From: Flavobacteriales bacterium
GTDB lineage: Bacteria > Bacteroidota > Bacteroidia > Flavobacteriales_F > PHOS-HE28
Assembly: GCA_044226515.1 (NCBI GenBank)
Contig: JBGAGX010000011.1
Coordinates: forward strand, 31,085 to 95,084
Length of the DNA: 64,000 nt
Direction of reading: 5' to 3'
Both the position numbers and the translations under genes were made by a program. The notes under the pieces were generated by a model. The model worked only from the letters and a program-made list of their open reading frames with translations, did no database searches and was not told the DNA's origin. This document shows positions 1 to 64,000 of the stretch, piece after piece; the first letter of the stretch is position 1, and the number at the start of each line of letters is the position of its first letter.

Positions 1-1398
1 TACCTCGCGAGCGCGTGCAGCAGCACGCTCACCTTCACCGTAACGGAGGTGGGGCCCGGTTGCGGCAGCGTGGCCGGCACCCTGTTCCTCGACAGCGATG
101 CGGATTGCTCGTTGGATGCCGGTGAGCCCGGGATGCCCTACCGCACCATGCAAGTGGATCCTGGCGGGCAGCTGCTGATCACGAACACCGATGGCAGCTT
201 CGCGGGTGGTCTGCAGGACGGCGCGTACACCCTCACGCTGCTCGACCCGGACGTGACGCCCGCATGTCCCCAGGCTCAGCCCATCCCGTTCACCGTAAGC
301 GGCAATGTGAGCACCCTGGACATCGGTGCGGGCAGTACGAGCCCGCTTGACCTCAACCTCACTGCGGTGAACAACGCCGCCCGCCCAGGACGCGTGCACT
401 CCATATGGGCACAGCTGATCAACACGGGTTCGCAGACGTCCGGCACGATCGACCTGACCTGCACCCTCGACCCGGCGCTCACGTACCTGAGCGCGCTGCC
501 TGCCCCCAGCAACGTGAACGGTAACACGGTGACGTGGAGCCTTCCCGCCCTGGGTCCGTACGCCGGGCTCGATGTGCACGTGGTCACCCAGGTGAACGTT
601 GCTGCGCAGCTCGGGGACAACGTGGAGGTCGCGCTCACTGTGGTGAACAACGGGGCGGAGGCCAACACCACCAACAACAGCTTCACCGCCAGCCGCATCA
701 TCACGGGCAGTTACGACCCCAACGACAAGACGGCCTTCACCAGCACCCGCCAGAGCGCCGCCGATTATGTGCTCGGGCAGGATGAATGGATCGACTACGT
801 GATCCGGTTCCAGAACACCGGGACCGACACGGCCTTCACCGTGGTGGTGGTGGACACGCTGGATGCCGACCTGGACATGGCCACTTATGCGCAAGGCGCG
901 GCCAGCCATCCCTTCACCGTGAGCTTCAAGCCCGGTCGAGTGGTGGAGTGGCGCTTCGATGATATCCTCCTGCCCGACAGCACCACGAACGAACCGATGA
1001 GCCACGGGGCCGTCGGTTTCCGCATCCGGCCGGCACAGACGATCACCGCCGGAACCACCTTGTCCAATGCGGCGGACATCTACTTCGACTTCAATGCACC
1101 GGTACGCACCAACACCAGTGAACTGGTGGCGACGCTCAGCACGGTGGTTCAGGATCAGCATAGTGATCAGCTCCTTGTGTTCCCGAACCCTGCCCAGGAC
1201 CGGATCACCGTGAGCAGTTCCGGTCGCGGGCTGGATCAGCTCCGATTGTTCGCCAGCGACGGCCGTGTCGTTCGCTCACGCTCCTTGAGCGGAACACGGA
1301 CCGAGATCAGCCTGGAAGGGCTTTCCCCCGGCACCTATGTGGTGGTGGTGAACACCGATGATGGCAGGGTGCTGAAGGAACGGATGAGCATCCGGTAG
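1..1398 (+). CDS. T9SS cargo protein, 5'-truncated at window edge; DPNDK/FQNTGTDTAF conserved module + type-A Por C-terminal sorting domain
   Basis: No in-frame stop between position 1 and the GTG at 49, so the ORF continues upstream. C-terminus '...LVFPNPAQDRITVSS...GTYVVVVNTDDGRVLKERMSIR' is a typical T9SS CTD. Same architecture as paralogs 12946..15105 and 15102..17288. Confidence 0.7.
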   Translation, partial: YLASACSSTLTFTVTEVGPGCGSVAGTLFLDSDADCSLDAGEPGMPYRTMQVDPGGQLLITNTDGSFAGGLQDGAYTLTLLDPDVTPACPQAQPIPFTVSGNVSTLDIGAGSTSPLDLNLTAVNNAARPGRVHSIWAQLINTGSQTSGTIDLTCTLDPALTYLSALPAPSNVNGNTVTWSLPALGPYAGLDVHVVTQVNVAAQLGDNVEVALTVVNNGAEANTTNNSFTASRIITGSYDPNDKTAFTSTRQSAADYVLGQDEWIDYVIRFQNTGTDTAFTVVVVDTLDADLDMATYAQGAASHPFTVSFKPGRVVEWRFDDILLPDSTTNEPMSHGAVGFRIRPAQTITAGTTLSNAADIYFDFNAPVRTNTSELVATLSTVVQDQHSDQLLVFPNPAQDRITVSSSGRGLDQLRLFASDGRVVRSRSLSGTRTEISLEGLSPGTYVVVVNTDDGRVLKERMSIR

Positions 1399-1409
1399 AG
1401 ATCCCGCCC

Positions 1410-2897
1410 ATGACCGACCTGCTAAGATCACTGATCGCAACAGCCGCGTTGCTGTCGCAAGTGTCAGGAACGGCGCAACCCTGGAGCCTCGACCTGCCCA
1501 ATTCCCACGGCCCCGGTCCTTCAGCTCTGCCCTTGGCGAACGGCGACGTCCTGCTCTACAGCATTCGGGAGGAACACCTCTTGCGGGTGGATAACTCCGG
1601 TAATGTCGTGTGGGGCGCTGAACTCACAGGCCTGGGCGCTCCTGCCGCGGTGGCCGAACAACCCAATGAGGACCTGATCGCGGTGACATACCTCGATGAT
1701 CCGAACGGAAGCAACGTCGCTTTCCCGTCGATCGTGCGCCTTTCCGCGACAGGCCAGTTGCTCAGCGGCGTGCGGTACTTGGAGGATAGCACATGGATAG
1801 CCGACTGGCCCCAGGTGGTGAACGCGGACAACGGCGACTACTATGTTCTGTACACTGGACACAATACCCACCGCATCGCCTTCTTCAATGCCAACGACGC
1901 GATGGTGTGGACGTTCGACTTCCCGAATGCGGGGTTCGCCGTGCACGCCACCTGGGTCCCCGGTGATGGCCTGCATTGCTTCAACGGTTCCCTGCACTTC
2001 AGACTGAGCACCGCCGGGCAATTGGTGTGGGCCAACTTCATGCTGCCCGCCACGGGTGACTGGGGCGTTCAGAGCGCCTATTGGGACGGCACGCACTTGG
2101 TCGCAGGCATCCTCCACATCCTTTCACCGGGCAGAGCGATCCCAGGTGTCGCACACTTGGACCTGCTCGGTAACGTGCTCGATGCGATCACCTTCGGTGG
2201 ACAGGACAGCACGACACAGGAAGAGATGACCATCGCGCCCACGACCATAGGGCACATGTTGGTCACTGTAGACGCCTCAGGGCACCTCAACCTCTTCACC
2301 TGCGATGCACAATTGGGAAATGTCATGGCGTACGAAGCGCCGGTGGTGCCTTCGTGGCTGGGGGGCGCCGTCGGCACAGCGCAGCTTGGCATGGCGTGGA
2401 TGGCCACGGAAGGGAACTTCTTCAGCGGCATGCGCAGCGCCCACCACATCGGTGCGGACGGCAATCCGGGTGGTTGCATGGGCTCCATCAACATCGTTCT
2501 GGGCACCTTGCCTGTGGTAGCCCTTTTCCCCAATCCGATGCCCGTCACCATCAGCATCCCTGTGCTCAACCCTTCCGGGGTGGCGGCCACTTCGGGTCCT
2601 TATTCGCCACTGATCACACCGATCTGCTTCACCACGGACGTGAACGAACAGCAAGGGCTCATGCTGAACGTGTTCCCCAATCCGGCCCGGGACCGGATAC
2701 TGATCACACTTCCCGAAGGACCGGACGCCATGGCGATCAACCTTGTGGATGCGCGTGGCGGGATCGTGCGGCAATGGGGCCGCACACCAGCCGGTGTACG
2801 CACGCTTCAATTGGGAACCTTGGAGGCCGGCGTGTACATGCTCCGTATCACCACGGCCGATCGCGCCCCGCTGTGCACGCGCGTGGTGATCGAATAG
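1410..2897 (+). CDS. secreted hypothetical protein with T9SS type-A C-terminal sorting domain
   Basis: ATG at 1410. N-terminal signal-like 'LIATAALLSQVSGTAQP'. C-terminus 'NVFPNPARDRILITL...GVYMLRITTADRAPLCTRVVIE'. High GC3 codon bias. Confidence 0.7.
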   Translation: MTDLLRSLIATAALLSQVSGTAQPWSLDLPNSHGPGPSALPLANGDVLLYSIREEHLLRVDNSGNVVWGAELTGLGAPAAVAEQPNEDLIAVTYLDDPNGSNVAFPSIVRLSATGQLLSGVRYLEDSTWIADWPQVVNADNGDYYVLYTGHNTHRIAFFNANDAMVWTFDFPNAGFAVHATWVPGDGLHCFNGSLHFRLSTAGQLVWANFMLPATGDWGVQSAYWDGTHLVAGILHILSPGRAIPGVAHLDLLGNVLDAITFGGQDSTTQEEMTIAPTTIGHMLVTVDASGHLNLFTCDAQLGNVMAYEAPVVPSWLGGAVGTAQLGMAWMATEGNFFSGMRSAHHIGADGNPGGCMGSINIVLGTLPVVALFPNPMPVTISIPVLNPSGVAATSGPYSPLITPICFTTDVNEQQGLMLNVFPNPARDRILITLPEGPDAMAINLVDARGGIVRQWGRTPAGVRTLQLGTLEAGVYMLRITTADRAPLCTRVVIE

Positions 2898-2918
2898 GCT
2901 CCGATGCTCCGCCGCGTG

Positions 2919-2990
2919 ATCAGCTCAACCCGCTGATCACGCCGTTGGCATCCATCGCCTGTTCGGCAGCGACGATCATCATGGCAGGTC
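2919..2990 (-). pseudogene. decayed duplicate of the 3' end of fhs (relic fragment)
   Basis: A 31 bp perfect match, 'cagctcaacccgctgatcacgccgttggc', with the fhs stop region at 4751..4781. Minus-strand translation reads '...[16 protein letters not shown]' versus the true fhs end '...[17 protein letters not shown]'. Confidence 0.5.
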
Positions 2991-3021
2991 CGCCCCCGGG
3001 CGACATGGTGCGTTGAAGATC

Positions 3022-4599
3022 TCAACGCAGCACCATCAGCCGCGCCGACCGCACACCTTCACCGTTGGTGGCCCGCATGAAGTAAAGTCCGTCCGCCACG
3101 GCAGGTAGTTCCATCACCTGTGGGAAGGGGCTTGCCCAGCGTGCGACCATGGCGCCCTGTGCATCCAACAGGAGCAGCTCCTGCATACCCGCGAGGCCTT
3201 CCACCTGCACACGATCGACCGCCGGATCGGGGAACACCCGGAGCGTGCCGCCAACAGGCGGTATCGCCTGCACTCCAGTGCTGATCGCACAGGGGTCCGA
3301 CACGGACCAGGTGATGGTATCGGGCACGATCTGCGCGGTGATGTCGACCACCGTAGGACTGAGCGGGATGCGCACGAACGTGGAGTCGAGCACGGGAACG
3401 ATGCTGTCGGTGAGGACCGGCACCGTGGTGCTGCCGCAGGGAAAGGCGTTCGCGGGGTCCCAGCGGGCGATCAACGGAGCGGCACGGCCGATGGCCGGAG
3501 CGACCCGTGCACCACGCAGCAACAGGTCACCATTGGCCAAGGCCAGGGCCCTGACCCCGGTCACCAGCCCGCTGTCCGGGACCAAGCGCGCGGAAGGCTC
3601 CGGTGTGCCTGTGCTGTCCAGCGTGAACAGGACGGTCCCGTCCAATGCGCCAACAAGCGCGCACGCGACCATGGTGCCGTCCGGAAGCCGGTCCAAAGAG
3701 CTTATCCCGTACGGGCTGCTGCTCTGCTGATCGGCCCAGATGCGGCTGTTGGGCCCGAAGGTGCCGTCCGCATCCATGCGGAGCAGCACAGGCGCACCGG
3801 AGAGCACGCCTTGCTGCATCAACTGCTCAGCGAGCACGAGCCATCCGCCATCGGTCCGTTGGAGCGCCTGCACCGGCACGAGCTGGCGCGCAGCGAGGGA
3901 ACGCCCCCATTCCATGGCACCGGTGCTGTCCAGCTTCACCACCTGCATGCCCGAGGAATCCACGCCGGCGAAATGGCTGCCGAACAACAGGATCCCGCCA
4001 TCGGCGGTGGGCTTCGCGAACCGCATGGCGCCCTCCATGCCCGGGATCCGGTCGCTCCATGCATCCACAAGCACACCGTTCGCGTCCGTGCGTACGACAT
4101 AGGGCAGCTGCTCGCCGCCTGTCCTGCACCAACCGAGCACCATCAACGAGCCATCCGGCCGCACGAGCACATCCGAGAACCGCTCCCCGAAGTTCGACAC
4201 GGACATGTGCGTGACGGCCACCAGGCCGGCGTTCGCGTCCACGCGGATGAGCACACCCTGTGAATCGAAATGACCGAACAGCGCAACACCATCGTTCGGC
4301 AGCACCGTTGCACCGGACAGCTGCAACCAACCACCGGGGTTCGGGAAGCGAAGGTCATTGGCCAGGAGCAACTGCCCGGTGGCATCGAGCTTGCGGATGT
4401 GGAGGCGCGAGGTCCAGGGCGATGTGCGGATGTCCTGGCTGGTCCAGGCCGCCCACACCTCCCCGTTGGGGAGGACACCCACCACTGGCGACTCACCGGT
4501 AACGGTATCGTTGGGCACATGGTGCTGCACGAAGTCCTGCCCGTGAGCTGCGTGCAGGCTGATGAGGACAAGCGCGGTGATGAGGATCCGAAGAACCAT
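3022..4599 (-). CDS. secreted beta-propeller-like hypothetical protein with T9SS type-A C-terminal sorting domain
   Basis: ORF trimmed to ATG at 4599 ('MVLRILITALVLISLHAAHGQ' signal peptide). C-terminus 'RVFPDPAVDRVQVEG...GLYFMRATNGEGVRSARLMVLR'. Confidence 0.7.
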   Translation of the reverse strand: MVLRILITALVLISLHAAHGQDFVQHHVPNDTVTGESPVVGVLPNGEVWAAWTSQDIRTSPWTSRLHIRKLDATGQLLLANDLRFPNPGGWLQLSGATVLPNDGVALFGHFDSQGVLIRVDANAGLVAVTHMSVSNFGERFSDVLVRPDGSLMVLGWCRTGGEQLPYVVRTDANGVLVDAWSDRIPGMEGAMRFAKPTADGGILLFGSHFAGVDSSGMQVVKLDSTGAMEWGRSLAARQLVPVQALQRTDGGWLVLAEQLMQQGVLSGAPVLLRMDADGTFGPNSRIWADQQSSSPYGISSLDRLPDGTMVACALVGALDGTVLFTLDSTGTPEPSARLVPDSGLVTGVRALALANGDLLLRGARVAPAIGRAAPLIARWDPANAFPCGSTTVPVLTDSIVPVLDSTFVRIPLSPTVVDITAQIVPDTITWSVSDPCAISTGVQAIPPVGGTLRVFPDPAVDRVQVEGLAGMQELLLLDAQGAMVARWASPFPQVMELPAVADGLYFMRATNGEGVRSARLMVLR

Positions 4600-4749
4600 G
4601 ACCCAATGTATCGCTCCACTAAAGACGGCGATGCGGCATGAAGTTGCTTGGCGCAGGTGCCCGCCGTTCGCATGCCCATGGCACCGTGTGGAAGCCAGGC
4701 CCACGCGGAGGGCGATCCGCCTGCCCCGGCAGGATGTGTGCGCGACCCT

Positions 4750-6426
4750 TCAGCTCAACCCGCTGATCACGCCGTTGGCGTCGATGTCCATGTGCTCGGC
4801 GGCGGGCACTTCGGGCAGGCCGGGCATGCGCATGATCTCGCCGCAGATGGGCACCACGAATCCGGCCCCGGCGCTGATCTCGATGTCGCGCACGGTGATG
4901 CGGAAGCCGGTGGGCGCGGCCCGCAGCTCCTTGTTGTCGCTGAAGCTGTACTGCGTCTTGGCCATGCAGATGGGCACGTTGTTGAGCCCGAGCTTGTCGA
5001 TGCGGCGCAGCGCGGTCTCGGCATCGCCGCTGTAGTCCACACCGTCGGCGCGGTAGATCTCGCGGGCGATGGTCTCGATCTTCTGCTTGATGGAGAGGTT
5101 GAGGTCGTAGAGCGGCTTGAAGTCGCTCTTCCCTTCCTCGATCACGCGGAGCACGGCGCTGGCCAGATCGGTCATGCCGTCGCCACCCTTGGCGAAGCCC
5201 TGCGCAAGCACCGCTTCGGCCCCGCGTTCCTTGCAGTACGCCTTGATCATGTCGATCTCCTCGGGCGTGTCCGTGGGGAAGTGGTTGATGGCCACCACGG
5301 CCTTCACGCCGAACTTGGACACGTTCTCGATGTGGCGGCCCAGGTTGGCGAGACCGGCCTTGAGCTTCTCGGGTGCGGCGGTGTTCACCTCCTTCACGTC
5401 CACGCCGCCGTGGTAGCGCAGCGCGCGCACCGTGGCCACGATCACGGCAGCGCTGGGCTTCAGGCCCGCCGCGCGGCACTTGATGTCGAAGAACTTCTCG
5501 GCGCCCAGGTCGGCACCGAAGCCCGCCTCGGTCACCACGTAGTCGCCGAGGCTGAGGCCCATCTTGGTGGCGAGCACGCTGTTCACGCCCTGTGCGATGT
5601 TGGCGAAGGGACCACCGTGCAGGATGGCAGGATTGCCTTCCAGCGTCTGCACCAGGTTCGGCTTGATGGCGTCCTTCAGCAGGATGGCCATGGCGGCCTC
5701 GGCCTTCAGGTCGCGGGCATACACGGGCGTGCGGTCCCAGCGCTGGCCCACGTAGATGTCGCCGAGGCGCTTCTTCAGGTCCTCGAAGCTGGTGGCGAGG
5801 CACAGGATGGCCATCACTTCGCTGGCGGGGGTGATGTTGAAACCGTCCTGCCGGGGCACGCCGTTGCCGGTGCCGCCCAGGCCGATGGTGATGTCGCGCA
5901 GCGCGCGGTCGTTCATGTCCATCACGCGCTTCCAGGCGATGGTGCGCGGATCGATGTTGAGCGAGCGCTTGCGGTTCTGCAGGTTGTTGTCGATGAGCGC
6001 GGCGAGCAGGTTGTTGGCCTTCTCGATGGCCGCGAAATCCCCGGTGAAGTGCAGGTTGATGTCCTCCATGGGCACCACCTGCGCGTAGCCGCCGCCGGCC
6101 GCACCGCCCTTCATGCCGAACACCGGACCCAGGCTCGGTTCACGCAGCACCACGATGCTCTTCTTGCCGAGCTTGTTCAAGCCTTCGTTCAGCCCGATGC
6201 TGGTGGTGGTCTTGCCTTCACCGGCGGGCGTGGGCGAGAGCGCGGTCACCAGGATCAGCTTGCTCTGGACGAGCTTCTTCTCGTCGATGAGCGAGAGCGG
6301 CAGCTTGGCCTTGGTGCGGCCGTAGGGTTCGATCACCTCCGGATCGATGCCCAGCTTCTGGGCGATGGCGGCGATGGGCTTCAGCTGCGCTTTCTGCGCG
6401 ATCTCGAGGTCGGAGGGGAATGCCAT
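4750..6426 (-). CDS. fhs: formate--tetrahydrofolate ligase
   Basis: Diagnostic FTHFS sequence: '[21 protein letters not shown]', '...[20 protein letters not shown]...'. Start taken at the internal ATG at 6426 ('[11 protein letters not shown]'); an upstream ATG at 6450 is also possible. Confidence 0.9.
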
Positions 6427-6518
6427 GGGCGATGCAGGATGTTGTGGCACGCGTTCGCACGGTCGATCGGCCGTGCCCGTAAGCGGGCCGCCGCAATGTA
6501 ATCGGCCTCATTGAACCG

Positions 6519-9290
6519 TTAGCGCACCACCACGCGCTGGGCCTTGGTCGCCCCGGAGCCGGTCCGGAATCGCACGAGGTAGGTCCCGGCGGCGACACGT
6601 CCCCCGCCGTTCCCCCGCAGGTCCCAGGTCCAGCGCTGGTTGCCGGCCGTGCGACCACCAAGGTCACGCGCCAGCACCTGCCGACCGTTGATGTCGCACA
6701 CGGCCACCTCCAGCCGCTCCGCCTGCTGCAGGTAGACGAGCAGGTCCACCTGGTCGGTGGCGGGGTTGGGCCAGGGATGCGCGAGCGCGAGCGGTCCTGC
6801 AGGTTCGGCGATGCCCACCGGTGCCGCGGGCAGGCTGGCGCTGTACACCCCGTTGCCGTGCGTGCCCACCACGATGGTGCCGTCACTGCCACGGGCGGCC
6901 ATCATGTCCACCGGGATGTTGCCGATGCTGTTCGCCCCCTCCTGCTCCCACACGGTGGCCACGCTGTCCATCACGCTGGTGCTGTACAGGCCGGTGCTGG
7001 TGCCCACGAAGTAGCGGTTGCTCTGCCCGCCCCAGGTGGGGTAGATGAGGGCCCAGAACACCGCGGGGCCGCTGCCCGAACCATCGATGTTCTCCTCGAG
7101 GTTGGCGCTCACATCGGTCCAGGTGTCGCCGCGGTCGGTGGTGTGGAACACGCTGCGCACGCCGTAGTTGCTCACCGTGATGAGCCACTCGTTGGGGTCG
7201 TAGTCGTTGGCGGCCACGGAGCTCACGTAGCCCGCGCCCAGCACGGCGCTGCCCAGGAGCTGCACCTTCTGCGGGTTGGTGTCCAGGCTGTCGCAGCGGT
7301 ACAGCCTGCCGTTGATGGTGCCGTACAGCATGAACGAGGGGTCGGCCGCACTGATGTCGAGGGCGCTGATGCGGCTCGCGCTGGGCAGGGTGGCACCATC
7401 GATGAGCTCCCAGTTCGTATCGATCTTGTTGTAGAAGTTGTTGGTGATGGGGATGCCGGCGAGGTCGTTGTTCCGCCAGATCTTGGCCGCGCTCACCCAG
7501 TACAGCCGGTTGTTGTTGCCCGGGTCGAGGATGAAAGGATTGATGAAGAGGTAGCTGTTCGTGCCCAGCGTGGGATCGATGCGCTCATAGCCCGTGACGT
7601 TCCCGCCCGCGTCGATCGTCTTCTTGTACAGGCGCCCGCTCTGGCTGCAGCTGAGCTGGAAGGGCTGGCCCTGCGGCAGCGCCACATAGGCCCCGTCATC
7701 CTGGTGCACGTACTTCCAATCGCTCAGGGGCTGGTCGTTCATGGCGTACCAGCAGCCGTTGTCCTGGCAGCCGCCGATGATGTTGGGACTGGTGGTGTTG
7801 CCCTCCTCGATGGCGATGGTGTAGAACTGCGTGGTGACGTACCCGTGGTTGAGGTCCTCCCACTGCACGCTGTCGGCGAGGGCGTCCACGGTGCGTTGCA
7901 CGCCCCCGTCGTTGGTGCTGAAGAGGATGTTGGGGTCGCTCGGATGGAACTGCACCCAATGCTGGTCGGGGTGGTGTTGCGGATACACGTAGCTCTTGGG
8001 GTCGGCGGTGTTGCAGCGGTAGCCGCCGATCCAGGTGGTGCTGTCGCTGGTGGTGAAGCCGGTGGTGCTGCGGTAGAGCGAGGTGCCGCCCACGTACACC
8101 ACGTTCGGCTGCGTGGGATGCACGGCCAGGCACATGTCGTATCCGTCCTGCGAGTTGATGTAACCGAAGTTGAAGGTGAAGTAACCGGTGCAGGAGCCGT
8201 TCGGCAGGTTGCCGCTCAGGTTGGTCCATTGCCCGCCGGCGCCCGTGCCATCGCCACTGAGGTAGGTGTAGCGCCACAGGCTGTGGCCCTGCGTGCCCTG
8301 GCCGGGGGTGACGCCGAAGAAGTAGACGACGTTCTCGTTGCTCGGATCAATGGCGGGCACGATGCGTGTGGCACCCGAGGGGAAGAAGCCGATGCCGATG
8401 TTCGTCCAGGCGAGCCCGTCGGTGCTGCGCCAGATGCCTTTCTGCGGACCGGGACTGCTGCCGGCCGCGTACCACACGCCCGTGGTGGTGACACGCAGGT
8501 CGGTGTACTCCTGCACGTTGCTCAGCGTGGTGTCGAGGCCGAGCACGGGCTTCCACGTGGCCCCGCCATCGTTGCTGCGGAAGATGCCGTTGTACACGGC
8601 CGCGAGCACGATGTCGCTGTCGTTGCGGGTGGGGTCCACGTCGATGTGGTTCACCTGCTTGAAGCTGAAGTTGCGGTTGAACACCTGCGGATCGAAGGCC
8701 TCGGTGCTGGGCAGCAGCGTCCAGCTCTGGCCGTTGTCGGTGCTGGTGTAGATGCCGCTTCCGCTGAGCAGGGCGCTGAAGCTGGCGCCGCTCATGATGC
8801 CGTAGTTCTCACCGGTGCCGGCGTACCACGTGTCCTCGTGCCCGGAGCGCGGGTCCTGCGCGATGCAGCTGATGGCCTGCAGCACGGGGGGCGCAAGGGT
8901 CTTGGTCCAGCTCTGCCCGCCGTTGGTGCTGCGCCAGATGCCGCCGCTCACGCTGCCGGCGAGCAGGATGTCGCCGTTGCGCCGGTCGACGCCGAAGCCG
9001 CGGGTGCGGCCACCGCGGTTGTTCGGACCGCGATGCGTCCAGGTGAGGCTCTTCACCGGGTCGCGCTTCGGAAGGGTCTTCGCGAACCGCAGCTCCAGCG
9101 CGCGGATGTCCTCGGGGATGGTGCCGGTGGCCGGATCGCGCATGCGCTCGAAGCGCCACTGCAGGGCCTCGCCCGCCTCCTCCGCGACCTCGGTATCGGG
9201 CTCCACGGCGTCGGCCGGTGCATCGGGACGTGCACAAGCGAGGAGCAGGAGCGGAAGCGTGGCGAGGGAAAGGGCGTGGTGCGTGCGCAT
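6519..9290 (-). CDS. BNR/Asp-box repeat (sortilin/VPS10- or GH74-like) secreted protein with T9SS type-A CTD
   Basis: Signal 'MRTHHALSLATLPLLLLACA'. Multiple S-x-D/N-G-G-x-(S/T)-W Asp-box motifs ('STNGGQSW', 'STDNGQSW', 'SNDGGATW', 'TTDRGDTW'). C-terminus 'WPNPATDQVDLL...GTYLVRFRTGSGATKAQRVVVR'. Confidence 0.65.
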   Translation of the reverse strand: MRTHHALSLATLPLLLLACARPDAPADAVEPDTEVAEEAGEALQWRFERMRDPATGTIPEDIRALELRFAKTLPKRDPVKSLTWTHRGPNNRGGRTRGFGVDRRNGDILLAGSVSGGIWRSTNGGQSWTKTLAPPVLQAISCIAQDPRSGHEDTWYAGTGENYGIMSGASFSALLSGSGIYTSTDNGQSWTLLPSTEAFDPQVFNRNFSFKQVNHIDVDPTRNDSDIVLAAVYNGIFRSNDGGATWKPVLGLDTTLSNVQEYTDLRVTTTGVWYAAGSSPGPQKGIWRSTDGLAWTNIGIGFFPSGATRIVPAIDPSNENVVYFFGVTPGQGTQGHSLWRYTYLSGDGTGAGGQWTNLSGNLPNGSCTGYFTFNFGYINSQDGYDMCLAVHPTQPNVVYVGGTSLYRSTTGFTTSDSTTWIGGYRCNTADPKSYVYPQHHPDQHWVQFHPSDPNILFSTNDGGVQRTVDALADSVQWEDLNHGYVTTQFYTIAIEEGNTTSPNIIGGCQDNGCWYAMNDQPLSDWKYVHQDDGAYVALPQGQPFQLSCSQSGRLYKKTIDAGGNVTGYERIDPTLGTNSYLFINPFILDPGNNNRLYWVSAAKIWRNNDLAGIPITNNFYNKIDTNWELIDGATLPSASRISALDISAADPSFMLYGTINGRLYRCDSLDTNPQKVQLLGSAVLGAGYVSSVAANDYDPNEWLITVSNYGVRSVFHTTDRGDTWTDVSANLEENIDGSGSGPAVFWALIYPTWGGQSNRYFVGTSTGLYSTSVMDSVATVWEQEGANSIGNIPVDMMAARGSDGTIVVGTHGNGVYSASLPAAPVGIAEPAGPLALAHPWPNPATDQVDLLVYLQQAERLEVAVCDINGRQVLARDLGGRTAGNQRWTWDLRGNGGGRVAAGTYLVRFRTGSGATKAQRVVVR

Positions 9291-9327
9291 GGGAGGGTGT
9301 TCACGCCGAAGGTAACAGCGGCGCCGC

Positions 9328-10563
9328 TCACGCGCGCTCCACGCCGAAGCCCGCCGCCCGCAGGTCGTCCCAGTACCTCGGATAGCTCTTGGTCACCACG
9401 TCGGGATCAAGGATGGTGATGCTGCCGGTGATGAGGGCCAGGGGGGCGAGGGCCATGGCCATGCGGTGGTCGCCATGAACACTGAAGTCCCCATTGATGA
9501 GCAACCGACCCCGCGCAGGAGGCTCGATCATCAACCAGGGTCCGTTCCGACCGATCCCGCATCCCATGCGCTCGAGGGCATCCTGGACAGCGGTCAGGCG
9601 ATCGGTCTCCTTGTGTCGAAGGGTCCCCAAGCCCTTGAATGATGCGCGCACCCCCAGCCCGGCGCGTGCAAAGGCGAGAGGTTGGAACAGGTCCGGCGTG
9701 GCCGTGACATCCGCAGAGGCGGACAAGATGGGATCCTCCGCGCGTTGGGAAGGTGACACGGACGTGATCCATATGCCAGCATGTGCGTCACGGGTCCGCA
9801 CCCATTCCTCCATGTGGATCCAGACGCGCTCATCTCCTTGGAAGCCATCGCCCCGCAGCCCCACCAGCTCCACCTCCGCATCCTCCGCCAGCGCCACGAT
9901 CTCGTACCAAAAGGCCGCCGCGCTCCAATCGCAGGGCACATCGAAGGGCCGCGCGGTATAACGTCCGGGCTTCACCGCGATCAGCGTCTCCCCCACCTCC
10001 ACTTCCGCCCCGAAGTGCCGCATCACCTGCGCGGTCATCTCCACGTACGGCCGTGAGAGCTGCGTGCCGCGCCATTCGATCCGCAGGCCCTCCTCCATCC
10101 GCGGCGCTACGAGCATGAGCGCGCTGAGGTACTGGCTGCTGATGGGCGAATCGAAGGTGATCGTCCCTCCTTGAAGACGAGCGCCCTTCACACGGTAGCC
10201 TTCATCCGCACGTTCGACCGAGGCGCCGAGCTTCCGCAAGGCTTCGATGAGGTCATCGTGCGGGCGCTCCAGCAGCTTCGCATCGCCGGCGACCACGTGG
10301 GTGCTCCCTTCCTGCACCGCGGCCCAGGCCAGCAAGAACCGGAAGGTGGTGCCGCCGAGGCCGCAGTGCATCACGCGGGGCCGATCGCGCAGCAGCTGGT
10401 GAAGGATCCGCGTGTCGTCCGCCTCGGACAGGTGGTCGATGCCGGAGAGGTCGCCGGCCAGGGCCGCCGCGACCAGCGCGCGGTTGCTCACGCTCTTGCT
10501 GCGCGGCAGCTCGATGCGGGCGCGGATGGGCGCCGAAGGTCTACGGATGGTGACGCTGGGCAT
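9328..10563 (-). CDS. aroA: 3-phosphoshikimate 1-carboxyvinyltransferase (EPSP synthase)
   Basis: 'IELPRSKSVSNRALVAAALAG...' and overall EPSP synthase pattern. Start trimmed to ATG at 10563 ('MPSVTIRRP'). Overlaps the aroB stop. Confidence 0.85.
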   Translation of the reverse strand: MPSVTIRRPSAPIRARIELPRSKSVSNRALVAAALAGDLSGIDHLSEADDTRILHQLLRDRPRVMHCGLGGTTFRFLLAWAAVQEGSTHVVAGDAKLLERPHDDLIEALRKLGASVERADEGYRVKGARLQGGTITFDSPISSQYLSALMLVAPRMEEGLRIEWRGTQLSRPYVEMTAQVMRHFGAEVEVGETLIAVKPGRYTARPFDVPCDWSAAAFWYEIVALAEDAEVELVGLRGDGFQGDERVWIHMEEWVRTRDAHAGIWITSVSPSQRAEDPILSASADVTATPDLFQPLAFARAGLGVRASFKGLGTLRHKETDRLTAVQDALERMGCGIGRNGPWLMIEPPARGRLLINGDFSVHGDHRMAMALAPLALITGSITILDPDVVTKSYPRYWDDLRAAGFGVERA

Positions 10564-11659
10564 CGCGCGCGAGCAGGCGGTAGTGGTCAAGCGCCTCGCC
10601 CACCTGCGCCGCGTTGACGGGCACGTCCACCACGGCCTGGCCGATCTCGCGCAGCAGGGTGAAGCGGAAGCCGCCGTCGGCGTTCTTCTTGTCGTTGCGC
10701 ATCAGGGCGATGAGGCGGTGGTTGTCGTCGGCGTTGAAGGCGTACGGCCGGTACAGCTCCTGCAGGTGGGCCTGGATGAGGTCGTAGGCCTCGCGGCTCA
10801 GCAGGCCCTGGCGCCAGCTGAGCCAGGCCTCGCAGACCATGCCGATGGCCACCGCCTCACCGTGCAGCAGCCCGCGCCCCTCGCCCTCCCAGGAGTGCGC
10901 CTCCAGCGCGTGCCCGATGGTGTGCCCGAAGTTGAGCACGCGGCGCACGCCGCCCTCGTGCGGATCCTCGCTCACCACGGCGCACTTGATCGCCACGGAG
11001 CGGTGCACCAGGGGGGCCAGGGCGGCCAGGTCGTGCAGCGGGGCCTGCCGGATGGCGCGGTAGTGGTCGGCATCGCGCACCAGACCGTGCTTGATCATCT
11101 CGGCCACGCCGTTCAACAGCTCCCGCTTGCCCAGGGTGCGCAGGAAGGGCACATGCACGTACACGCCCTGCGGGTCGTTGAAGAGGCCCACCAGGTTCTT
11201 GATGCCCGCGGCATCGATGCCGCACTTGCCACCGATGGCGGCGTCGACCATGCCCATGAGGCTGGTGGGCAGGTTCACCCAGCGGATGCCGCGCTTGTAG
11301 GTGCCGGCGATGAAGCCGCCCAGGTCGGTGACCACCCCGCCGCCGAGGTTCACCAGCAGGGCACCGCGTTCGGCCTCGCGCTCGCTCAGGTGCGCCCAGA
11401 TCGCGCTGCATACCTCGATGCGCTTGCTCGTCTCCCCGGGCGGCACCTCGATGGGTTCGGCGTGCTGCAGGTGGGGCACGAAGGCCAGCAGCTCGGGCAG
11501 GCAGTGCTTCAGGGTGTGCGCATCGCCCAGCACGTAGCACTGGCCCGGGGGCGCCTCGAACTGGAGCCAGCGCTCCAGCAGGGGTAGCACATGCGCCCCG
11601 ATGTACACCGGGTGGCCCGCCGCCCACAGCTCCTCGACATCACGGCCCGATGCGCTCAT
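10541..11659 (-). CDS. aroB: 3-dehydroquinate synthase
   Basis: 'LVNLGGGVVTDLGGFIAGTYKRGIRWVNLPTSLMGMVDAAIGGKCGID...FGHTIGHALE' is the DHQ synthase signature. Real start is ATG at 11659 ('MSASGRDVEELW'). The track ORF 10541..13054 is an antisense run-on over the proline dehydrogenase gene. Confidence 0.85.
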   Translation of the reverse strand: MSASGRDVEELWAAGHPVYIGAHVLPLLERWLQFEAPPGQCYVLGDAHTLKHCLPELLAFVPHLQHAEPIEVPPGETSKRIEVCSAIWAHLSEREAERGALLVNLGGGVVTDLGGFIAGTYKRGIRWVNLPTSLMGMVDAAIGGKCGIDAAGIKNLVGLFNDPQGVYVHVPFLRTLGKRELLNGVAEMIKHGLVRDADHYRAIRQAPLHDLAALAPLVHRSVAIKCAVVSEDPHEGGVRRVLNFGHTIGHALEAHSWEGEGRGLLHGEAVAIGMVCEAWLSWRQGLLSREAYDLIQAHLQELYRPYAFNADDNHRLIALMRNDKKNADGGFRFTLLREIGQAVVDVPVNAAQVGEALDHYRLLARDAQRHHP

Positions 11660-11737
11660 TGCTACTTTTGGGCGCGCTCCGGCCTGGGCCGCGCAACGCC
11701 TGCAGCCCAAAGGAACGAACAAGCCCCGCACGCCGCA

Positions 11738-12940
11738 ATGCAGCCTTCGGCACCACCCGTCGCCACCACCCTGCCCGACCTCAGCGACACGCGCATCGCG
11801 TTCGCCCACAAGAGCGACCGCGCCCTTTGGAAGGCCTACTGGCTCTTCCGGATCATCGGCAACCCCACCGTCACCGCGATGGGCGCCGGGCTCACCAAGG
11901 CAGCGCTCGCCCTGCACCTGCCCATCCGCGGCGCGGTGAAGGCCACCATCTTCGAGCAGTTCTGCGGGGGCGAGACCATCGAGGAGAGCCTGGAGACCGC
12001 CAAGGTCCTTGGCAAGAGCGGCATCGGCACCATCCTCGACCACAGCGTGGAGGGAGCGGACGATGAAGGCTCGCTGGACCATACCGTCGCCGAGGTGCTC
12101 CGCACCATCGCCGTGGCGAAAGGCCGTCCCGAGATCCCCTTCTGCGTGTTCAAGCCCACCGGCATCGCCCGGGTGGCGATCCTGGAAAAGGTGAGCGCGA
12201 AGGCCGCGTTGAACAGCGAGGAACAGGCCGAATGGCAGCGCGTGCGCGAGCGCATGGAGCGCATCTGCGAGGCCGCTTCCAAGGCGAGCGTGCCCACCCT
12301 GGTCGACGCCGAGGAGAGCTGGATCCAGGACGCCATCGACGCGCTGGTGGCCGAGATGATGGCGCGCTACAACACGCACCACGCGCTCATCTACAACACG
12401 GTGCAGCTCTACCGCCACGACCGCCTGGCCTTCCTGAAGCGGAGCACGCAGGAGGCCGCGGCGAAGGGCTATTTCCTCGGGGTGAAGCTGGTGCGTGGCG
12501 CCTACATGGAGAAGGAGCGCGAGCGTGCGGCTGAAAAAGGCTACCCCGACCCCATCCAGCCGGACAAGGCCGCCAGCGACCGCGACTACGACGAGGCCCT
12601 GCGTTGGTGCGTGGACCACATCGACCGGGTGAGCATCGTGGCCGGGACGCACAACGAGCGGAGCAGCCTGCTGCTGGCCCGGCTCATGGACGAACGCGGC
12701 ATCGCGCACCACGACACGCGCGTGTGCTTCAGCCAGCTGCTGGGCATGAGCGACAACATCAGCTACAACCTCGCCAAGGCCGGCTACCGCGTCGCGAAGT
12801 ACGTGCCCTACGGTCCCGTGCGCGAGGTGATGCCTTACCTCATCCGGCGCGCCAACGAGAACACCAGCGCGCGCGGCCAGAGCGGCCGGGAGCTCTCGCT
12901 GATCATGCAGGAGCGCAAGCGGAGGGCCGCAGCGAAGTAG
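11738..12940 (+). CDS. proline dehydrogenase family protein
   Basis: '...YVPYGPVREVMPYLIRRANENTSARGQ' is typical of proline dehydrogenase. Start at ATG 11738 ('MQPSAPP'). Divergent from aroB. Confidence 0.8.
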   Translation: MQPSAPPVATTLPDLSDTRIAFAHKSDRALWKAYWLFRIIGNPTVTAMGAGLTKAALALHLPIRGAVKATIFEQFCGGETIEESLETAKVLGKSGIGTILDHSVEGADDEGSLDHTVAEVLRTIAVAKGRPEIPFCVFKPTGIARVAILEKVSAKAALNSEEQAEWQRVRERMERICEAASKASVPTLVDAEESWIQDAIDALVAEMMARYNTHHALIYNTVQLYRHDRLAFLKRSTQEAAAKGYFLGVKLVRGAYMEKERERAAEKGYPDPIQPDKAASDRDYDEALRWCVDHIDRVSIVAGTHNERSSLLLARLMDERGIAHHDTRVCFSQLLGMSDNISYNLAKAGYRVAKYVPYGPVREVMPYLIRRANENTSARGQSGRELSLIMQERKRRAAAK

Positions 12941-12945
12941 AAGGC

Positions 12946-15105
12946 TCAGCGCTTCACGAAGCGCGATACCTGCCCGTTCACGCGCAAGGCATATGCACCG
13001 GCCGGCAGTGCGCCCACATCCACCTGTGCGAGGTTCGTTCGCAACCGTTCCCACAGCCGACCATCCGCGCCGATCACGTCAATGGCGTACGGACCGGTGG
13101 TGTCGGACAAGCTGAACGAAAGGACCTGATCCGCCGGGTTCGGCCACACCCGCAGCTGCCCCTCTGAGCCGGTCGATGAGTGCTCCTGGACCAGCGTGCT
13201 CACACCCGCCACCACCACTGCATCGTTCGTGTGGATGGGGGCGTTGAGGTCGAAGAAGATATCGGCCGCGTTGGTGAGGACGGTGCCCGGAAGCACCGGT
13301 TGTACAGGCCTGATGCGGAAGCTGAGCGCCCCGTGGCTTGCGGCCTCGTTGGTGTTGCTGTCGGGCAGCAGGATGTTCGCGAAGCGCCACTCCACCATGC
13401 GACCGGGCTTGAAGCTCACGTTGAAGGGGTGCGACGCGGTGCCCTGTTCGAAGGTGCCCATGTCGAGGTCCGCATCGATCACATCCGTCACCACCACCGT
13501 GAATGCCGTGTCGGTGCCGGTGTTCTGGAAGCGGATGGTGTACTCCAGCCAGTCGTCAGTGCCGATGATGTAGGTATCCTCGCTCCAGGCGGTGCTCGTG
13601 CGCACACGCTTGTCATTGGGATCGAAGCTGCCCACCACGGTAGTGATCGCCTGCACCTGGTCGTTCATCGGGTCCGCATCGGGCAGCGAGTTGGATACCG
13701 ACACGATCTCGGTCAGCAACGTCCCGAGCGCCATGCCGGCGGGTACCTGCAGCGCGATGGAGAAGTCCTCGTCCTGGAAGCTCACGAACTGCGGAAAGGT
13801 CCAGGTGACCAGGTTCCCGGCCACGTTCGATGGAGCAGGTGATGCGTTGACGAAGGAGAGCCCCGGATCGAAGGTCACGGACAAGGTGACCGGCCCGCTG
13901 GCCTGCGGAGAGAGGTTCCGTACCGTCCCCCACACCGAGGTGATGAAGCCCGGTCTGGCCACTTCGTGCGACGCGTACACCGCCAGGTCCAGTGGTTCCG
14001 TGCTCACGTTCGCGAGCGGGATCACCTGCGCGTTCGTGTTCATGGTGAACGGCGTGGGGATGGTGCCGGGGCAGATGCTCACCAGGGTGGGGTCGGCCTG
14101 GTCGAGCGTATAGCTGCCGTTCACTATGGGGAAACCGTAATGACCGCTGGAGTCCGTGAGCACGTTCAAGTTGCCTGGCTGGATCACCAAGGGACTGAAC
14201 GGAATGGGCACCTCCGCAGCATCCTGCACACAATCCGCATCGAGGTCGTACCAACTGGTGCCGCTCACAGTGCCGCAGTTGGGACCGAGGTCACCGATGG
14301 TGAATGCCGTGGAGATGCCCATGCATTGGTTCACCATGGACCACGTGTAGTTCTGCACGACCGCGTAGTAGCCGGCGGCCAATCCGGTCAAGGTCAGCGG
14401 GTCGATCGACTGGTAGCTCTGGCCCACCACCTGGTTGTTCCAGTCGTACACGGTGATGTCCATGGGCCAGTCGGCGCTGTTCGGCTCGATCACGATCGAA
14501 CCGAGGGACGACCCGCAAACAGGGGTGTTGCCCAAATGGTTGACCGCTATGCCCAAGGGTCCATCGACAGTGAAGAGATCCGACCCCACGCACCCCGACG
14601 CATCCGTCACCGTGTAGTACACCTGGTCGCCCTGGGCCACGCCCACGTAAAGGGGATCGCCGTTGAACGTTCCGGTCTGACCCATCGGCGTGCCGTTCAC
14701 CTCGAGGCTCACGGTGTATGGCGGCGTGCCCGGCGTCAGGCTGTTCAACACCGCGAACGCACCATCGGACTGCATGGGACAGGGGAACATGCCCGCATAC
14801 GTCACGCCGGGCAATGGCATCGTGCCGGCCACGAGGGTGACGCCGTAGTTGTCCGTATCACCACCGCTGTCGGTCACCGTAAGGGAATAGAAACCTGCTG
14901 ACAGACCCGTGCGCGAAGCAGTGGTGGCCCCATCGGACCATTGATAGGTGTACGGCGGCGCCCCTCCCGTCACCCATACAGTGATGCTCCCGTCGCTGTT
15001 GAAGCAGGTCGGGTCGTGGGCGTAAGCACCGATCTGCACGGCGAACACAACATCCGGCATTGCACCCAGGAACGCTAAGAGGAGAATTGAACGCATGATG
15101 ATCAC
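12946..15105 (-). CDS. T9SS cargo protein (SprB-like N-terminal repeats, DPNDK/FQNTGTDTAF module, type-A CTD)
   Basis: Signal 'MRSILLLAFLGAMPDVVFA'. 'GGAPPYTYQWSDG' SprB-type repeat. 'SFDPNDKRVRTS...RFQNTGTDTAFTVVVTDVIDADLDMGTFEQG'. C-terminus 'LRVWPNPADQVLSFSL...GAYALRVNGQVSRFVKR'. GTG start overlaps the stop of the upstream paralog (ATGA-type coupling). Confidence 0.7.
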   Translation of the reverse strand: MIIMRSILLLAFLGAMPDVVFAVQIGAYAHDPTCFNSDGSITVWVTGGAPPYTYQWSDGATTASRTGLSAGFYSLTVTDSGGDTDNYGVTLVAGTMPLPGVTYAGMFPCPMQSDGAFAVLNSLTPGTPPYTVSLEVNGTPMGQTGTFNGDPLYVGVAQGDQVYYTVTDASGCVGSDLFTVDGPLGIAVNHLGNTPVCGSSLGSIVIEPNSADWPMDITVYDWNNQVVGQSYQSIDPLTLTGLAAGYYAVVQNYTWSMVNQCMGISTAFTIGDLGPNCGTVSGTSWYDLDADCVQDAAEVPIPFSPLVIQPGNLNVLTDSSGHYGFPIVNGSYTLDQADPTLVSICPGTIPTPFTMNTNAQVIPLANVSTEPLDLAVYASHEVARPGFITSVWGTVRNLSPQASGPVTLSVTFDPGLSFVNASPAPSNVAGNLVTWTFPQFVSFQDEDFSIALQVPAGMALGTLLTEIVSVSNSLPDADPMNDQVQAITTVVGSFDPNDKRVRTSTAWSEDTYIIGTDDWLEYTIRFQNTGTDTAFTVVVTDVIDADLDMGTFEQGTASHPFNVSFKPGRMVEWRFANILLPDSNTNEAASHGALSFRIRPVQPVLPGTVLTNAADIFFDLNAPIHTNDAVVVAGVSTLVQEHSSTGSEGQLRVWPNPADQVLSFSLSDTTGPYAIDVIGADGRLWERLRTNLAQVDVGALPAGAYALRVNGQVSRFVKR

Positions 15106-17288
15106 AGGTTGATCAGCCGGACGAAGTGGATGGTTCCATCGCTGATCCTGGCCTTCACCACGTAGCCACCCGAGGCAAGACCGTTCAGGTCCATGTGGAC
15201 CGACCGCCCCGATGCGACCACGCGCCGGGCGACCCGACCGTCCATCGAAAGCAGTTCCACGCTCTGAAGTTCGGCATCACCAACGGATACATTGATCGCG
15301 TCCTGCGCAGGGTTCGGCCACACGCGCAAACGCTCCTGCCCGTGCTCCTGCACCGCGGTGCTCACCTCGGCCGTCACCACCGCATCGTTCGTGCGCACCG
15401 GTGCATTGAAGTCGAAGAAGATGTCCGCGTTGTTGCGGTACTCGGTCCCGGGCAGCACAGGCTGCATGGGGCGGATGCGGAAGCTCACCGCACCATGGCT
15501 TGCCACTTCGTTCGTGCCGCTGTCGGGCAACAGGATGTTGGCGAAGGTCCACCGCACCACGCGCTCCGGCAGGAACTGCACGGTGAACGCATGGCTGGCC
15601 ACGCCCTGCTCGAAGAAGGCCATATCGAGGTCGGCATCGAGGGTATCGGTCACCACCACCGTGAAGGCCGTGTCGGTACCGGTGTTCTGGAACCGGATCG
15701 TGTAGTCCAGCCATTCATCCGTGCCGATGATGTAGGTGTCGTCGCTCCAGCCCGAGCTGGTGCGGACGTTCTTGTCGTTGGGGTCGTAGCTGCCCTGCAC
15801 GGCCGTTGCGTGGGTGCTGGTGTTGTTGGCGGGCACCCCGTCAGGCAGCGTGTTGTCCACGGCGGCGATGTTCACCACGGGCGCTCCGAGCGGAGCGGTC
15901 ACCGGAACGTTCACCACCACGTGGATGTTGTTGGACTGGTAGGGCGCGAAGGCCGGGAAGTTCCACGTGAGCACGTTGCCGGCGATGGTGTTCGGCGGAG
16001 GAACCGCGCCGACGTAGACGAGCAGCAGGTCCAGGGTGCACGTCACCGTGACCGGACCGCTGAGCTGGGGCGAGGCGTTGCGGGCGTTGAGCCACACGTT
16101 GGCATCGAAACCCGGGCGGAAGGGTCCGCCGGTGAGCGACACCCGCATGTCCAACGGCGCCGTGCTGCTGTCGGCGAGGCTCAGGCTCACGGTGTTGTTG
16201 TTCACGGTGAACGGCGTGGGCACCTGGGCCGGGCAATGCTGGATGAGCGCGGGATCGGTCTGCGCCAGGGTGTAGCTGCCGTTGGCAACGTTGGTGGTGA
16301 AGGAGCCGCCCGCATCGGTGATGGCGTACACGGCACCGGGCTGGATCAGCAGCACCTCGTACGGCACGCCCGCTTCGAAGCCATCGTGCACGCAGTCCTG
16401 GTCGGCATCGATGTACACCTCGCCGCTCACCGTGCCGCACGTGGGGCCCAGGTCGGGCACGTCGAAGCCCACGGTATCGAGGTAGTTGCAGGGGTAGGCG
16501 GTATACTGGTACCCGTTGTTCCAATCGCGGCCCACCGCGTAATGGCCGGGCAGCAGACCGGTGAAGCCGCCGTTGCCGTAGCTGTTGATGATGTTGCCCT
16601 GCGCATCGAAGAGAAGCAGCACGGGCGGCTGGAACCAGCTGTAGCCATTGTAGATGTTGCCCACCGTGACCGCGCCGTTCGCGCCGCCGTTGCAGCTGGG
16701 CACCACGCTCTGGATCACCATGGGACCGGCGCCCACCTGCGGCTCCATCACGGTCTCCACCGCGGTGCCGGTGCAGCCGTTCGCATCGGTCACCTGAATG
16801 AACACATCCGTGCCGCCGCACGTGCCGGGGAAGATGAAGTACGGGTCGCTCTGCGCATCGTACCCCGCAGGAGCCGGGTAGTACTGGAAGGGCGGCGTAC
16901 CGCCGATGTAGGGTTCAATGAGCTGCACCTCCCCCCAGCATTGGCCGGGGCAGTTGGCGTGTCCATCCTGCGCGAAATAGGGGATCACCAGCGCATTGTT
17001 GTTGTTGATCGTCACCGTCACCTGGTCCTGCGCGCTCATGGCGTCGGTCACCACCAGGGTGTAGGTGCCGGCCGGAATGTTGTAGAGGTCCTCGGTGATG
17101 GCGCCGTTCGACCAGGAATAGCTGTACGGCGGCGACCCACCTGACACACCCGCATCGATGTACCCGTTGGACGTACCGCACGTCTCGTCCATGGATTGGA
17201 CGATGTACGCGTCCAGCGTGACCGGCGCGGCAACAAGGCGCTGGAGCATCAGCGTCGTGGCGAAAAGCAGGCGGAAGCGGATGGGCAT
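15102..17288 (-). CDS. SprB-repeat T9SS cargo protein (paralog of 12946..15105)
   Basis: Trimmed to ATG at 17288 ('MPIRFRLLFATTLMLQRLVAAP'). 'GYIDAGVSGGSPPYSYSWSNG' SprB repeat. 'GSYDPNDKNVRTSSGWSDDTYIIGTDEWLDYTIRFQNTGTDTAF'. C-terminus 'LRVWPNPAQDAINVSV...GGYVVKARISDGTIHFVRLINL'. The upstream part of track ORF 15102..18770 is antisense to the CoA-transferase gene. Confidence 0.7.
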   Translation of the reverse strand: MPIRFRLLFATTLMLQRLVAAPVTLDAYIVQSMDETCGTSNGYIDAGVSGGSPPYSYSWSNGAITEDLYNIPAGTYTLVVTDAMSAQDQVTVTINNNNALVIPYFAQDGHANCPGQCWGEVQLIEPYIGGTPPFQYYPAPAGYDAQSDPYFIFPGTCGGTDVFIQVTDANGCTGTAVETVMEPQVGAGPMVIQSVVPSCNGGANGAVTVGNIYNGYSWFQPPVLLLFDAQGNIINSYGNGGFTGLLPGHYAVGRDWNNGYQYTAYPCNYLDTVGFDVPDLGPTCGTVSGEVYIDADQDCVHDGFEAGVPYEVLLIQPGAVYAITDAGGSFTTNVANGSYTLAQTDPALIQHCPAQVPTPFTVNNNTVSLSLADSSTAPLDMRVSLTGGPFRPGFDANVWLNARNASPQLSGPVTVTCTLDLLLVYVGAVPPPNTIAGNVLTWNFPAFAPYQSNNIHVVVNVPVTAPLGAPVVNIAAVDNTLPDGVPANNTSTHATAVQGSYDPNDKNVRTSSGWSDDTYIIGTDEWLDYTIRFQNTGTDTAFTVVVTDTLDADLDMAFFEQGVASHAFTVQFLPERVVRWTFANILLPDSGTNEVASHGAVSFRIRPMQPVLPGTEYRNNADIFFDFNAPVRTNDAVVTAEVSTAVQEHGQERLRVWPNPAQDAINVSVGDAELQSVELLSMDGRVARRVVASGRSVHMDLNGLASGGYVVKARISDGTIHFVRLINL

Positions 17289-17402
17289 GCGGGGGTGGCT
17301 TGGTGCGAAGACGCGGATGCGGGAGGAAGGATGCCACCCTGAAGGTCGGTACTTCTGACGAACAACAGGTGGACGCACCGTCCCTCCCCCGACCTTCGCC
17401 CC

Positions 17403-18686
17403 ATGGAACGCTGGATGACCGCGGCCGAGGCCGCACGCCTGGTGAAGAGCGGCGACCGTGTGTTCGTGCACGGCAGCGCCGCCACGCCGCACACCCTGCT
17501 GAACGCCCTGCTGGCCCGCGCGCCGGAGCTGGAAAAGGTGGAGCTGGTGAGCATCAGCACGCTCGGGCACATCGACTTCGACCGCCCGGCCGTGCAACGC
17601 AGCTTCTTCGTGAACAGCCTCTTCGTGAGCGAGAACGTGCGCGCCGTGGTGAACGGGCCTTACGGTGAATACGTGCCCGTGTTCCTGAGCGAGATCCCCC
17701 TGCTGTTCGAACGTGGGATCCTGCCGCTCGATGTGGCGCTGGTGCACGTGAGCCCGCCCGACCGCCACGGCTTCTGCACCCTGGGCGTGAGCGTGGACGT
17801 GGCCCGCAGCGCCGTGCGCAACGCCAAGCTGGTGATCGCGCAGGTGAACCCCCGCATGCCGCGCACCCACGGCGAAGGCCAGGTGCACGTGAGCAGCTTC
17901 GCCGCGTTGGTGCAGGTGGATGACGCCCTGCCCGAGGTGGACTACGGCAGCCGCATCGGCCCCAAGGAGGAGCACATCGGTCGCCTGTGCGCCGAGCTTG
18001 TGGAGGACCGCAGCACCCTGCAGATGGGCATCGGTGCCATCCCCGACGCCATCCTGCGCTGCCTGGGCGGGCACAAGGACCTGGGCGTGCACACCGAGAT
18101 GTGCAGCAACGGCATCATCGACCTGCTGGAGCGCGGAGCGATCACCAACCGCTACAAGAAGAAGTACAAGGACCGGGTGGTCACCACCTTCGCCATCGGC
18201 ACGCGGGCGCTGTACGACCGCATCGACGACAACCCCGCCTTCGCCTTCCTCGACGCGCAGTACGTGAACGCGGGCCACGTGATCCGGCAGAACCCGCGGG
18301 TGGTGGCCGTGAACAGCGCCATCGAGGTGGACCTCACCGGGCAGGTGTGCAGCGACAGCATCGGCACCTACCACTACAGCGGGGTGGGCGGGCAGATGGA
18401 CTTCATGCGCGGGGCGGCGCTGAGCGAGGGCGGCAAGCCCATCATCGCGCTGTGCAGCACCACGGGCAAGGGGGAAAGCAAGATCGTGCCCTTCCTGCGG
18501 CAGGGCGCCGGCGTGGTCACCACCCGGGCCCATGTGCACTACGCGGTCACCGAGCACGGCGTGGCCAACCTCTTCGGCCGCAACATGCGGCAGCGCGCAG
18601 AAGCCCTGCGCGACATCGCCCACCCCGACCACCGGGAGGCGCTGGACCGTGCCATCGTGGAGCGCTTCGGGCCGAAGGTGATCTGA
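17403..18686 (+). CDS. acetyl-CoA hydrolase/transferase family protein (4-hydroxybutyrate/succinyl-CoA:acetate CoA-transferase-like)
   Basis: '...MGIGAIPDAILRCLGGHKDLGVHTEMCSNGIIDLLERGAITN...AIEVDLTGQVCSDSIGTYHYSGVGGQMDFMRGAALSEGGKPIIAL' matches the AcetylCoA_hydro/CoA-transferase C-terminal region. Confidence 0.8.
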   Translation: MERWMTAAEAARLVKSGDRVFVHGSAATPHTLLNALLARAPELEKVELVSISTLGHIDFDRPAVQRSFFVNSLFVSENVRAVVNGPYGEYVPVFLSEIPLLFERGILPLDVALVHVSPPDRHGFCTLGVSVDVARSAVRNAKLVIAQVNPRMPRTHGEGQVHVSSFAALVQVDDALPEVDYGSRIGPKEEHIGRLCAELVEDRSTLQMGIGAIPDAILRCLGGHKDLGVHTEMCSNGIIDLLERGAITNRYKKKYKDRVVTTFAIGTRALYDRIDDNPAFAFLDAQYVNAGHVIRQNPRVVAVNSAIEVDLTGQVCSDSIGTYHYSGVGGQMDFMRGAALSEGGKPIIALCSTTGKGESKIVPFLRQGAGVVTTRAHVHYAVTEHGVANLFGRNMRQRAEALRDIAHPDHREALDRAIVERFGPKVI

Positions 18687-18793
18687 GCGCATCGGCCCAG
18701 CGGCAGCGTTCGCACCGCCGCGGAGGCGATCCGCACAACGCACCCGGCGGTGGGGACAGGCGCGCGGCATCTTCGGGGTACACCGATCACATC

Positions 18794-19342
18794 ATGGCCC
18801 ACATCACCCTCAAGAACGAACAGTTGCCCGGCATCATCGGGCTCATGCATTTCCGTCCGGAGACGGCGGTGCCCCTGAACGCCCTGGTCGAGACCCTGCT
18901 GCGCGGCCCCAATTCGCTCACACCGGGCGAGCGCGAGCTGATCGCCAGCAGCGTGAGCTGGTGGAACGACTGCCACTTCTGCCACACCACGCACGGCGCG
19001 GCGGCCGCGGCGCACCACGGCGGCGACCTCAACCTCATCGACGAGATCAAGGCCGGTCTGCCCGAACGCGAACTGAGCCCGAAGATGCGCGCGCTGCTGG
19101 CGATCGCGAAGCACGTGCAGCAGGGCGGCAAGCACGTCACCGAGGCCGACATCGCCGCGGCGCGTGCGGCCGGCGCAACGGACGTGGAGATCCACGACAC
19201 GGTGCTCATCGCCGCCGCCTTCTGCATGTTCAACCGCTACGTGGACGGTCTGGGCACCTGGAGCCCGCAGCCCAAGGAGGCCTACAAGGAGGTGGGCGAG
19301 ATGCTCGCGTTCAAGGGCTACATCAACAGCATCCCCGCCTGA
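18794..19342 (+). CDS. carboxymuconolactone decarboxylase (CMD/AhpD-like) family protein, copy 1
   Basis: ATG at 18794 ('MAHITLKNEQLPGIIGLMHFRPETA...SVSWWNDCHFCHTTH'). Conserved Cxx(C)H of AhpD-like peroxidase-related enzymes. Tandem with copy 2. Confidence 0.75.
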   Translation: MAHITLKNEQLPGIIGLMHFRPETAVPLNALVETLLRGPNSLTPGERELIASSVSWWNDCHFCHTTHGAAAAAHHGGDLNLIDEIKAGLPERELSPKMRALLAIAKHVQQGGKHVTEADIAAARAAGATDVEIHDTVLIAAAFCMFNRYVDGLGTWSPQPKEAYKEVGEMLAFKGYINSIPA

Positions 19343-19914
19343 TGCCGCACATCGACCTGCCGCCGGGCCACTCGCCGGGCATCAGTGGCCTCCTCATCTA
19401 CCGGCCCGAGACCGCACACCCGTTGCGCGAACTGGTGGAGGTGCTGCTGCGCGGTCCGAACAGCCTCTCGCCCGGTGAACGCGAGATCATCGCCGCGAGC
19501 GTGAGCTGGTGGAACGGCTGCCACTTCTGCCACACGAGCCATGCGGCGGCGGCATGCGCGCACCTGGGCCGCGACGCGGAGTTCATTGACGCCATCAAGG
19601 CCGGGCTGCCCGATGAGCCGCTGAGCCCCAAGATGCGCGCCCTGCTGCAGGTGGCCCACCAGGTGCAGCGTGGTGGGAAGCACGTCACCGCGGACGACAT
19701 CGGCGCGGCGCGCAAGGCCGGCGCCACCGACCTGGAGATCCATGACACGGTGCTCATCGCCGCCGCCTTCTGCATGTTCAACCGCTACGTGGACGGGCTC
19801 GATACCTGGGCCTGGCCCGAAAAGGAGAAGTTCATGGAGATCGGTGGGAAGATGGCGCACGAGGGGTACATGGAGCCCTACCGGCCATCGTTCAGCCACG
19901 GTGAAGGAGGGTGA
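19342..19914 (+). CDS. carboxymuconolactone decarboxylase (CMD/AhpD-like) family protein, copy 2 (tandem paralog)
   Basis: ATG at 19342 overlaps the TGA of copy 1 (TGATG). 'MPHIDLPPGHSPGISGLLIYRPETA...SVSWWNGCHFCHTSH'. Strong nucleotide-level similarity to copy 1. Confidence 0.75.
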   Translation: MPHIDLPPGHSPGISGLLIYRPETAHPLRELVEVLLRGPNSLSPGEREIIAASVSWWNGCHFCHTSHAAAACAHLGRDAEFIDAIKAGLPDEPLSPKMRALLQVAHQVQRGGKHVTADDIGAARKAGATDLEIHDTVLIAAAFCMFNRYVDGLDTWAWPEKEKFMEIGGKMAHEGYMEPYRPSFSHGEGG

Positions 19915-19991
19915 GGGCGCCGCACACGGCACGGTGGGATCATCGCACCGGGCCCTCGGTTCCGCGCGGTCGGCGACAGTATCTTTGAAGC

Positions 19992-20372
19992 GTGATGCGC
20001 CTGCTGACCTTCGTGCTCGCCCTTTACCTCGTCTCCGTGGTGGGGCCGTTCGCGGCCGTGCTCAACTTCGTGGCGCAGGGCGACCGCATCGCCCGGGAAT
20101 TGTGCGTGCAGCGGTCCGTACCCGAAGCGCAACGCACCTGCCACGGGCAATGCCACCTGAGGAAGCAGCTCAAGGAGGCCGGTGATCCAACGAACGACAA
20201 GGGTCCTTTGGCCCCCAGTTTCCGCTACGAGGAGCAATGCCTGGAACGGTCCACCCTCCGCGTTGACGTGCTGGCACCGCCCGCATCCTCCCGTGCGCTT
20301 CCGCCGGAACCGGCATGCGCACCGCTCCCCGGTCACGTGCCCCGGCAGGAAGGGGTGCCTCGCGTGGGATGA
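19992..20372 (+). CDS. hypothetical small membrane-anchored protein
   Basis: N-terminal TM helix 'MMRLLTFVLALYLVSVVGPFAAVLNFV' with good GC3 bias for about 60 codons. Contains 'CHGQCH'. The 3' extent is uncertain because codon bias decays. Confidence 0.35.
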   Translation: MMRLLTFVLALYLVSVVGPFAAVLNFVAQGDRIARELCVQRSVPEAQRTCHGQCHLRKQLKEAGDPTNDKGPLAPSFRYEEQCLERSTLRVDVLAPPASSRALPPEPACAPLPGHVPRQEGVPRVG

Positions 20373-20514
20373 CGGATCGTCCTGCGGCCTCACCGCGGGA
20401 AAGCGCCGGGCAACAGCTTTGGCGCGTCATGGAGGCATGCACCGTTCCGGCGAACGAACGCCGGGGTGCAGCCGACACACGACCAACATCATCCACTTTT
20501 TCCGAACAACGAAC

Positions 20515-21261
20515 ATGCGATCGAACCACCTGGCCATCCTGGCCGCCCTGGCCGTGGCGCTCAGCGGCTGCAAGAAGGACGAGGACACCGCCACGCCCAC
20601 CACCCCCACCACCGGCACCTTCAAGCTGGGCTACGGATTCCACTGGGGCACGGACGACTTCGACCTGGCGAACACCTACACGGACGGCAACGGCCACGCC
20701 GTGCAGTTCACCCTCATCAAGTTCTACCTCGGCGAGCCCGAGCTCATGAGCGGCGGCAACGAGGTCGCCCACTTCCACACGTCCTATTTCCTGGCGGATG
20801 CCGCCACCGGTGAGGGCAACTGGCCGGTGGGCAGCGTGCCCGCAGGCAGCTTCGATACGTTGAACCTGGTGTTGGGCGTGGACAGTGCGCTCAACCATGC
20901 CGACCCCACCACGGCCGCCGCGCCCCTGAACGACGCCACCATGCACTGGAACTGGAACCCCGCTGCAGGCTACGTGTTCCTGATGATCGAAGGGCGCGTG
21001 GACGACGACGGTGACGGTGTGGTGGACGCGAGCGACCCCGCGTTCACCTACCACTGCGCCACCGACGATGCCTTCCGCACGGTGGCCCTTCCAATGACCG
21101 CGAGCGTTGCGGCCGGCGGCACCATGATCCCGCACATGGAGATCCACGTGAACGACCTGATCACCGGCGTGGACATGCTGGCCGTGCCCTCGGGCATGGG
21201 CTATGCGGCGGTGAACGCCCAGCTCATGGACAACCTCACCGGTGCCGTGGGCTTCGAGTAG
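20515..21261 (+). CDS. lipoprotein of unknown function (possibly MbnP-like copper-binding family)
   Basis: ATG at 20515. Lipobox 'LAVALSGC'. Conserved Trp-rich 'MHWNWNPAAGYVFLMIEG'. Family assignment is from memory and uncertain. Confidence 0.6.
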   Translation: MRSNHLAILAALAVALSGCKKDEDTATPTTPTTGTFKLGYGFHWGTDDFDLANTYTDGNGHAVQFTLIKFYLGEPELMSGGNEVAHFHTSYFLADAATGEGNWPVGSVPAGSFDTLNLVLGVDSALNHADPTTAAAPLNDATMHWNWNPAAGYVFLMIEGRVDDDGDGVVDASDPAFTYHCATDDAFRTVALPMTASVAAGGTMIPHMEIHVNDLITGVDMLAVPSGMGYAAVNAQLMDNLTGAVGFE

Positions 21262-21368
21262 GCGGTACGCCTTCACTTCGAACGGGGGCCCGTAGCGGGT
21301 CCCCGTTCCTTTTTCACGGCCGTTCCAAGGGATCGGACCACCACTATCTTCTGGCGGTCCCGATCGCC

Positions 21369-21698
21369 ATGGATCCCGTCAAGGCCGAACACCTCGCCTT
21401 CATCAAGGCCCACGGTCGCTTCACCGTGACCTGCGACCCCAAGGACCTGCGCCCCGAGCAGTTGCAACTGCTTCAGCGCTGGGGGCATTGGTACGCGGCG
21501 CTGAACAGCGGCATGCTGAAGCCCTTCACCGCGGCGCAGCGCGCCTTCATCACCGCCTCGCAGCAGGACCTTCCGCCCGGCGAAGTGCACGCCCACACCT
21601 GGTGGTACCACAACCTGCTCACCCGTCAGCGCGCCCGCGCCCGTCAACGCATGGAGCGCACGGCCAACGGCGATACGATCACCTACGACACATGGTAG
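21369..21698 (+). CDS. DUF413 family protein (YifE/MaoP-like)
   Basis: Aligns by eye with E. coli YifE: 'KAHGRFTVT...EQLQLLQRWGHWYAALNSG...TAAQRAFI...WWYHNLLTR' versus '[27 protein letters not shown]...EEEKLFV...WSKYMTR'. Confidence 0.55.
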   Translation: MDPVKAEHLAFIKAHGRFTVTCDPKDLRPEQLQLLQRWGHWYAALNSGMLKPFTAAQRAFITASQQDLPPGEVHAHTWWYHNLLTRQRARARQRMERTANGDTITYDTW

Positions 21699-21701
21699 GG
21701 C

Positions 21702-22169
21702 TCAGTGACGGTCGTGGCCTTCACGCCCGCCCCCTTCACTGCCCAGGTTCGCGTTGAACCAGGCCACGAGCTTCCGCTTGTCCGCATCGCTCAAGCGACC
21801 ATGGGCGTGCATCAGGCGGTAGTAGCCGGGCGGCATCTCCCCTTCCGATACTTCCTCACCCGCTTCGTGCGTGTGGCGCCCCGTGGCGTACTTGCTCCAC
21901 AGCGAGAAGTTCAGGTGCTCGCGCCCTTCCTCGATGTGGTCCTGCATGATGAAGTTGACCGGCGTGATGGCCATGTACCAGGGGTACGCGGTGCTGTAGC
22001 TGTGGCAATCGTAGCAGGCGCCGGTCACCAGCTGCCGGATGTCGGCCGGGGCGTTCAGCACGTTCAGCATGTCATCGGCGGGGTCGGGCGCGGGCGCGGT
22101 GCGATCGGGTCGGAAGACCTGCATGACCAGCAGAAGACCAAGGACGATGAAGAGGACCTTGCGGCGCAT
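21702..22169 (-). CDS. heme-binding domain-containing membrane protein (CxxCH)
   Basis: Trimmed to ATG at 22169 ('MRRKVLFIVLGLLLVMQVF' TM anchor). 'CYDCHS' CxxCH motif and '...GEMPPGYYRLMHAHGRLSDADKRKLVAWF' are typical of the Haem_bd domain family. Confidence 0.7.
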   Translation of the reverse strand: MRRKVLFIVLGLLLVMQVFRPDRTAPAPDPADDMLNVLNAPADIRQLVTGACYDCHSYSTAYPWYMAITPVNFIMQDHIEEGREHLNFSLWSKYATGRHTHEAGEEVSEGEMPPGYYRLMHAHGRLSDADKRKLVAWFNANLGSEGGGREGHDRH

Positions 22170-22320
22170 CGGTCGGGTATTGGACCAAAGATGGTGCGGT
22201 CGCCGATACCGGACAGGACGAATGTCATGCGGACCGGCCGTGGTTATCCACATCGAACGTTGCAGATCACGGTGATCAACGGATACCCATGGGACGGGCG
22301 CGGGGGGACCTTTGTTGGTG

Positions 22321-25300
22321 ATGAGAAGTGTCCTTTCGCTTGGGGGGTGGGGGTTGTTGTGCGCCTTGTTAAGCCCGGCATCGGCGTGGGCGCAGCCGCC
22401 CTTGACCGCCAATGCAGGTCCAATGCAGGTGAGCCTTTGCAGCAACGGGCAGGTCACACTTGGTGGCAACCCCACGGCGAACGGTGGACAGGGACCGTAC
22501 ACGTATCAATGGACACCTGCTGCCGGATTGAACGACCCCACCGTGGCCAATCCGATCTGCACGGTGAACACCACAACGCCGTACACCGTCACGGTAACGG
22601 ACGCGAACAACAACACAGCAACGGATCTCATCACCGTGAACGTGAGCGCCGCAGCCACGGCCGACCTCATCATCCAGGCACCGGCGGTGCAGAGCCAGTT
22701 CGGCGGCTACACCACCTACAGCCTGTGCGACCCCAGCCTCAGTTGGAACTTCCTGATCGACGACGCCAGCAGCGGCGTGGCCAGTGGCAGCACCCTCACG
22801 GTGAACTGGGGGGATGGAAGTCCGGTGTATTCGCCCGGTGCCGCGGGATGGAGCACCAACCACACGTACGCGCAGGGGCTGCATGTGCTCACCTACACCA
22901 TCACCCAGAACGGATGCACGGACACCCAGCAGGTGCAGGTGTTCCTGGGCACGAACCCCGGCGGGGGCATCAGCACGAACCCGAACACCAACATCTGCAC
23001 CGGCGGCTCGCTCCCCTTCTTCCTGAACAACGTGCTCACCAACACCCCGGGCACCACCTACCTGATCGACTTCGGTGATGGCACGGACACCCTGCTGCAG
23101 CAGCCGCCGCCAGCGGTGATCAACCACACCTACAACGTGAGCAGCTGTCCGGGCGGGAGCTTCACGGTCACCTTCGTGGCGCAGAACCCCTGCGACCAGA
23201 CGAACGGGCAGATCAGCCCGATCCGCGTGAGCCAGACGCCGCAGGCCAGCTTCACCCTGAGCACCGACACCGTCTGCGTGAACAGCACGGTGACCGCGAC
23301 GGACGCCAGCCTGGGCCTGCAGGCACCGCAATGCACGCAGCCCAAGCACCTGTGGAGCGTGAGCCCCGCCACGGGCTGGACCCTCTCGAGCGGCAGCTTG
23401 GGCAACGCCAACGGGCAGCCCGGCAACCCCGGCTTGTGGACCGGCGGCAGCGCCAGCCTCGGCGTGCAGTTCACCACGCCAGGCACCTACACCATCACCG
23501 ATGTGGTGGGCAACGTGTGCGGCTTCGACACGCTGCAGCGCTCGGTGTGCGTGGAAGCCCCGCCCACCGCCGCCTTCACGCTCAACCCCAACCCCATCTG
23601 CCAGGGCCAGCAGGTGAACACCGACAACACCAGCACCGCGCCCAACAGCTGCAGCATCCGTTACCAGTGGCAGCTGAACCAGACGGCGAGCTATTGCAAC
23701 AGCGGCAACAGCACGGCCTTCGTGAGCGGCACCAGCGCCACCAGCTTCGAGCCGGTGATCCAGTTCAACAGCGCGGGCACCTACAACGTGGTGCTGCAGG
23801 CGATCAACTCGTGCCCCGTGGTCACCGCCACACAGCCCGTCACCGTAGTGGGACCGCCGCAGGTGAGCCTCTTCACGGTAGGCCCGATCTGCGCGGGACA
23901 GAGCATCTTCCCATCGGCGACCTTCCAGCAATGCGGCGGCACGCTCACCACGCCGCAATGGACGCTCACCGGCGGCAGTCCGGCCACCGCCACGGGCAAC
24001 AGTCCGGGCGGCGTGAGCTATGCGAACCCGGGCAACTTCACCGTGACCGCGAGCGTGACCAACCAATGCGGTCCGGCGCAGGCCAGCACGCCGCTGGTGG
24101 TGAACCCCACCCCGCCGAGCGCCAACGCCACCGCCACCACCACCACGCTCTGCGCAGGGCAGACCATCCAGCTGCAGGCCACGACGATCGCCAACGCCAC
24201 CTACAGCTGGACCGGACCGAACGGCTGGAGCAGCACGCAGCAGAACCCGAGCATCCCCAACGCCACGGTGGCGATGAGCGGCACCTACACGGTCACCGCC
24301 TTCCTCGGTGTGGTGTGCGCCGGTCCGCCCAGCAGCGTCATCATCACGGTGAACCCCGCCCCGCTGCTCACGATCACCCCGGGCAGTGCGAACCTGTGCG
24401 CCGGCGCGAGCACCACGCTCACGGCCAACGGCGGCAGCGGGTACACCTGGACCGCCAACGGACAGCCCGCGGGCAACGGCAACAGCATCACCGTGAGCCC
24501 GGTGGTGACCACCACCTACACGGTGACAGGCAACGGCCTCGGTTGCCCGGGCACGGCCAGCGCCACCGTCACCGTGACCACACCACCGGTGGTGAGCGCG
24601 GGACCGGACCAGACCTTCTGCAACCAGCCGATCCCGGTGCAGTTGAACGGTGCGCCCGCTGGCGGCACCTGGAGCGGCAGCCCGAACGTGACGGCCGCCG
24701 GCGTGTACACCCCGCCCCTCGCCACCGGCACCACCACGCTCACCTACAGCTACACCGATGCCAACGGCTGCACCGGAAGCGACCAGGCGCAGGTGACGGT
24801 GATCACGGTGCAGAACCCTGCGACCACCGGACCGAACGTCACGGTGTGCGCGGGCACGCCACAGCTCAATCTCTTCGCCACGCCGGCGGGGGGCACGTGG
24901 AGCGGTCCGGGCGTCACACCCGGAGGGCAGTTCAATCCCGTCACCGCGGGCGTGTTCGTGTTCACCTACACCGCGGGCACCGGCACCTGCCAGACGAGCG
25001 ACCCGCTCACGGTGACGGTGGTGGCCAACCCCGTGGTGCAGGCACCGCCCGACCAGAGCCTCTGCGTGAACACGTCCCCACTGCAGCTCAACGGCACGCC
25101 GGCGGGCGGCACGTGGAGCGGACCCGTGGTGACGCCCGGTGGCAGCTTCGACCCCGCGGCGGCGGGTCCGGGTGCGTACACCCTCACCTACACCTACGCC
25201 AACGCGAACGGCTGCACCAGCAGCGACGCGGTCACGCTCACGGTGAACGCACTGCCCGTGGTGGGCGCGGGCCCCGACCAGACCCTGTGCGACCAACCGA

Positions 25301-28300
25301 TCCCGCAGCAGCTCACCGGGGCTCCCGCCGGCGGCACCTGGAGCGGCCCGAACGTTAGCACTGGCGGCCTCTTCACCTCATCGGGCACCGGCACCTTCAC
25401 GCTCACGTACAGCTACACCGACGCGAACGGCTGCACGAACACCGATGCCACCGACATCACCGTGGTGCCCGTGACCAACCCGGCGGACGCGGGTCCTGAC
25501 CAGGCCGTATGCATCGGAAGCGCGGCGGTGCAACTGAACGGCGCACCCGCCGGTGGCGCGTGGAGCGGCAACGGCGTCACGGCAGGCGGCCTCTTCAACC
25601 CGAACAACGCCGGCAGCTACACCCTCACCTACAGCGTGGGCACGGGCACCTGCGTAACGCAGGACCAGATGCTGCTCACGGTGAACCCGCTGCCCGTGGT
25701 GAACGCCGGTGGGCCGCAGGAACTGTGCGTGGACGCGAACGTGCTGAACCTCGTGGGGGCGCCGCCCGGCGGATCATGGAGCGGAACAGGCGTGAACGCG
25801 GGCGGAGCCTTCAACCCCGCCACGGCCGGCGTGGGTACCTTCACTGAAACGTACACCTATTCGGATGCGAACGGCTGCACCAACAGCAGCACCACCAGCG
25901 TGACGGTGAACCCGCTGCCCATCGTGAACGCGGGTCCTGACCAGCTGTACTGCGACCAGCCCTTCCCGCAGCAACTTACCGGCACACCGGCCGGCGGCAG
26001 CTGGACCGGCCCCAACATCACCAGCGGCGGCCTGTACACCCCGAACGGCACCGGCGTGTTCACGGTGAACTACACCTACACGGACGCCAACTTCTGCAGC
26101 AGCACCGACCAGGCCACCGTCACCGTGGTTCCCGTAACGAACCCGGCGAACGCGGGACCGGATGTGGCCGTGTGCATCGGCAGCGGCGCGTTCCAGTTGA
26201 ACGGCGTTCCGGCAGGTGGTACATGGAGCGGCGCTCCGCTGGTCACGGCTGGAGGCCTCTTCACGCCGGGCACCGCGGGCGTGTACGTGCTCACCTACAG
26301 CGAGGGCAGCGGCACCTGCGTCACCCAGGACCAGGTGACGATCACCGTGCATCCGCTGCCCGTGGTGGACGCAGGTGCACCGATCACCACCTGTTTCGAC
26401 GCCGGTGTGCAGACCGTGACCGGATCACCGGCTGGTGGAACATGGAGCGGCGCGGGCATCACCGATGCAGTGCTGGGCCTCTTCGATCCGTGGCTCACCG
26501 GACCAGGCCCCTTCAACCTCACCTACACCTACACCGACCCGAACACGGGGTGCACCAACAGCGATGCCACCACCATGACCGTGGCCCCACTGCCCGTGGC
26601 GGGATTCGGCAACGCGCCCATCGCCTGTGCGAACACGCCCTTCCCCTTCAGCGACCAGAGCGTGGCCGCCACGGGTTGGACCTGGGACTTCGGCGACGGA
26701 CAGGGCGGCAGCGGTGGGAACCCCACGCACGTGTACGCCGACACCGGCACCTACGTGGTGACGCAGATCGTGACCAATGCGTTCGGCTGCGACGACACCA
26801 CCAGCACCACGCTCATCGTGTGGGAGCCGCCCACCGTGGCCTTCAGCCTCGCGCCCAACAGCGGCTGCGGTCCGCTTCAAGTGGCCTTCACCAACGCCAC
26901 CACCGGCACCGGCGTGAGCTACGCGTGGGACTTCGGCAACGGCATGGCCAGCGTGCTCCAGGCCCCGCCGCCCGTGACGTACGTGGCCAGCCTCTATGCC
27001 GATACGGTCTACACGCCCACGCTCACGGCCACCAACCTCTGCGGCAGCGTGCAGGCGCAGGACCAGGTAACGGTGTTCCCCACACCCACCGCGCTCTTCG
27101 GGCCTGACCTGAACACCGGCTGCAGCCCGTGGACGCCCACCTTCAGCAACGTCACCATCGGGCAGGCCAGCAGCTTCACGTGGGACTTCGGCGACGGCAC
27201 CACCCTCGCCACGATGGACAGCCTGGTGCAGCACACCTTCACCACCGGCGCGAACGACACCACCTTCACCGTGACGCTGGTGGCCACCAACGCCTGCGGA
27301 AGTGACACCGCCACCTACGATGTGGTGGTGCAGCCCAACACGGTCACGGCCTTCTTCAACACCGACACGCTGCAGGGCTGCGCGCCGCTCACCGTCGACT
27401 TCACGCAGTACAGCATCGGTGCCACCAACTGGGGCTGGGACTTCGGCGACGGCAACGTGAGCATGCAGCAGAACCCCACCCACACCTTCGCGAACGCCGG
27501 GCAGTTCACCGTGCAGCTCTTCGTGGACAACGGGTGCAGCTACGACACCACCACGCAGGTGATCACCGTGTTCCCCAGTCCTGCGGTGGACTTCACCTGG
27601 GCGCCCGACAGCGTGTGCGCCGGTGATGCGTTCCAGTTCACGAACCTCACGCCCAACACCGGCGACATCGTGTGGACCTTCGGCGACGGAGGCACCAGCC
27701 TGCTGAGCGACCCCGCGCACACTTACGCTTCCGCGGGCACGTACACGGTGACGGCCACGGTCACCTCGAACATCAACGGCTGCGTGGCCGCGCTCGCGCG
27801 ACCGGTCACGGTGAAGGCCACACCGGTGGCCGCCCTGGTGCCGAGCCCGGTGAGCGGTTGCGCGCCCCTGCCGGTGCAGTTCCAGAACAACAGCACCTCG
27901 AACGACTACAACACATGGGACCTGGGCGACGGGAACACGAGCGGTCTGCCCAACCCCACGCACACCTACACGCAGCCGGGCACCTACGTGGTGCAGCTGG
28001 TGGCGCAGAACCTCAGCGGCTGCACGGATACGGCCTATGCCCAGGTGCAGGTGCATCCCGTGCCCATCGCGGCCTTCACGCATACGCCCGACAGCAGCTG
28101 CACGAGCCCCGCCACGGTGCAGTTCATCAACCAGTCGCAGGGGGCCGTCGGGTACACGTGGAGCTTCGGCAACGGACAGTCGTCCACGTTGAACGACCCC
28201 GTGATGAGCTACGGCGGCCCCGCCTCCTACACCATCCAGCTGGTGGCCGCCAATGCCTTCGGCTGCACCGACACCACGCAGGGCAGCTTCACCGTGCACC

Positions 28301-29073
28301 CCACGCCCGTGGCCGCCTTCAGCGCCGAGCCACAGCCGGGCTGCGACACCTATCCGGTCCTGTTCACCAACAGCTCGATCAACATCACCGGACAATGGTG
28401 GAGCCTGGGCGACGGCACCACCACCACGGCCTTCGGGCCCGTGCACACCTATCCGGCACCGGGCCTGTACAACGTGGTGCTGGCGGTGGAAGGTGTGGGC
28501 GGCTGTGTGGACACACTGGACGTTCCGGCGGCGGTGCTCATCCAACCCACACCGGTGGCCGGCTTCACGTTCGACACGCTCAACACGCTGCTGAACGGGT
28601 TCCAGTTCGCCAACACCACCACCGGCGCGAGCGGCTACCTGTGGGACTTCGGCGATGGCAGCACCTCCACGCAGTTCGCTCCCCTGCACCTCTTCGACGC
28701 GGGCGGCGGCCCGCACACCATCTGCCTGGTGGCGGTGAACACGCTCGGCTGCCCCGACACGGTATGCACCACGATCGATGTGCCCGCCTCGCCACAGGTC
28801 TTCGCCCCCAACGCCTTCACACCCGATGGCGACGGGCTCAACGAGACCTTCGTGCCCGTGCTCGACGGCTTCGGGGAGTGGCGTGCACGCCTCTACATCT
28901 TCGACCGCTGGGGCGAGGTGATCTACAACGCCAGTCCCGTCGTGCCGTGGAACGGCGACTACAACGGGCGGAAATGCAAGACCGACGTGTACGTGTGGAA
29001 GCTGGTGCTCGACCGCTACGGCGATGAGCGCGAGTTCGTGGGGCACGTCACCTTGATCCGGGGGGATTACTGA
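22321..29073 (+). CDS. giant PKD/Ig-like repeat adhesin with gliding-motility-associated (type-B) T9SS C-terminal domain
   Basis: Signal peptide 'MRSVLSLGGWGLLCALLSPASAWA'. About 12 tandem 75-80-aa repeats ('...AGGTWSGP.VT.GG.F.P..AG..TLTYTYTDANGCT...'), then multiple PKD-like 'WDFGDG' domains. C-terminus 'FAPNAFTPDGDGLNETFVPV...DVYVWKLVL...GHVTLIR' is the type-B CTD. Confidence 0.85.
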   Translation: MRSVLSLGGWGLLCALLSPASAWAQPPLTANAGPMQVSLCSNGQVTLGGNPTANGGQGPYTYQWTPAAGLNDPTVANPICTVNTTTPYTVTVTDANNNTATDLITVNVSAAATADLIIQAPAVQSQFGGYTTYSLCDPSLSWNFLIDDASSGVASGSTLTVNWGDGSPVYSPGAAGWSTNHTYAQGLHVLTYTITQNGCTDTQQVQVFLGTNPGGGISTNPNTNICTGGSLPFFLNNVLTNTPGTTYLIDFGDGTDTLLQQPPPAVINHTYNVSSCPGGSFTVTFVAQNPCDQTNGQISPIRVSQTPQASFTLSTDTVCVNSTVTATDASLGLQAPQCTQPKHLWSVSPATGWTLSSGSLGNANGQPGNPGLWTGGSASLGVQFTTPGTYTITDVVGNVCGFDTLQRSVCVEAPPTAAFTLNPNPICQGQQVNTDNTSTAPNSCSIRYQWQLNQTASYCNSGNSTAFVSGTSATSFEPVIQFNSAGTYNVVLQAINSCPVVTATQPVTVVGPPQVSLFTVGPICAGQSIFPSATFQQCGGTLTTPQWTLTGGSPATATGNSPGGVSYANPGNFTVTASVTNQCGPAQASTPLVVNPTPPSANATATTTTLCAGQTIQLQATTIANATYSWTGPNGWSSTQQNPSIPNATVAMSGTYTVTAFLGVVCAGPPSSVIITVNPAPLLTITPGSANLCAGASTTLTANGGSGYTWTANGQPAGNGNSITVSPVVTTTYTVTGNGLGCPGTASATVTVTTPPVVSAGPDQTFCNQPIPVQLNGAPAGGTWSGSPNVTAAGVYTPPLATGTTTLTYSYTDANGCTGSDQAQVTVITVQNPATTGPNVTVCAGTPQLNLFATPAGGTWSGPGVTPGGQFNPVTAGVFVFTYTAGTGTCQTSDPLTVTVVANPVVQAPPDQSLCVNTSPLQLNGTPAGGTWSGPVVTPGGSFDPAAAGPGAYTLTYTYANANGCTSSDAVTLTVNALPVVGAGPDQTLCDQPIPQQLTGAPAGGTWSGPNVSTGGLFTSSGTGTFTLTYSYTDANGCTNTDATDITVVPVTNPADAGPDQAVCIGSAAVQLNGAPAGGAWSGNGVTAGGLFNPNNAGSYTLTYSVGTGTCVTQDQMLLTVNPLPVVNAGGPQELCVDANVLNLVGAPPGGSWSGTGVNAGGAFNPATAGVGTFTETYTYSDANGCTNSSTTSVTVNPLPIVNAGPDQLYCDQPFPQQLTGTPAGGSWTGPNITSGGLYTPNGTGVFTVNYTYTDANFCSSTDQATVTVVPVTNPANAGPDVAVCIGSGAFQLNGVPAGGTWSGAPLVTAGGLFTPGTAGVYVLTYSEGSGTCVTQDQVTITVHPLPVVDAGAPITTCFDAGVQTVTGSPAGGTWSGAGITDAVLGLFDPWLTGPGPFNLTYTYTDPNTGCTNSDATTMTVAPLPVAGFGNAPIACANTPFPFSDQSVAATGWTWDFGDGQGGSGGNPTHVYADTGTYVVTQIVTNAFGCDDTTSTTLIVWEPPTVAFSLAPNSGCGPLQVAFTNATTGTGVSYAWDFGNGMASVLQAPPPVTYVASLYADTVYTPTLTATNLCGSVQAQDQVTVFPTPTALFGPDLNTGCSPWTPTFSNVTIGQASSFTWDFGDGTTLATMDSLVQHTFTTGANDTTFTVTLVATNACGSDTATYDVVVQPNTVTAFFNTDTLQGCAPLTVDFTQYSIGATNWGWDFGDGNVSMQQNPTHTFANAGQFTVQLFVDNGCSYDTTTQVITVFPSPAVDFTWAPDSVCAGDAFQFTNLTPNTGDIVWTFGDGGTSLLSDPAHTYASAGTYTVTATVTSNINGCVAALARPVTVKATPVAALVPSPVSGCAPLPVQFQNNSTSNDYNTWDLGDGNTSGLPNPTHTYTQPGTYVVQLVAQNLSGCTDTAYAQVQVHPVPIAAFTHTPDSSCTSPATVQFINQSQGAVGYTWSFGNGQSSTLNDPVMSYGGPASYTIQLVAANAFGCTDTTQGSFTVHPTPVAAFSAEPQPGCDTYPVLFTNSSINITGQWWSLGDGTTTTAFGPVHTYPAPGLYNVVLAVEGVGGCVDTLDVPAAVLIQPTPVAGFTFDTLNTLLNGFQFANTTTGASGYLWDFGDGSTSTQFAPLHLFDAGGGPHTICLVAVNTLGCPDTVCTTIDVPASPQVFAPNAFTPDGDGLNETFVPVLDGFGEWRARLYIFDRWGEVIYNASPVVPWNGDYNGRKCKTDVYVWKLVLDRYGDEREFVGHVTLIRGDY
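24000..26560 (+). repeat. intragenic tandem repeat array (about 12 units of roughly 216-234 bp) inside the giant adhesin gene
   Basis: Periodic antisense ORFs at 24018, 24285, 24516, 24750, 24966, 25194, 25413, 25629, 25857, 26076 and 26295 show a spacing of about 216-234 bp. Translated units share 'GTPAGGTWSG...TYTYTDANGCT'. Confidence 0.75.
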
Positions 29074-29149
29074 GCGCACGTGATGTAGCGAAAGAGCTAC
29101 GCTCGGAGCAGGTGAAAAGCGCGACCTTCGTTGCAAACACCCGCCACGC

Positions 29150-29869
29150 ATGATCCGGACCCTTACCCTCGCCTCCGCACTCGCCCTGACCTGCACGCTC
29201 ACCGCCCAGAACTGGACCGTGGGCGTTCCGGTGGACGTGCAGATCAGCACCGTCACCGTGTACGGCGGTGGCTGCGCGCCCGACCCCCAGGCCACGCTCT
29301 TCATCCCCCTGCTGCCGGTGACCGGCGTGACCTACTACTACCGCGTGGTGAACACCAACGGCGGCACCTACACCATGGTTCCCGGACCGGCGAACGTGCT
29401 GGCCGCAGGTGACACCGTGCACGTGCCCACCACGCAGATCACCGAGGTGTACAACCAGGCGGGCGCCGGAGGCCTGGAGCTGGAGGTACGCGCCGAAGGC
29501 ACGCCCACCGTGGCCGGTGAGACGCATCCCTGCGCGCCGAACAACCTGTGGATGAGCAACCTCCTGCTGTGCAACGAAGGCCTCAACTGCCTCATCCAAC
29601 TGAGCTGCCAGACGGTGGCGGGCAGCACGGGCGTGGAGGAGAACACGGCCGACCAGGTGTGGTACTCCGCCGCGATGGGCCAGGTGCGCATCCTCGACGC
29701 CGGCATCCGCACGGCACAGGTGCTCGATGCCCAGGGCCGCGTGGTGGCCGCCACGAACGTGAGCGGTGGCACGATGGACCTTGGTGCGCGACCCGCCGGA
29801 CTTTACACGGTGCGCGCCCAGCGGGCCGACGGTGCCCTGGTGGTGGCCCGGTTCGTGCTGGCCCGCTGA
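29150..29869 (+). CDS. small secreted protein with T9SS type-A C-terminal sorting domain
   Basis: Signal 'MIRTLTLASALALTCTLTAQ'. C-terminus 'MDLGARPAGLYTVRAQRADGALVVARFVLAR'. Confidence 0.65.
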   Translation: MIRTLTLASALALTCTLTAQNWTVGVPVDVQISTVTVYGGGCAPDPQATLFIPLLPVTGVTYYYRVVNTNGGTYTMVPGPANVLAAGDTVHVPTTQITEVYNQAGAGGLELEVRAEGTPTVAGETHPCAPNNLWMSNLLLCNEGLNCLIQLSCQTVAGSTGVEENTADQVWYSAAMGQVRILDAGIRTAQVLDAQGRVVAATNVSGGTMDLGARPAGLYTVRAQRADGALVVARFVLAR

Positions 29870-29936
29870 ACGCCGAGCGCACGAACGGCCCGGTGCTCCC
29901 CGTGATCGCCGGGCCGTTCCGCTTTCCGGTCCACGG

Positions 29937-30320
29937 TCAACGCGACCGCAGGTCCCAGAGCGTGGCGGTGGAATCGCTGCGGTAGTCGCGGAGCACGGCC
30001 ACCGTGAGCAGCGCCGGCCTGTGGGCGATCGTGGCTGTGATGCTGTAGTACAGGCTGTCGCCGCTGCGGCGCGTTTCCTTGAAGCGCACTTCGCCACCCT
30101 TCACCGCGGCGCGCACGGAATCGATCACCGTGGGCCATTGGGCCATCTGTTCCGCGGCCTGGGGGCGGGCCTTGGTGAGCGTGCTCTCGAGCCGGAGCTT
30201 GATGCGGTCCTCGGGCATCCAGGCGGTGTTGGTGAGCCGCTGCTTGAAGAAGAGCCACGACAGCAGGCCACCGATCAGCAGGCCCACGAGGTAGAGCTGG
30301 AGGCGGCGTTTCAGGTCCAT
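29937..30320 (-). CDS. hypothetical membrane-anchored protein
   Basis: N-terminal TM 'LQLYLVGLLIGGLLSWLFF'. Lies 10 bp downstream of ald on the same strand. No recognised family. Confidence 0.5.
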   Translation of the reverse strand: MDLKRRLQLYLVGLLIGGLLSWLFFKQRLTNTAWMPEDRIKLRLESTLTKARPQAAEQMAQWPTVIDSVRAAVKGGEVRFKETRRSGDSLYYSITATIAHRPALLTVAVLRDYRSDSTATLWDLRSR

Positions 30321-30330
30321 GGCACCCTCC

Positions 30331-31551
30331 TCAGAACGCGGCCAGCAGGATGTCCAGGTCCTTGTACGGCAGCCGGAACGCCTCGCTCAGGATCTCGCTG
30401 GTGAGCGCCCCGTTGTACAGGTACACGCCGTGGCGGATGCCGAGGTCCTTCTTGATCAGCTCCTCGAAGCCGCCGCGGTCGCCCATGGTGAGCAGCAGGG
30501 GTCCGAAGATGTTGCTGAGCGCATAGCTGGCGGTGCGCGGCACGCGGCTGGCGATGTTGGGCACGCAATAGTGGATCACGCCGTACTCCTTGAACACCGG
30601 ATCGGTGTGCGTGGTCACATGGCTGGTCTCGAAGCACCCGCCGCGGTCGATGCTCACGTCCACGATCACGCTGCCGGCCTTCATCTCGCTCACCATGTCC
30701 TCGGTGACGACCATGGGGGTGCGGCCGTGCTCGGGGCGCAGCGCGCCGATGGCCACATCGGCCTGCATGAGCGCCTGCTTCAGCTCCTCGGGCTGGATGA
30801 CGCTGGTGAAGATCCGCTGGCCCAGGTCGCTCTGCAGCCGGCGCAGGCGGTAGATGCTCTTGTCGAAGACCTTCACGCTGGCGCCGAGGCCCATGGCGGC
30901 GCGTGTGGCGAACTCGCCCACGGTGCCCGCGCCGATGATCACCACCTCGGCCGGGGCCACGCCGCTGATGCCACCGAGCATGAGGCCCTGTCCGCCCTTG
31001 TCGCTGCTGAGGTACTCGGCGGCGATCTGGATGCAGGTGTTGCCCGCGATCTCGCCCATGGCGCGGATGATGGTGTAGATGCCCTCGCGGTCCTTGATGA
31101 AATCCCAGGCCACGGCGGTCACCTTCTTCTCCATCATCTTGCGCAGCGCATCCTTGGGCTGCACGGTGAGCTGAAGGGCCGAGATGAGGATCTGCCTCGG
31201 CCGCAGCATCTCGATCTCCTTGAGGCTGGGCGGCGCCACCTTGATGATGAGGTCGGCCTTGAAGACCTCCTCGGCGCTCTCCACCACCTGCGCCCCCGCC
31301 TCGGTGTAGTCGTTGTCCTGGAACTGCACGGCCTGGCCCACGCCGCGTTCCACCAGCACATCGTGCCCGCGGCTCACGAGGGTGGCCACGGCGGTGGGCG
31401 TCAGGGGCACGCGGTGCTCCTGGAAGCTGGTCTCCTTCGGGATGCCGATGAACAGGTTGCGGCCCTTGCGGCCTGCCTCCATGGCCTGTTCCTGGGGGAG
31501 CAGCGCCACCTCGCGGGCGAGCTGCTTGAGGAGTTCCTGGCTGGTGCTCAT
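30331..31551 (-). CDS. ald: alanine dehydrogenase / PNT-family NAD(H)-dependent dehydrogenase
   Basis: Trimmed to ATG at 31551 ('MSTSQELLKQLA'). 'GIPKETSFQEHRVPLTPTAVATLVSRGHDVLVERGVG' and 'VIIGAGTVGEFATRAAMGLGASVKVFD' Rossmann motif of the AlaDH/PNT family. Confidence 0.75.
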   Translation of the reverse strand: MSTSQELLKQLAREVALLPQEQAMEAGRKGRNLFIGIPKETSFQEHRVPLTPTAVATLVSRGHDVLVERGVGQAVQFQDNDYTEAGAQVVESAEEVFKADLIIKVAPPSLKEIEMLRPRQILISALQLTVQPKDALRKMMEKKVTAVAWDFIKDREGIYTIIRAMGEIAGNTCIQIAAEYLSSDKGGQGLMLGGISGVAPAEVVIIGAGTVGEFATRAAMGLGASVKVFDKSIYRLRRLQSDLGQRIFTSVIQPEELKQALMQADVAIGALRPEHGRTPMVVTEDMVSEMKAGSVIVDVSIDRGGCFETSHVTTHTDPVFKEYGVIHYCVPNIASRVPRTASYALSNIFGPLLLTMGDRGGFEELIKKDLGIRHGVYLYNGALTSEILSEAFRLPYKDLDILLAAF

Positions 31552-32000
31552 GCGACGGGCGCCGCGGCGCGCGGCGCGGGATTGAGGTCGAGCTGCACGG
31601 TGCGCTCCCCGTTGCCCAGGGCCTGCAGGCGCACCCACACGGTATCGGCCGGCAGCAGGTCCCGCGCCAGCTCGGGCCATTCCACGAAGCAGTAGCGCCC
31701 GCTGTCGATGTACTCGGTGAAGCCCACCTGCTCCAGTTCGCTCACGTCCTTCAGGCGGTACAGGTCGAAGTGGTACACCGGTCCGTCCGCGCCGGCGTAC
31801 TCGTTCACGATGCTGAAGCTGGGGCTCGCCGTGCCGCCAACCACGCCGAGCTCAGCGCACAGCGCCTTGATCAGGGTGGTCTTGCCCGCGCCCAGCTCGC
31901 CCCGGAAGGCGAACACGCGGCGGTCGTCGCAGCCGTGCAGCAGGGCCGCGGCCAGTTCAGGGGCTTCGTTGGCGTGCGAAAGGCGGAGCACGGCGCTCAT
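31548..32000 (-). CDS. tsaE: tRNA threonylcarbamoyladenosine biosynthesis protein TsaE
   Basis: 'FAFRGELGAGKTTLIKALCAELGV...ASPSFSIVNEY...VYHFDLYRL' is the TsaE/YjeE P-loop signature. Stop overlaps the ald start (ATGA). Confidence 0.85.
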   Translation of the reverse strand: MSAVLRLSHANEAPELAAALLHGCDDRRVFAFRGELGAGKTTLIKALCAELGVVGGTASPSFSIVNEYAGADGPVYHFDLYRLKDVSELEQVGFTEYIDSGRYCFVEWPELARDLLPADTVWVRLQALGNGERTVQLDLNPAPRAAAPVA

Positions 32001-32003
32001 GCG

Positions 32004-33560
32004 TCAGCGGGGTTTGAGGTAGGCCACCGGCACGATCATCTCCTCCAGGGAGATGCCGCCGTGCTGGAAGGTGTTGCGGTAGAAGTTGACGAAGTGGTTG
32101 TAGTTGTTCGGGTACACGAAGAAGAGGTCCTTCTTCGCGAACACGTACACCGTGCTCACGTTGGCCTTCGGCAGGAAGGCCTTCGCCGGGTCCTTTATGG
32201 CGAGCACATCGCGGTCCTCGTAGGTGAGGTTGCGACCGTGCTTGTAGCGCAGGTTGGTGTTGGTGTTGCGGTCGCCCACCACCTTGCTCGGCTCGGTGAC
32301 ACGGATGGTGCCGTGGTCCGTGGTGATCACCATGCGGCCGCCGCGCTCGGCGATGCCCTTCACGATGTCGAACAGCGGGCTGTGCTCGAACCAGCTCTTG
32401 GTGATGCTGCGGTAGGCGGCATCGTCCTCGGCCAGCTCGCGGATCACCTCCATCTCCGTGCGCGCATGGCTCAGCATGTCCACGAAGTTGTACACGATGG
32501 CGTTGAAGGGGTTGCCCATCAGGTTGCCCAGGTTCTCCGCCAGCTTGCGGCCCTGGGCCTGCGTGGTGATCTTGTGGTAGCTGTGCTTCACACCCTTCCC
32601 CAGCCGCTTCAGCTGGTCGGCCAGGAACTCCTCCTCGTGGGCGTTCTTGCTGCCCTCCTCGTCCTCAGTGATCCACCTGCCGGGGAAGCGCTTCTCGATC
32701 TCGCCGGGCATGAGGCCCGCGAACAGGGCGTTCCGCGCGTACTGCGTGGCCGTGGGCAGGATGCTGTAGAAGGTGCCCTGCTCCTCCACCTTGAAGAACT
32801 CGCCGATGATCGGCTCCAGCACCCGCCACTGGTCGAGCCGAAGGTTGTCGATGAGCACCAGGAAGAGCGGGGAGCCCCCCTCCTGGATGTGCGGGGCCAC
32901 CTTGGTCTTGAACAGGTTGTGGCTCTGCAGGGGAACGTCGCCGCCCTTGCCGTTCACCCAATCGACGTAGTGGTCGGCCACGAAACGGCTGAAGAGCTCG
33001 TTGGCCTCGGCCTTCTGCGAGCGCAGGATCTCGTGCATGCCGGGATCGGCGCTGCCGCTGAGGTCCAGCTCCCACCGCACGATCTCGTCGTACAGCGCGG
33101 CCCAGCCCTTGGTGTCGTGCTTGTCGCCCAGGCGCATGCTCAGCCGCCCGAACTGCTGCTGGTAGTTGGTGCTGGTGCGTTCGCTCACCAGGCGCCGGCC
33201 CTCCAGGTGCTTCTTCAGGCTCAGCAGGATCTGGTTGGGGTTCACCGGCTTGATCAGGTAGTCGCTGATCTTGCTGCCGATGGCCTCCTCCATGATGTGC
33301 TCCTCCTCGCTCTTGGTGATCATGATCACCGGGGTGTGCGGGGCGATGGCCTTCACCCGGCTCAGGGTCTCCAGCCCGCTGAGGCCGGGCATGTTCTCGT
33401 CGAGGAAGATGATGTCGTACTCCTGCTTCCCCACCTTCTCCACCGCATCGAGGCCGTTGTTCACGGTGTCCACCGCATAGCCCTTGTCCTGCAGGAACAG
33501 CACATGCGGCCGCAGCAGGTCGATCTCGTCGTCAGCCCAGAGGATGTTCGCGCTCATCAA
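32004..33560 (-). CDS. porX: PorX-like T9SS response regulator (CheY receiver + PglZ/alkaline-phosphatase-like domain)
   Basis: 518 aa. 'ILWADDEIDLLRPHVLFLQDKGYAVDTVNNGLDAVEKV...DIIFLDENMPGLSGLETLSRVK' receiver domain followed by a PglZ-like domain. Length and architecture match PorX. Confidence 0.8.
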   Translation of the reverse strand: MMSANILWADDEIDLLRPHVLFLQDKGYAVDTVNNGLDAVEKVGKQEYDIIFLDENMPGLSGLETLSRVKAIAPHTPVIMITKSEEEHIMEEAIGSKISDYLIKPVNPNQILLSLKKHLEGRRLVSERTSTNYQQQFGRLSMRLGDKHDTKGWAALYDEIVRWELDLSGSADPGMHEILRSQKAEANELFSRFVADHYVDWVNGKGGDVPLQSHNLFKTKVAPHIQEGGSPLFLVLIDNLRLDQWRVLEPIIGEFFKVEEQGTFYSILPTATQYARNALFAGLMPGEIEKRFPGRWITEDEEGSKNAHEEEFLADQLKRLGKGVKHSYHKITTQAQGRKLAENLGNLMGNPFNAIVYNFVDMLSHARTEMEVIRELAEDDAAYRSITKSWFEHSPLFDIVKGIAERGGRMVITTDHGTIRVTEPSKVVGDRNTNTNLRYKHGRNLTYEDRDVLAIKDPAKAFLPKANVSTVYVFAKKDLFFVYPNNYNHFVNFYRNTFQHGGISLEEMIVPVAYLKPR

Positions 33561-33670
33561 GTCCGTCCCACAGCGGTTTTTCGCCTGACCATCAGCGCCG
33601 AAGGCGCCGGGCTTCCGCTATTTTCGGCCCGTGAATTTACGGCCTTTCCGCCACCCCTGACCGCCCGCCC

Positions 33671-34912
33671 TTGAGCACCCGGAAGAAGATCCTCAACGAC
33701 CCCATCTACGGCTTCATCACCGTGCCGCACCCCACGGTGCTGGCCCTGATCGACCACCCGTGGTTCCAGCGGCTGCGCTACATCAAGCAGCTGGGCCTGG
33801 GCCACCTGGTGTACCCCGGCGCGCTCCATACCCGTTTCCACCACGCCCTTGGCGCCATGCACCTCATGGGCCTGGCCATCGGCACCCTGCGCGACAAGGG
33901 GCACGCCATCAGCGACGAGGAGGCCCTGGGCGCCGCCATCGCCATCCTGCTGCACGACGTGGGGCACGGCCCCTTCAGCCACGCCTTGGAGCACAGCCTG
34001 GTGGAGGGCATCGGGCACGAGGACGTGAGCGCCCTGGTGATGAACCGCCTCAACGCGGAGCTGGGCGGCGCGCTGTCGTTGGGCCTGCGGATCTTCCGCG
34101 ATGAACATCCCCGCCACGCCCTGCACCAGCTGGTGAGCAGCCAGCTCGATGTGGACCGCATGGACTACCTGAACCGCGACAGCTTCTACACCGGGGTGAG
34201 CGAGGGCGTGATCGGCGGCGACCGCATCATCAAGATGCTGGAGATCGTGGACGACCGCCTGGTGGTGGAGGAGAAGGCCATCTACAGCATCGAGAAGTTC
34301 ATCGTGGCGCGGCGGCTCATGTACTGGCAGGTGTACCTGCACAAGACCGTGGTGGCCTGCGAGCTGATGCTGGTGGAGACCCTGCGCCGCGCCAAGCAAC
34401 TGGCGATGGCCGGCACGCCCGTGTTCGCCAGCCCCGCGCTGCAGCGCTTCCTCAGCGCCCGCCTCACCCGCGCCAGCTTCGACGACCCCGCCGTGCTCAA
34501 CGACTTCCTGCGGCTGGACGACCACGACATCATGGGCGCGGTGAAGGTGTGGATGCACCACCCGGACCCGGTGCTGGCGCGCCTGAGCAGCGACCTGGTG
34601 GAGCGCCGCAACCTGCGCATCCGCCTGCGCGACATCCCCTGGGAGCCCACGCGCATCGACGCGCTGAAGCAGGCCGTGGCCAGGCACCTGAAGATACCCC
34701 TTGCCGACGCCGACCGCTTCGTGCTCACCGGCAGCATCGTCAACAATGCCTACGATGCCGGCTACGACCGCATCGAACTGCTCTACAAGGACGGCTCCGT
34801 GCGCGACATCGCCGAGGCCAGCGACAACCTCGGCATCCAGGCCATGGCGCGGCCGGTGACGAAGTACTACCTGGCGTGGCCGCGGTGGTTGGGGGCGGAG
34901 GTGATTGACTGA
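33671..34912 (+). CDS. HD domain-containing phosphohydrolase (dGTPase-like)
   Basis: TTG start at 33671. 'HTRFHHALGAMHLMG...LLHDVGHGPFSHALE...DVDRMDYLNRDSFYTGV' HD motifs. Divergent from porX. Confidence 0.75.
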   Translation: MSTRKKILNDPIYGFITVPHPTVLALIDHPWFQRLRYIKQLGLGHLVYPGALHTRFHHALGAMHLMGLAIGTLRDKGHAISDEEALGAAIAILLHDVGHGPFSHALEHSLVEGIGHEDVSALVMNRLNAELGGALSLGLRIFRDEHPRHALHQLVSSQLDVDRMDYLNRDSFYTGVSEGVIGGDRIIKMLEIVDDRLVVEEKAIYSIEKFIVARRLMYWQVYLHKTVVACELMLVETLRRAKQLAMAGTPVFASPALQRFLSARLTRASFDDPAVLNDFLRLDDHDIMGAVKVWMHHPDPVLARLSSDLVERRNLRIRLRDIPWEPTRIDALKQAVARHLKIPLADADRFVLTGSIVNNAYDAGYDRIELLYKDGSVRDIAEASDNLGIQAMARPVTKYYLAWPRWLGAEVID

Positions 34913-34926
34913 CCCGCGCGGAGCGC

Positions 34927-37335
34927 TCAGTACTTGATGAAGCGTGCGGCTTGGGTTCCTTGCTCGTTCACCGTGCGCAACACATAGGCACCCGGGGCGA
35001 GCGATCGGACAAGAATGCGTGCCGAGCTACCGCTCGTTCTGCCGCTTAGGACGAATGTTCCGGCTGCATCCGTGATCGTCCATGGTGTTCCAAGGGATAA
35101 CCCTTGGCCGGAGAGGAAAAGCTCATCCGATACCGGGTTGGGTGAAAGCCGGAACTGGTCATTGGGCACCGACTCCATGCTCGCTGTTTGATCGACCACG
35201 AACACGGCCGGGGCGGTGATGACCGGCTCGTTGAAGTCGAAGTAGATGTTCGCGGAGTTGCTCACGGAATCACCGACCTGAAGCGATTGATCCGGTCGGA
35301 CCCGGAAACGCACGAAACCATGGCTGCCAGGCTCATCAGCTGTGCTGCCGGGCAGCATGATGTCGTCGAAGACGAAGCTGGCGACCCGGCCATGGATGCT
35401 CCAGGTCATGGGGTGACTGAAGCCCAGCACCTCGAGCGTACCGACCTCGAGATCCGTGCTGAGGGTATCCGTGATCACCACTCGGGCGGCCAGGAAGTTG
35501 CCGGTATTCTGGAAGCGAATGGTGTAGGTAACAGGCGTGCCCAAGGCCACCTCGTCCGGGGATAGGACCGAGGGCGACACCTGCTTGTCATTCGGATCAA
35601 AGGCCCCGACCACGGAGCCTTGAAAAACCATGCTGTTGTCGGCAGGTACCAGATCGCCAGCGATCGGCAACACCACCACTTGTTGACTGAAAGGTGTACC
35701 GAACTGGACGACTTCGGTATGCACAAGGACCTTGATCGTGACCCATGCCCCAGGCTGAAGTGTGCTGAAAGACCACTCGCAGATCTGGCCGCTTTGGAAG
35801 GAAGGCGTAAGATCACTGCTGATGAACGAACAGACCGTATCCAAGGTGAGCGTCGCGGTCGCGGTCACAGCCACCGTTCCTGTGTTTCGGACCACCAGCC
35901 ACAGGTTATTATCGAACCCGGACCACGCATGGTCTTGCACCACCTCCACGCGGATGTCCTGCATACCGGGAATGTTCACATATCCGAAATCGTTCAGGCT
36001 GTCCTGATCGGCTGGCGCGAGCAGGTTGGCAGTATGCGCCAATGGAGCCACCGAAGATGAGTAGGAGCTGGGAGATGCAGTGATGGTGTATGCCCCAGGA
36101 CCCGCGGCGGCCTGGTAGAAACCAGCAGCATCGCTCCAGACCGAACCGAGATCCGGCTGAAGGTCCACCTGGCTGTATGGTTGCGAAGGCTCCCCTAAGT
36201 CACGAACGCCATTCGCATTCAGGTCCTGGTAAGTGGTCCCAGTGATCCTTGGTGTGACACAAGCCGGACCATAAATGCTGCAAGGACGGCTACGCATCCA
36301 GACGGGGTAAAGTGTGAAAGCGTTCGTTGGGTAGTTGGGTATGCAATCAAATCCATTGAACTCCACATAGACGATCATGCTATCATGAAGCCAAGGCAAG
36401 CAGGTCACCAGCGGGCAACTTGCAACCTCAAGCACACCCAATCGAGGCGGTAAAGGGTCCGGGATCTCCTGGATCAGTGGCGAGGAATGAACACCCAGAA
36501 AACCAAGGGTCGCATTCAAACCGCCTATTGAATCAAGGCCTGCCAATTGATCCAAGTACAAAAAAGAACAGGAGTCCGGCAGAGGTGGCAACGTGCCGGT
36601 CAGACCAGGCAAGATCCGTAGATCAATCTCCCGCAACGAATCGGACCATGTGGGCCAGGTGTTGAACAGGGGCAAATACCAAAGCCTCAATTGCCGGAGC
36701 GTCTGAGGGATCCACGGCAACGCGGTGACCAGCGGACAGTTCTCTATCGCGAGCGACTCGATTCCGACCGGCAGTGCCGGTGGTCCGCTGAACTGCGGAG
36801 CATTGGCCACCCGCAGACCACGCAATGAGCCGGGCAGGGCAGGAAGTTGGACCAGGTTGGACATTTGATCGAGACCCAGGGACTCCAGCTCGGGAGGTAG
36901 CGTGCCGATGGTATCGACCCCGCATCGGTAAAGGCCCATTACCTGGAGCTTGGGCGGCAGGTTCGGCAACGAAGTGAGTTCCTCATAGTCCTCCATCCAC
37001 AACGTTCGAAGCGAGTCTGGAAAAGCCAGGATGGTCGCCAAGCTGAATGCATCATCACTGGACCCCATGCTCAAGTGCCTGCAATTGGGCAGCGCCTCGA
37101 ATCCGGTCAGGTCATAGCCGCTCCAGGTCATTATGCTGAAAGAAGTATCAGCCAGAATGTCCGGATCACTCGGATCGAACCATCCGTTCGCATCCACACA
37201 GGTGGCTGAGTAGGATGTGAGCCAGTTCCGCAGGTTGGTGTCCGGAATGAAAACCAACTGGGCGAGGCCGCTATGCCACACGCCCACCAAGAACAGGGCG
37301 AGCAAAAGGATCCTGCGACAGGATGATGGAACCAT
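34927..37335 (-). CDS. LRR-like repeat secreted protein with DPNDK module and T9SS type-A CTD
   Basis: Signal 'MVPSSCRRILLLALFLVGVWHSGLAQ'. Repeated 'LP.LP..L..L' leucine-rich segments. 'GAFDPNDKQVSPS...TYTIRFQNTGNFLAARVVITD'. C-terminus 'FRLSPNPVSDELFLSG...GAYVLRTVNEQGTQAARFIKY'. Confidence 0.7.
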   Translation of the reverse strand: MVPSSCRRILLLALFLVGVWHSGLAQLVFIPDTNLRNWLTSYSATCVDANGWFDPSDPDILADTSFSIMTWSGYDLTGFEALPNCRHLSMGSSDDAFSLATILAFPDSLRTLWMEDYEELTSLPNLPPKLQVMGLYRCGVDTIGTLPPELESLGLDQMSNLVQLPALPGSLRGLRVANAPQFSGPPALPVGIESLAIENCPLVTALPWIPQTLRQLRLWYLPLFNTWPTWSDSLREIDLRILPGLTGTLPPLPDSCSFLYLDQLAGLDSIGGLNATLGFLGVHSSPLIQEIPDPLPPRLGVLEVASCPLVTCLPWLHDSMIVYVEFNGFDCIPNYPTNAFTLYPVWMRSRPCSIYGPACVTPRITGTTYQDLNANGVRDLGEPSQPYSQVDLQPDLGSVWSDAAGFYQAAAGPGAYTITASPSSYSSSVAPLAHTANLLAPADQDSLNDFGYVNIPGMQDIRVEVVQDHAWSGFDNNLWLVVRNTGTVAVTATATLTLDTVCSFISSDLTPSFQSGQICEWSFSTLQPGAWVTIKVLVHTEVVQFGTPFSQQVVVLPIAGDLVPADNSMVFQGSVVGAFDPNDKQVSPSVLSPDEVALGTPVTYTIRFQNTGNFLAARVVITDTLSTDLEVGTLEVLGFSHPMTWSIHGRVASFVFDDIMLPGSTADEPGSHGFVRFRVRPDQSLQVGDSVSNSANIYFDFNEPVITAPAVFVVDQTASMESVPNDQFRLSPNPVSDELFLSGQGLSLGTPWTITDAAGTFVLSGRTSGSSARILVRSLAPGAYVLRTVNEQGTQAARFIKY

Positions 37336-37392
37336 GCGTGTTCAGATATTGGAAATCGAAGCTACGCCCTGTTCGTTTCCTTTGCGTGAACC

Positions 37393-38169
37393 ATGCCCAA
37401 GACCATCCTCATCACCGGCGCCACCAGCGGCTTCGGTGAGGCCACGGCCCGCCGCTTCGCGGCTGAAGGCCACCGCGTGATCATCACCGGCCGCCGCAAG
37501 GAACGCCTCGAGGCCCTGCGCCAGGAGCTCGAAGGCCTGTACGGCAGCCTCGATGCCCATGACCGCGTGCACGCCCTGCACTTCGACGTGCGCGACCACG
37601 ATGCCGTGGTGCGCGCCATCGCGTCCCTGCCCCAAGCGTGGAGCACCATCGACGTGCTGGTGAACAACGCCGGCCTGGCCGCGGGCCTCGACCCCATCCA
37701 GGAGGGCGACCTCGACGATTGGGAGCGCATGCTCGACACCAACGTGAAAGGGCTGCTGTACGTGACGCGCGCCGTGATGCCGGGCATGATCGCCCGCAAG
37801 GCCGGCCACATCATCAACATCGGCAGCACGGCCGGCAAGGAGGTGTACCCCAAGGGCAACGTGTACTGCGCCAGCAAGCACGCGGTGGACGCCCTCACCA
37901 AGGCCTTCCGCCAGGACCTGCTCCCCTACGGCATCAAGGTTTCGCAGATCGCGCCCGGCATGGCCGAAACGGAGTTCAGCGTGGTGCGCTTCCACGGCGA
38001 CGAGGCGCGTGCGAAGCAGGTGTACCAAGGGCTTCAGCCCCTGCGCCCCGAGGACATCGCCGAGCTGGTGTTCTATGTGACCACCCTGCCGCCGCACGTG
38101 TGCGTGAACGACCTGGTGGTGACGCCAACAGCACAGGCGAACAGCACCACGGTGCACCGCGCAAGCTGA
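37393..38169 (+). CDS. SDR family NADP-dependent oxidoreductase (YdfG/serine 3-dehydrogenase-like)
   Basis: 'ILITGATSGFGEATARRFAAEGHRVIITGRR' TGxxxGxG. 'YCASKHAVDALTKAF' YxxxK catalytic motif. Confidence 0.85.
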   Translation: MPKTILITGATSGFGEATARRFAAEGHRVIITGRRKERLEALRQELEGLYGSLDAHDRVHALHFDVRDHDAVVRAIASLPQAWSTIDVLVNNAGLAAGLDPIQEGDLDDWERMLDTNVKGLLYVTRAVMPGMIARKAGHIINIGSTAGKEVYPKGNVYCASKHAVDALTKAFRQDLLPYGIKVSQIAPGMAETEFSVVRFHGDEARAKQVYQGLQPLRPEDIAELVFYVTTLPPHVCVNDLVVTPTAQANSTTVHRAS

Positions 38170-38217
38170 GGAGCAACCTTCCCAACGACGCTTCGTCACG
38201 AATTGAAAGCCCACACC

Positions 38218-41200
38218 ATGCATCACTTCCATGCCACCCTGCTGGTGTTGTTCAGCGGAACAGCCACCGCGCAGTTCGGGCCGGAGCTCATCGCGTACGA
38301 CTCCGATCTGGACTACCCCACCTGCCTGGCCCTGGCCGACCTGGACAACGACGGCGACCTGGACATGGTGGTGGGCGATTCCGAGCGCACGCTGGTGATG
38401 TGGAACAACGGTGGCGGGACCTTCAGCGAAGGGCCGGTGGTGGGCGTGGGCATGGCGAGCATCCTCCGCGTGGCCGACGTGAACGGGGACGGTCACCCCG
38501 ATATCCTCTCCGGCGGAAGCGGCTTCGGTGGGGTGTACGGCTTCGGACCCTACCTCAACGACGGCAATGGCAACTTCATCGCAGGCACCGCCGTCAGTAT
38601 TTCTTTCACGAAGACCTATGGGTTGGCCGTGGCCGATCTGGACAGCGACGGCGACCTGGACCTGGCGAGCCGTGCGCCCAACAATCTCCGCGTGTTCTGG
38701 AACGACGGCACAGGCGTGTACACGCCGGGCTCCACCCTGAGCACCAACAGCAGCAGTGGCACGGCACAGGTGGTGGCCTTCGATGCCGATGGCGACGGTG
38801 ACAACGACCTGGCCGTGCTCGGCAATGTGGTGCAGGCCGGCCTGTATGTGAACCTGGGCGGTGGCTCCTTCGCAGCCGCCACGCCCATCACCGGCGCCGG
38901 CGCCACCTACCTGAGCACCGTGTGGGACAAGGAGGGCGATGGCGACCTCGACCTCTTCATGGCCGGGCCGCGCTGGTTGATGAACGACGGGAGCGGGACC
39001 TTCACCAACGGCGACACGCTCTCCACCGGCGGTGTGACCGGCGTGGCCGGTGATCCCGACCAGGATGGCGACCCGGACCTGTTCTACGGCAACACCACCG
39101 ACCTCAACGTGCGCGAGCTCCGCAATGAGGGCACCACGGTCACCGCGTTGGTGATCGAGACCGTGCAGGCCTATTCCCTGCAGGGCGTGACCTGCGCGCT
39201 CGGCGACATCAATGGCGATGGCCGGCTGGACCTGGCGATGTGCAACGGCTCGAGCGTGCTGGGCTGGTACGCCGGCGACGGGGCCAACGGTTGGAGCTTG
39301 CGCCACACCGTGGGGCAGGTGCTCACATGGCCGAGCGAAGCCTTGGCCGCTGACATGGACCTGGACGGTGACCTGGACCTCGTGGCGCTCGGATCGCGTG
39401 ACGACCGCATCGCCTGGTACCCCAACGATGGCACCGGCACCCTCGGGCCGCAGCAGCCCATGGCCGACAACATGGACAACCCGGCGGATGTGGACATCTT
39501 CGACATCGACCAGGACGGCGACAGCGACGTGGTGCTCTACAACAAGAACGCAGGGACCGTGGTGCGCTTGCGCAACGTGGGCATGGGCCTGTTCGTGGCG
39601 GACACCCTTGCCGTACAGGCCGGTCCCATCGCGCACGGTCACCTCAATGCCGACCCCTACCCCGACCTGGTGTGCGGCGATGCCTGGTACCTGAACGACG
39701 GCAACGGGGGCTTCCTCTTCCAAGTGGACCTGGGGCTGAGCATCACGAACGGAGTGGCCTGTGGCGACATGGACGGTGACGGCCTGGACGATATCGTGCT
39801 CGCGGCCGGCCAGGTGGTGGTGATCACCGCGATCAACGGCGTGAACCACACCCAATCCACCACCAGCGGCGATCCGTGGCGGGTGGAGCTGGCCGACCTC
39901 GACGTGGATGGCGATCTCGACGTGGTGGGCATGAACCCCAGCACCAGCCAGCATTGGTTCGCGAACGACGGCAACGGCCAGTTGGGCGCAGCGCAGCTCT
40001 GGGCCACGGGCCTGCCGGGCAGCCCCATCGCCATGGTGGTGCGCGACCTTACCGGCGATGGCGCACCCGACATCGTGTGGTCGTACTCCAATGGCTACAC
40101 GCACCGGATGTACTACGTGCTGAACAACGGCAACGGCACCATGGGGCCGAACACGCTGGCGGCCGATGCGAACCGCGGGTATACCGCCCCGGGCCTCGCC
40201 GACCTCGATGGCGACCTGGTGGAGGACCTGTTCTGTGCGAACGCGGACGGCACCATCACCCTCCAGCAGAACCACTTCCACAACGCCTTCCGCCTGCGCG
40301 GCTCCGTCTTCCTCGACTTCGACCAGAACGGAGTGCTCGACGCCACCGACCTGAAGGTGCCCTATCGGCTGGTTCGCACGGATGCGAACAACGTGCTTGT
40401 GTGGACCAACGGCCTGGGCGACCACGACCTGCCCGCCGACACGGGCACCTGGCACCTGTGGCATACGCCTGCCGCCATCTACGATGTGACCAACACGCCG
40501 GACACGCTCGAGGCCACGCTCACCAGCATGGACCCGATCGCCGAGCACCTCGATATCGGGCTGGCACCCGCGCTTGATGACACCGCCGCCTTCCTCACCA
40601 TCACCCCCATCAACCCGCGCTGCAACACGGCGAGCGCCCTGCAGATGGTGCTCCGCAACACGGGCACCTTCATTCCCGAGAACATCGTGGTGCACCTCAC
40701 CATCGTGAGCGGCCTTACGATCAACGGGGTGTTCCCGACGCCCACGCTGCAGCAGGGCAACGACCTCTATTGGAGCATCGACAGCCTGGGCTGGTTCCAG
40801 GCCTGGTACGCCTGGGTGGATGTGACCACGGGCAACGCCGGCGAGATCGCGGACTACGGCTACGAGATCACGGCCGACGGCCTGCCCGATCCGATCCTGA
40901 TGCCGCACCTCGGCTTCACCATCCTCTGCGCGTTCGACCCCAACGACAAGCAGGTGCAGCCCGCAGGCCATGGCATGGCGGGCGCGATCCCGGTGGACAC
41001 CGACTGGCTGGACTACACCGTGCGGTTCCAGAACACCGGTACGGACACGGCGATCACCGTGACGATCCTCGACACCTTGGACCTGGACCTGGACGAGACC
41101 TCGATGGAGGTGCTCGATGCTTCGCATCCGCTCACGCATATCCAGGTGGATGCGGACCGCGTGGCGATGTTCCGCTTCGCCGGGATCATGCTGCCGGACA

Positions 41201-41835
41201 GCAACGCCAATGAACCGGCGAGCCACGGCTTCGTCCGCTACCGGATGCGTCCCGTGGCCGGCGCACCGCACGGCACCACCATCACCAACGGCGCTGCCAT
41301 CCTGTTCGACTGGAACGAACCCGTGCTCACCAACACCGTGCTCAACACGCTGGTGGATTGCGACCTGCACGTGGCCACCATCAACGACCTGGGCGGCACC
41401 TTGGAAGCGTCCTTGGGCCAGTCCTTCCAGTGGTTCCTGAACGGCGACACGCTTACGGCCGACACGCTGCAACAACTGGAACCACAGGCGAACGGCGACT
41501 ACACCGTAGCGGTGACCTCGGAGTTCGGCTGCGTGGACATTTCAGACCCATACACCTACCTCACCACCGCTATCGACGGGAACACGGAGCCGGTCTTGAT
41601 GGTCGTGCCGAACCCGAGCCGCGGGGATCTGCTCCTCCTCGGCGCACCCGTGCTGGACCGCACCGCCCACATCGAGCTGTTGGACGCATCGGGCCGCGTG
41701 CTGCGGAGCTGGCGGGGCAACGGCGCCATGACCATGCGCCTGGACGCCCAGGACATCGCGGACGGCACCTACCTCCTGCACGTGCAGGACACGGAGAGCG
41801 TGCGCGCGGTGCGCGTGGTGATCGCCCGCCCGTGA
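38218..41835 (+). CDS. FG-GAP/VCBS repeat protein with DPNDK module and T9SS type-A CTD
   Basis: Many 'DLD.DGDLD' FG-GAP-like calcium-binding repeats. 'FDPNDKQVQPAG...YTVRFQNTGTDTAITVTILDTLDLDLD'. C-terminus 'LMVVPNPSRGDLLLLG...GTYLLHVQDTESVRAVRVVIARP'. ATG at 38218 preferred over the track's TTG at 38203. Confidence 0.75.
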   Translation: MHHFHATLLVLFSGTATAQFGPELIAYDSDLDYPTCLALADLDNDGDLDMVVGDSERTLVMWNNGGGTFSEGPVVGVGMASILRVADVNGDGHPDILSGGSGFGGVYGFGPYLNDGNGNFIAGTAVSISFTKTYGLAVADLDSDGDLDLASRAPNNLRVFWNDGTGVYTPGSTLSTNSSSGTAQVVAFDADGDGDNDLAVLGNVVQAGLYVNLGGGSFAAATPITGAGATYLSTVWDKEGDGDLDLFMAGPRWLMNDGSGTFTNGDTLSTGGVTGVAGDPDQDGDPDLFYGNTTDLNVRELRNEGTTVTALVIETVQAYSLQGVTCALGDINGDGRLDLAMCNGSSVLGWYAGDGANGWSLRHTVGQVLTWPSEALAADMDLDGDLDLVALGSRDDRIAWYPNDGTGTLGPQQPMADNMDNPADVDIFDIDQDGDSDVVLYNKNAGTVVRLRNVGMGLFVADTLAVQAGPIAHGHLNADPYPDLVCGDAWYLNDGNGGFLFQVDLGLSITNGVACGDMDGDGLDDIVLAAGQVVVITAINGVNHTQSTTSGDPWRVELADLDVDGDLDVVGMNPSTSQHWFANDGNGQLGAAQLWATGLPGSPIAMVVRDLTGDGAPDIVWSYSNGYTHRMYYVLNNGNGTMGPNTLAADANRGYTAPGLADLDGDLVEDLFCANADGTITLQQNHFHNAFRLRGSVFLDFDQNGVLDATDLKVPYRLVRTDANNVLVWTNGLGDHDLPADTGTWHLWHTPAAIYDVTNTPDTLEATLTSMDPIAEHLDIGLAPALDDTAAFLTITPINPRCNTASALQMVLRNTGTFIPENIVVHLTIVSGLTINGVFPTPTLQQGNDLYWSIDSLGWFQAWYAWVDVTTGNAGEIADYGYEITADGLPDPILMPHLGFTILCAFDPNDKQVQPAGHGMAGAIPVDTDWLDYTVRFQNTGTDTAITVTILDTLDLDLDETSMEVLDASHPLTHIQVDADRVAMFRFAGIMLPDSNANEPASHGFVRYRMRPVAGAPHGTTITNGAAILFDWNEPVLTNTVLNTLVDCDLHVATINDLGGTLEASLGQSFQWFLNGDTLTADTLQQLEPQANGDYTVAVTSEFGCVDISDPYTYLTTAIDGNTEPVLMVVPNPSRGDLLLLGAPVLDRTAHIELLDASGRVLRSWRGNGAMTMRLDAQDIADGTYLLHVQDTESVRAVRVVIARP

Positions 41836-41923
41836 CCGGAGCGCGCGCGTGTGACCGGGTACGTCCGACCCCGCCGTGCCGAGGCCGAGCCTACCTTCGT
41901 CGGCACCAACACACCTCCGCTCC

Positions 41924-42472
41924 ATGAAGAAGTTCCTGAAATGGTCGCTCATCGCCGTGGGCAGCCTGCTGATCCTGGCCTTCATCGCGTTCAAGTTCCT
42001 GCAGTACAACACCAAGAAGGCGAGCCCGGAGGACACGGTGGTGTACGACCAGGGCGGGCTGCGCATGGAGGTCTTCTACAACCGGCCCGGCAAGAAAGGC
42101 CGCGTGATCTTCGGCGGCCTGGTGCCCTACGGCAAGGTGTGGCGCACGGGGGCCAACGAGGCCACCACCTTCGAGACCAACAAGGACCTGGTGATCGGTG
42201 GCACCGCGTTGCCGGCCGGCAAGTACACGCTGTGGACCATCCCCGGCGAGGCCGAATGGACGGTGATCTTCAACAAGAAGATGTACTCCTGGGGTGTGGA
42301 CTGGAACAGCCAGCCCAGCCGCCTGCCCGAGCACGACGCCCTGCGCGTGGTGGTGCCCGTGGAGCACGGCACGGCCCCGGTGGAGCTGTTCACCATCGCC
42401 TTCCAGTCCGCCCCCCTGGGCATGACGCTGGATTGGGATGACGTGCGCATCACCGTGCCGATGGCGCAGTAA
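41924..42472 (+). CDS. DUF2911 domain-containing protein
   Basis: ATG at 41924 ('MKKFLKWSLIAVGSLLILAF'). '...VFYNRPGKKGRVIFGGLVPYGKVWRTGANEATTFETNKDLVIGG' matches the DUF2911 family. Confidence 0.75.
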   Translation: MKKFLKWSLIAVGSLLILAFIAFKFLQYNTKKASPEDTVVYDQGGLRMEVFYNRPGKKGRVIFGGLVPYGKVWRTGANEATTFETNKDLVIGGTALPAGKYTLWTIPGEAEWTVIFNKKMYSWGVDWNSQPSRLPEHDALRVVVPVEHGTAPVELFTIAFQSAPLGMTLDWDDVRITVPMAQ

Positions 42473-42517
42473 GTGCATTTGTGCACGACTTCAGGACACG
42501 CATTAGAGCAGCAAGGG

Positions 42518-43204
42518 TTATTCCCAAATCTCGTACTTCAGAAAGAACGCAAAGCTCAGAAACGGACTTGGCTGATCGTAATGCGATTCAGTGGTGTAGT
42601 AGGAAATGACACCACCTTCCAGTCTGTTCACAATGTATGAAGCGGAGACGAAATTGCTCCGATACTTGAAGTCGCCCTCAGTGGATACTGCGATTTGCTG
42701 CCCATTCGACAGCGTGTCGACCGTGGTGATCAGATAGGCGCTCCCGCGCCTCATGTAACCCAATCCGATCCCCACCCTTATCTCGCGCTCATCCCCGACC
42801 GGGAACCGGCCATTGATGGATAGAAGATGATCGGTGGTGATCGCGTTCACAGAACGTTTGATACCGGATGTGAGGTCGAAATCATAGTACAAGTGCCCAT
42901 ACTTGAAGCGAGAGCCATAGGCGACTTCGATCCGATCCTGAAAAATGTTCTTCCGCAGGTCGAAACCCACGGCAGGACCTGTTAGCTGCAGGTCTTGAGA
43001 ATAGACCCGATAGGGAACGCTTGATGTATAGGTTGTAACTCCTTGAGTGTATACCGGAGCTATCCGATACTCCAGTACGGCGTTGATGGCAAGCCAATGC
43101 GCCCCGTCCTGAGCCAAGAGACTGGATCCAAGGCAGGAGAATCCAGCCGAAGTGAAGATGACGGTTCTGCGCCAGCAGTTACGCGCGAACATGGAACTTT
43201 TCAA
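42518..43204 (-). CDS. putative outer-membrane beta-barrel protein, located in an AT-rich (about 47 % GC) islet
   Basis: Alternating hydrophobic pattern typical of beta-strands, signal-like N-terminus. GC about 47 % versus about 68 % in flanking genes. The C-terminus does not end in the usual aromatic residue, so the family is uncertain. Confidence 0.45.
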   Translation of the reverse strand: MKSSMFARNCWRRTVIFTSAGFSCLGSSLLAQDGAHWLAINAVLEYRIAPVYTQGVTTYTSSVPYRVYSQDLQLTGPAVGFDLRKNIFQDRIEVAYGSRFKYGHLYYDFDLTSGIKRSVNAITTDHLLSINGRFPVGDEREIRVGIGLGYMRRGSAYLITTVDTLSNGQQIAVSTEGDFKYRSNFVSASYIVNRLEGGVISYYTTESHYDQPSPFLSFAFFLKYEIWE

Positions 43205-43352
43205 TAGTCCTCAAGAGTTACTCCAACCTACCAGTTATCGAAAGTAAAGTTCGCAGCCGCACTAGGGTATTGACCGCCCAAGATACGTGCCATCCAGCGG
43301 CCTTTCAAGTAAGCGTCATCGGAGTAGTTTCGTGCCACATTCCATCCCTGCC

Positions 43353-43727
43353 ATGAACAATCCCTGGGTGAAGGTCCTCGTGTTCAGTCTCCTGTTCGGC
43401 GCCATCGGCTTCCTGCTCGGCCGCACCTGCTGCCATGGCGGGGGCTGCGGCCGTGACCGCGGCCACTGCGAGAAGAGCGCCGCCTGGCACGGCGAAGGCG
43501 CCTGCGACCACGGCGGTGCCTGCTGCACCGAGGGCGGAAAATGCGACAAGGCCGAATGCCACCACACCATGGGCGGCGCCTGCTGCAAGAGCCACGGCGG
43601 CCACATGGGCCAGGGCATGGCGCATGGCGAGGGCATGAAGGCCTGTTGCAAGGGCATGATGCACGGGGACAGCACCGCCATGCCGGCGGACAGCGTGCAC
43701 GCGGCGGCCCTCCACGAGCACCACTGA
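43353..43727 (+). CDS. membrane-anchored Cys/His/Met-rich (metallothionein-like) protein
   Basis: ATG at 43353. TM 'VKVLVFSLLFGAIGFLLG' followed by 'TCCHGGGCGRDRGHCEKSAAWHGEGACDHGGACCTEGGKCDKAECHH...ACCKSHGGHMGQGMAHGEGMKACCKGMMHG...LHEHH' (four CC doublets, many H and M). High GC3. Confidence 0.5.
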   Translation: MNNPWVKVLVFSLLFGAIGFLLGRTCCHGGGCGRDRGHCEKSAAWHGEGACDHGGACCTEGGKCDKAECHHTMGGACCKSHGGHMGQGMAHGEGMKACCKGMMHGDSTAMPADSVHAAALHEHH

Positions 43728-43793
43728 GGCGGCCGGGGCTTCGCCCGGGGCTGAGTATCTTCGCGGGCCCGCCCGCGGCGGGTACCAGCCAGC

Positions 43794-44837
43794 ATGCAGT
43801 TCTCCGCAGGTCAGATCGCCGAGTTCCTCCACGGGGAGGTCGATGGCAATGCCCAGGTGCTCGTCTTCGACGTGTGCAAGATCGAGGAGGGCAAGCTGGG
43901 CATGCTCGGCTTCCTCTCCAACCCCAAGTACACCGAGCACCTGTACACCACCGCCGCCAGTGTGGTGCTGGTGGACAAGGCCTTCCAGCCCACACGGCCC
44001 ATCCCCAAGCACGTCACGCTCATCCGCGTGGCCGATCCCCGGGCGGCCTTCTCCAAGCTGCTGGAGATGCACGACGCGCACCAGTACGAGAAGCGCGGGT
44101 ACGAGCAGCCCAGCTACATCAGCCCGAAGGCCACCATCGGCAAGGACGTGTACATCGGCACCTTCACCCACATCGGTGACGGGGTGGTGATCGGCGACCG
44201 CGTGAAGATCCTGCCCAACTGCACCATCGGCGACAACGTCACCATCGGTGCGGGCACGCGCATCCACGCCAACGTGGCCATCTACGGGCGCAGCGTGATC
44301 GGTGCCAACTGCATCATCCACAGCGGCACCGTGATCGGCGCCGACGGCTTCGGCTACACCATCAACGAGAAGGGCGAGCAGGAGAAGATCCCCCAGATCG
44401 GCAACGTGGTGCTCGAGGACGATGTGGAGATCGGCGCCAACTGCACCATCGACCGCGCCACCCTGGGCAGCACCATCATCCGCCGCGGCGCCAAGCTCGA
44501 CAACCTCATCCAGGTGGGGCACAACGCCGAGATCGGGCCGCACACCGTGGTGGTGTCGCAGACCGGCATCGCGGGCAGCAGCCGCATCGGCGCCCACGCC
44601 ATGATCGGCGGGCAGGTCGGCATCGCCGGTCACCTCACCGTGGGCGACCGTGTGAAGATCGCCGCGCAGAGCGGCATCGGCTCCAACATTCCCGCCGACG
44701 CCATCGTGCAGGGCAGCCCCGCCTTCGCCATCGGCGATTACAAGCGCAGCTACGTGGTGTACCGCCAGCTGCCCGACCTCAAACAACGCATCGACGCGCT
44801 GGAGAAAGAGCTCGCAGCGCTCCGCCAGAAGTCATGA
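43794..44837 (+). CDS. lpxD: UDP-3-O-(3-hydroxyacyl)glucosamine N-acyltransferase
   Basis: Hexapeptide-repeat LpxD ('...[56 protein letters not shown]...'). ATGA overlap with the next gene. Confidence 0.9.
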
Positions 44838-46282
44838 ACCCGGACAAGCAGCATACCCTCAAGGACAGCGCCACGCTCAAGGGCGTAGGCCTCCACACGG
44901 GCGTACCCGTCACCCTCACCCTGCGCCCGGCCCCCGAAGGGCACGGCTACAAGTTCCAGCGCACCGACCTGGAGGGCGAGCCCATCATCGACGCCGATGC
45001 CGACCTGGTGGTGAGCACCGAGCGCGGCACCACCCTGGGCAGGGGCGATGTGCGCGTGAACACCACCGAGCACGTGCTCGCCGCGCTCTATGCGCTCGGC
45101 GTGGACAACTGCCTCATCCAGGTGAGCGGTCCCGAGATGCCCATCATGGACGGCAGCGCGCGCCCCTTCGTGGACGCCATCGAGGCCGTGGGCCTGCAGG
45201 AGCAGAACGCGGACCGCAACTGGTTCGTGCTCAAGGAGCCCATCTGGTTCGAGACCCAGGAGCGCGGCACCGAGATGCTCGGCGTGCCCACCCCGGGCGG
45301 CGAGTTCCGCCTCACGGTGATGGTGGACTACAACAGCCCCGTGCTCGGCACCCAGCACGCCAGCATGTACCACACCGGCGAGTTCAAGGACGAGATCGCC
45401 CCCTGCCGCACCTTCGTGTTCCTGCGCGAGCTGGAGCAGCTGGCCAAGGCCGGCCTCATCAAGGGCGGCGACCTCAACAACGCCATCGTGCTCGAGGACC
45501 GCGAGGGCACCACCAAGGAACAGCTGAAGGACCTGGCCCGGGCGCTCGGGCGCGAATACCAGGACGTGGAGATCCGCCGCAACGGCGTGCTCAACACCAC
45601 CGACCTCAAGTTCTTCAACGAGCCCGCGCGCCACAAGCTCCTCGACATCGTGGGCGACCTCGCGCTGGTGGGCCGCCCCATCAAGGGCCACATCCTCGCC
45701 GCCCGCCCCGGCCACTTCGGCAACACCACCTTCGCCAAGCGCATCAAGGAGAAGATCCGCGAGGAGGAGAAGAGCGGCGTGATGCACTTCGACCTCTCGA
45801 AGACCGTCTACGACATCAACGACATCGAGAAGATCCTGCCCCACCGCTACCCCTTCCTGCTGGTGGACCGCATCGTGGCCATGGACAAGGAGACCATCAC
45901 CGGCTACAAGAACGTGACCATGAACGAGCCGCACTTCACCGGCCACTTCCCCGGCAACCCGGTGATGCCCGGCGTGCTGCAGGTGGAGGCCATGGCGCAG
46001 GTGGGCGGCATCTTCGCCCTGAGCCAGGTGCCCGACCCCGAGAACTACACCACCTACTTCCTGAAGACCGACGGCGTGCGCTACCGCCGCAAGGTGATCC
46101 CCGGCGACACCCTCGTCTTCCACCTGCGGCTCCTCACCCCCATCCGCCGCGGCATCGTGCACATGAAGGGCGTGGGCTACGTGAACGGCCAGCCCGCCGT
46201 GGAGGCCGAGATGATGGCGCAGATCGCGCGGGACAAGGTGCCTGCCGACACGCCCAAGCCCGCCGCCAAAGCCACCGCCTGA
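44834..46282 (+). CDS. lpxC-fabZ: bifunctional UDP-3-O-acyl-GlcNAc deacetylase / 3-hydroxyacyl-ACP dehydratase (LpxC-FabZ fusion)
   Basis: N-terminal '[26 protein letters not shown]' LpxC. C-terminal '[19 protein letters not shown]...[23 protein letters not shown]' FabZ. This fusion is characteristic of Bacteroidota. Confidence 0.9.
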
Positions 46283-46286
46283 ACCG

Positions 46287-47069
46287 ATGAGCATCTCCCC
46301 CCTCGCCTTCGTGCACCCCGATGCCCGCATCGGGAAGGACGTGACCATCGAGCCCTTCGCCATGATCTACGGCGACGTGGTGATCGGTGACGGCAGCTGG
46401 ATCGGCCCCAACAGCGTGCTCATGGACGGCGCGCGCATCGGCCGCAATTGCCGCATCTTCCCCGGCGCGGTGATCAGCGCCATCCCGCAGGACCTGAAGT
46501 TCGCCGGGGAGCGCACCACCGCCGAGGTGGGCGACGGCACCACCATCCGCGAGTGCGTCACCATCAACCGTGGCACCGCCGACCGCGAGAAGACCGCCGT
46601 GGGCAGCAACTGCCTGCTGATGGCCTACGTGCACCTGGCGCACGACACCATCGTGGGCAACAACTGCGTGATCGCCAACAGCGTGAACGTGGCCGGGCAC
46701 GTCACCATCGACGACTGGGCCATCCTCGAAGGGAACGTGGCCGTGCAGCAGTTCATCCACATCGGCGCGCACAGCTTCATCGCCGGCGCCAGCCTGGTGC
46801 GCAAGAACGTGCCACCCTTCGTGAAGGCCGCCCGCGAGCCCCTCAGCTACATCGGCGTGAACGTGGTGGGCCTGCGCCGCCGCGGCTTCGCCGACGATGC
46901 CATCGCCCGCATCGAGGACATCTACCGCGAGATCTTCGTGCGCAACACCAACGTGGACCGCGCCGTGCAGAACGTGATGCAGCAGCTGCCCCGCAGCCCC
47001 GAGCGCGGCCACATCCTCGACTTCATCAACAACAGCCCCAAGGGCATCATGCGCGGCCTGGCCGAGTAG
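46287..47069 (+). CDS. lpxA: acyl-ACP--UDP-N-acetylglucosamine O-acyltransferase
   Basis: 'AFVHPDARIGKDVTIEPFAMIYGDVVIGDGSWIGPNSV...' hexapeptide repeats and the LpxA C-terminal helical domain. Confidence 0.9.
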   Translation: MSISPLAFVHPDARIGKDVTIEPFAMIYGDVVIGDGSWIGPNSVLMDGARIGRNCRIFPGAVISAIPQDLKFAGERTTAEVGDGTTIRECVTINRGTADREKTAVGSNCLLMAYVHLAHDTIVGNNCVIANSVNVAGHVTIDDWAILEGNVAVQQFIHIGAHSFIAGASLVRKNVPPFVKAAREPLSYIGVNVVGLRRRGFADDAIARIEDIYREIFVRNTNVDRAVQNVMQQLPRSPERGHILDFINNSPKGIMRGLAE

Positions 47070-47112
47070 CAGTCTGTCATGCCGGGCTTATCCCGGCATC
47101 GCGAAAAGCCCG

Positions 47113-47733
47113 ATGCAGATCGCCTTCCGCACCGTCACCAAGTCCTTCGGGCGTGAGCGCGTGTTCCGCGCGGTGGACCACGTGTTCGCCCCGGGCAGCC
47201 GCACGGCCCTGCTGGGTCCCAACGGCAGCGGGAAGAGCACCCTGCTCATGCTCGCCGGCGGCGCCCTCATGGCCACCAAGGGCACGGTGGCGCACAGCCT
47301 GAACGGGACGGTCGTGCCGGCGGAGGAGGTGTACCGGCACGTGGCCGTGGCCGCGCCCTACCTGGGCCTGTACGAGGACCTTTCGCTCGCCGAGGCCGTG
47401 GACCTGCACGCCCGCTTCAAGCCCCTCAAGGCCGGGCTGAAGGCCGCCGACGTGGCGCGCATCGCCTACCTGGAGCATGCGCTGGAGAAGCCCGTACGCA
47501 ACTTCAGCAGCGGCATGAAGCAGCGCCTGAAGCTGGCCCTGGCCATCCTCAGCGACACCCCGCTCCTGCTGCTCGACGAGCCCACCAGCAACCTCGACGC
47601 GCAGGCCATCGCCTGGTACGGCGACCTGCTGAAGGCGCACACCGCCAGCCGCAGCCTCATCGTGGCCAGCAACCGCCAGCAGGCGGAGTACGCGCTGTGC
47701 GAGGCGATGGTGGAGGTGGAGCGGTGGAAATAG
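47113..47733 (+). CDS. ABC transporter ATP-binding protein
   Basis: Walker A 'GPNGSGKST', signature 'FSSGMKQRLKLA', Walker B 'LLLLDEPTSNLD'. Confidence 0.8.
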   Translation: MQIAFRTVTKSFGRERVFRAVDHVFAPGSRTALLGPNGSGKSTLLMLAGGALMATKGTVAHSLNGTVVPAEEVYRHVAVAAPYLGLYEDLSLAEAVDLHARFKPLKAGLKAADVARIAYLEHALEKPVRNFSSGMKQRLKLALAILSDTPLLLLDEPTSNLDAQAIAWYGDLLKAHTASRSLIVASNRQQAEYALCEAMVEVERWK

Positions 47734-47807
47734 CCCGTCCGGGCTCAGGTTCCCGGCTTCGCGCCCATTCCCTACCTTCGCGGCCGCTTTAACGACCTCC
47801 GTATCCC

Positions 47808-48371
47808 ATGGCCTCCACCGCTGACGTCAACATCGGCTCCTACATCCGCTTCAACGGCGACATCTGCCAGATCATGGAATGGCAGCACCGCACGCCGGGC
47901 AATCTGCGCGCCTTCTACCAGGGCAAGATGCGCAACCTGCGCAACGGCAAGCTGAACGAGCACCGCTGGCGCAGCGGCGAGAGCATGGAGGTGCTGCGCG
48001 TGGAGGTGCACGAGCTCCAGTACCTGTACCGCGAGGGCGACAACCTCGTGTGCATGGACCAGCAGACCTTCGACCAGAAGTACATCCCCGTGGGCCTCTT
48101 CGGCGACGCCCTCCAGTACATGAAGGAGGAGATGGTGGTGCAGATCGGCTTCGAGAGCGACACCCCGATCTTCGCCCGCCCCCCCAAGACCGTGGAACTC
48201 ACCGTGACCGAGGCCGAGCACGCCGTGAAGGGCGACACCAGCAACAAGGTGATGAAGGCCGCCAAGCTCGAGACCGGCGCCAGCATCATGGTCCCCATCT
48301 TCGTGGAGGCCGGCACCGTGGTGCGCATCGACACCGAGAGCGGCGAGTACCTGGACCGCGTGAAGAAATAA
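47808..48371 (+). CDS. efp: elongation factor P
   Basis: '...GSYIRFNGDICQIMEWQHRTPGNLRAFYQGKMRNLRNGK...' is the canonical EF-P. Confidence 0.9.
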   Translation: MASTADVNIGSYIRFNGDICQIMEWQHRTPGNLRAFYQGKMRNLRNGKLNEHRWRSGESMEVLRVEVHELQYLYREGDNLVCMDQQTFDQKYIPVGLFGDALQYMKEEMVVQIGFESDTPIFARPPKTVELTVTEAEHAVKGDTSNKVMKAAKLETGASIMVPIFVEAGTVVRIDTESGEYLDRVKK

Positions 48372-48394
48372 GGGCCACGCCCTACCCCACCGGA

Positions 48395-48435
48395 CCCCGC
48401 CCCTGCACCCGCAGGCTGGCGGGGTCCCGTTTTTC
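48395..48435 (+). terminator. rho-independent terminator downstream of efp
   Basis: GC-rich hairpin 'ccccgcc cctgc accc gcagg ct ggcgggg' followed by 'tcccgttttt'. Confidence 0.6.
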
Positions 48436-48477
48436 CGGCTGGGTTCACTGTCTACTGTGTGGGAAGGAACGTGCGCC

Positions 48478-48530
48478 GGGCACTGCCCACTGCCCACTGT
48501 CCCACTGCCCACTGTCCCACTGTCCCATCC
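48478..48530 (+). repeat. heptanucleotide tandem repeat CCCACTG(T), about 6 units, in the lpxD2 promoter/5' region
   Basis: 'cactg cccactg cccactgt cccactg cccactgt cccactgt cccatcc', read directly at 48478-48530. Ends about 40 bp upstream of the lpxD2 ATG at 48568. Confidence 0.85.
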
Positions 48531-48567
48531 CGATGCATCTGGCTCCCCGGTTACCTTTGATCCCACG

Positions 48568-49491
48568 ATGCTTCTTCCCAAGCCAATGACCGCCACGGAG
48601 GTCGCCGCGCTGATCGGCGGGCGTGCCGTGGGCGAGGTGGACCTTCCGGTGACCGGCCTCAACGAGATCAACCGCGTGGGCCCGGGCGACCTGGTCTTCG
48701 TGGACCACCCGAAGTACTACGACAAGGCCCTCAACAGCGGCGCCACCACCATCCTCATCGACAAGGAGGTCACCGTGCCCGAGGGCAAGGCCATCATCAT
48801 CAGCGACGACCCCTGCCGCGACTACAACGCCCTGGTGCGCCGCTTCATGCCGCGCCGGAACTGGAGCGAGGCGAAGCCCGTGATCGGGGAAGGCAGCGAC
48901 GTGCACCCCAGCGTGGTGATCGGCGCCGATGTCACCATCGGCAAGGATTGCGTGATCATGCCCGGCGTGGTGATCTACGAGCACACCACCATCGGCGACC
49001 GCGTGATCATCCACGCCAACACCGTGATCGGCGCCGACAGCTTCTACTACAAGAAGCGCGCGGGCGGCTACGAGAAAATGGCGGTGGGCGGCAGCGTGGT
49101 GCTGGAGGACGACGTGGAGATCGGCGCGCTGTGCACCATCGACCGCGGCGTGAGCGCCGACACCCGCATCGGGGCCGGCACCAAGATCGACAACCATGTG
49201 CAGGTGGGCCACGACACGCTCATCGGCCGCCACTGCCTCATCGCCGCCCACGTGGGCATCGCGGGCTGCTGCGTGATCGAGGACAACGTGACGCTGTGGG
49301 GCCAGGTGGGCATCCCCAGCAAGCTCACCATCGGCGCCGGGGCCGTGGTGCTGGGCCAGAGCGGCCTGATCAGCGACCTGGAGGGCGGCAAGACCTACTT
49401 CGGCTCGCCTGCCGGGGAATGGAAGCAGAAGATGCGCGAGGTGGCGCTCATGGGCCGCCTGCCTGACATCGTGAAAAAGCTCGGCGTGTGA
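48568..49491 (+). CDS. lpxD: UDP-3-O-acylglucosamine N-acyltransferase, second paralog
   Basis: 'MTATEVAALIGGRAVGE...' LpxD-type N-terminus, hexapeptide repeats and 'ADSFYYKKRAGGYEKM' LpxD core. Alternative start ATG at 48586. The track ORF's upstream extension (from 48457) runs through the repeat and is unlikely to be translated. Confidence 0.85.
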   Translation: MLLPKPMTATEVAALIGGRAVGEVDLPVTGLNEINRVGPGDLVFVDHPKYYDKALNSGATTILIDKEVTVPEGKAIIISDDPCRDYNALVRRFMPRRNWSEAKPVIGEGSDVHPSVVIGADVTIGKDCVIMPGVVIYEHTTIGDRVIIHANTVIGADSFYYKKRAGGYEKMAVGGSVVLEDDVEIGALCTIDRGVSADTRIGAGTKIDNHVQVGHDTLIGRHCLIAAHVGIAGCCVIEDNVTLWGQVGIPSKLTIGAGAVVLGQSGLISDLEGGKTYFGSPAGEWKQKMREVALMGRLPDIVKKLGV

Positions 49492-49606
49492 TGAACGACC
49501 GCTACGGCGCTACGACCGCCACGCCATCGGTCGCTGCCCACCTGGGCGGTGCGCATCCGGTGCGCCGTCGCGCCGTTGCGGTGAACCGTTCTCCGGTATT
49601 CCGACC

Positions 49607-50833
49607 ATGACCCGCCTGGACCGCCTCACCGAGCGGCTCGACCTGAAGGAGTTCCAGCTGCGCGCGCTGCTGGAGGTCACCAAGGCCATCAACAACAACG
49701 TGGGCCGGGGCGATCTGCTGCGGCTCTTCGGCGACATCCTCGCCAACGAGCTCGGCATCACCCGGCTGGTGCTCTTCGAGCACGGCGAGCAGTGGCGGGC
49801 GGTGCGCTCCGTGGGTACGGCGGACGAGGTCGCCACCATCGACGCCGGCGCGCTCATCGGGCGGCTGAACGACATCCAGTTCATCGGCGCGGAGCTCGAG
49901 GGCATCGTGCACGGCTTCGACATCGCGGTGCCCGTGTTCCACGACGACCGGCCGCTGGCCCTGCTCCTGATCGGCGACCTGGACGACGCGGAGCAGCGCA
50001 TGAGCCCTTCGGTGAAGCACCTCAACTTCATCCAGACGCTCACCAACCTCATCGTGGTGGCGCTGGAGAACAAGCGGCTGGCGCGGCAGGCCCTGCAGCA
50101 GGAGCGCGACAAGCGCGAGCTGGAGCTCGCCGCCGAGATGCAGAGCATGCTCATCCCCGGCACGCTGCCCAACGACGGGCGGCTCGAGGCCGCGGCCTGG
50201 TACCTGCCGCACCGCCAGGTGGGCGGCGACTACTACGACCTCATCCGCTTCGGGGAGCACGAGGCCATCGTGTGCGTGGCCGACGTGAGCGGCAAGGGCA
50301 TGGCCGCCGCCCTGCTCATGTCGAACTTCCAGGCCACCCTGCGCGCGCTGTTGCAGTACACCGAGGAGCCGCTGGACGAGCTGTTCCACGACCTCAACGA
50401 CAAGGTGGTGACGGCCGCGCGCAACGAGCGCTTCGTCACCTGCTTCATCGGCCGCATCGACCTGCGCACGGGCCGCATGCGCTACGTGAACGCCGGGCAC
50501 AACGCGCCGCTGCTGCTCACCGACGGGCGCATCACCGAGCTCGCCGCCGGGAGCATCGCGCTGGGCATGCTGCCGAAGCTCCCCTTCCTGCGCATGGGCG
50601 AGGCCCAGGTGAGGCCGGGATCGGTGCTGCTGTGCTACACGGACGGGCTGGTGGAGCAGGAGGACGCCCATGGGAACGCCTTCGACACCGCGCCGCTGCA
50701 CCGCGTGCTGAAGCAGTTCCACGCGGCAGGCCCGCAGGCCATCAACGACACGCTCATCGCCACCTTCGAGGCGCACCGCGCGGGCCTGCCCTACCTGGAC
50801 GACATCGCGCTGCTCACCTGCCGCTTCAAGTAA
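49607..50833 (+). CDS. PP2C-family (SpoIIE/RsbU-like) serine phosphatase with N-terminal GAF-like sensor domain
   Basis: 'LELAAEMQSMLIPGTLP...VGGDYYDLIRFGEHEAIVCVADVSGKGMAAALLMSNFQATLRAL...LLCYTDGLVEQED' SpoIIE/PP2C motifs. Confidence 0.8.
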   Translation: MTRLDRLTERLDLKEFQLRALLEVTKAINNNVGRGDLLRLFGDILANELGITRLVLFEHGEQWRAVRSVGTADEVATIDAGALIGRLNDIQFIGAELEGIVHGFDIAVPVFHDDRPLALLLIGDLDDAEQRMSPSVKHLNFIQTLTNLIVVALENKRLARQALQQERDKRELELAAEMQSMLIPGTLPNDGRLEAAAWYLPHRQVGGDYYDLIRFGEHEAIVCVADVSGKGMAAALLMSNFQATLRALLQYTEEPLDELFHDLNDKVVTAARNERFVTCFIGRIDLRTGRMRYVNAGHNAPLLLTDGRITELAAGSIALGMLPKLPFLRMGEAQVRPGSVLLCYTDGLVEQEDAHGNAFDTAPLHRVLKQFHAAGPQAINDTLIATFEAHRAGLPYLDDIALLTCRFK

Positions 50834-52268
50834 GGGCCGTGGCCTCCTTCCGCGGGGCGTATCGGATGTCGAACAGCACCACCATGATGGTGAAGCCCCA
50901 GAAGGGCACGCTCGCCTTGTCCAGGTCGAGGTAGTTGTTCAACGAGCCGTGCACGTAGTAGGTCACCAGGCCCAGGAAGGCGCCGAGGAAAAGGCGCCGG
51001 TCCTCCGGGGAGGTGATGCGCGGGTAGGCGGCCATGGCGCGGTAGCTCGTCACCAGCACCAACAGGATCATCAGCACCATGCCCAGCACGCCCTGCTCGG
51101 CCAGCGGCCCCAGGTACTCGCTGTGCGCGTTGCCGTTGAGGCCGAAGTTGGTGCTGATGATGGTGCGGTCCGCCGCGGCCTGGAAGGGCGCGTACTGGAA
51201 CATGTAGGTGCCGGGGCCCCAGCCGAACACCGGACGCTCCTCGAACATGCGCAGGGCCGAGTTCCAGCGGTTGATGCGCTCCAGGTTGCTGGCGTCGCTG
51301 CTGATGTTGCCGATGGAGCTCACGTGCTCCGCCATGTCGTCGCTGCTCTCGTCGCGGTTGCGCTCCAGCGCGATGGTGATCTGGTCCTTGTTGGCGAGGT
51401 AGATGCCGCCGCCGGTCACCAGCACCAGGGCCAGCGCCCAGGCCGGTATGCGCAGCTTCATCACGGCGAACATGCCGATGGCGGCCACCAGGCTCACCCA
51501 GGCCGCGCGGGTGTAGCTGAACACCAGGCCCGCGGTGATGACCAGCAGCAGCACGAGGGCCAGACCGCGGCGCGTGCGCGAATAGCCCGGCATGCTCACC
51601 GCCCCGGTGAGGATGGGCACCATGAAGGCGAGCACCGCGCCGTAGCTCGTGTGGTCCTTGAAGAAGGGCTCCATCACCCAGTGCGCGGGGTCCTGCTCGA
51701 AGTGGAAGCCCGCATGGCGGATCACGGTGTAGGTGGCCACCGCGGCCAGGCTGATGCTGAAGGCCCAGAAGAAGCGGTGCATGTTGCGCTGGTCCTCGAA
51801 CAGGCGGGAGGCCACGAAGTACATGCTGCAGATGAACCACAGGCGGGCGGTGAGGAACTTCACGCTCACCACGGGCATGGAGCTGGGGATGATGCACACG
51901 GCCATCCACAGCAGCTGCGCGGCCATCACGGCGGTGACGGGGTGGCGCAGCACGGCCGGATCGAGCACGTTGCGCTCCAGGGCCAGCTTCAGCAGGAAGA
52001 GGAGCATGATGCCCACCATGAGGGGCTCGGTGGGCAGTGCGATGCCGATGCCGCCCAGATCGAGCTGCTCCAGGTTGATGGACAAGGGCGTGGCGAAGAC
52101 GATGAAGAGCACCAGGCGCTCGAGCGATGAGACCATGGCCCACAGCACCACCAGCGCCGCGGGCAGCAGGTTCAACCAGTAGAACTCCTTGGCGATGGCC
52201 ACGGTGTTCACCACGATGAAGAGCAGGCAGGTGGCCGCGATCCAGTTGTTCCTCAGCGCCCGCACCAT
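50826..52268 (-). CDS. O-antigen ligase (Wzy/WaaL) family membrane protein
   Basis: About 10 predicted TM helices, a large periplasmic loop, and 'FSYTRAAWVSLVAAIGMFAVM' Wzy_C-like region. Confidence 0.7.
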   Translation of the reverse strand: MVRALRNNWIAATCLLFIVVNTVAIAKEFYWLNLLPAALVVLWAMVSSLERLVLFIVFATPLSINLEQLDLGGIGIALPTEPLMVGIMLLFLLKLALERNVLDPAVLRHPVTAVMAAQLLWMAVCIIPSSMPVVSVKFLTARLWFICSMYFVASRLFEDQRNMHRFFWAFSISLAAVATYTVIRHAGFHFEQDPAHWVMEPFFKDHTSYGAVLAFMVPILTGAVSMPGYSRTRRGLALVLLLVITAGLVFSYTRAAWVSLVAAIGMFAVMKLRIPAWALALVLVTGGGIYLANKDQITIALERNRDESSDDMAEHVSSIGNISSDASNLERINRWNSALRMFEERPVFGWGPGTYMFQYAPFQAAADRTIISTNFGLNGNAHSEYLGPLAEQGVLGMVLMILLVLVTSYRAMAAYPRITSPEDRRLFLGAFLGLVTYYVHGSLNNYLDLDKASVPFWGFTIMVVLFDIRYAPRKEATALT

Positions 52269-52272
52269 GGCC

Positions 52273-53214
52273 TCAGCGGCGTTGTTGGCGGATCAGCAGG
52301 AGCACGAAGGCAAGGAAGACCGCGGAGGCCGTGGCGATGAGCACGATCAGCCAGCGGATGGGGTACACCTTCTTGTCCGGCAGCTCGGGGTACACCACGG
52401 TGTTGGTGTAGGTGAGCTCCTTGTTCACGTCGGTCAGGGCCTTCTCGTAGGCGTTCTGGCGGTCCACGTAGATGCCGCGGTAGGCGTTGGCGAGGTCGGT
52501 GAGGGCGTGGAACTCGCCGCCGCGGTCACCGAGGGCCCGCAGCAGGGCCCTGGCCTCCTCGCGCCCCGCCCCGCCGGTGCCGCTGGCCAGCATGCGCATG
52601 TAGCCGCGGGTCACCTCGTTGGTCTGGGCGTCGTAGTTCAGCAGGCCGGTCCGCCTGCGCAGGGTGTCCAGCCGCGTCTCCACGCTGTCCAGCTTCACCT
52701 TCACCACGTTCATCTCGCGTTCGGCGATGCGCAGCACCTCCTGGCTCTTCTCGCGCTGCAGGCGGCGCGCCAGCTTGTCCCCCTGGTCGAGCAGGTCGAT
52801 CACCAGGCGCTGGGCCAGCTTGGGGTCCTCGTCCTCGATCTCGATCTGCACGCTCTCGTAGCGCGTCTTGGTGATGGAGACGTGGTCGTTGTACTCGTTG
52901 TACAGGTAGAAGAGGCCGGGCGGCTGCGCGGTGTCGATCTCGTAGTGCTCCGCCAGGTGATGGAGGCGGATGAGGCTGTCGCGGATGCTGTTGCTCTCCA
53001 GCAGCTGCAGCAGCTGGTCGCTGCGCGTCTCCTGCGAGTAGCTGGTGAGGTTCACCGGGTACACGATGGCGCTGGAGCGGTACCGGGGCTTGATGAAGGT
53101 GGGGCCGCTGAAGACGGCGGCCAATGCGGCGGCCACCAGGCCCACCGCGGCGAAGGTGCGCCACCGGTCCACCAGCAGCTTGAAGAAGGTGCCGAAGCTC
53201 AGGGGTTCACGCAT
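52273..53214 (-). CDS. polysaccharide chain-length determinant (Wzz/GumC-like) protein, copy A
   Basis: N-terminal and C-terminal TM helices flanking a coiled-coil periplasmic domain. Overlaps copy B by 8 bp. Confidence 0.55.
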   Translation of the reverse strand: MREPLSFGTFFKLLVDRWRTFAAVGLVAAALAAVFSGPTFIKPRYRSSAIVYPVNLTSYSQETRSDQLLQLLESNSIRDSLIRLHHLAEHYEIDTAQPPGLFYLYNEYNDHVSITKTRYESVQIEIEDEDPKLAQRLVIDLLDQGDKLARRLQREKSQEVLRIAEREMNVVKVKLDSVETRLDTLRRRTGLLNYDAQTNEVTRGYMRMLASGTGGAGREEARALLRALGDRGGEFHALTDLANAYRGIYVDRQNAYEKALTDVNKELTYTNTVVYPELPDKKVYPIRWLIVLIATASAVFLAFVLLLIRQQRR

Positions 53215-54226
53215 GGCTCGAACGGATCTTCTTCACCTGCTCCTGCACCACGATCAGCAGCAGGGCGAGCAGGAAGGCGCTCACGGTGCTGATGGCCACC
53301 ACGAGCCAGCGCACCGGGTAGGCCTTCTTGTCGGGCACCTGGGCCTGGTTCACGATGAACTTGTGGGGCAGGTCGCTCTCGAAGTCGGCCTGCGCCTGCT
53401 CCAGCTTCATGCGCAGCACGCTCAGGCGCTTCACCTCGTTGAACTGGCGGTCCTGCAGGGTGACGTAGGCGCCGCCGTACTGGGCCAGCACCTTGAACCG
53501 CTCCTCGAACTCCTTGATGGCGCGCTGGTCGCCCTTGACGATGGCGGCGCCCATGTACTCGTTGTAACGCTCGGTCTGCGTGTGGTAGTCGTGCACGCCC
53601 AGCTGCCGCAGGATGCGCATGCTGTCCTCGATCTGCTCGATCTCGGTCTCCAGCTCCTTCACCTTGTCGGCCACGAGCTTCAGGCCCTTCTCGGCACGCT
53701 CGCGGTTCATGTCCTTCCACACGCTGTCCACCTGCGCGGCGATGAAGTTGGCCATGAGGGCGGCGGTATCGGGCTGGTGGTGCAGGACCTCCACGCGCAC
53801 GCTGCCGAACTTGGTGTACTCGTAGGTGATGTGGTCCTTGTAGGCCTCGCGCAGGTCGGTGTTGCGGGTCTTGCTGTCGGGCTTGATCCGGTAGGCCTTC
53901 ATCAGGTCGAAGTGGGCGGCGGTGCGTTCGCGCACCAGGTCGCTGTTCAGCACCTGCAGCAGCTGCTCGGCGTCCTCGGCATCACCGAGCGCGAGGATGT
54001 CGTCGCGACCGGTGCTCTGCTCGTTCAGCAGGGCCTTGGAGGCCGAGTTGGTGATGGCGGGGAAGAGGATCACCTCGCTCTTGTAGAGGGGGCGGATGAC
54101 GAAGGCCGCGATCACGCCGCCCACCATGCCCAGCAGGGTGAGGCCGATGATGAGCTTGCGCCGGGCCCAGAGGAAGAGGACGAGGTCGAACGACTCGACC
54201 CGGCTGCCGGGGTTCTCGGATGACAT
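53207..54226 (-). CDS. polysaccharide chain-length determinant (Wzz/GumC-like) protein, copy B
   Basis: Same architecture as copy A, with 'AYPVRWLVVAISTVSAFLLALLLIVV' C-terminal TM. Tandem paralogs. Confidence 0.55.
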   Translation of the reverse strand: MSSENPGSRVESFDLVLFLWARRKLIIGLTLLGMVGGVIAAFVIRPLYKSEVILFPAITNSASKALLNEQSTGRDDILALGDAEDAEQLLQVLNSDLVRERTAAHFDLMKAYRIKPDSKTRNTDLREAYKDHITYEYTKFGSVRVEVLHHQPDTAALMANFIAAQVDSVWKDMNRERAEKGLKLVADKVKELETEIEQIEDSMRILRQLGVHDYHTQTERYNEYMGAAIVKGDQRAIKEFEERFKVLAQYGGAYVTLQDRQFNEVKRLSVLRMKLEQAQADFESDLPHKFIVNQAQVPDKKAYPVRWLVVAISTVSAFLLALLLIVVQEQVKKIRSSHA

Positions 54227-54270
54227 GAAGGTCTGGTGAAAGGGCCGCTAAAATACGCCCTTGCCGCGCT

Positions 54271-55713
54271 CTAACGGCCTTGGGGCAGGGCTATTGCCTG
54301 CCGCAGGAGGCGAAGGTCGAGCAGGCGGGTGGCGAAGGCCAGCACCAACGCCCCGCAACCCAGCACCAGCAGGGCTTTTCCCAGGGGGAGCCCGCCGCTC
54401 CACCAGGCCAGCGCCAGCAGGCCCGCCGCGTAGGCCACCGCGCTCAGCAGGCCGCCCCACGGCATGGCGAAGCGGAACTTGCGCCGGGCGATGAGCACCT
54501 GCACCAGCGCCGTGAGCCCCTGGGTGATGAGGCTGGCCCAGGCCGCGCCGAGCGCCTGGTAGCGCGGGATGAGCACCAGATTGAGGCCGATGTTGAGCAG
54601 CATGCCGCAGGCCGCCATCCAGTTCAGCGCCTTCAGGTCGCCGCTGGCGGTGAGCAGGGTGCCGAAGATGTAGGTGGTGCACACGGCGGTGAAGCACCAG
54701 ATGAGCACCGCGAAGGCCGGTGCGCTGCGGTCGGTGAACTCGTCGTACCGCAGGTCCATCAGCGCCTGCGCATGGAAGCTGCCGGCCACGGCCACCACCA
54801 AGGCGCCCGCCAGCACCAGCCGGAAGGCCAGTCCGGTGAGCGGCGCGAGGTCCTCCTTCCGCTTGATCAACCGGCTGAACATGGGCAGCAGCAGACCCGC
54901 GAAGAGGTAACCGAGCATGTTGAAGGCCTCGAAGAAGCGGAAGCCCTGCGCGTAGATCCCGGCCTGCAACGCCCCATCGGGCAGCAGACGCTCCAGCATC
55001 ACCGTGTCCGTGCGGTAGTAGAAGGTCATGAGCAGGATGAGCAGCGCGTAGGGGAAGCTCTGCCGCAGCACCACCCACATAAAGGCGCCGTTCCACCGGA
55101 TGCGCAGACCGCCCGCGCGCTTCACCACGATGTAGAGGGCCACCAGCGCGGTGGTGCCGTAGGCGAAGGTCTGCGCCCACACGAAGGCCTGGATGGGGAA
55201 GGGCTCGTCGGCGTAACGCACCCACAGCAGCCAGCCCACCAGGCCGATCAGCAGCACGCGATCCAGCACGCTCAGCAGGCTGTCGGTGGTGTAGAGCTGC
55301 GCCCCCGCGATGTTGCTGCGCAGGTAGAGCACGGTGGCCACCAGCACCTGGTTGAGCACGAGGATGGCCAGCAGCGTGAACTGCCCCTCGCGGTAGCCCA
55401 GCACCCAGGCCGTTCCGAAGGTGGCCAGCGCGTACAGCACCACCAGCACCAGCCGCACGCCGATGATGCCGCTGAGGTGCTTCCTCAGCAGGTGGGTGTG
55501 CTGCGCGATGTTGCGCACGTTGTAGTTGGTGATGCCCAGGTCGAGCAGGATGTTCAGCAGGAAGCTCAGGCTCAACAGCGCCGCGTAATCACCGTAGGCC
55601 GCGGTGCCGGCCCGCACCTGCACCTCCGCGTCGATGCCCAGGATGAAGAAGGGCTTCACCAGCAGGTTGAGCACCAGCAGCAGGGCCAGGTTGGTGAGGA
55701 AGGCGCGTTGCAT
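54271..55713 (-). CDS. polysaccharide biosynthesis protein / flippase (Wzx, MOP superfamily)
   Basis: Trimmed to ATG at 55713 ('MQRAFLTNLALLLVLNLLVKPFFILGIDA'). About 12-14 TM helices typical of Wzx. Confidence 0.75.
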   Translation of the reverse strand: MQRAFLTNLALLLVLNLLVKPFFILGIDAEVQVRAGTAAYGDYAALLSLSFLLNILLDLGITNYNVRNIAQHTHLLRKHLSGIIGVRLVLVVLYALATFGTAWVLGYREGQFTLLAILVLNQVLVATVLYLRSNIAGAQLYTTDSLLSVLDRVLLIGLVGWLLWVRYADEPFPIQAFVWAQTFAYGTTALVALYIVVKRAGGLRIRWNGAFMWVVLRQSFPYALLILLMTFYYRTDTVMLERLLPDGALQAGIYAQGFRFFEAFNMLGYLFAGLLLPMFSRLIKRKEDLAPLTGLAFRLVLAGALVVAVAGSFHAQALMDLRYDEFTDRSAPAFAVLIWCFTAVCTTYIFGTLLTASGDLKALNWMAACGMLLNIGLNLVLIPRYQALGAAWASLITQGLTALVQVLIARRKFRFAMPWGGLLSAVAYAAGLLALAWWSGGLPLGKALLVLGCGALVLAFATRLLDLRLLRQAIALPQGR

Positions 55714-55777
55714 CGGACGGTGTGAAGATCGGGAGTGCGGGCGGCAATGCGGCACTCCTGGGGTACGACCGCCCCAC

Positions 55778-56641
55778 ATGAACGAACTTTGGGCGATGGC
55801 CTTGCCCATGAGACCCGTCCAACTGCGCCCTGTCGTCCTGCTTCTGTGCATCACCGCGCTGCTCCCGATCACGGTGATGGGCCAACGGGACGGAAAGAAG
55901 GCGCGAACAGCCACGAAGGAGCTGGGCGACAGTACCGCCTTCTGGATGCAGCGCGCGGCCGAACTGGAACGGCTGGGGGACAACGCCGGCGCGAATGACC
56001 AGCTCACGAAGGCGTATTCGCGATCGGGCAACACCGAGGTCCTGTTGGACCGCATGCGCGTGCGGCGCAACCTCGGCGACAGCGTGGGCGCCTGTGCCGA
56101 CCTGCGCGAATGCGGACGGCTGGGCGAGCCGTGGAGCACGCGCTACCAGGGCGAATGCGTGCGCAAGGACAGCATGGACTTCACCGCCAGCGGGCTTTCG
56201 GCCACGCGGTTCCCGGACATGAAGCGCGTGCGCCGCATCAGGCACGTGGACGAGACCGACCTGTACCTGGGGCTCGTGGATGCCGGTGACACCGTGCGCG
56301 TGGGGTTGGTGGTGAGCGGGATCGATACGCTCTACACCATGACCGAGGAGCTGCCCACCTTCCCCGGCGGCATGTCCGAGCTGTACAAGCACATGGCCAA
56401 GACCATGCACTACCCGCTCGATTGCGTGGACTCGAACATCCAAGGCAAGGTGTATGTAGAGTTCACCGTCGCCGCCGACGGCCACATCAGCGATGCACGC
56501 GTGAAGCGCTCGGTGCATCCCTCGCTCGATGCCGAAGCGTTGCGGGTGGTGAGCGCCATGGAACCATGGACCCCTGCGCACTACCGCGGCGAGGTCGTGC
56601 CATTCCGGTACATGCTGCCCGTCAAGTTCGTCCTGCGCTAA
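55778..56641 (+). CDS. TonB C-terminal domain (energy transducer TonB family) protein
   Basis: N-terminal anchor 'PVVLLLCITALLPITVMG'. C-terminal 'PTFPGGMSELYKHMAKTMHYPLDCVDSNIQGKVYVEFTVAADGHISDARVKRSVHPSLDAEALRVVSAM' TonB_C fold. Alternative starts at 55796 and 55808. Confidence 0.65.
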   Translation: MNELWAMALPMRPVQLRPVVLLLCITALLPITVMGQRDGKKARTATKELGDSTAFWMQRAAELERLGDNAGANDQLTKAYSRSGNTEVLLDRMRVRRNLGDSVGACADLRECGRLGEPWSTRYQGECVRKDSMDFTASGLSATRFPDMKRVRRIRHVDETDLYLGLVDAGDTVRVGLVVSGIDTLYTMTEELPTFPGGMSELYKHMAKTMHYPLDCVDSNIQGKVYVEFTVAADGHISDARVKRSVHPSLDAEALRVVSAMEPWTPAHYRGEVVPFRYMLPVKFVLR

Positions 56642-56650
56642 GCTGCCCCG

Positions 56651-57778
56651 ATGCGCATCGCCATCAACACCCGCCTGCTGCTCCCCGGCAAGCTCGAGGG
56701 CATCGGCTGGTTCGCGCACGAGACGCTGAAGCGCATCACCCGGGCGCATCCGGAGCACACCTTCCTCTTCCTCTTCGACCGGCCCTACGACCAGCGGTTC
56801 GTGTACGGTGCGAACGTGACCCCCCTGGTGGTGCCGCCGCCCACCCGCCATCCCCTGCTCTACCGCCTGTGGTTCGGCGTGCAGGTGCCGCGCGTTCTTC
56901 GCACGCACAAGGCCGATGCCTTCGTCTCGCCCGACGGCTTCCTGAGCCTGGGCACCACTGTGCCGCAACTGCCCGTGGTCCACGACCTCAACTTCGAGCA
57001 CTACCCGTCGGACCTGCCACCGGCCTACAGCCGCTACTACCGCCACTTCTTTCCGCGCTTCGCCCGCAAGGCGGCGCGCATCGTCACCGTGTCGGCCTTC
57101 TCCAAGCAGGACATCGTGGACCGATACGCCGTTCCTGCGGAGCGCATCGACGTGGTGCACAACGGCGTGAGCGAGGTGTACGTGCCGGTACCTGCGGCGG
57201 AGCGTGAGGACGTGCGCGCGCGTCTCACCGGTGGTGCGCCCTACCTAATCTGCGTGGGCTCCATGCACGCCCGCAAGAACGTGGCGCGCCTGCTGCTGGC
57301 CTTCGACCGGCTGGCGGAAGAGCGCCCCGACCTGCGGCTGGTGTTCGTGGGCGAGCGCATGTTCCGCGACCCCCGGATGGACGAGGCTTGGGCGCAGGTG
57401 CGGCACAAGGACCGCGTGGTGTTCACCGGCCGCCTCGACCAGCAGGACCTGCGGAACGCGCTGGGCGCCGCGCTGGGCCTGGTGTACCCGAGCTACTTCG
57501 AGGGCTTCGGGATCCCCGTGGCCGAGGCCATGAAATGCGGCGTGCCCGTGGTGGCCGCCAACGCCAGCAGCCTGCCCGAGGTGGCCGGCGAGGCGGCGGT
57601 GTACTGCGACCCCTTCGACGTGGCCGACATCACCCGCGCCATGCGTACGCTGGTGGACGATGCCGGCCTGCGCGAGCGCCTCATCGCCGCGGGCCTCGAA
57701 CGTGCGAAGCGCTACACCTGGGACCGCACCGCCGAAGGGCTGTGGGCCGCGATCGAACGCATCTTGCCGAAGCCATGA
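56651..57778 (+). CDS. glycosyltransferase family 4 (GT-B, GT1/GT4-like)
   Basis: '...[35 protein letters not shown]' EX7E-type GT4 motif. Confidence 0.85.
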
Positions 57779-58374
57779 GCCTGGCCGCGTACCACCGCAA
57801 GGGCGTGCTGGAGGCCGGTTGCGACGAGGCCGGCCGGGGCTGCCTGGCCGGTCCGGTGGTGGCCGCGGCGGTGATCCTGCCGCCCGGCGTGCGCCTGCCC
57901 GGGCTCGACGACAGCAAGAAGCTCAGCGCCGCCGACCGCGAAGCGCTGCGCCCGCTGATCATGGAGAAGGCCGTGGCCTGGGCCGTGGCCGCCGTGTCAC
58001 CCGCGGAGATCGACCGCATCAACATCCTCAAGGCCTCCTTCCTCGCCATGCACCGCGCGATCGACCAGCTGGCCACGCGGCCCGAGGCCTTGCTGATCGA
58101 CGGCAACCGCTTCACGCCCTACCCCGGCCTGCCGCACACCTGCATGATCAAGGGCGACGGCCGCTTCCGCAGCATCGCCGCAGCCAGCATCCTGGCCAAG
58201 ACCCACCGCGATGCGCTGATGGAAGCGCTGCACGCTGAGCACCCGCACTACGGCTGGGCCGTGAACAAGGGCTACCCCACGCCCGACCACCGCAAGGCCA
58301 TCGCAGCGCACGGCCCCTGCGCGCACCACCGACGAAGCTTCCGGTTGTTGCCTGAAGACCCTGTACTCTTCTGA
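57775..58374 (+). CDS. rnhB: ribonuclease HII
   Basis: ATG at 57775 overlaps the GT4 stop (ATGA). '[22 protein letters not shown]...DDSKKLS...LIDGNRF' is the RNase HII signature. Confidence 0.9.
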
Positions 58375-58539
58375 ACACCACGCAACCTCCGCCCATGCGC
58401 ACATGGGTAAATATCATTCAAGCCTTAATCCCATAAGAACTCCGGAAGCAGCCCCTGAGGCATGGAAAAATGGGCACCGACATGGATAATTTGCACAAGC
58501 CGAATGAATGAGTCTGACACACTGAGTAGCACTTGATCG

Positions 58540-59202
58540 ATGAGAAGCGAAGATGACATTCGAAAAGAGCGCTTGAATGCCATGGGTGAAGTCGCGGGCC
58601 ATTACTATCATCATCTATGGCGCGAACTCAACCTCATCCACTACAAATGGAAGGAACTAAGAGCGTTCATGGGGCAAGGACCGGAGATCACGAACTTGGT
58701 TAACGCTACCGCACCTTGGTTCTTCCACATTGCATCCAGCGCCTTATGGAAAGATGTGGTAGTGACTATCGGCGCTTTCTCAGATCCAGCGTTTACAAGA
58801 AAGCAACGGAACGCGAGCTTGCACGGCTTGCTTGATGTGCTCAAAGAGGAGGGTCGGGTAACCCAGGAGATGGGAGACGCACTGGAACAATTCAAAGCCA
58901 CATGCAAGCCTATCCGTGAACTGAGGAATAAGTGGCTAGCACACTGGGATCATGAGTTGATGTTGAATGTCACAGATCGTGAACTCACTCTTCATATGGA
59001 CCAAGTCGAAGCGTCATTTGAAGCAATGGCGTTGGTTATGAACCTTGTTGAACAAGCCTATTTCGGCAGCGTTGAGATCATCTATAACCTACCGTTACCG
59101 CCTCGAGGATCCTGCGAAGAACTGCTTTACTACTTGGAACTGGGGCACAAGACCGCCAAGGAGGAAAGACAGCGAAACCTTCGCAAGTACCCACATCAGT
59201 GA
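58540..59202 (+). CDS. orphan HEPN-like (Rx5H) protein in an AT-rich islet; candidate abortive-infection/defence protein
   Basis: GC about 47 % versus about 68-70 % in neighbours. 'IRELRNKWLAHWDHE' matches the HEPN R-x(4-6)-H motif. No family assigned with certainty. Confidence 0.5.
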   Translation: MRSEDDIRKERLNAMGEVAGHYYHHLWRELNLIHYKWKELRAFMGQGPEITNLVNATAPWFFHIASSALWKDVVVTIGAFSDPAFTRKQRNASLHGLLDVLKEEGRVTQEMGDALEQFKATCKPIRELRNKWLAHWDHELMLNVTDRELTLHMDQVEASFEAMALVMNLVEQAYFGSVEIIYNLPLPPRGSCEELLYYLELGHKTAKEERQRNLRKYPHQ

Positions 59203-59513
59203 TTCCGTTGATTTAGCCACGCCGCCAGCAGGTTCTTCTATATCCAAGCTTCAAGCGAATAGTCAAGGCGTCATCTGCTATGCCCAATATCGAACAATGA
59301 AGGCCGATGGCCCGAGGTTGAACGGCCTGTCCTTGAGATCTCGGCACCCTTGCTCCGCGCCTCCGCGTCCAGCGCCTTCGCGAAGCCTTCGGCGAAGCAA
59401 GGTCTGCGGCCTGCTCCTCTCCGCCTCCTGTTCACACCCCCGTGTGCACACGCCCACGCGCGAGGCCCGCATGCGCCCCCTTGCACGAGGCTAGTTTCGG
59501 CCGCGCAGAACGC

Positions 59514-61934
59514 ATGGCCCGCCGCATCCCCGTCATCCTGTTGCTGCTCGCGATCCTCGGGTACGCGGGCTGGACCCTGTACCGGTGGAACGGCCCCATT
59601 ACGCGCAGCGCCGATCCGTGGCGCGCCCTGCCTGCGCAGACGGCCGTGGTGGTGGAGGTGCCCGCGCCCGTGGCCACCTGGGACCGCTGGACGCACACCG
59701 CGCAGCTGTGGGACGCGATCGGGCTGGCGGAGAACGCGCGCGAACTGGACGCCTTCATGAAGCGGGTGGCCGCCCTGGCCGAGGAGCAGCCCGAACTGGT
59801 GAAGGCCCTGGACCTGGGCAGCGCGCTCCTCGCCGTGCAGGGCAATGCGGAACGCACCGCCTGCCTCGCCATCGTGCCGCTGCGCCGCGACCTGAAGGGC
59901 CTGGATGAAGTGCGGCCTGAAGGCCCTGGACCTGGGCAGGCCCTCGGTGGACCCGCGCGCGCCCGCCTGGCAAGCGGCAACGCCAACGCCGTACCCCTGA
60001 GCACCGATGCGCCCTGGAGCGGCCTCCGGTTCGCGTGGAAGGACGGGCTCGCCCTCTTGAGCAGCGATGCCGCCGTGATCGATGATGCGCTGCTGGCCCT
60101 GGGCAACGATGCCTCCCCCGTGGACAGCACCTTCCTGCGCGCCCGGCGCACCCTGGGCGAAGGCACCGACGCCCATGTGCTGGTGCACGTGGACCGCACG
60201 CGCAGGATGCTCGGCCGCTGGCTCACCAACGCCACCATCGAGGACCTCCGCTGGCCGCAGGGCTGGCTCGCGCTCGATGTGCGCGTGCGTCCCGAGGCGC
60301 TGCTGCTCGGTGGCCTGCTGTTCCCCGAGGGACCGGACACGCTGCTGCGGGCCATCACCGGAGAAGGAACGGGGCGCACCGGTGTGATGCGTGTGCTGCC
60401 CACCAGCGTCACCACCTGCCGCGTGCAGCAGGTGGCCGACCCGCAGCGTTACCTCGCCGCGCGCGGTGCGGTGAACGACAGCCTCGCCGCCGCCACCTTC
60501 CTGTGGTGCCGCGGGGTGTTCGCGCTCGCCACCGCGCCCGACACCACGGCGAGCGGCCAGCGCACCTGGGCCGTGTTCCAGACGGACGATCCCGATGCGG
60601 CCTACGAGGCGCTCGCGCGGCTCTGTCCGCCGGGCGGCTGCGACACGGTCTCGTACCGCGGCGTGCGCCTGGTGCGCATGCCCGTGCCCGGCGCCCTGAG
60701 CGCAGTGCTCGGCGATGCGTTCGACGCGCTGGAACAGCCGTGGTACGCCCTGCTCGGCGACAAGGCCGTGTGCAGCGACCGGCTCGATGCGGTGAAGGAG
60801 GCCATCGACGCCAACCTCGACGGCCGCACGCTCGCCACCGACGAGCGCAACGCCGACTTCATGCTGCAGTTCGCCACCGACGCCGCCTACACCGTGTGGG
60901 CCGATGCGGGGCAGGCCCGCGCCACGCTCCGCACCCGGCTGCGCAGCGAGGCCGCCGGCACCCTCAACGACGGGCTGCTCGGCGGCCTGGGCCGATGCCT
61001 GCTGCAGCTGGGCACCCCGGTGAACGGCGCCTACCCCGTGGCCCTGTGCCTGCAGCACGGTTCCGCCGTTCCCCAGGCCGTGGGCACCTTGTGGACCACC
61101 AACGTGGGCCGCCCCATCGAACGCGGTCCCTTCGTGGTGCGCAACCACGTGAACAACACCCGAGAGGTGGTGGTGCAGGACGACGAGCACACGCTCTACC
61201 TGCTCGGCAGCACCGGCAGCGTGCTCTGGAAGCACCCGCTCGACGGGCCGATCCTCGGGGAGGTGCGCCAGGTGGACAAGTTCAGGAACGGCAAGCTGCA
61301 GCTGCTCTTCAACACCGCCGATCGCCTGCACCTGATCGACCGCAACGGCAAGGACCTCGCGGGCTTCCCGGTGAAGCTGCCCGAGGACGCGAGCGCCCCG
61401 CTCAACGTGTTCGACTACGAGGGCACCAAGGAGTACCGCGTGCTGCTGCCCACGGTGGGCGCCAAGCTGCTCAACTACGACCTCAGCGGGCGCGCGGTGC
61501 AGGGCTGGATGCCGCCCTCCACGCCCGCGCCCTGCGAGGTGCCTGTGCAGCACCTGCGCATCCGCGCGAAGGACCACCTGGTGCTGGTGGACAAGAACGG
61601 CGGCCTCACCGTGCTCGACCGCAAGGGCGCTCCGCGCTACGCGGCGAAGGGGCAGGTGCCCTCGGGCGGCAAGCCCACGGGTCTGCGCGCAGCGCTCGAC
61701 ATCGGGCAGTGCAGCGTGCTGTGGACGGATGGCGCGGGCCAGCTCTTCGGCACCAGCTTCGACGGCAAGCGCACCGAGCCGCTCACCTCGGCCCTGGCCG
61801 AAGGCTCCAAGGGGCTCTACCTCTTCGCCGCCGGAAAGGGGCCGGTGACCGCCGACCTGAACCTCGACGGGGCGCCCGAGACCATCACCGCCAACGGCGA
61901 CGGCCGCGTGGTGGTGCAACGCGCGCAGCCATGA
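59514..61934 (+). CDS. large N-terminally anchored hypothetical protein (possibly DUF3352-like), C-terminal beta-propeller-like repeats
   Basis: ATG at 59514 ('MARRIPVILLLLAILGYAGWTLY' TM anchor). C-terminal region with repeated '...LLGSTGSVLWKHPLDG...LIDRNGKDLAGFPVKL...LVLVDKNGGLTVLDRKG' segments. Stop overlaps the trHb start. Confidence 0.6.
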   Translation: MARRIPVILLLLAILGYAGWTLYRWNGPITRSADPWRALPAQTAVVVEVPAPVATWDRWTHTAQLWDAIGLAENARELDAFMKRVAALAEEQPELVKALDLGSALLAVQGNAERTACLAIVPLRRDLKGLDEVRPEGPGPGQALGGPARARLASGNANAVPLSTDAPWSGLRFAWKDGLALLSSDAAVIDDALLALGNDASPVDSTFLRARRTLGEGTDAHVLVHVDRTRRMLGRWLTNATIEDLRWPQGWLALDVRVRPEALLLGGLLFPEGPDTLLRAITGEGTGRTGVMRVLPTSVTTCRVQQVADPQRYLAARGAVNDSLAAATFLWCRGVFALATAPDTTASGQRTWAVFQTDDPDAAYEALARLCPPGGCDTVSYRGVRLVRMPVPGALSAVLGDAFDALEQPWYALLGDKAVCSDRLDAVKEAIDANLDGRTLATDERNADFMLQFATDAAYTVWADAGQARATLRTRLRSEAAGTLNDGLLGGLGRCLLQLGTPVNGAYPVALCLQHGSAVPQAVGTLWTTNVGRPIERGPFVVRNHVNNTREVVVQDDEHTLYLLGSTGSVLWKHPLDGPILGEVRQVDKFRNGKLQLLFNTADRLHLIDRNGKDLAGFPVKLPEDASAPLNVFDYEGTKEYRVLLPTVGAKLLNYDLSGRAVQGWMPPSTPAPCEVPVQHLRIRAKDHLVLVDKNGGLTVLDRKGAPRYAAKGQVPSGGKPTGLRAALDIGQCSVLWTDGAGQLFGTSFDGKRTEPLTSALAEGSKGLYLFAAGKGPVTADLNLDGAPETITANGDGRVVVQRAQP

Positions 61935-62293
61935 GGGAACTCGCCGGCAGCGATGATGTGCGCGACCTGGTGAAGGCCTTCTACGACCGCCTGCTCGCGG
62001 ACCCGGAGATGCGGCACTTCTTCGCCGACCTCGACCTGCCGCACCACCTGCCGAAGATCGAAGCCTTCTGGCGCGGCGTGCTCTTCGGCGACCGCAGCTA
62101 CACCGGCGATCCGATGACCGCGCACATCGCGCTGAACAAGCGCCACCCGATGGAGCAGCACCATTTCGATCGCTGGCTCGCCCACTGGAACGCCACGCTC
62201 GACGCGCTCTTCACGGGGCCCAAGGCCGATGAGGCGAAGGCCCGCGCCGCGAGCATCGCGCCGGTGATGGCGTGGAAGGTGCGGAACAGCTGA
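61931..62293 (+). CDS. glbN: truncated hemoglobin (group I 2/2 globin)
   Basis: 'DLVKAFYDRLLADPEMRHFFADLDL..HLPKIEAFWRGVLFGDRSYTGDPMTAHIALNKRHPMEQHHFDRWLAHWNATLDALF' trHb fold. ATG at 61931 overlaps the upstream stop (ATGA). Confidence 0.7.
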   Translation: MRELAGSDDVRDLVKAFYDRLLADPEMRHFFADLDLPHHLPKIEAFWRGVLFGDRSYTGDPMTAHIALNKRHPMEQHHFDRWLAHWNATLDALFTGPKADEAKARAASIAPVMAWKVRNS

Positions 62294-62348
62294 GGTTTCC
62301 CACTCCTCACCCTCAGCGGTCTCCCGCAGGGGACCCTGAGGTCGACAC

Positions 62349-63332
62349 CTAGCGCTTCGGCTTGGTGAGCCGGATCACCTGCCCCGGCTTCAGCTTGTCG
62401 GCTACGTCGATGTTGTTGTACTGCGCCAGCTTGCTCGCCTTCACGCCGTAGTGCTGGCTGATGCCCCAGAGCGTTTCGCCCTGCACCACGGTGTGCGTAT
62501 CGGGGTGCTTCAGCTTGTTCCTCTTCGCCTGCAGGTACACCACCTGGCCCTCCACCAGCTGCTGGTCGGGCGCGCTCTCGTTCCACTTGGCCACGATGCC
62601 GCGCGGCAGCTCCAGCTCATCGGCGATGCTGCGGTAGGTGTCGCCGGCCCGCGCGTGGGTGATCTTCAGCCGCTGCTCCGAACGCAGCACCTCGCGCCCG
62701 GCGCCGATGGTCACCACGTTGCCATCGTCCTTCGGCTTGCCGTGTTTCGCGGGCTTGGTGCCGCCCGCGGCCGCCGGCTTCTTCGCGTAGCTCACGTCCA
62801 CCCCGCGGTCCAGCCTGTCCAGCTCGTAACGCTCGATGAGGCCGATGAGCTTCTCGGGGTAGCGCGGGTCGGTGGCGTAGCCGGCCTTCTTCAGTCCGTG
62901 CGCCCAGCCCTTGTAGTCCGTGGGCTTCAGCTCGAACAAGGCGGCGTACCGCGGCCGCTGCAGGAACTTGCTGTGGTCCTCGAAGCTGTCCTCGGCACGC
63001 TTGTACTTGCGGAAGCAGTCGTCCTTCTTGTCGTCATCGTGGTACACCTTGCCACCGGTCCAGTCGGGGGTGCACTTGATGCCGAAGTGGTTGTTGGCCT
63101 CGCGCGCCAGCTCGCTGTTGCCGTTGCGGCTTTCCAGCAGCCCCTGGGCCAGGGTGATGCTGGCGGGGATGCCGTGCTCCTTCATCTTCAGGATGGCCAC
63201 CGCCTTCCACTGCTCGATGTACTGCTCGGGGGTGAGGGGGTCGCCCGGGGCCTGTTCGCCCGCACGCACCCCCCCTTGCACCAGCAGCACCAACGCCGTC
63301 AAGGCGGTCCTTCCCATCACAGCGATCCTCAT
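62349..63332 (-). CDS. peptidoglycan hydrolase: glucosaminidase (FlgJ-like) domain + two LysM domains
   Basis: Trimmed to ATG at 63332 ('MRIAVMGRTALTALVLLVQ'). 'HGIPASITLAQGLLESRNGNSELAREANNHFGIKC' glucosaminidase. 'HTVVQGETLWGISQHYGVKASKLAQYNN' and 'ITHARAGDTYRSIADELELP' LysM. Confidence 0.8.
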   Translation of the reverse strand: MRIAVMGRTALTALVLLVQGGVRAGEQAPGDPLTPEQYIEQWKAVAILKMKEHGIPASITLAQGLLESRNGNSELAREANNHFGIKCTPDWTGGKVYHDDDKKDDCFRKYKRAEDSFEDHSKFLQRPRYAALFELKPTDYKGWAHGLKKAGYATDPRYPEKLIGLIERYELDRLDRGVDVSYAKKPAAAGGTKPAKHGKPKDDGNVVTIGAGREVLRSEQRLKITHARAGDTYRSIADELELPRGIVAKWNESAPDQQLVEGQVVYLQAKRNKLKHPDTHTVVQGETLWGISQHYGVKASKLAQYNNIDVADKLKPGQVIRLTKPKR

Positions 63333-63522
63333 GGTCTTTCGGGCCGTAGTTCGGCAAGGGACCAAGCTACCGGCGTGCCAGGGGCCTCTGGGCCCGCCCC
63401 CCGGCGCAGTACGCACGGCCCGTTGTGAATAGAACGCCCCCTGGACCGGGGATGGTGCGACGGGCCATCTTTGCGGCCGGAACGAACAGAGGACCGCGGG
63501 GCGGTGTTATGGCCACAGTACG

Positions 63523-63735
63523 ATGGACCGCACGGACGACCACAGCCTTCAGCCTTCCGATGGCGACCGCCAGGAGCGCTACGCCCGGCTGGGGTTGGCC
63601 CCGGGAGACTACTACTTCTCCAAGGAGGGCTTCCTGGTGTTCACCGAGCAATACCACCTGAAGCGGGGCTATTGCTGCCAGAGCGGGTGCCGGCACTGCC
63701 CGTTCGGCAACGCGCCCAAGCCCCGCAAGGGGTGA
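63523..63735 (+). CDS. DUF5522 family small Cys-rich protein
   Basis: 'FTEQYHLKRGYCCQSGCRHCPFG' is a conserved motif of this small Bacteroidota protein family (recalled). Confidence 0.55.
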   Translation: MDRTDDHSLQPSDGDRQERYARLGLAPGDYYFSKEGFLVFTEQYHLKRGYCCQSGCRHCPFGNAPKPRKG

Positions 63736-64000
63736 CCCGCATACGGATCGCAGGCGCCCGTGCGTTGTTCCTGCGGTGCGCTCCCTGAAGACCCCGCATG
63801 ACCGGTCGGCACGGAGCGGCACCGACCGCCGGTGAGGTAAGGCACCGGCGTCGGACGGATGACTACCTGCAAGGTGCTCATCTTCCGTGGGGGCGGAGGT
63901 CGAAAGGCCTCCGCTTCCTGTTTTCGGGCCCGTGGGCTCCGCAAGCGCTGAGCAGCTCCGGTTAGCTTTGCTGAACCCTGTACCGACCCGTGATGACGAC

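Follow-up and report, generated by a model that had tools for sequence, protein, structure and literature searches.

An orphaned 3′ fragment of fhs behind an exchanged secreted-protein gene: a probable recombination scar

RESULTS

Organization of the fhs locus

The window, by which we mean the whole stretch of 64 kb that was analysed, contains the intact fhs gene of formate-tetrahydrofolate ligase on its minus strand. The coordinates of this and the other features discussed are collected in Table 1. Reading along the minus strand, fhs is followed by a spacer, then by a single gene that we term the cargo gene, and then by a start-less fragment of an fhs 3′ end that we term the orphan. Beyond the orphan lies a T9SS gene on the plus strand, running towards it. 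Exact-product look-ups with the fhs and cargo proteins of the window returned nothing on record.

Table 1. Features of the fhs locus in the window and their counterparts in related loci
Feature	Locus	Positions	Strand	Description
Convergent T9SS gene, 495 aa	window	1410..2897	+	Pfam Por_Secre_tail E = 1.9e-7; beyond the orphan, marks the end of the shared module
Perfect 11-bp palindrome	window	2914..2942	.	GCGTGATCAGC, 7-nt loop, GCTGATCACGC; last bases of the orphan plus 6 nt of flank; between convergent genes
Orphaned fhs 3′ fragment	window	2920..2971	-	~17 codons, start-less, one codon deleted; repeat copy A occupies the distal 30 nt (2920-2949)
Stretch between cargo stop and orphan, 50 nt	window	2972..3021	-	orthologous in L081/L082; fhs origin not demonstrable
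Cargo gene, 525 aa	window	3022..4599	-	signal-peptide-like N-terminus, weak delta-60/DUF5122 repeat match, sub-threshold T9SS type A C-terminal domain
Spacer, fhs stop to cargo start, 150 nt	window	4600..4749	-	belongs to the shared module
Repeat copy B	window	4750..4779	-	final 9 codons and stop of fhs; exact 30-mer
fhs, intact, 558 aa	window	4750..6426	-	formate-tetrahydrofolate ligase; Pfam FTHFS E = 1.7e-261, full length
Orthologous orphan	L081	9629-9680		decayed counterpart follows cargo in L083/L089
Orthologous orphan	L082	2848-2899
Orphan array	L087	3784-4228
Orphan array	L092	71-226

The cargo gene is the only gene between the two copies of the repeat described below, as had been noted from the sequence at the outset, and its homologues (P0001-P0010) are 514-525 aa in length. 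The accompanying description as T9SS cargo is less secure. The TIGR04183 profile aligns end to end with residues 455-523 and scores 17.1 bits, below the cut-off of 23; the Por_Secre_tail domain of Pfam (PF18962) was not detected in the protein. P0007, one of the homologues, carries the name T9SS type A sorting domain protein in its source. Members of the cargo family have long been neighbours of fhs, homologues as distant as 42% identity lying between 92 nt and about 4 kb downstream of it. Since the homologue with 42% identity itself sits 92 nt past an fhs stop, the cargo gene is no newcomer to this type of locus.

The repeat and the orphaned fhs fragment

The 30-nt sequence TCAGCTCAACCCGCTGATCACGCCGTTGGC is perfectly repeated. 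Its copies at 2920-2949 and 4750-4779 are the only two in the window, with none expected by chance (100 shuffles). A perfect 31-bp repeat had been predicted at 2919-2949 and 4751-4781; exact alignment reproduces the match (30/30), but bases 2919 and 4749 differ, so that the repeat stops at 30 nt and the predicted coordinates are displaced by 1-2 nt. When extended, the match has 34/36 identity. The fhs genes of L001, L081, L083 and L087 end in the same 30-mer or in a one-base variant of it. The junction of a circle or tandem form of the window module would be GCTGCCGAACAGGCGATGGAT + 30-mer + AGGGTCGCGCACACATCC, and that of an empty site GAGCACATGGACATCGAC + 30-mer + TCACGCGGCGGAGCATCGG.

The copy at 2920-2949 continues as a diverged relic of fhs, in agreement with the original prediction. 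The minus-strand translation of 2920-3021 resembles the C-terminus of fhs, and blastn aligns the orphan with the fhs end of L001 over 58 columns with 86% identity. This is a genuine orphaned 3′ fragment, and it has orthologues in other lineages. Homology to fhs is solid over ~52 nt (2920-2971); extension further upstream was not significant in a shuffle test. The join between cargo gene and orphan (2972-3021) exhibits no recognisable microhomology and has no donor- or recipient-side counterpart, while the whole of 2920-3021 is 87% identical to L081/L082.

The sequence GAGCATCGGAGCC, which follows the stop of the orphan, loosely resembles the flank GAGCATCGCAGAGGC that follows fhs in L001 and L087. 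The likeness was discarded as evidence, because the live fhs flank in the window resembles that flank too.

The orphan divides sharply into two parts. Compared with the fhs of the window, the terminal 30 nt are identical (30/30), whereas only 15/30 of the next 30 nt match (Fisher p = 6e-6). Compared with the orphan of L081, the upstream part matches at 28/30 positions and the terminal part at 25/30. In L081/L082 the orphan differs from the fhs of the same locus at 6/30 positions, and decay has gone further in the orphan that follows the cargo gene in L083/L089; the orphan is therefore old, and the duplication not fresh. It follows that the perfect 30-mer of the window is a later reset, through recombination with a real fhs end, and not a freshly made attL/attR pair. 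The orphans of L081 and L083 share two bases at positions where the orphan of the window is identical to fhs, as might be expected if the ancestral orphan was already decayed, an argument comprising two positions only and the badly decayed L083 sequence.

The module among related loci

The loci used for comparison are from related uncultured Flavobacteriales, and are mostly metagenome contigs or MAGs. The fhs protein is 89-97% identical in L001, L081, L083, L087 and L088, and the gene 86-93% identical in nucleotide sequence across lineages, yet the content downstream of it is different in every lineage. This is the conserved anchor gene with a variable downstream region that a displacement scar should have. 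Transfer of fhs itself, considered for L087 (97% aa and 92% nt identity), was rejected as unproven, since the conservation of fhs is just as high in every relative and the effects of codon bias and recombination are inseparable here.

The spacer, cargo gene and orphan together form a module that lies directly after fhs in independent assemblies, these being L081/L082 and, with the more decayed orphan, L083-L086/L089. The spacer is 87% identical to that of L081/L082 and 78% to that of L083/L084, and is absent after fhs in L001, L087 and L002. The module is delimited by two stop codons, that of fhs and that of the orphan. Homology between the window and L081 continues from fhs through the orphan and ends exactly at the stop codon of the latter (window 2920 = L081 9680), and the next genes past the orphan are unrelated among the window, L081, L083 and L087. 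No homologue of the convergent T9SS gene of the window is present at the same position in L081 (where the gene is 480 aa, DUF5122), L083 (622 aa, CHU_C) or L087 (430 aa). At the fhs side, L001 and L081 have flanks that are 90-97% identical, but the slot between these flanks has been swapped, starting with the final base of the fhs stop codon: it is occupied by a flavin-reductase-like gene in L001 and by the cargo gene and orphan in L081. The fhs 3′ end of L081, compared with that of L001, has no window-like tract beside the module, so that a left crossover within fhs is not visible. L001 has one copy of the fhs end. In L002, fhs and another T9SS gene converge at a distance of 85 nt, again with the fhs end in single copy. 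An empty-site genome closely related to the window itself was not found, and we therefore infer the direction and number of the transfer events.

Start-less copies of the fhs 3′ end are located downstream of the insert in the window, L081, L087 and L092. L087 and L092 have arrays of at least three orphaned fhs tails of differing lengths, the fragments running about 25 nt beyond the stop codon (L087 and L088, if long-read assemblies, may contain indel errors). An 18-nt insert common to the duplicated fragments of L087 points to local duplication at that locus. Among 90 fhs loci tested, only L081, L082 and L087 have a second copy of their own fhs end, and sensitive searching with short words revealed no orphan in the L091, L095, L096 and L097 spacers.

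The divergence of the cargo gene is out of step with that of its neighbours. Between the window and L081, identity at four-fold sites is 65% for ProDH, 63% for aroB, 52% for aroA, 56% for T9SS923, 49% for DUF7619 and 76% for fhs, compared with 88% for the cargo gene. Between the window and L083 the values are 46% (T9SS923), 47% (DUF7619), 67% (fhs) and 89% (cargo). Informative sites of the cargo gene, distributed 28/13/6, give the tree ((window, L081), L083). The module has been exchanged horizontally between lineages, and recently, because its cargo gene is 88-89% identical at four-fold sites, where neighbouring genes are 47-65% identical; in this respect it behaves as a horizontally acquired insert.

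Alternative origins of the duplication

The duplicated 3′ end was originally taken as the signature of site-specific integration, by an event whose machinery has since been lost. In such a scheme the 30-mer would be the attL/attR core for a tyrosine or serine recombinase, and the module either what is left of a larger island that has lost its integrase or a small cassette mobilised in trans. Direct repeats of the 3′ end of a target gene, itself intact, do bracket a horizontally exchanged segment. The edges of the module coincide exactly with the ends of the repeat, as this kind of recombination would give, and the module is always found at one site, after fhs. Against this, and as had been predicted, integrase, recombinase and transposase families are unrepresented in the genes checked, namely the main ORFs of the window between 49 and 29073 and, for L081, L083, L087 and L088, the genes called up to about 8 kb from the cargo gene. 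The cargo gene, the only one inside the module, contains no recombinase domain. Neither the 30-mer nor the cargo protein has a match in viral contigs, nor the region 2898-4800 in plasmid or phage records. The same core is not maintained at both ends in the other carriers, given the mismatches in L081/L082 and the greater decay in L083/L089, and the unequal lengths and post-stop sequence of the L087/L092 fragments argue against a fixed recombinase core. Among the 90 fhs loci tested, second fhs ends are also confined to a small group of relatives. We consider site-specific integration unlikely. Of the event first proposed, the movement of the module between lineages stands, while the fresh att pair and the newly arrived gene do not; the other suggestion made at that time, that the fhs 3′ end is a recombination hotspot for cargo genes, fits best.

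A wholly local origin is quite improbable. It would comprise tandem duplication or slippage of the fhs end followed by deletions, with vertical inheritance of a cargo gene that was always there. The long association of the cargo family with fhs, extending to homologues of 42% identity, is in keeping with it, as are the L087 fragments with their common insert. However, the cargo gene is 93-94% identical in nucleotide sequence between lineages, and its four-fold sites far exceed the 52-65% of the housekeeping genes. In addition, the module adjoins three unrelated right-hand neighbours, and L001 and L081 have near-identical flanks yet a different slot.

A more far-reaching proposal is that the 30-nt fhs end is a dedicated attachment site at which single-gene T9SS-cargo cassettes are inserted behind fhs and exchanged between genera in an integron-like manner, with the recombinase encoded elsewhere in the genome. 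In a variant of this, orphan-flanked 'homology cassettes' would generally allow genes for secreted proteins to hop between divergent Bacteroidota, without a recombinase. We regard either form as very doubtful.

The hairpin at the end of the orphan

The palindrome at 2914-2942 is predicted to fold as RNA with -42.1 kcal/mol (z = -4.2). It is not followed by a U-tract and was not called as a terminator, and a promoter and terminator scan of 2700-4900 found nothing. The live fhs end has a 5-bp stem only and folds no better than shuffled sequence. The palindrome is absent from it and from the orphans of L081 and L083, so that neither the U-tract nor the conservation of an intrinsic terminator is seen. 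That the second copy has been kept as a hairpin terminating two convergent genes, its identity reflecting selection on a shared terminator, is highly improbable: the perfect palindrome does lie between the convergent stops 2897 and 3022, and complementarity of six further bases in the flank has a chance of about 1 in 4096, but the U-tract is missing, the live end folds like shuffled sequence, the L081 and L083 orphans keep neither palindrome nor 30-mer, and selection on a hairpin cannot explain why the 7 bases of the loop, and 7 more beyond the stem, are identical as well. Any role of the hairpin would at most be a secondary use of the scar.

DISCUSSION

On balance, 2920-2971 is probably the displaced, dead 3′ end of an fhs gene, left as a scar of recombination within a small, hypervariable islet of genes for secreted proteins, downstream of the very conserved fhs. 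The best reading is that fhs-anchored recombination, either homologous or illegitimate, displaced the old 3′ end, for which no integrase is needed.

The history might have been as follows. A fragment comprising fhs, spacer and cargo gene would have paired with the resident fhs of a lineage in which fhs converged on another T9SS gene, as it does in L002. The far end of the fragment would then have been joined within the last ~50 nt of the resident fhs, pushing the resident tail downstream of the cargo gene; this could have occurred by homology-facilitated illegitimate recombination or, equivalently, by the Campbell-type single crossover of a circular fragment. The displaced tail would subsequently decay. 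Since the tail still resembles the live fhs end, the module would be bracketed by two patches of fhs homology, allowing its transfer, or a swap of its neighbours, by ordinary homologous recombination. Finally, a crossover or intragenomic gene conversion inside the orphan of the window lineage would have reset its last 30 nt to the live fhs sequence, creating a chimeric orphan, old on its left and fresh on its right. The join was probably illegitimate, the transfer probably in the direction described, and the recombination probably RecA-type rather than the work of a recombinase acting in trans.

In genome annotation, 2920-2971 should be labelled a pseudogene fragment of fhs. Perfect direct repeats at gene 3′ ends are not necessarily fresh att sites; the one described here is an old scar of which the end has been reset by recombination. 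The lineages that have exchanged the cargo module are otherwise saturated in synonymous divergence, and mobile-element machinery is not needed for the exchange.

Comparison with known systems

The locus has features in common with several known systems. As with genomic islands, prophages and integrative elements located in the 3′ ends of tRNA or protein-coding genes, where attL/attR repeats restore the end of the target, a direct repeat of the target 3′ end brackets horizontally acquired DNA and the target remains intact. Unlike these elements, the fhs module has no integrase and a single 1.8-kb gene as its insert, its repeat is not conserved among carriers, the fragments vary in length, and it has no mobile-element relative in the viral, phage and plasmid collections. 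The order of intact gene, insert and 5′-truncated second copy of the gene end is that of Campbell-type single-crossover integration, although no circular form of the module has been observed. Campbell-type integration of an internal 3′ gene fragment is known mainly from laboratory suicide-vector integrations.

The abrupt change from a 30/30 block to 15/30 beside it, in copies 1.8 kb apart, resembles gene conversion between short dispersed repeats. The tract is very short for this, and an intergenomic crossover explains the block equally well; 30 nt approaches the known minimum for pairing of the RecA type.

The closest resemblance is to the displacement of 3′ ends (C-terminal regions) at Rhs, CdiA and T6SS effector loci, which Jackson and colleagues are said to have described in 2009, proposing homology-facilitated illegitimate recombination. 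In both cases a conserved upstream gene provides the homology anchor, incoming DNA replaces or extends the downstream part, and the resident 3′ end is pushed back to survive as a start-less orphan, repeated events giving strings of orphans (here in L087 and L092). For T6SS effector and Rhs loci, Kirchberger et al. (2017, PMC5361080) describe such displacement, with orphaned 3′ regions left behind by homology-facilitated illegitimate recombination. The fhs locus differs in that its anchor is the gene of a housekeeping enzyme and not of a polymorphic toxin, the orphan of ~17 codons encodes nothing useful, and there is no immunity gene. Moreover, the exchange concerns a distinct gene downstream of the anchor, encoding a secreted (probably T9SS) protein, and not the C-terminal domain of the anchor. 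The scar is real but fairly ordinary, of a known kind that reveals no new system, and it provides a clean, datable case of a very conserved housekeeping gene as the landing pad for the exchange of secreted-protein genes.

The duplicated end of fhs

The features discussed are listed in the table. The sequence TCAGCTCAACCCGCTGATCACGCCGTTGGC is present exactly twice in the 64-kb window, where none would be expected by chance. One copy comprises the stop codon of fhs, encoding formate-tetrahydrofolate ligase, and the nine codons before it. The second copy (the orphan) lies beyond the single gene (the cargo gene) that follows fhs. The original prediction of a perfect 31-bp repeat was right in that the two copies are exact, but they extend over 30 nt, with unequal bases at 2919 and 4749; allowing two mismatches the match reaches 36 nt. 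The second copy was also said to continue as a diverged relic of fhs, and it does. Homology is firm over ~52 nt, the translation ends like the fhs C-terminus (20 residues of each compared), and blastn aligns the orphan with the fhs end of L001, a Flavobacteriales MAG, with 86% identity over 58 columns. Upstream of the ~52 nt, similarity to fhs is not above that of shuffled sequence. Compared with the window's own fhs, the terminal block matches at 30/30 positions and the next 30 nt at 15/30, an abrupt step (Fisher p = 6e-6).

Bracketing of a single T9SS cargo ORF was predicted. There is indeed one gene, but its T9SS sorting domain is sub-threshold (TIGR04183 scores 17.1 bits, with the cut-off at 23, and aligns end to end), and a Pfam search of the protein gave no match to such a domain. 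Ten homologues found by protein search are all 514–525 aa.

Features of the window and of related loci (L handles)
Locus	Positions	Strand	Feature
Window	4750–6426	−	fhs, full length; Pfam FTHFS, E = 1.7e-261
Window	3022–4599	−	Cargo gene, 525 aa; sole gene between repeat copies
Window			Spacer between repeat copies, 150 nt
Window	2920–2949; 4750–4779		30-nt repeat
Window	2920–2971	−	Orphan fhs end
Window	2914–2942		Palindrome
Window	1–1398; 12946–15105; 15102–18770; 22312–29073		T9SS cargo genes, in which the surroundings are rich: three DUF7619/DUF11/SprB paralogues (two in tandem), 2253-aa PKD/CHU_C protein
L001; L081	11678–13071; 7851–9934		Gene-swap interval, flanks 94–97% identical; right breakpoint within T9SS C-terminal domain of convergent gene
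L006 (Capnocytophaga gingivalis ATCC 33624)	8068–8175		Isolated fragment like first 36 fhs residues (56% identity), ~1.8 kb upstream of intact fhs
L087 (GCA_016720105.1, JADJXU010000004.1)	1580–1978		PDDEXK_3 family gene between 920-aa T9SS gene and fhs; missing at matching window place (6451–6518)
L087; L092	3716–4260; 1–230		Three or more partial copies of the fhs 3′ end in an array; same junctions in both loci
L088 (GCA_016712025.1)	4820–5215		fhs without normal last 6 codons from GGGGG run; reads through to 676 aa
L088	6379–7686		Window-type cargo copy (86% nt) broken into three called ORFs
L088	8001–9575		50%-identical cargo paralogue, in tandem with the split copy
L095	2061–2846		261-aa ORF convergent with fhs, overlapping its stop by 17 nt

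Linkage and edges of the module

A scan for fhs relatives with one genome per species gave two useful loci, L001 and L002 (97 and 78% aa identity in fhs). The contigs of the ten cargo homologues and a metagenome scan gave 21 more (L081–L101), and a cargo homologue follows fhs at each locus for which the upstream side is covered. The linkage is therefore old within these relatives. The distance from fhs to cargo is ~150 nt in the window, L081/L082 and L083–L086/L089, 92 nt in L097 (the most distant homologue, 42% aa), ~1 kb in L091, L095 and L096, and 1.5–4 kb in L088 and L087. The convergent ORF of L095 occupies the ~1-kb spacer, to which that of L091 is 69% similar. The extended fhs and split cargo gene of L088 reflect pseudogenization or, alternatively, indel errors in the assembly.

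Window and L081 are homologous from the gene preceding fhs, across fhs itself, the spacer and the cargo gene, to the stop codon of the orphan (window 2920, L081 9680) and no further. Beyond this edge the neighbours are mutually unrelated in the four loci compared, the first gene encoding a 495-aa T9SS protein (window), a 480-aa DUF5122 protein (L081), a 622-aa CHU_C protein (L083) or a 430-aa membrane protein (L087). The orphan is orthologous in L081 and L082, two separate assemblies, and is shorter and more decayed in L083/L089 (GGGGTGATCGGTGCTTAACGGA).

L001 and L081 are close relatives with flanks 90–97% identical in nucleotide sequence. Between them a flavin-reductase-like gene (L001) is swapped for spacer, cargo gene and orphan (L081), starting with the final base of the fhs stop and ending within the C-terminal domain of a convergent 480/515-aa gene. 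The position of this right breakpoint suggests that T9SS C-terminal domains also act as recombination anchors. L002 has the simplest layout, with fhs, 85 nt and a convergent T9SS gene, and neither orphan nor cargo gene.

Exchange between lineages

Identity at four-fold synonymous sites was measured gene by gene.

Four-fold synonymous-site identity with the window (%)
Gene	L081	L083
ProDH	65	
aroB	63	
aroA	52	
T9SS923	56	46
DUF7619	49	47
fhs	76	67
Cargo	88	89

The cargo gene has the highest value in both comparisons, and outside coding sequence, in spacer and orphan, window and L081 are 87% identical. The module is thus far younger than its carrier genomes, and has been exchanged between lineages, landing behind fhs each time; horizontal arrival or exchange of the cargo gene had been predicted. 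fhs is strongly conserved in all relatives, even those lacking the module. Its four-fold identity is 66–79% (window, L001, L081, L087) against 47–65% for neighbours, and the unusual codons GGG-TTG near its end are kept even in L002. This conservation may reflect codon bias, nucleotide-level constraint or recombination. No window-like tract was seen in the L081 fhs beside the module.

The perfect 30-mer was originally read as the mark of an att pair; a recent pair of this kind is contradicted by the relatives. The L081 orphan differs from its own fhs end at 6/30 positions. The window and L081 orphans are identical at 28/30 positions upstream and 25/30 in the terminal block, and at all five terminal-block differences the window has the base of the intact fhs end. 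The cargo tree, with L088 as outgroup, is ((window, L081), L083) (informative sites 28/13/6), and the L081 and L083 orphans have two bases in common where the window orphan matches fhs (two sites only). Together with the abrupt step, these comparisons show that the window orphan is chimeric, with an old left part and a right 30 nt that recently were copied from an intact fhs end or crossed over with one.

Origin of the orphan

We lean towards fhs-anchored recombination with 3′-end displacement as the explanation of orphan and module. An incoming fragment comprising fhs, spacer and cargo gene, a direction of transfer that we infer, would be anchored through fhs homology. Its far end would be joined illegitimately within the resident fhs tail, displacing it. 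The orphan would then be a passive second patch of fhs homology, through which module or neighbours could be swapped by ordinary, presumably RecA-dependent, recombination; in the lineage of the window, one such crossover would account for the reset of the 30 nt.

An alternative, a site-specific recombinase that was lost or acts in trans, is improbable. As originally noted, no integrase remains: integrase, recombinase and transposase families are absent from the module, from the checked window genes (49–29073) and from the genes called in the vicinity of cargo in L081, L083, L087 and L088. Viral contigs, phage records and plasmid records gave no match. Among 90 fhs loci tested, a second copy of the locus's own fhs end is found only in L081, L082 and L087, the same small group as the window. 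In L087, fhs is directly followed, with no intervening gene, by three or more partial fhs tails of unequal length, one extending ~25 nt beyond the stop codon, and L092 has matching fragments at a contig edge where intact fhs is not visible. Repeated illegitimate or homologous events fit these tails better than a fixed core. All copies in the L087 array carry an 18-nt insert (GCTGTCGCGGGACAGGTC) that its intact fhs lacks, and one is called as an 88-aa FTHFS-domain ORF. Purely local duplication is a little less probable again than a recombinase.

Least probable, and very doubtful, is a terminator as the explanation. Between the stop codons of convergent genes, the orphan end and 6 nt of flank do form a perfect palindrome of 11 bp around a 7-nt loop (RNA fold −42.1 kcal/mol, z = −4.2), but a terminator scan found no U-tract, and the palindrome is missing from the intact fhs end and the L081 orphan. 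It may serve secondarily as a bidirectional hairpin terminator, or may have arisen by a template switch at the junction.

Of the insertion scar originally proposed, the scar and the mobile cargo module stand, and the reading of the perfect repeat as a recent att pair falls. Displacement leaving orphaned 3′ regions behind has been proposed at Rhs and T6SS effector loci (PMC5361080). The orphaned fhs end resembles these regions, and the locus adds one more case to a type of scar already known.

Follow-up and report, generated by a model that had tools for sequence, protein, structure and literature searches.

A small membrane-anchored, Cys-rich protein encoded upstream of lipid A genes, from an apparently undescribed family of uncultured Flavobacteriales

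Analysis of a 64-kb stretch of Flavobacteriales DNA, referred to here as the window, revealed a short gene encoding a Cys-, His-, Met- and Gly-rich protein in the order DUF2911 gene, low-GC island, Cys-rich gene, 66-nt spacer and lpxD-lpxC/fabZ-lpxA (Table 1). The three lipid A loci found downstream bear out the location given in an initial annotation of this DNA. Translation of the ATG-initiated ORF on the + strand gave MNNPWVKVLVFSLLFGAIGFLLGRTCCHGGGCGRDRGHCEKSAAWHGEGACDHGGACCTEGGKCDKAECHHTMGGACCKSHGGHMGQGMAHGEGMKACCKGMMHGDSTAMPADSVHAAALHEHH, containing 13 Cys, 14 His, 8 Met and 24 Gly, with CC doublets at residues 26-27, 57-58, 77-78 and 98-99 and one hydrophobic stretch (residues ~5-23; Kyte-Doolittle mean <=2.1 over 19 aa). 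Both the 124-aa product with one N-terminal transmembrane (TM) helix and the four CC doublets amid many His and Met residues described earlier were thus recovered by translation and hydropathy.

Table 1. Features of the Cys-rich gene and its surroundings in the window (columns: feature; position; strand; evidence or remark).
DUF2911 gene, the usual immediate neighbour in relatives	41876-42472	+	Pfam PF11138, E = 1.2e-47
Low-GC island, ~850 bp (~51% vs ~66% GC), between the DUF2911 gene and the Cys-rich gene	42473-43323		composition
ORF in the island, 228 aa, signal-peptide-like N-terminus, GC3 0.62	42518-43204	-	ORF call
-7 promoter-like box, TAGTTTCG (TAnnTT[CT]G), 28 nt upstream of the ATG	43325-43332	+	conserved in relatives
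Cys/His/Met/Gly-rich predicted single-pass membrane protein, CDS, 124 aa	43353-43727	+	stop codon included
Predicted N-terminal TM helix, residues ~5-24, WVKVLVFSLLFGAIGFLLGR, G16/G19xxxG23 motif	43365-43424	+	hydropathy, alignment
Cys/His/Gly/Met-rich low-complexity tail, residues 25-104	43425-43664	+	Cys conservation; orthologue pLDDT <50
Deletion scar, 41 nt replacing 164 nt of related locus L001	43659-43699	+	blastn block boundaries, protein alignment
lpxD promoter-like box, TATCTTCG, within the 66-nt spacer, 38 nt upstream of lpxD	43756-43763	+	conserved octamer
lpxD	43794-44837	+	downstream of the Cys-rich gene
lpxC/fabZ fusion, Bacteroidetes-type	44834-46282	+	downstream of lpxD
lpxA	46287-47069	+	downstream of lpxC/fabZ

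The island between the DUF2911 gene and the Cys-rich gene is absent from the related loci L001, L013 and L027, in which the spacer is 34-40 nt. The ORF within it had no Pfam or PHROG match, no terminal repeats flank the island, and the only match to the ORF among 5.8 billion proteins was its own 150-aa call on the same contig, indicating that it is an ORFan. Upstream of the DUF2911 gene, positions 38203-41835 (+) encode a 1210-aa protein in which FG-GAP/VCBS-like DxDGDGxxD repeats and an apparent C-terminal secretion-sorting domain were recognized by eye.

The Cys-rich ORF is a genuine native gene under constraint, as shown by its codon usage, its homologues, its substitution pattern and the conserved -7 box that precedes it. 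GC3 was 0.90, compared with 0.93-0.97 in neighbouring host genes and 0.62 in the adjacent foreign island, and a search of the 5.8 billion proteins returned 11 close homologues. Nei-Gojobori dN/dS was 0.28-0.42 against three long-form orthologues and 0.21, at a dS of 0.64, against P0016, a second short form described below. The ORF finder also gave a longer version of the gene starting from a GTG at 43287; since all homologues begin MN(N/T)xW, the ATG is the true start and the GTG is unsupported. A non-coding explanation was ruled out, the window containing no Rfam family or tRNA and the ORF no tandem DNA repeat beyond a 7-nt doublet. The initial annotation had judged the gene real, native and host-like in codon usage, and on this it was correct; the alternative that it raised, a chance frame in a GC-rich spacer, is contradicted by the homologues and by dN/dS values of 0.21-0.42. 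What it overlooked is that the protein is truncated relative to a larger family, that the charges flanking the helix favour a cytoplasmic tail and that the gene and lpxD are preceded by separate promoter-like boxes.

Both boxes are copies of TAnnTT[CT]G, an octamer that either equals the -7 consensus for sigma-A of Bacteroidetes, TAnnTTTG, or differs from it by one base. Thirteen of the 14 related loci shown, L004 being the exception, had it 20-45 nt upstream of the orthologue start, in a spacer that has otherwise diverged among them. Upstream of lpxD, the octamer TATCTTCG recurred unchanged in 11 related loci out of 12 examined. Only ten occurrences were counted on the + strand of the 64-kb window, four of which sit 28-52 nt upstream of confident + strand genes. 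Judged by position and conservation in the window and loci L001-L027, TAnnTT[CT]G behaves as the -7 promoter box of this lineage and could serve to map transcription units in high-GC Flavobacteriales. Between the Cys-rich gene and lpxD we found no terminator-like site, and the hairpins of the spacer were unexceptional (z = -1.5); because the spacer lacks such a site, transcription may also read through from the Cys-rich gene into lpxD. Further gene-upstream octamers in the window lie at 47773-47780 and at about 33619-33626.

A profile search covering 1.84 billion cluster representatives (clusters at 50% identity) recovered 80 clusters at E <= 1e-3, 35 of them at E <= 1e-10, and the window protein itself matched the family profile with E = 5e-45 over profile positions 1-110. 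The homology check proposed with the initial annotation thus showed an ORF conserved in relatives. The family proved as nameless as the annotation had supposed: the window protein had no match in Pfam-A or NCBIfam (cut-offs up to E <= 10) or in PHROGs; the homologues P0002, P0005, P0011, P0024, P0036, P0057 and P0144 had no significant Pfam, NCBIfam or PHROG match; and PDB sequence searches with the window protein and the family profile gave only a chance match (E = 0.56). All homologues were named 'hypothetical protein [Flavobacteriales bacterium]' or left blank in their sources, and literature searches on DUF2911 and on membrane-anchored bacterial metallothioneins gave no description of the family. 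As judged from these searches, the family is undescribed, belongs to the Flavobacteriales and has so far been seen only in uncultured members.

Three parts emerge from the family alignments: an N-terminal TM helix that is conserved, a linker that varies and a C-terminal module that is again conserved. No segment is better conserved than the helix (consensus M-N-x-x-W-x-K-[IV]-L-x-F-x-L-L-x-x-x-x-G-F-x-x-G-R, with W5, K7, L9, F11, L13, L14, G19 and F20 invariant), and the window protein fits this consensus. The C-terminal module of ~45 aa follows the pattern h..I...L....F-x-G-D-T-T-[IV]-x-I-x-G-G-x-V-x-V-x-R-x-G-D-x-x-E-V-x-V-E. AlphaFold2 models of two long-form relatives were of low confidence (mean pLDDT 48 and 52); one placed a helix at residues 4-27 of the orthologue, and the C-terminal module was given a single helix and then a beta-meander of three to four strands (pLDDT ~70). 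In a Foldseek search of the first model against the PDB, no match had an E below 0.4, and the best for the module was 0.49. The linker varies widely in length and composition. Most clades, among them a second subfamily whose members begin MSFLKEHG, have a Cys/His/Gly-rich linker, and many members have His-rich C-termini (HEHH, HVH or HAH). Nevertheless, 15 of the 80 members are free of Cys and a few nearly lack His as well, indicating that the Cys-rich linker is a frequent elaboration rather than an invariant core and that metal binding cannot be the core function of the family.

The window protein is a truncated derivative of this family rather than a typical member, because the C-terminal FxGDTT module is absent. 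Relative to L001, the deletion removed a net 123 nt in frame (41 codons) and with them the C-terminal helix and beta-meander, leaving a protein that ends ...CCKGMMHGDSTAMPADSVHAAALHEHH. The module is likewise absent from P0016, a 125-aa protein ending ...CCKGMMKGDSTAMPMDSVHAAAGHAGH that was found in a separate run (SRR28110209; locus L027) and whose gene stands between DUF2911 and lpxD, as at the window locus. Its occurrence in an independent sample shows that the short form is no assembly artefact. Moreover, the dS of 0.64 and dN/dS of 0.21 between the two short forms show that the deletion is old and that the TM helix and Cys-rich tail are still selected on their own; dN/dS of the short-form-specific tail was similar to this whole-gene value, with few sites. 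It could be argued that the window copy is a decaying remnant or a GC-rich-spacer artefact, given the missing module, a Trp at residue 45 in place of an otherwise nearly invariant Cys and the foreign island inserted directly upstream. However, the frame is intact at a GC3 of 0.90, the -7 box has been retained and the second short form is under purifying selection that includes the short-form-specific tail, making decay or artefact extremely improbable.

All 13 Cys lie in the tail, which contains two CDH..GGACC units and a third KACC, and they are its selectively constrained residues. In a comparison of 47 distinct sequences from the Cys-rich clade, the Cys positions of the window protein had a mean conservation of 83%, compared with 41% for other linker positions, and H53 and H71 of the repeated C-D-H...G-G-A-C-C unit were conserved in 81-85%. 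The linkers of this clade consist of 30% Gly, 17% Cys, 9.5% His, 8% Lys, 7% Ala and 6.6% Met, with almost no hydrophobic residues and under 0.5% aromatics; W45 is the sole aromatic residue in the tail of the window protein. The linker is predicted to be disordered (AlphaFold2 pLDDT <50 over residues 23-108 of an orthologue). A perfect tandem duplication of a 19-aa unit, CCKGMGHGMGEGMGHGKGA, in the L008 orthologue indicates that the linker also evolves by slippage. Metallothioneins fold only upon metal binding (PMC7558416), and constrained ligand-type residues in a free, disordered, Gly-rich chain are what one would expect of a metallothionein-like chain. The window protein also has the features by which metallothioneins are broadly defined, namely low mass, a high Cys content in CC-type motifs and few aromatics. 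With the constraint on the Cys and the predicted disorder, this composition makes the metal-binding sponge suggested in the initial annotation plausible. By reading of the sequence, it lacks the classical Fe-S motif CxxCxxC.

Across the 80 family members, Lys plus Arg averaged 2.2 within the 15 residues after the helix and 0.39 before it, and the count was larger on the C-terminal side in 70 of the 80; this reading follows the positive-inside rule, itself no more than a rough guide, and K7, at the N-terminal edge of the helix, was mostly counted within it. Of the Cys-bearing members, 32 have an even and 33 an odd number of Cys, and the lack of an even bias argues against structural disulfides of an exported domain. 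A lipoprotein or a cleavable signal was ruled out from the sequence, which contains neither a lipobox (an Arg occupies -2 of C26) nor an AxA site, and the helix is conserved far above the level usual for cleavable signals. Together, these observations make an N-out/C-in topology with a cytoplasmic tail the more likely arrangement, favoured roughly two to one over its opposite.

In the opposite arrangement, an N-in signal anchor would expose a periplasmic tail that captures Cu(I)/Cu(II) or buffers thiol/disulfide redox. Consistent with this, a single Lys, K7, stands before the hydrophobic core, a layout known from the n-regions of signal peptides, and the neighbouring DUF2911 protein appears to be exported (N-terminus MKKFLKW...). 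In addition, Met/His motifs of the GHGMG type belong more typically to copper proteins of the periplasm, and the Met/His-rich GHGMGHGMGEGMGHG stretches found in orthologues resemble them. We nevertheless consider a periplasmic copper or redox role unlikely, in view of the higher positive charge after the helix in most members, the missing cleavage sites, a TM sequence more strongly conserved than that of cleavable signals, no excess of even over odd Cys counts and four vicinal CC pairs that poorly suit disulfides.

Comparison of the window protein with known small metal-handling proteins revealed shared features but no relatives. The initial annotation had held that the protein is neither a canonical metallothionein nor an HMA domain. 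Agreeing with the latter, GMxCxxC does not occur in the sequence and no Pfam match, PF00403 included, was obtained. Like the bacterial metallothioneins SmtA/BmtA and MymT of Mycobacterium, the window protein is small and Cys-rich with some His, and its putative metal-binding part is nearly devoid of hydrophobic and aromatic residues, so that the chain would be expected to be unfolded without metal. However, it shows no sequence relationship to SmtA/BmtA (Metallothio_Pro), matching no Pfam family at E <= 10 and no PDB entry, SmtA (1JJD) included, which agrees with its exclusion from the canonical metallothioneins. The known bacterial metallothioneins are moreover soluble and cytosolic, whereas the window protein carries a predicted N-terminal TM anchor (residues 5-23), and the zinc-finger-like Cys9His2 core of SmtA contrasts with CC doublets separated by long Gly-rich spacers. 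SmtA and MymT serve as functional precedents (PMC7558416).

The tails of SlyD and of Helicobacter HspA (GroES) resemble that of the window protein in being disordered, in Gly/His/Cys composition and in having CC pairs. These tails differ in extending the folded chaperone domain of a soluble protein, whereas the window tail extends a membrane helix and, in the long forms, is joined to a small beta module as well. The His/Cys-rich C-terminus of SlyD binds Ni2+ and Zn2+, and the SlyD and HspA tails bind these metals and supply metalloenzymes (PMC3292732).

Among membrane proteins, the FeoB-associated Cys-rich membrane proteins (PF12669 and NCBIfam), which are common in Bacteroidetes, share a TM helix, a short basic stretch and a Cys/Gly-rich tail with the window protein. 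It differs from them in having no Pfam or NCBIfam match at E <= 10, no feoB nearby and a much longer tail, and its family in a conserved C-terminal module of its own. In Streptococcus pneumoniae, the Cu chaperone CupA is anchored in the membrane by one N-terminal TM helix (PMC7558416), which keeps a metal-handling domain, putative in the window protein, at the cytoplasmic face in the same way. In contrast to the disordered, low-complexity window tail, which has no metal operon around it, CupA has a folded cupredoxin-like domain with a binuclear site and belongs to a cop operon. CYSTM proteins are also small, membrane-anchored, Cys-rich proteins of a stress type (PMC2804304); these are eukaryotic and tail-anchored, with Cys in or next to a C-terminal TM helix, and show no homology. 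By the Pfam, NCBIfam and PDB searches, the window protein belongs to none of the SmtA, SlyD, CupA or FeoB-associated families.

The topology, metal binding and physiological role that we infer for the window protein combine as follows. We tentatively propose, with confidence a little short of even, that it is a small inner-membrane protein whose disordered and probably cytoplasmic tail chelates metal, acting as a membrane-tethered, metallothionein-like buffer or donor. The N-terminal helix would anchor the protein in the inner membrane, and its GxxxG-type motif may allow self-association or oligomerisation. The remaining ~100 residues would form a disordered Gly/Cys/His/Met tail, most likely facing the cytoplasm, whose Cys and His wrap metal ions of the soft or borderline kind (Zn2+, Cu+, Ni2+ or Cd2+), in the manner of a metallothionein or of the SlyD tail. 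On the cytoplasmic side of the membrane, the metal could then be buffered or passed on. What weakens the metal hypothesis most is genomic context, since none of the ~25 loci examined had an adjacent metal transporter, sensor, regulator or resistance gene; feoB was not nearby in any close or distant locus examined. As to other classes of small protein, the candidates RiPP precursor, anti-sigma factor and phage protein were rejected, no modification enzyme, sigma factor or phage gene lying nearby.

The same lack of metal-gene context fits a different reading, namely that the tail binds no metal in vivo and that the TM helix is what makes the protein a small regulator in the membrane or a partner of another membrane protein, with the Cys serving in redox sensing or an Fe-S site or being filler tolerated under slippage. 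The helix is indeed the most conserved part of the whole family, the linker varies in length and composition to the point that some members are Cys-free, and a 19-aa unit has been duplicated in tandem in L008. However, Cys are twice as conserved as other linker positions in the Cys-rich clade, and the short form, which consists of only the TM helix and Cys-rich tail, is under purifying selection with the tail included. In addition, the classical Fe-S motif is missing. Action through the helix, with the Cys in another chemistry or in none, thus seems doubtful to us, and a metal-chelating tail remains our preferred reading.

The position of the gene raised the question of a link to lipid A. In 15 of 15 species-representative Flavobacteriales genomes, which are MAGs from wastewater, soil and similar sources (one binned as Acidobacteriota), the orthologue directly precedes the lpx cluster and is read in the same direction. 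LpxC is a metalloenzyme, and LapB, which regulates it in E. coli, is a membrane-anchored, Zn-binding protein with a Cys4 site; the window protein might be tied to lipid A synthesis, either supplying or buffering metal for Zn-dependent LpxC or regulating lpx in a loosely LapB-like manner. The invariable same-strand position upstream of lpxD-lpxC/fabZ-lpxA in the window and all 15 loci, and the 66-nt spacer without a terminator, are in keeping with such a role. On the other hand, lpxD carries its own promoter-like box, and distant family members are found away from lpx genes, following methylmalonyl-CoA mutase or a VCPO-like gene or standing alone. Moreover, a DUF2911 and/or SDR gene accompanies the orthologue in an order that is permuted between genomes, and a position conserved within one lineage is weak functional evidence. 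A role in lipid A synthesis is hence very unlikely, and since lpxD has its own box and distant members lie elsewhere, the lpx linkage looks positional and lineage-specific rather than functional.

Divergence across the locus was uneven. Between the window and L001, the first 128 aa of LpxD were 100% identical (94% nt; 43794-44177 vs 5568-5951), compared with 68% for the Cys-rich protein (83% nt; 43353-43658 vs 5001-5309) and 74% for the DUF2911 protein (80% nt), indicating either that the Cys-rich and DUF2911 genes evolve much faster than the lpx genes or that recombination exchanged them.

A bolder version of the proposal is that the window protein represents the first membrane-tethered bacterial metallothionein, a Zn/Cu buffer or donor at the cytoplasmic face that possibly serves the adjacent LpxC, with the TM helix and Cys-rich tail as the minimal unit; we regard this as possible yet on the unlikely side. 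Were it true, the short form would show that helix and tail suffice as a minimal functional unit. Bacterial metallothionein-like proteins are few, diverse and easily overlooked in annotation, and a tail that binds metal would extend bacterial metal buffering by a class that is anchored in the membrane, would be relevant to wastewater and soil Flavobacteriales, where metal load matters, and would provide a small metal-binding tag of natural origin. Should the tail bind none, this would be another family of small membrane proteins. The gene and its family appear new, and the apparent kind, a small Cys-rich and presumably metal-binding protein, familiar but here membrane-anchored. No long-standing open question hinges on the family; the natural short form and the constraint on its Cys make it a tidy biochemical candidate.

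Several related loci depart from the arrangement in the window. A longer spacer, of ~450-550 nt against 66 nt in the window, precedes lpxD in L003, L007, L008, L014, L016 and L019 (5498-6043 in L003/L007; 6558-7027 in L008, where the orthologue region is 6001-6558). The long spacer of L008 contains repeated DNA, with the same peptide string occurring twice in reverse-frame ORFs, and may be a small repeat element. The MAG JADKGB01 has two loci (L010 and L021), each with a family member upstream of lpxD-lpxC/fabZ-lpxA; the second copy is short and divergent (35% identity), which points to a duplication of the lipid A cluster or else to a mixed bin. Finally, in the MSFLKEHG subfamily (L023, 1374-1829; L026, 4147-4623), the family member is always followed by an unknown gene of 151-158 aa without a Pfam match and is preceded by a ~720-aa gene with a VCPO_2nd domain, which may be a partnership distinct from that with DUF2911 and lpxD.

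Follow-up and report, generated by a model that had tools for sequence, protein, structure and literature searches.

Between the host gene rnhB and a gene encoding an 806-aa protein, the 64-kb window analysed in this study (the whole stretch of DNA, to which all positions refer) contains an islet of low GC content with one intact gene. This locus raises the question of whether the islet represents an acquired, single-gene abortive infection module of an undescribed type, as a sequence-only reading had proposed, or a gene type that is already known. The 220-aa open reading frame (ORF) reported in that reading was recovered at full length from the ORF list (58540-59202 including the stop codon, plus strand, ATG start), and its product matches the Pfam family HEPN_AbiU2 (PF18734) with an E-value of 4.4e-17 and 62.6 bits (gathering cutoff 26.8), the match covering residues 21-177 of the protein and model positions 6-175 of 193. 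A precomputed database annotation of the protein also gives PF18734. Judging from these matches, together with the homologue search and the AF2 model described below, the 220-aa protein almost certainly belongs to the HEPN_AbiU2 family, and the AbiU2-like HEPN character that had been suggested for it is thereby borne out. The family reportedly owes its name to AbiUii (AbiU2) of Lactococcus lactis, a protein associated with the 2001 work of Dai et al.

When 1.84 billion cluster representatives were searched exhaustively with phmmer, 1708 of them proved to be related at E≤1e-3, of which 454 passed the stricter limit of E≤1e-10. The nearest family representative is 38% identical to the 220-aa protein; the total of approximately 1700 AbiU2-family clusters refers to clusters counted at 50% identity. 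Among 5.8 billion proteins, a word-indexed search returned the protein itself as its sole match, in a single exact copy. Scans of the protein against PADLOC, NCBIfam and PHROGs yielded no matches, and querying the PDB by sequence, whether with the protein itself or with a profile of its family, produced nothing meaningful and no solved AbiU2-family structure. It is because these searches are empty that the protein looks like an orphan in defence catalogues and that annotators label members of the family ‘hypothetical protein’. The claim that the gene is of a type not in standard catalogues does not hold, as the family has a Pfam entry, was defined in 2013 by Anantharaman et al. (PMC3710099), comprises the above number of cluster representatives, and is missing solely from libraries devoted to defence systems or to protein naming (PADLOC, NCBIfam). 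The notion of an undescribed system has to be abandoned likewise, since the gene falls in this already catalogued family, of which it is a divergent yet complete member.

The putative catalytic motif highlighted at the outset (ELRNKWLAHWDHE) is present, in the form of an Rx5H HEPN motif, R129-N-K-W-L-A-H135 (58924-58944, plus strand; R129 codon at 58924-58926, H135 codon at 58942-58944). R129 and H135 are, along with G20, invariant in an alignment of 63 family members, while conservation reaches at least 90% at G16, L26, W37, N55, A58, F62, D82, N91, A134 and D137; all 13 of these family-conserved positions are retained in the window protein. The profile search, which had been suggested as a check, led to a HEPN family with an invariant R/H pair.

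The AF2 model, built with the family alignment (pLDDT 94.6, pTM 0.87), is an all-helical four-helix bundle (helices at residues 17-44, 59-80, 109-133 and 153-175), in which residues 81-108 form an insert between the second and third helices; in this model R129 lies where core helix 3 ends, with H135 in the subsequent loop. HEPN domains have been described as four-helix up-down bundles with a frequent insert between helices 2 and 3 (PMC3710099), and the motif position, the polar residue following the arginine (N130) and the helix 2-3 insert, as modelled, agree with that description. The predicted fold alone is weak evidence for a HEPN protein, because structural matches to HEPN are intermixed with those to generic and designed four-helix bundles, and a Foldseek search against PDB and viral structures returned no match at E≤1e-3.

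Having placed the gene in a known family, we turn to its position in this genome. The reported composition drop is real, positions 58375-59330 having a GC content of 49.8% compared to a window mean of 66.1% (standard deviation of 3.4% for 956-bp windows), which makes this stretch the GC minimum of the 64-kb window at approximately 4.9 standard deviations under the mean; the originally quoted figure of approximately 47% was slightly low. The 200-bp windows flanking the islet range from 0.67 to 0.77 in GC, and the gene itself has a GC content of 49.5% with a third-position value (GC3) of 0.56, as opposed to 0.92 in each neighbouring gene. On the left, rnhB (57775-58374, plus strand; 70.7% GC) encodes RNase HII (Pfam PF01351, E=1.1e-40) with 97% amino acid identity to the product of the closest relative, locus L003. 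The right flank is formed by the 806-aa host gene (59514-61934, plus strand; 72% GC), which displays weak DUF3352 and PQQ-like beta-propeller matches and adjoins rnhB in relatives also. Two minor features of these flanking genes may be mentioned here. A weak Pfam hit of RNase HII (57775-58371) to the Acb2/Tad1 hairpin domain stays below threshold (E=0.04; 14.6 bits, cutoff 27) and is most likely due to chance, and the 5' part of the 806-aa gene contains a 22-nt exact direct repeat (tgaaggccctggacctgggcag) at 59800-59821 and 59918-59939 (spacing 118 nt) that could be a true duplication or an assembly quirk.

Alignment with L003 and with a further locus (L002), combined with local alignments and GC values, delimits a window-specific inserted segment of 976 bp with approximately 50% GC (58377-59352), standing where L003 has 81 bp of unrelated spacer. 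The stop codon of rnhB occupies 58372-58374 and homology to L003 is lost at 58376/58377, i.e. 2 nt past the stop, in agreement with the original observation that the shift starts at the rnhB stop codon. Homology picks up again at 59353, within approximately 20 nt of the right end first assigned (59330), and the portion of the segment with foreign composition probably ends near 59322. The gap between rnhB and the 806-aa gene amounts to 1139 bp in this window, compared to 66-275 bp in the 11 loci where rnhB is followed by the 806-aa gene. Both rnhB and a conserved 161-bp block ahead of the 806-aa gene are spared by the insertion. This block (59353-59513) is near-identical in L003 and holds 39 consecutive identical bases (GCGCCTTCGCGAAGCCTTCGGCGAAGCAAGGTCTGCGGC) as well as a 12-nt tandem repeat; its conservation is unusually high for intergenic DNA, and it may represent a regulatory element.

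Six Flavobacteriales MAG loci, recovered via the 806-aa protein, share the gene order GT4 glycosyltransferase-rnhB-806-aa gene, and the AbiU2 gene is absent in all six. The L003 flanks are collinear with the window on both sides at 83-93% nucleotide identity, and blastn of the islet against L003 gave no match. When the AbiU2 HMM was applied to 86 rnhB-anchored loci (the six relatives and 80 metagenome loci), none contained the gene (0/86), and inspection of the junction in relatives, another of the proposed checks, revealed no native-GC copy.

An abrupt composition change at either end, in a sequence whose source is probably a MAG as its relatives are MAGs, could also arise if the islet were an assembly or binning chimera that is not truly joined to its flanks. 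The collinearity of L003 with both flanks argues against such an artefact, and an independently assembled Logan contig (SRR28480388_135314, from run SRR28480388; 1385 bp) is 100% identical to positions 58134-59518, includes rnhB sequence and the start of the 806-aa gene, and crosses both junctions. As this contig spans both junctions, a chimeric join produced by binning can be dismissed; an assembly chimera is ruled out on the same grounds, and we assign this explanation practically no probability. The islet is very likely a lineage-specific, horizontally acquired insertion, and the claim that the gene was acquired is sustained: it is foreign to the locus, missing in all syntenic relatives, and unadapted to its host in GC3. 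The unameliorated GC3 and the absence of the islet from a relative as close as L003 suggest that the acquisition was recent, and the composition suggests a donor of lower GC content.

With regard to the mode of entry, neither a recombinase nor an integrase ORF is present in the islet, and no integrase is encoded in the conserved flanks; ORF, Rfam and tandem-repeat searches of the islet uphold the initial statement that antitoxin, integrase and recombinase are all lacking from it. Since no recombinase came along, illegitimate recombination or mobilisation in trans would be the options for entry. A repeat search identified an imperfect inverted repeat near the islet ends, of which the left arm (CAACCTCCGCCCAT; 58383-58396) pairs with the right arm (ATGGCCCGAGGTTG; 59307-59320) at 12 of 14 positions (p=0.009 when compared with shuffles and 0.05 when compared with zone pairs of equal spacing drawn from the window). 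Elsewhere in the 64-kb window the 14-nt motif does not occur above chance. As proof of a mobile element the repeat was therefore rejected, its significance being marginal and its motif not recurring in the window. The pentamer TGAAC at 59319-59323, a candidate target-site duplication, repeats the 5-mer found at the left junction (58372-58376); like the empty site of L003, it has GG directly after it. The 5-mer recurs by chance in 15% of trials, for which reason it was not accepted as an established duplication, and the 7-mer TGAACGG, chosen post hoc, in 1.5%.

The palindrome noted at the left boundary (cccatgCGCAcatggg) does exist, at 58392-58407, one base away from where it had been placed. 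RNA folding extends it to a hairpin at 58391-58408 (plus strand) with six Watson-Crick pairs, one G-U pair and a 4-nt loop, situated 17 nt past the rnhB stop and not followed by a T-run. It is not above chance, because hairpins of this type occur at 2.2 per kb in the window and are present in 7% of 40-nt zones, and the boundary significance attached to it was consequently dropped; as a common hairpin type without a T-run, it was rejected as a boundary signal and as a terminator alike. At the 3' end of the islet the heptamer GTTGAAC (59317-59323) resembles GTTRRRY, and no attC-like site was found there, the tail having no stable hairpin and, by eye, no matching R''.

Taken at face value, the terminal features could be read as those of a 950-bp, non-autonomous ‘defence minicassette’, in which an AbiU2 gene with its own leader would have imperfect inverted repeats of 14 nt and a 5-bp duplication (TGAAC) at its borders, would be moved in trans by a recombinase, and would encode a protein that constitutes a complete sensor-plus-RNase immune system. 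We consider this very improbable; if true, single-gene defence genes would have a new vehicle other than the integron.

The 163-bp leader of the islet contains one promoter-like site, TGGAAA-16 nt-GATAAT (58463-58490, plus strand), which is the sole candidate of a consensus scan in the leader and is located approximately 50 nt 5' of the ATG. One site compares to 0.6 expected in shuffles and is not significant, and the consensus used excludes Bacteroidota promoters. A rival reading is that the gene is a neutral, recent passenger, silent or decaying and without function in this genome: neither a promoter nor a terminator reaches significance, the unameliorated GC3 implies a recent arrival, the gene is confined to one lineage, and it occurs in one exact copy among the 5.8 billion proteins searched. 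We regard this as distinctly unlikely, given that the ORF is full-length with every family-conserved residue kept, that the gene has its own leader with a -10-like GATAAT box, and that rnhB and the 161-bp block of the next gene are undamaged.

There is no partner gene or RNA antitoxin in the islet. Apart from ORFs overlapping the gene, no ORF longer than 28 aa was detected in it; an Rfam scan gave no match, tandem repeats are absent from 58377-59352, and the predicted RNA folding of leader and tail is no stronger than that of shuffled sequences (z=+1.05 and +1.31). Neither MmeI C-terminal nor ADP-ribosylglycohydrolase remnants, which would correspond to the neighbours of the nearest homologues, were found in the islet. 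The genes on either side are housekeeping genes, and the locus is not part of a defence island.

Such isolation is not peculiar to this locus. Other AbiU2-family members (L009-L016) stand alone between housekeeping genes, one clade is flanked by an Asp/Glu racemase gene and PAS or GrpB genes, and two copies are carried on conjugative Xanthomonas plasmids. No partner gene recurs across the AbiU2-family loci examined, and lone status is common enough to be called normal for the family, with no obligatory partner. Other members do keep company that may be relevant to function. The L008 member follows a 1499-aa Eco57I-type (type IIG) restriction-modification (R-M) gene, and the L018 member lies between two MmeI C-terminal fragments and adjoins a DUF559 gene. 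These two fragments (2-184 and 807-968) are homologous, and the arrangement suggests that the L018 gene arrived by insertion into type IIG R-M genes or by recombination between them. In L019 (736-1545), the family member overlaps a downstream ADP-ribosylglycohydrolase gene by 14 nt, possibly a two-gene variant of the AbiU2 family. The listing of AbiU2 with ‘R-M operons’ (PMC3710099, Table 1) fits the R-M neighbours seen here.

Both the frequent proximity to R-M genes and the overlap in L019 speak for a different role, in which the HEPN protein would be regulatory or accessory, or an orphaned toxin-like remnant, modulating a nuclease or R-M system elsewhere in the genome and providing no defence alone. 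Pointing the other way are the islet and its conserved flanks, which offer no partner, the several members that are alone among housekeeping genes, and the strict conservation of the R/H pair, which favours an enzyme over a pure regulator. Findings from other bacteria, which form a sparse and mixed record for AbiU2, bear on the same alternative. In L. lactis, AbiUi alone confers modest resistance and delays phage transcription, and the addition of AbiUii (AbiU2) lowers this resistance (PMC13064643). Because resistance fell when it was added to AbiUi, AbiUii resembles a modulator rather than an effector of defence, and the same review, from 2026, equates AbiU with AbiUi alone. An AbiU2-domain integron cassette of Vibrio mimicus has been linked to resistance to phages T4 and T7, and the failure to clone this cassette alone may also be counted in favour of an accessory role; its phenotype was assigned by prevalence (94% of survivors) in a three-cassette clone (bioRxiv 10.64898/2026.03.17.712381). 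All things considered, we view an accessory or remnant status of the window protein as unlikely.

Our preferred reading is that the islet is a recently acquired single-gene insertion encoding an HEPN_AbiU2 protein that would act as a phage-triggered RNase, and we hold this to be probable, with some reserve. By analogy with HEPN biology in general, the protein would homodimerise, the two R/H pairs forming a metal-independent RNase site, and the enzyme would be latent in uninfected cells. Phage infection would activate the RNase, which might then cut host or phage RNA (tRNA, rRNA or mRNA), and this cleavage would block translation and abort the infection. Sensor and effector would both reside within one 220-aa protein, rendering an antitoxin unnecessary. 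HEPN RNases are characterised by metal-independent endonucleolytic cleavage that leaves 2',3'-cyclic phosphate ends. The R/H residues are catalytic in the HEPN proteins RNase L, PrrC and RloC, which are all metal-independent RNases (PMC3710099). The literature on the family (PMC3710099, PMC13064643) contains no report of biochemical RNase activity for any AbiU2-family protein, and L. lactis abiU2 is non-toxic in E. coli (PMC3985639), which fits a latent enzyme. The T4 and T7 resistance linked to the V. mimicus cassette likewise counts, indirectly, in favour of a defence function. For the 220-aa protein, a defence RNase role drawn from these analogies appears slightly better than an even prospect.

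Comparison with named systems places the locus within its family while setting it apart in context. It resembles the HEPN_AbiU2 family in its near-complete profile match, its length class (approximately 205-230 aa), its R-N-x-x-x-A-H motif and its all-helical model. It differs in that the window protein is at most 38% identical to any member, that AbiU1/AbiUi, Sel1-repeat and R-M neighbours are missing, and that the gene is a lone insertion among housekeeping genes in a high-GC Flavobacteriales genome. In contrast to the lactococcal AbiUi and AbiUii locus, the abiU1 (AbiUi) nuclease gene, which is the resistance component there, is absent beside the window gene, the neighbours of which encode RNase HII and the 806-aa protein. 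The V. mimicus MB461 cassette (HNPBCG_15845), likened here by description, is similarly a small single AbiU2-domain gene on a compact unit without its own recombinase for which abortive infection has been proposed; however, it is a cassette with attC boundaries that belongs to a chromosomal integron, whereas the window islet has no integron or attC-like structure.

Among the remaining lactococcal systems, AbiD/AbiD1, AbiF, AbiJ and AbiV are described (PMC13064643) as HEPN effectors that work alone, share a conserved R/H site and are presumed latent until infection, with RNase action reported for AbiV. These are separate HEPN families, and neither Pfam nor PADLOC assigns the window protein to any of them. 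HEPN-MNT type II/VII toxin-antitoxin systems (PDB 8xdj, 7ae2 and 5yep) possess an MNT nucleotidyltransferase antitoxin, for which there is no adjacent gene at the window locus; the window protein is approximately 80 residues longer than these toxins and shows 4-8% identity to them in structural alignments. Unlike type III toxin-antitoxin systems (ToxIN/AbiQ-like), the window gene has no adjacent tandem RNA repeats.

The islet is otherwise an ordinary horizontal acquisition of a known gene type. Its interest lies in the fact that the AbiU2 family is large, yet almost uncharacterised, with an ambiguous role for its founding member. The locus represents a clean natural experiment, in which a partnerless gene occupies a conserved housekeeping junction and relatives with an empty site are available for comparison, and it is a convenient candidate for asking whether a lone AbiU2-family HEPN protein suffices for phage defence.

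Two further regions of lowered GC content were observed in the window. A second islet (42450-43300) with approximately 52% GC, compared to 66%, contains one ORF (42518-43204, minus strand) encoding a 228-aa protein, for which no Pfam match was obtained at E≤0.1. It was rejected as an AbiU2 paralogue, the two proteins being unrelated, and it has no ends resembling the repeats of the first islet. The third region (34927-37335, minus strand; approximately 57% GC) corresponds to an 802-aa gene with DUF7619 and Por_Secre_tail, the latter being a type IX secretion sorting domain.
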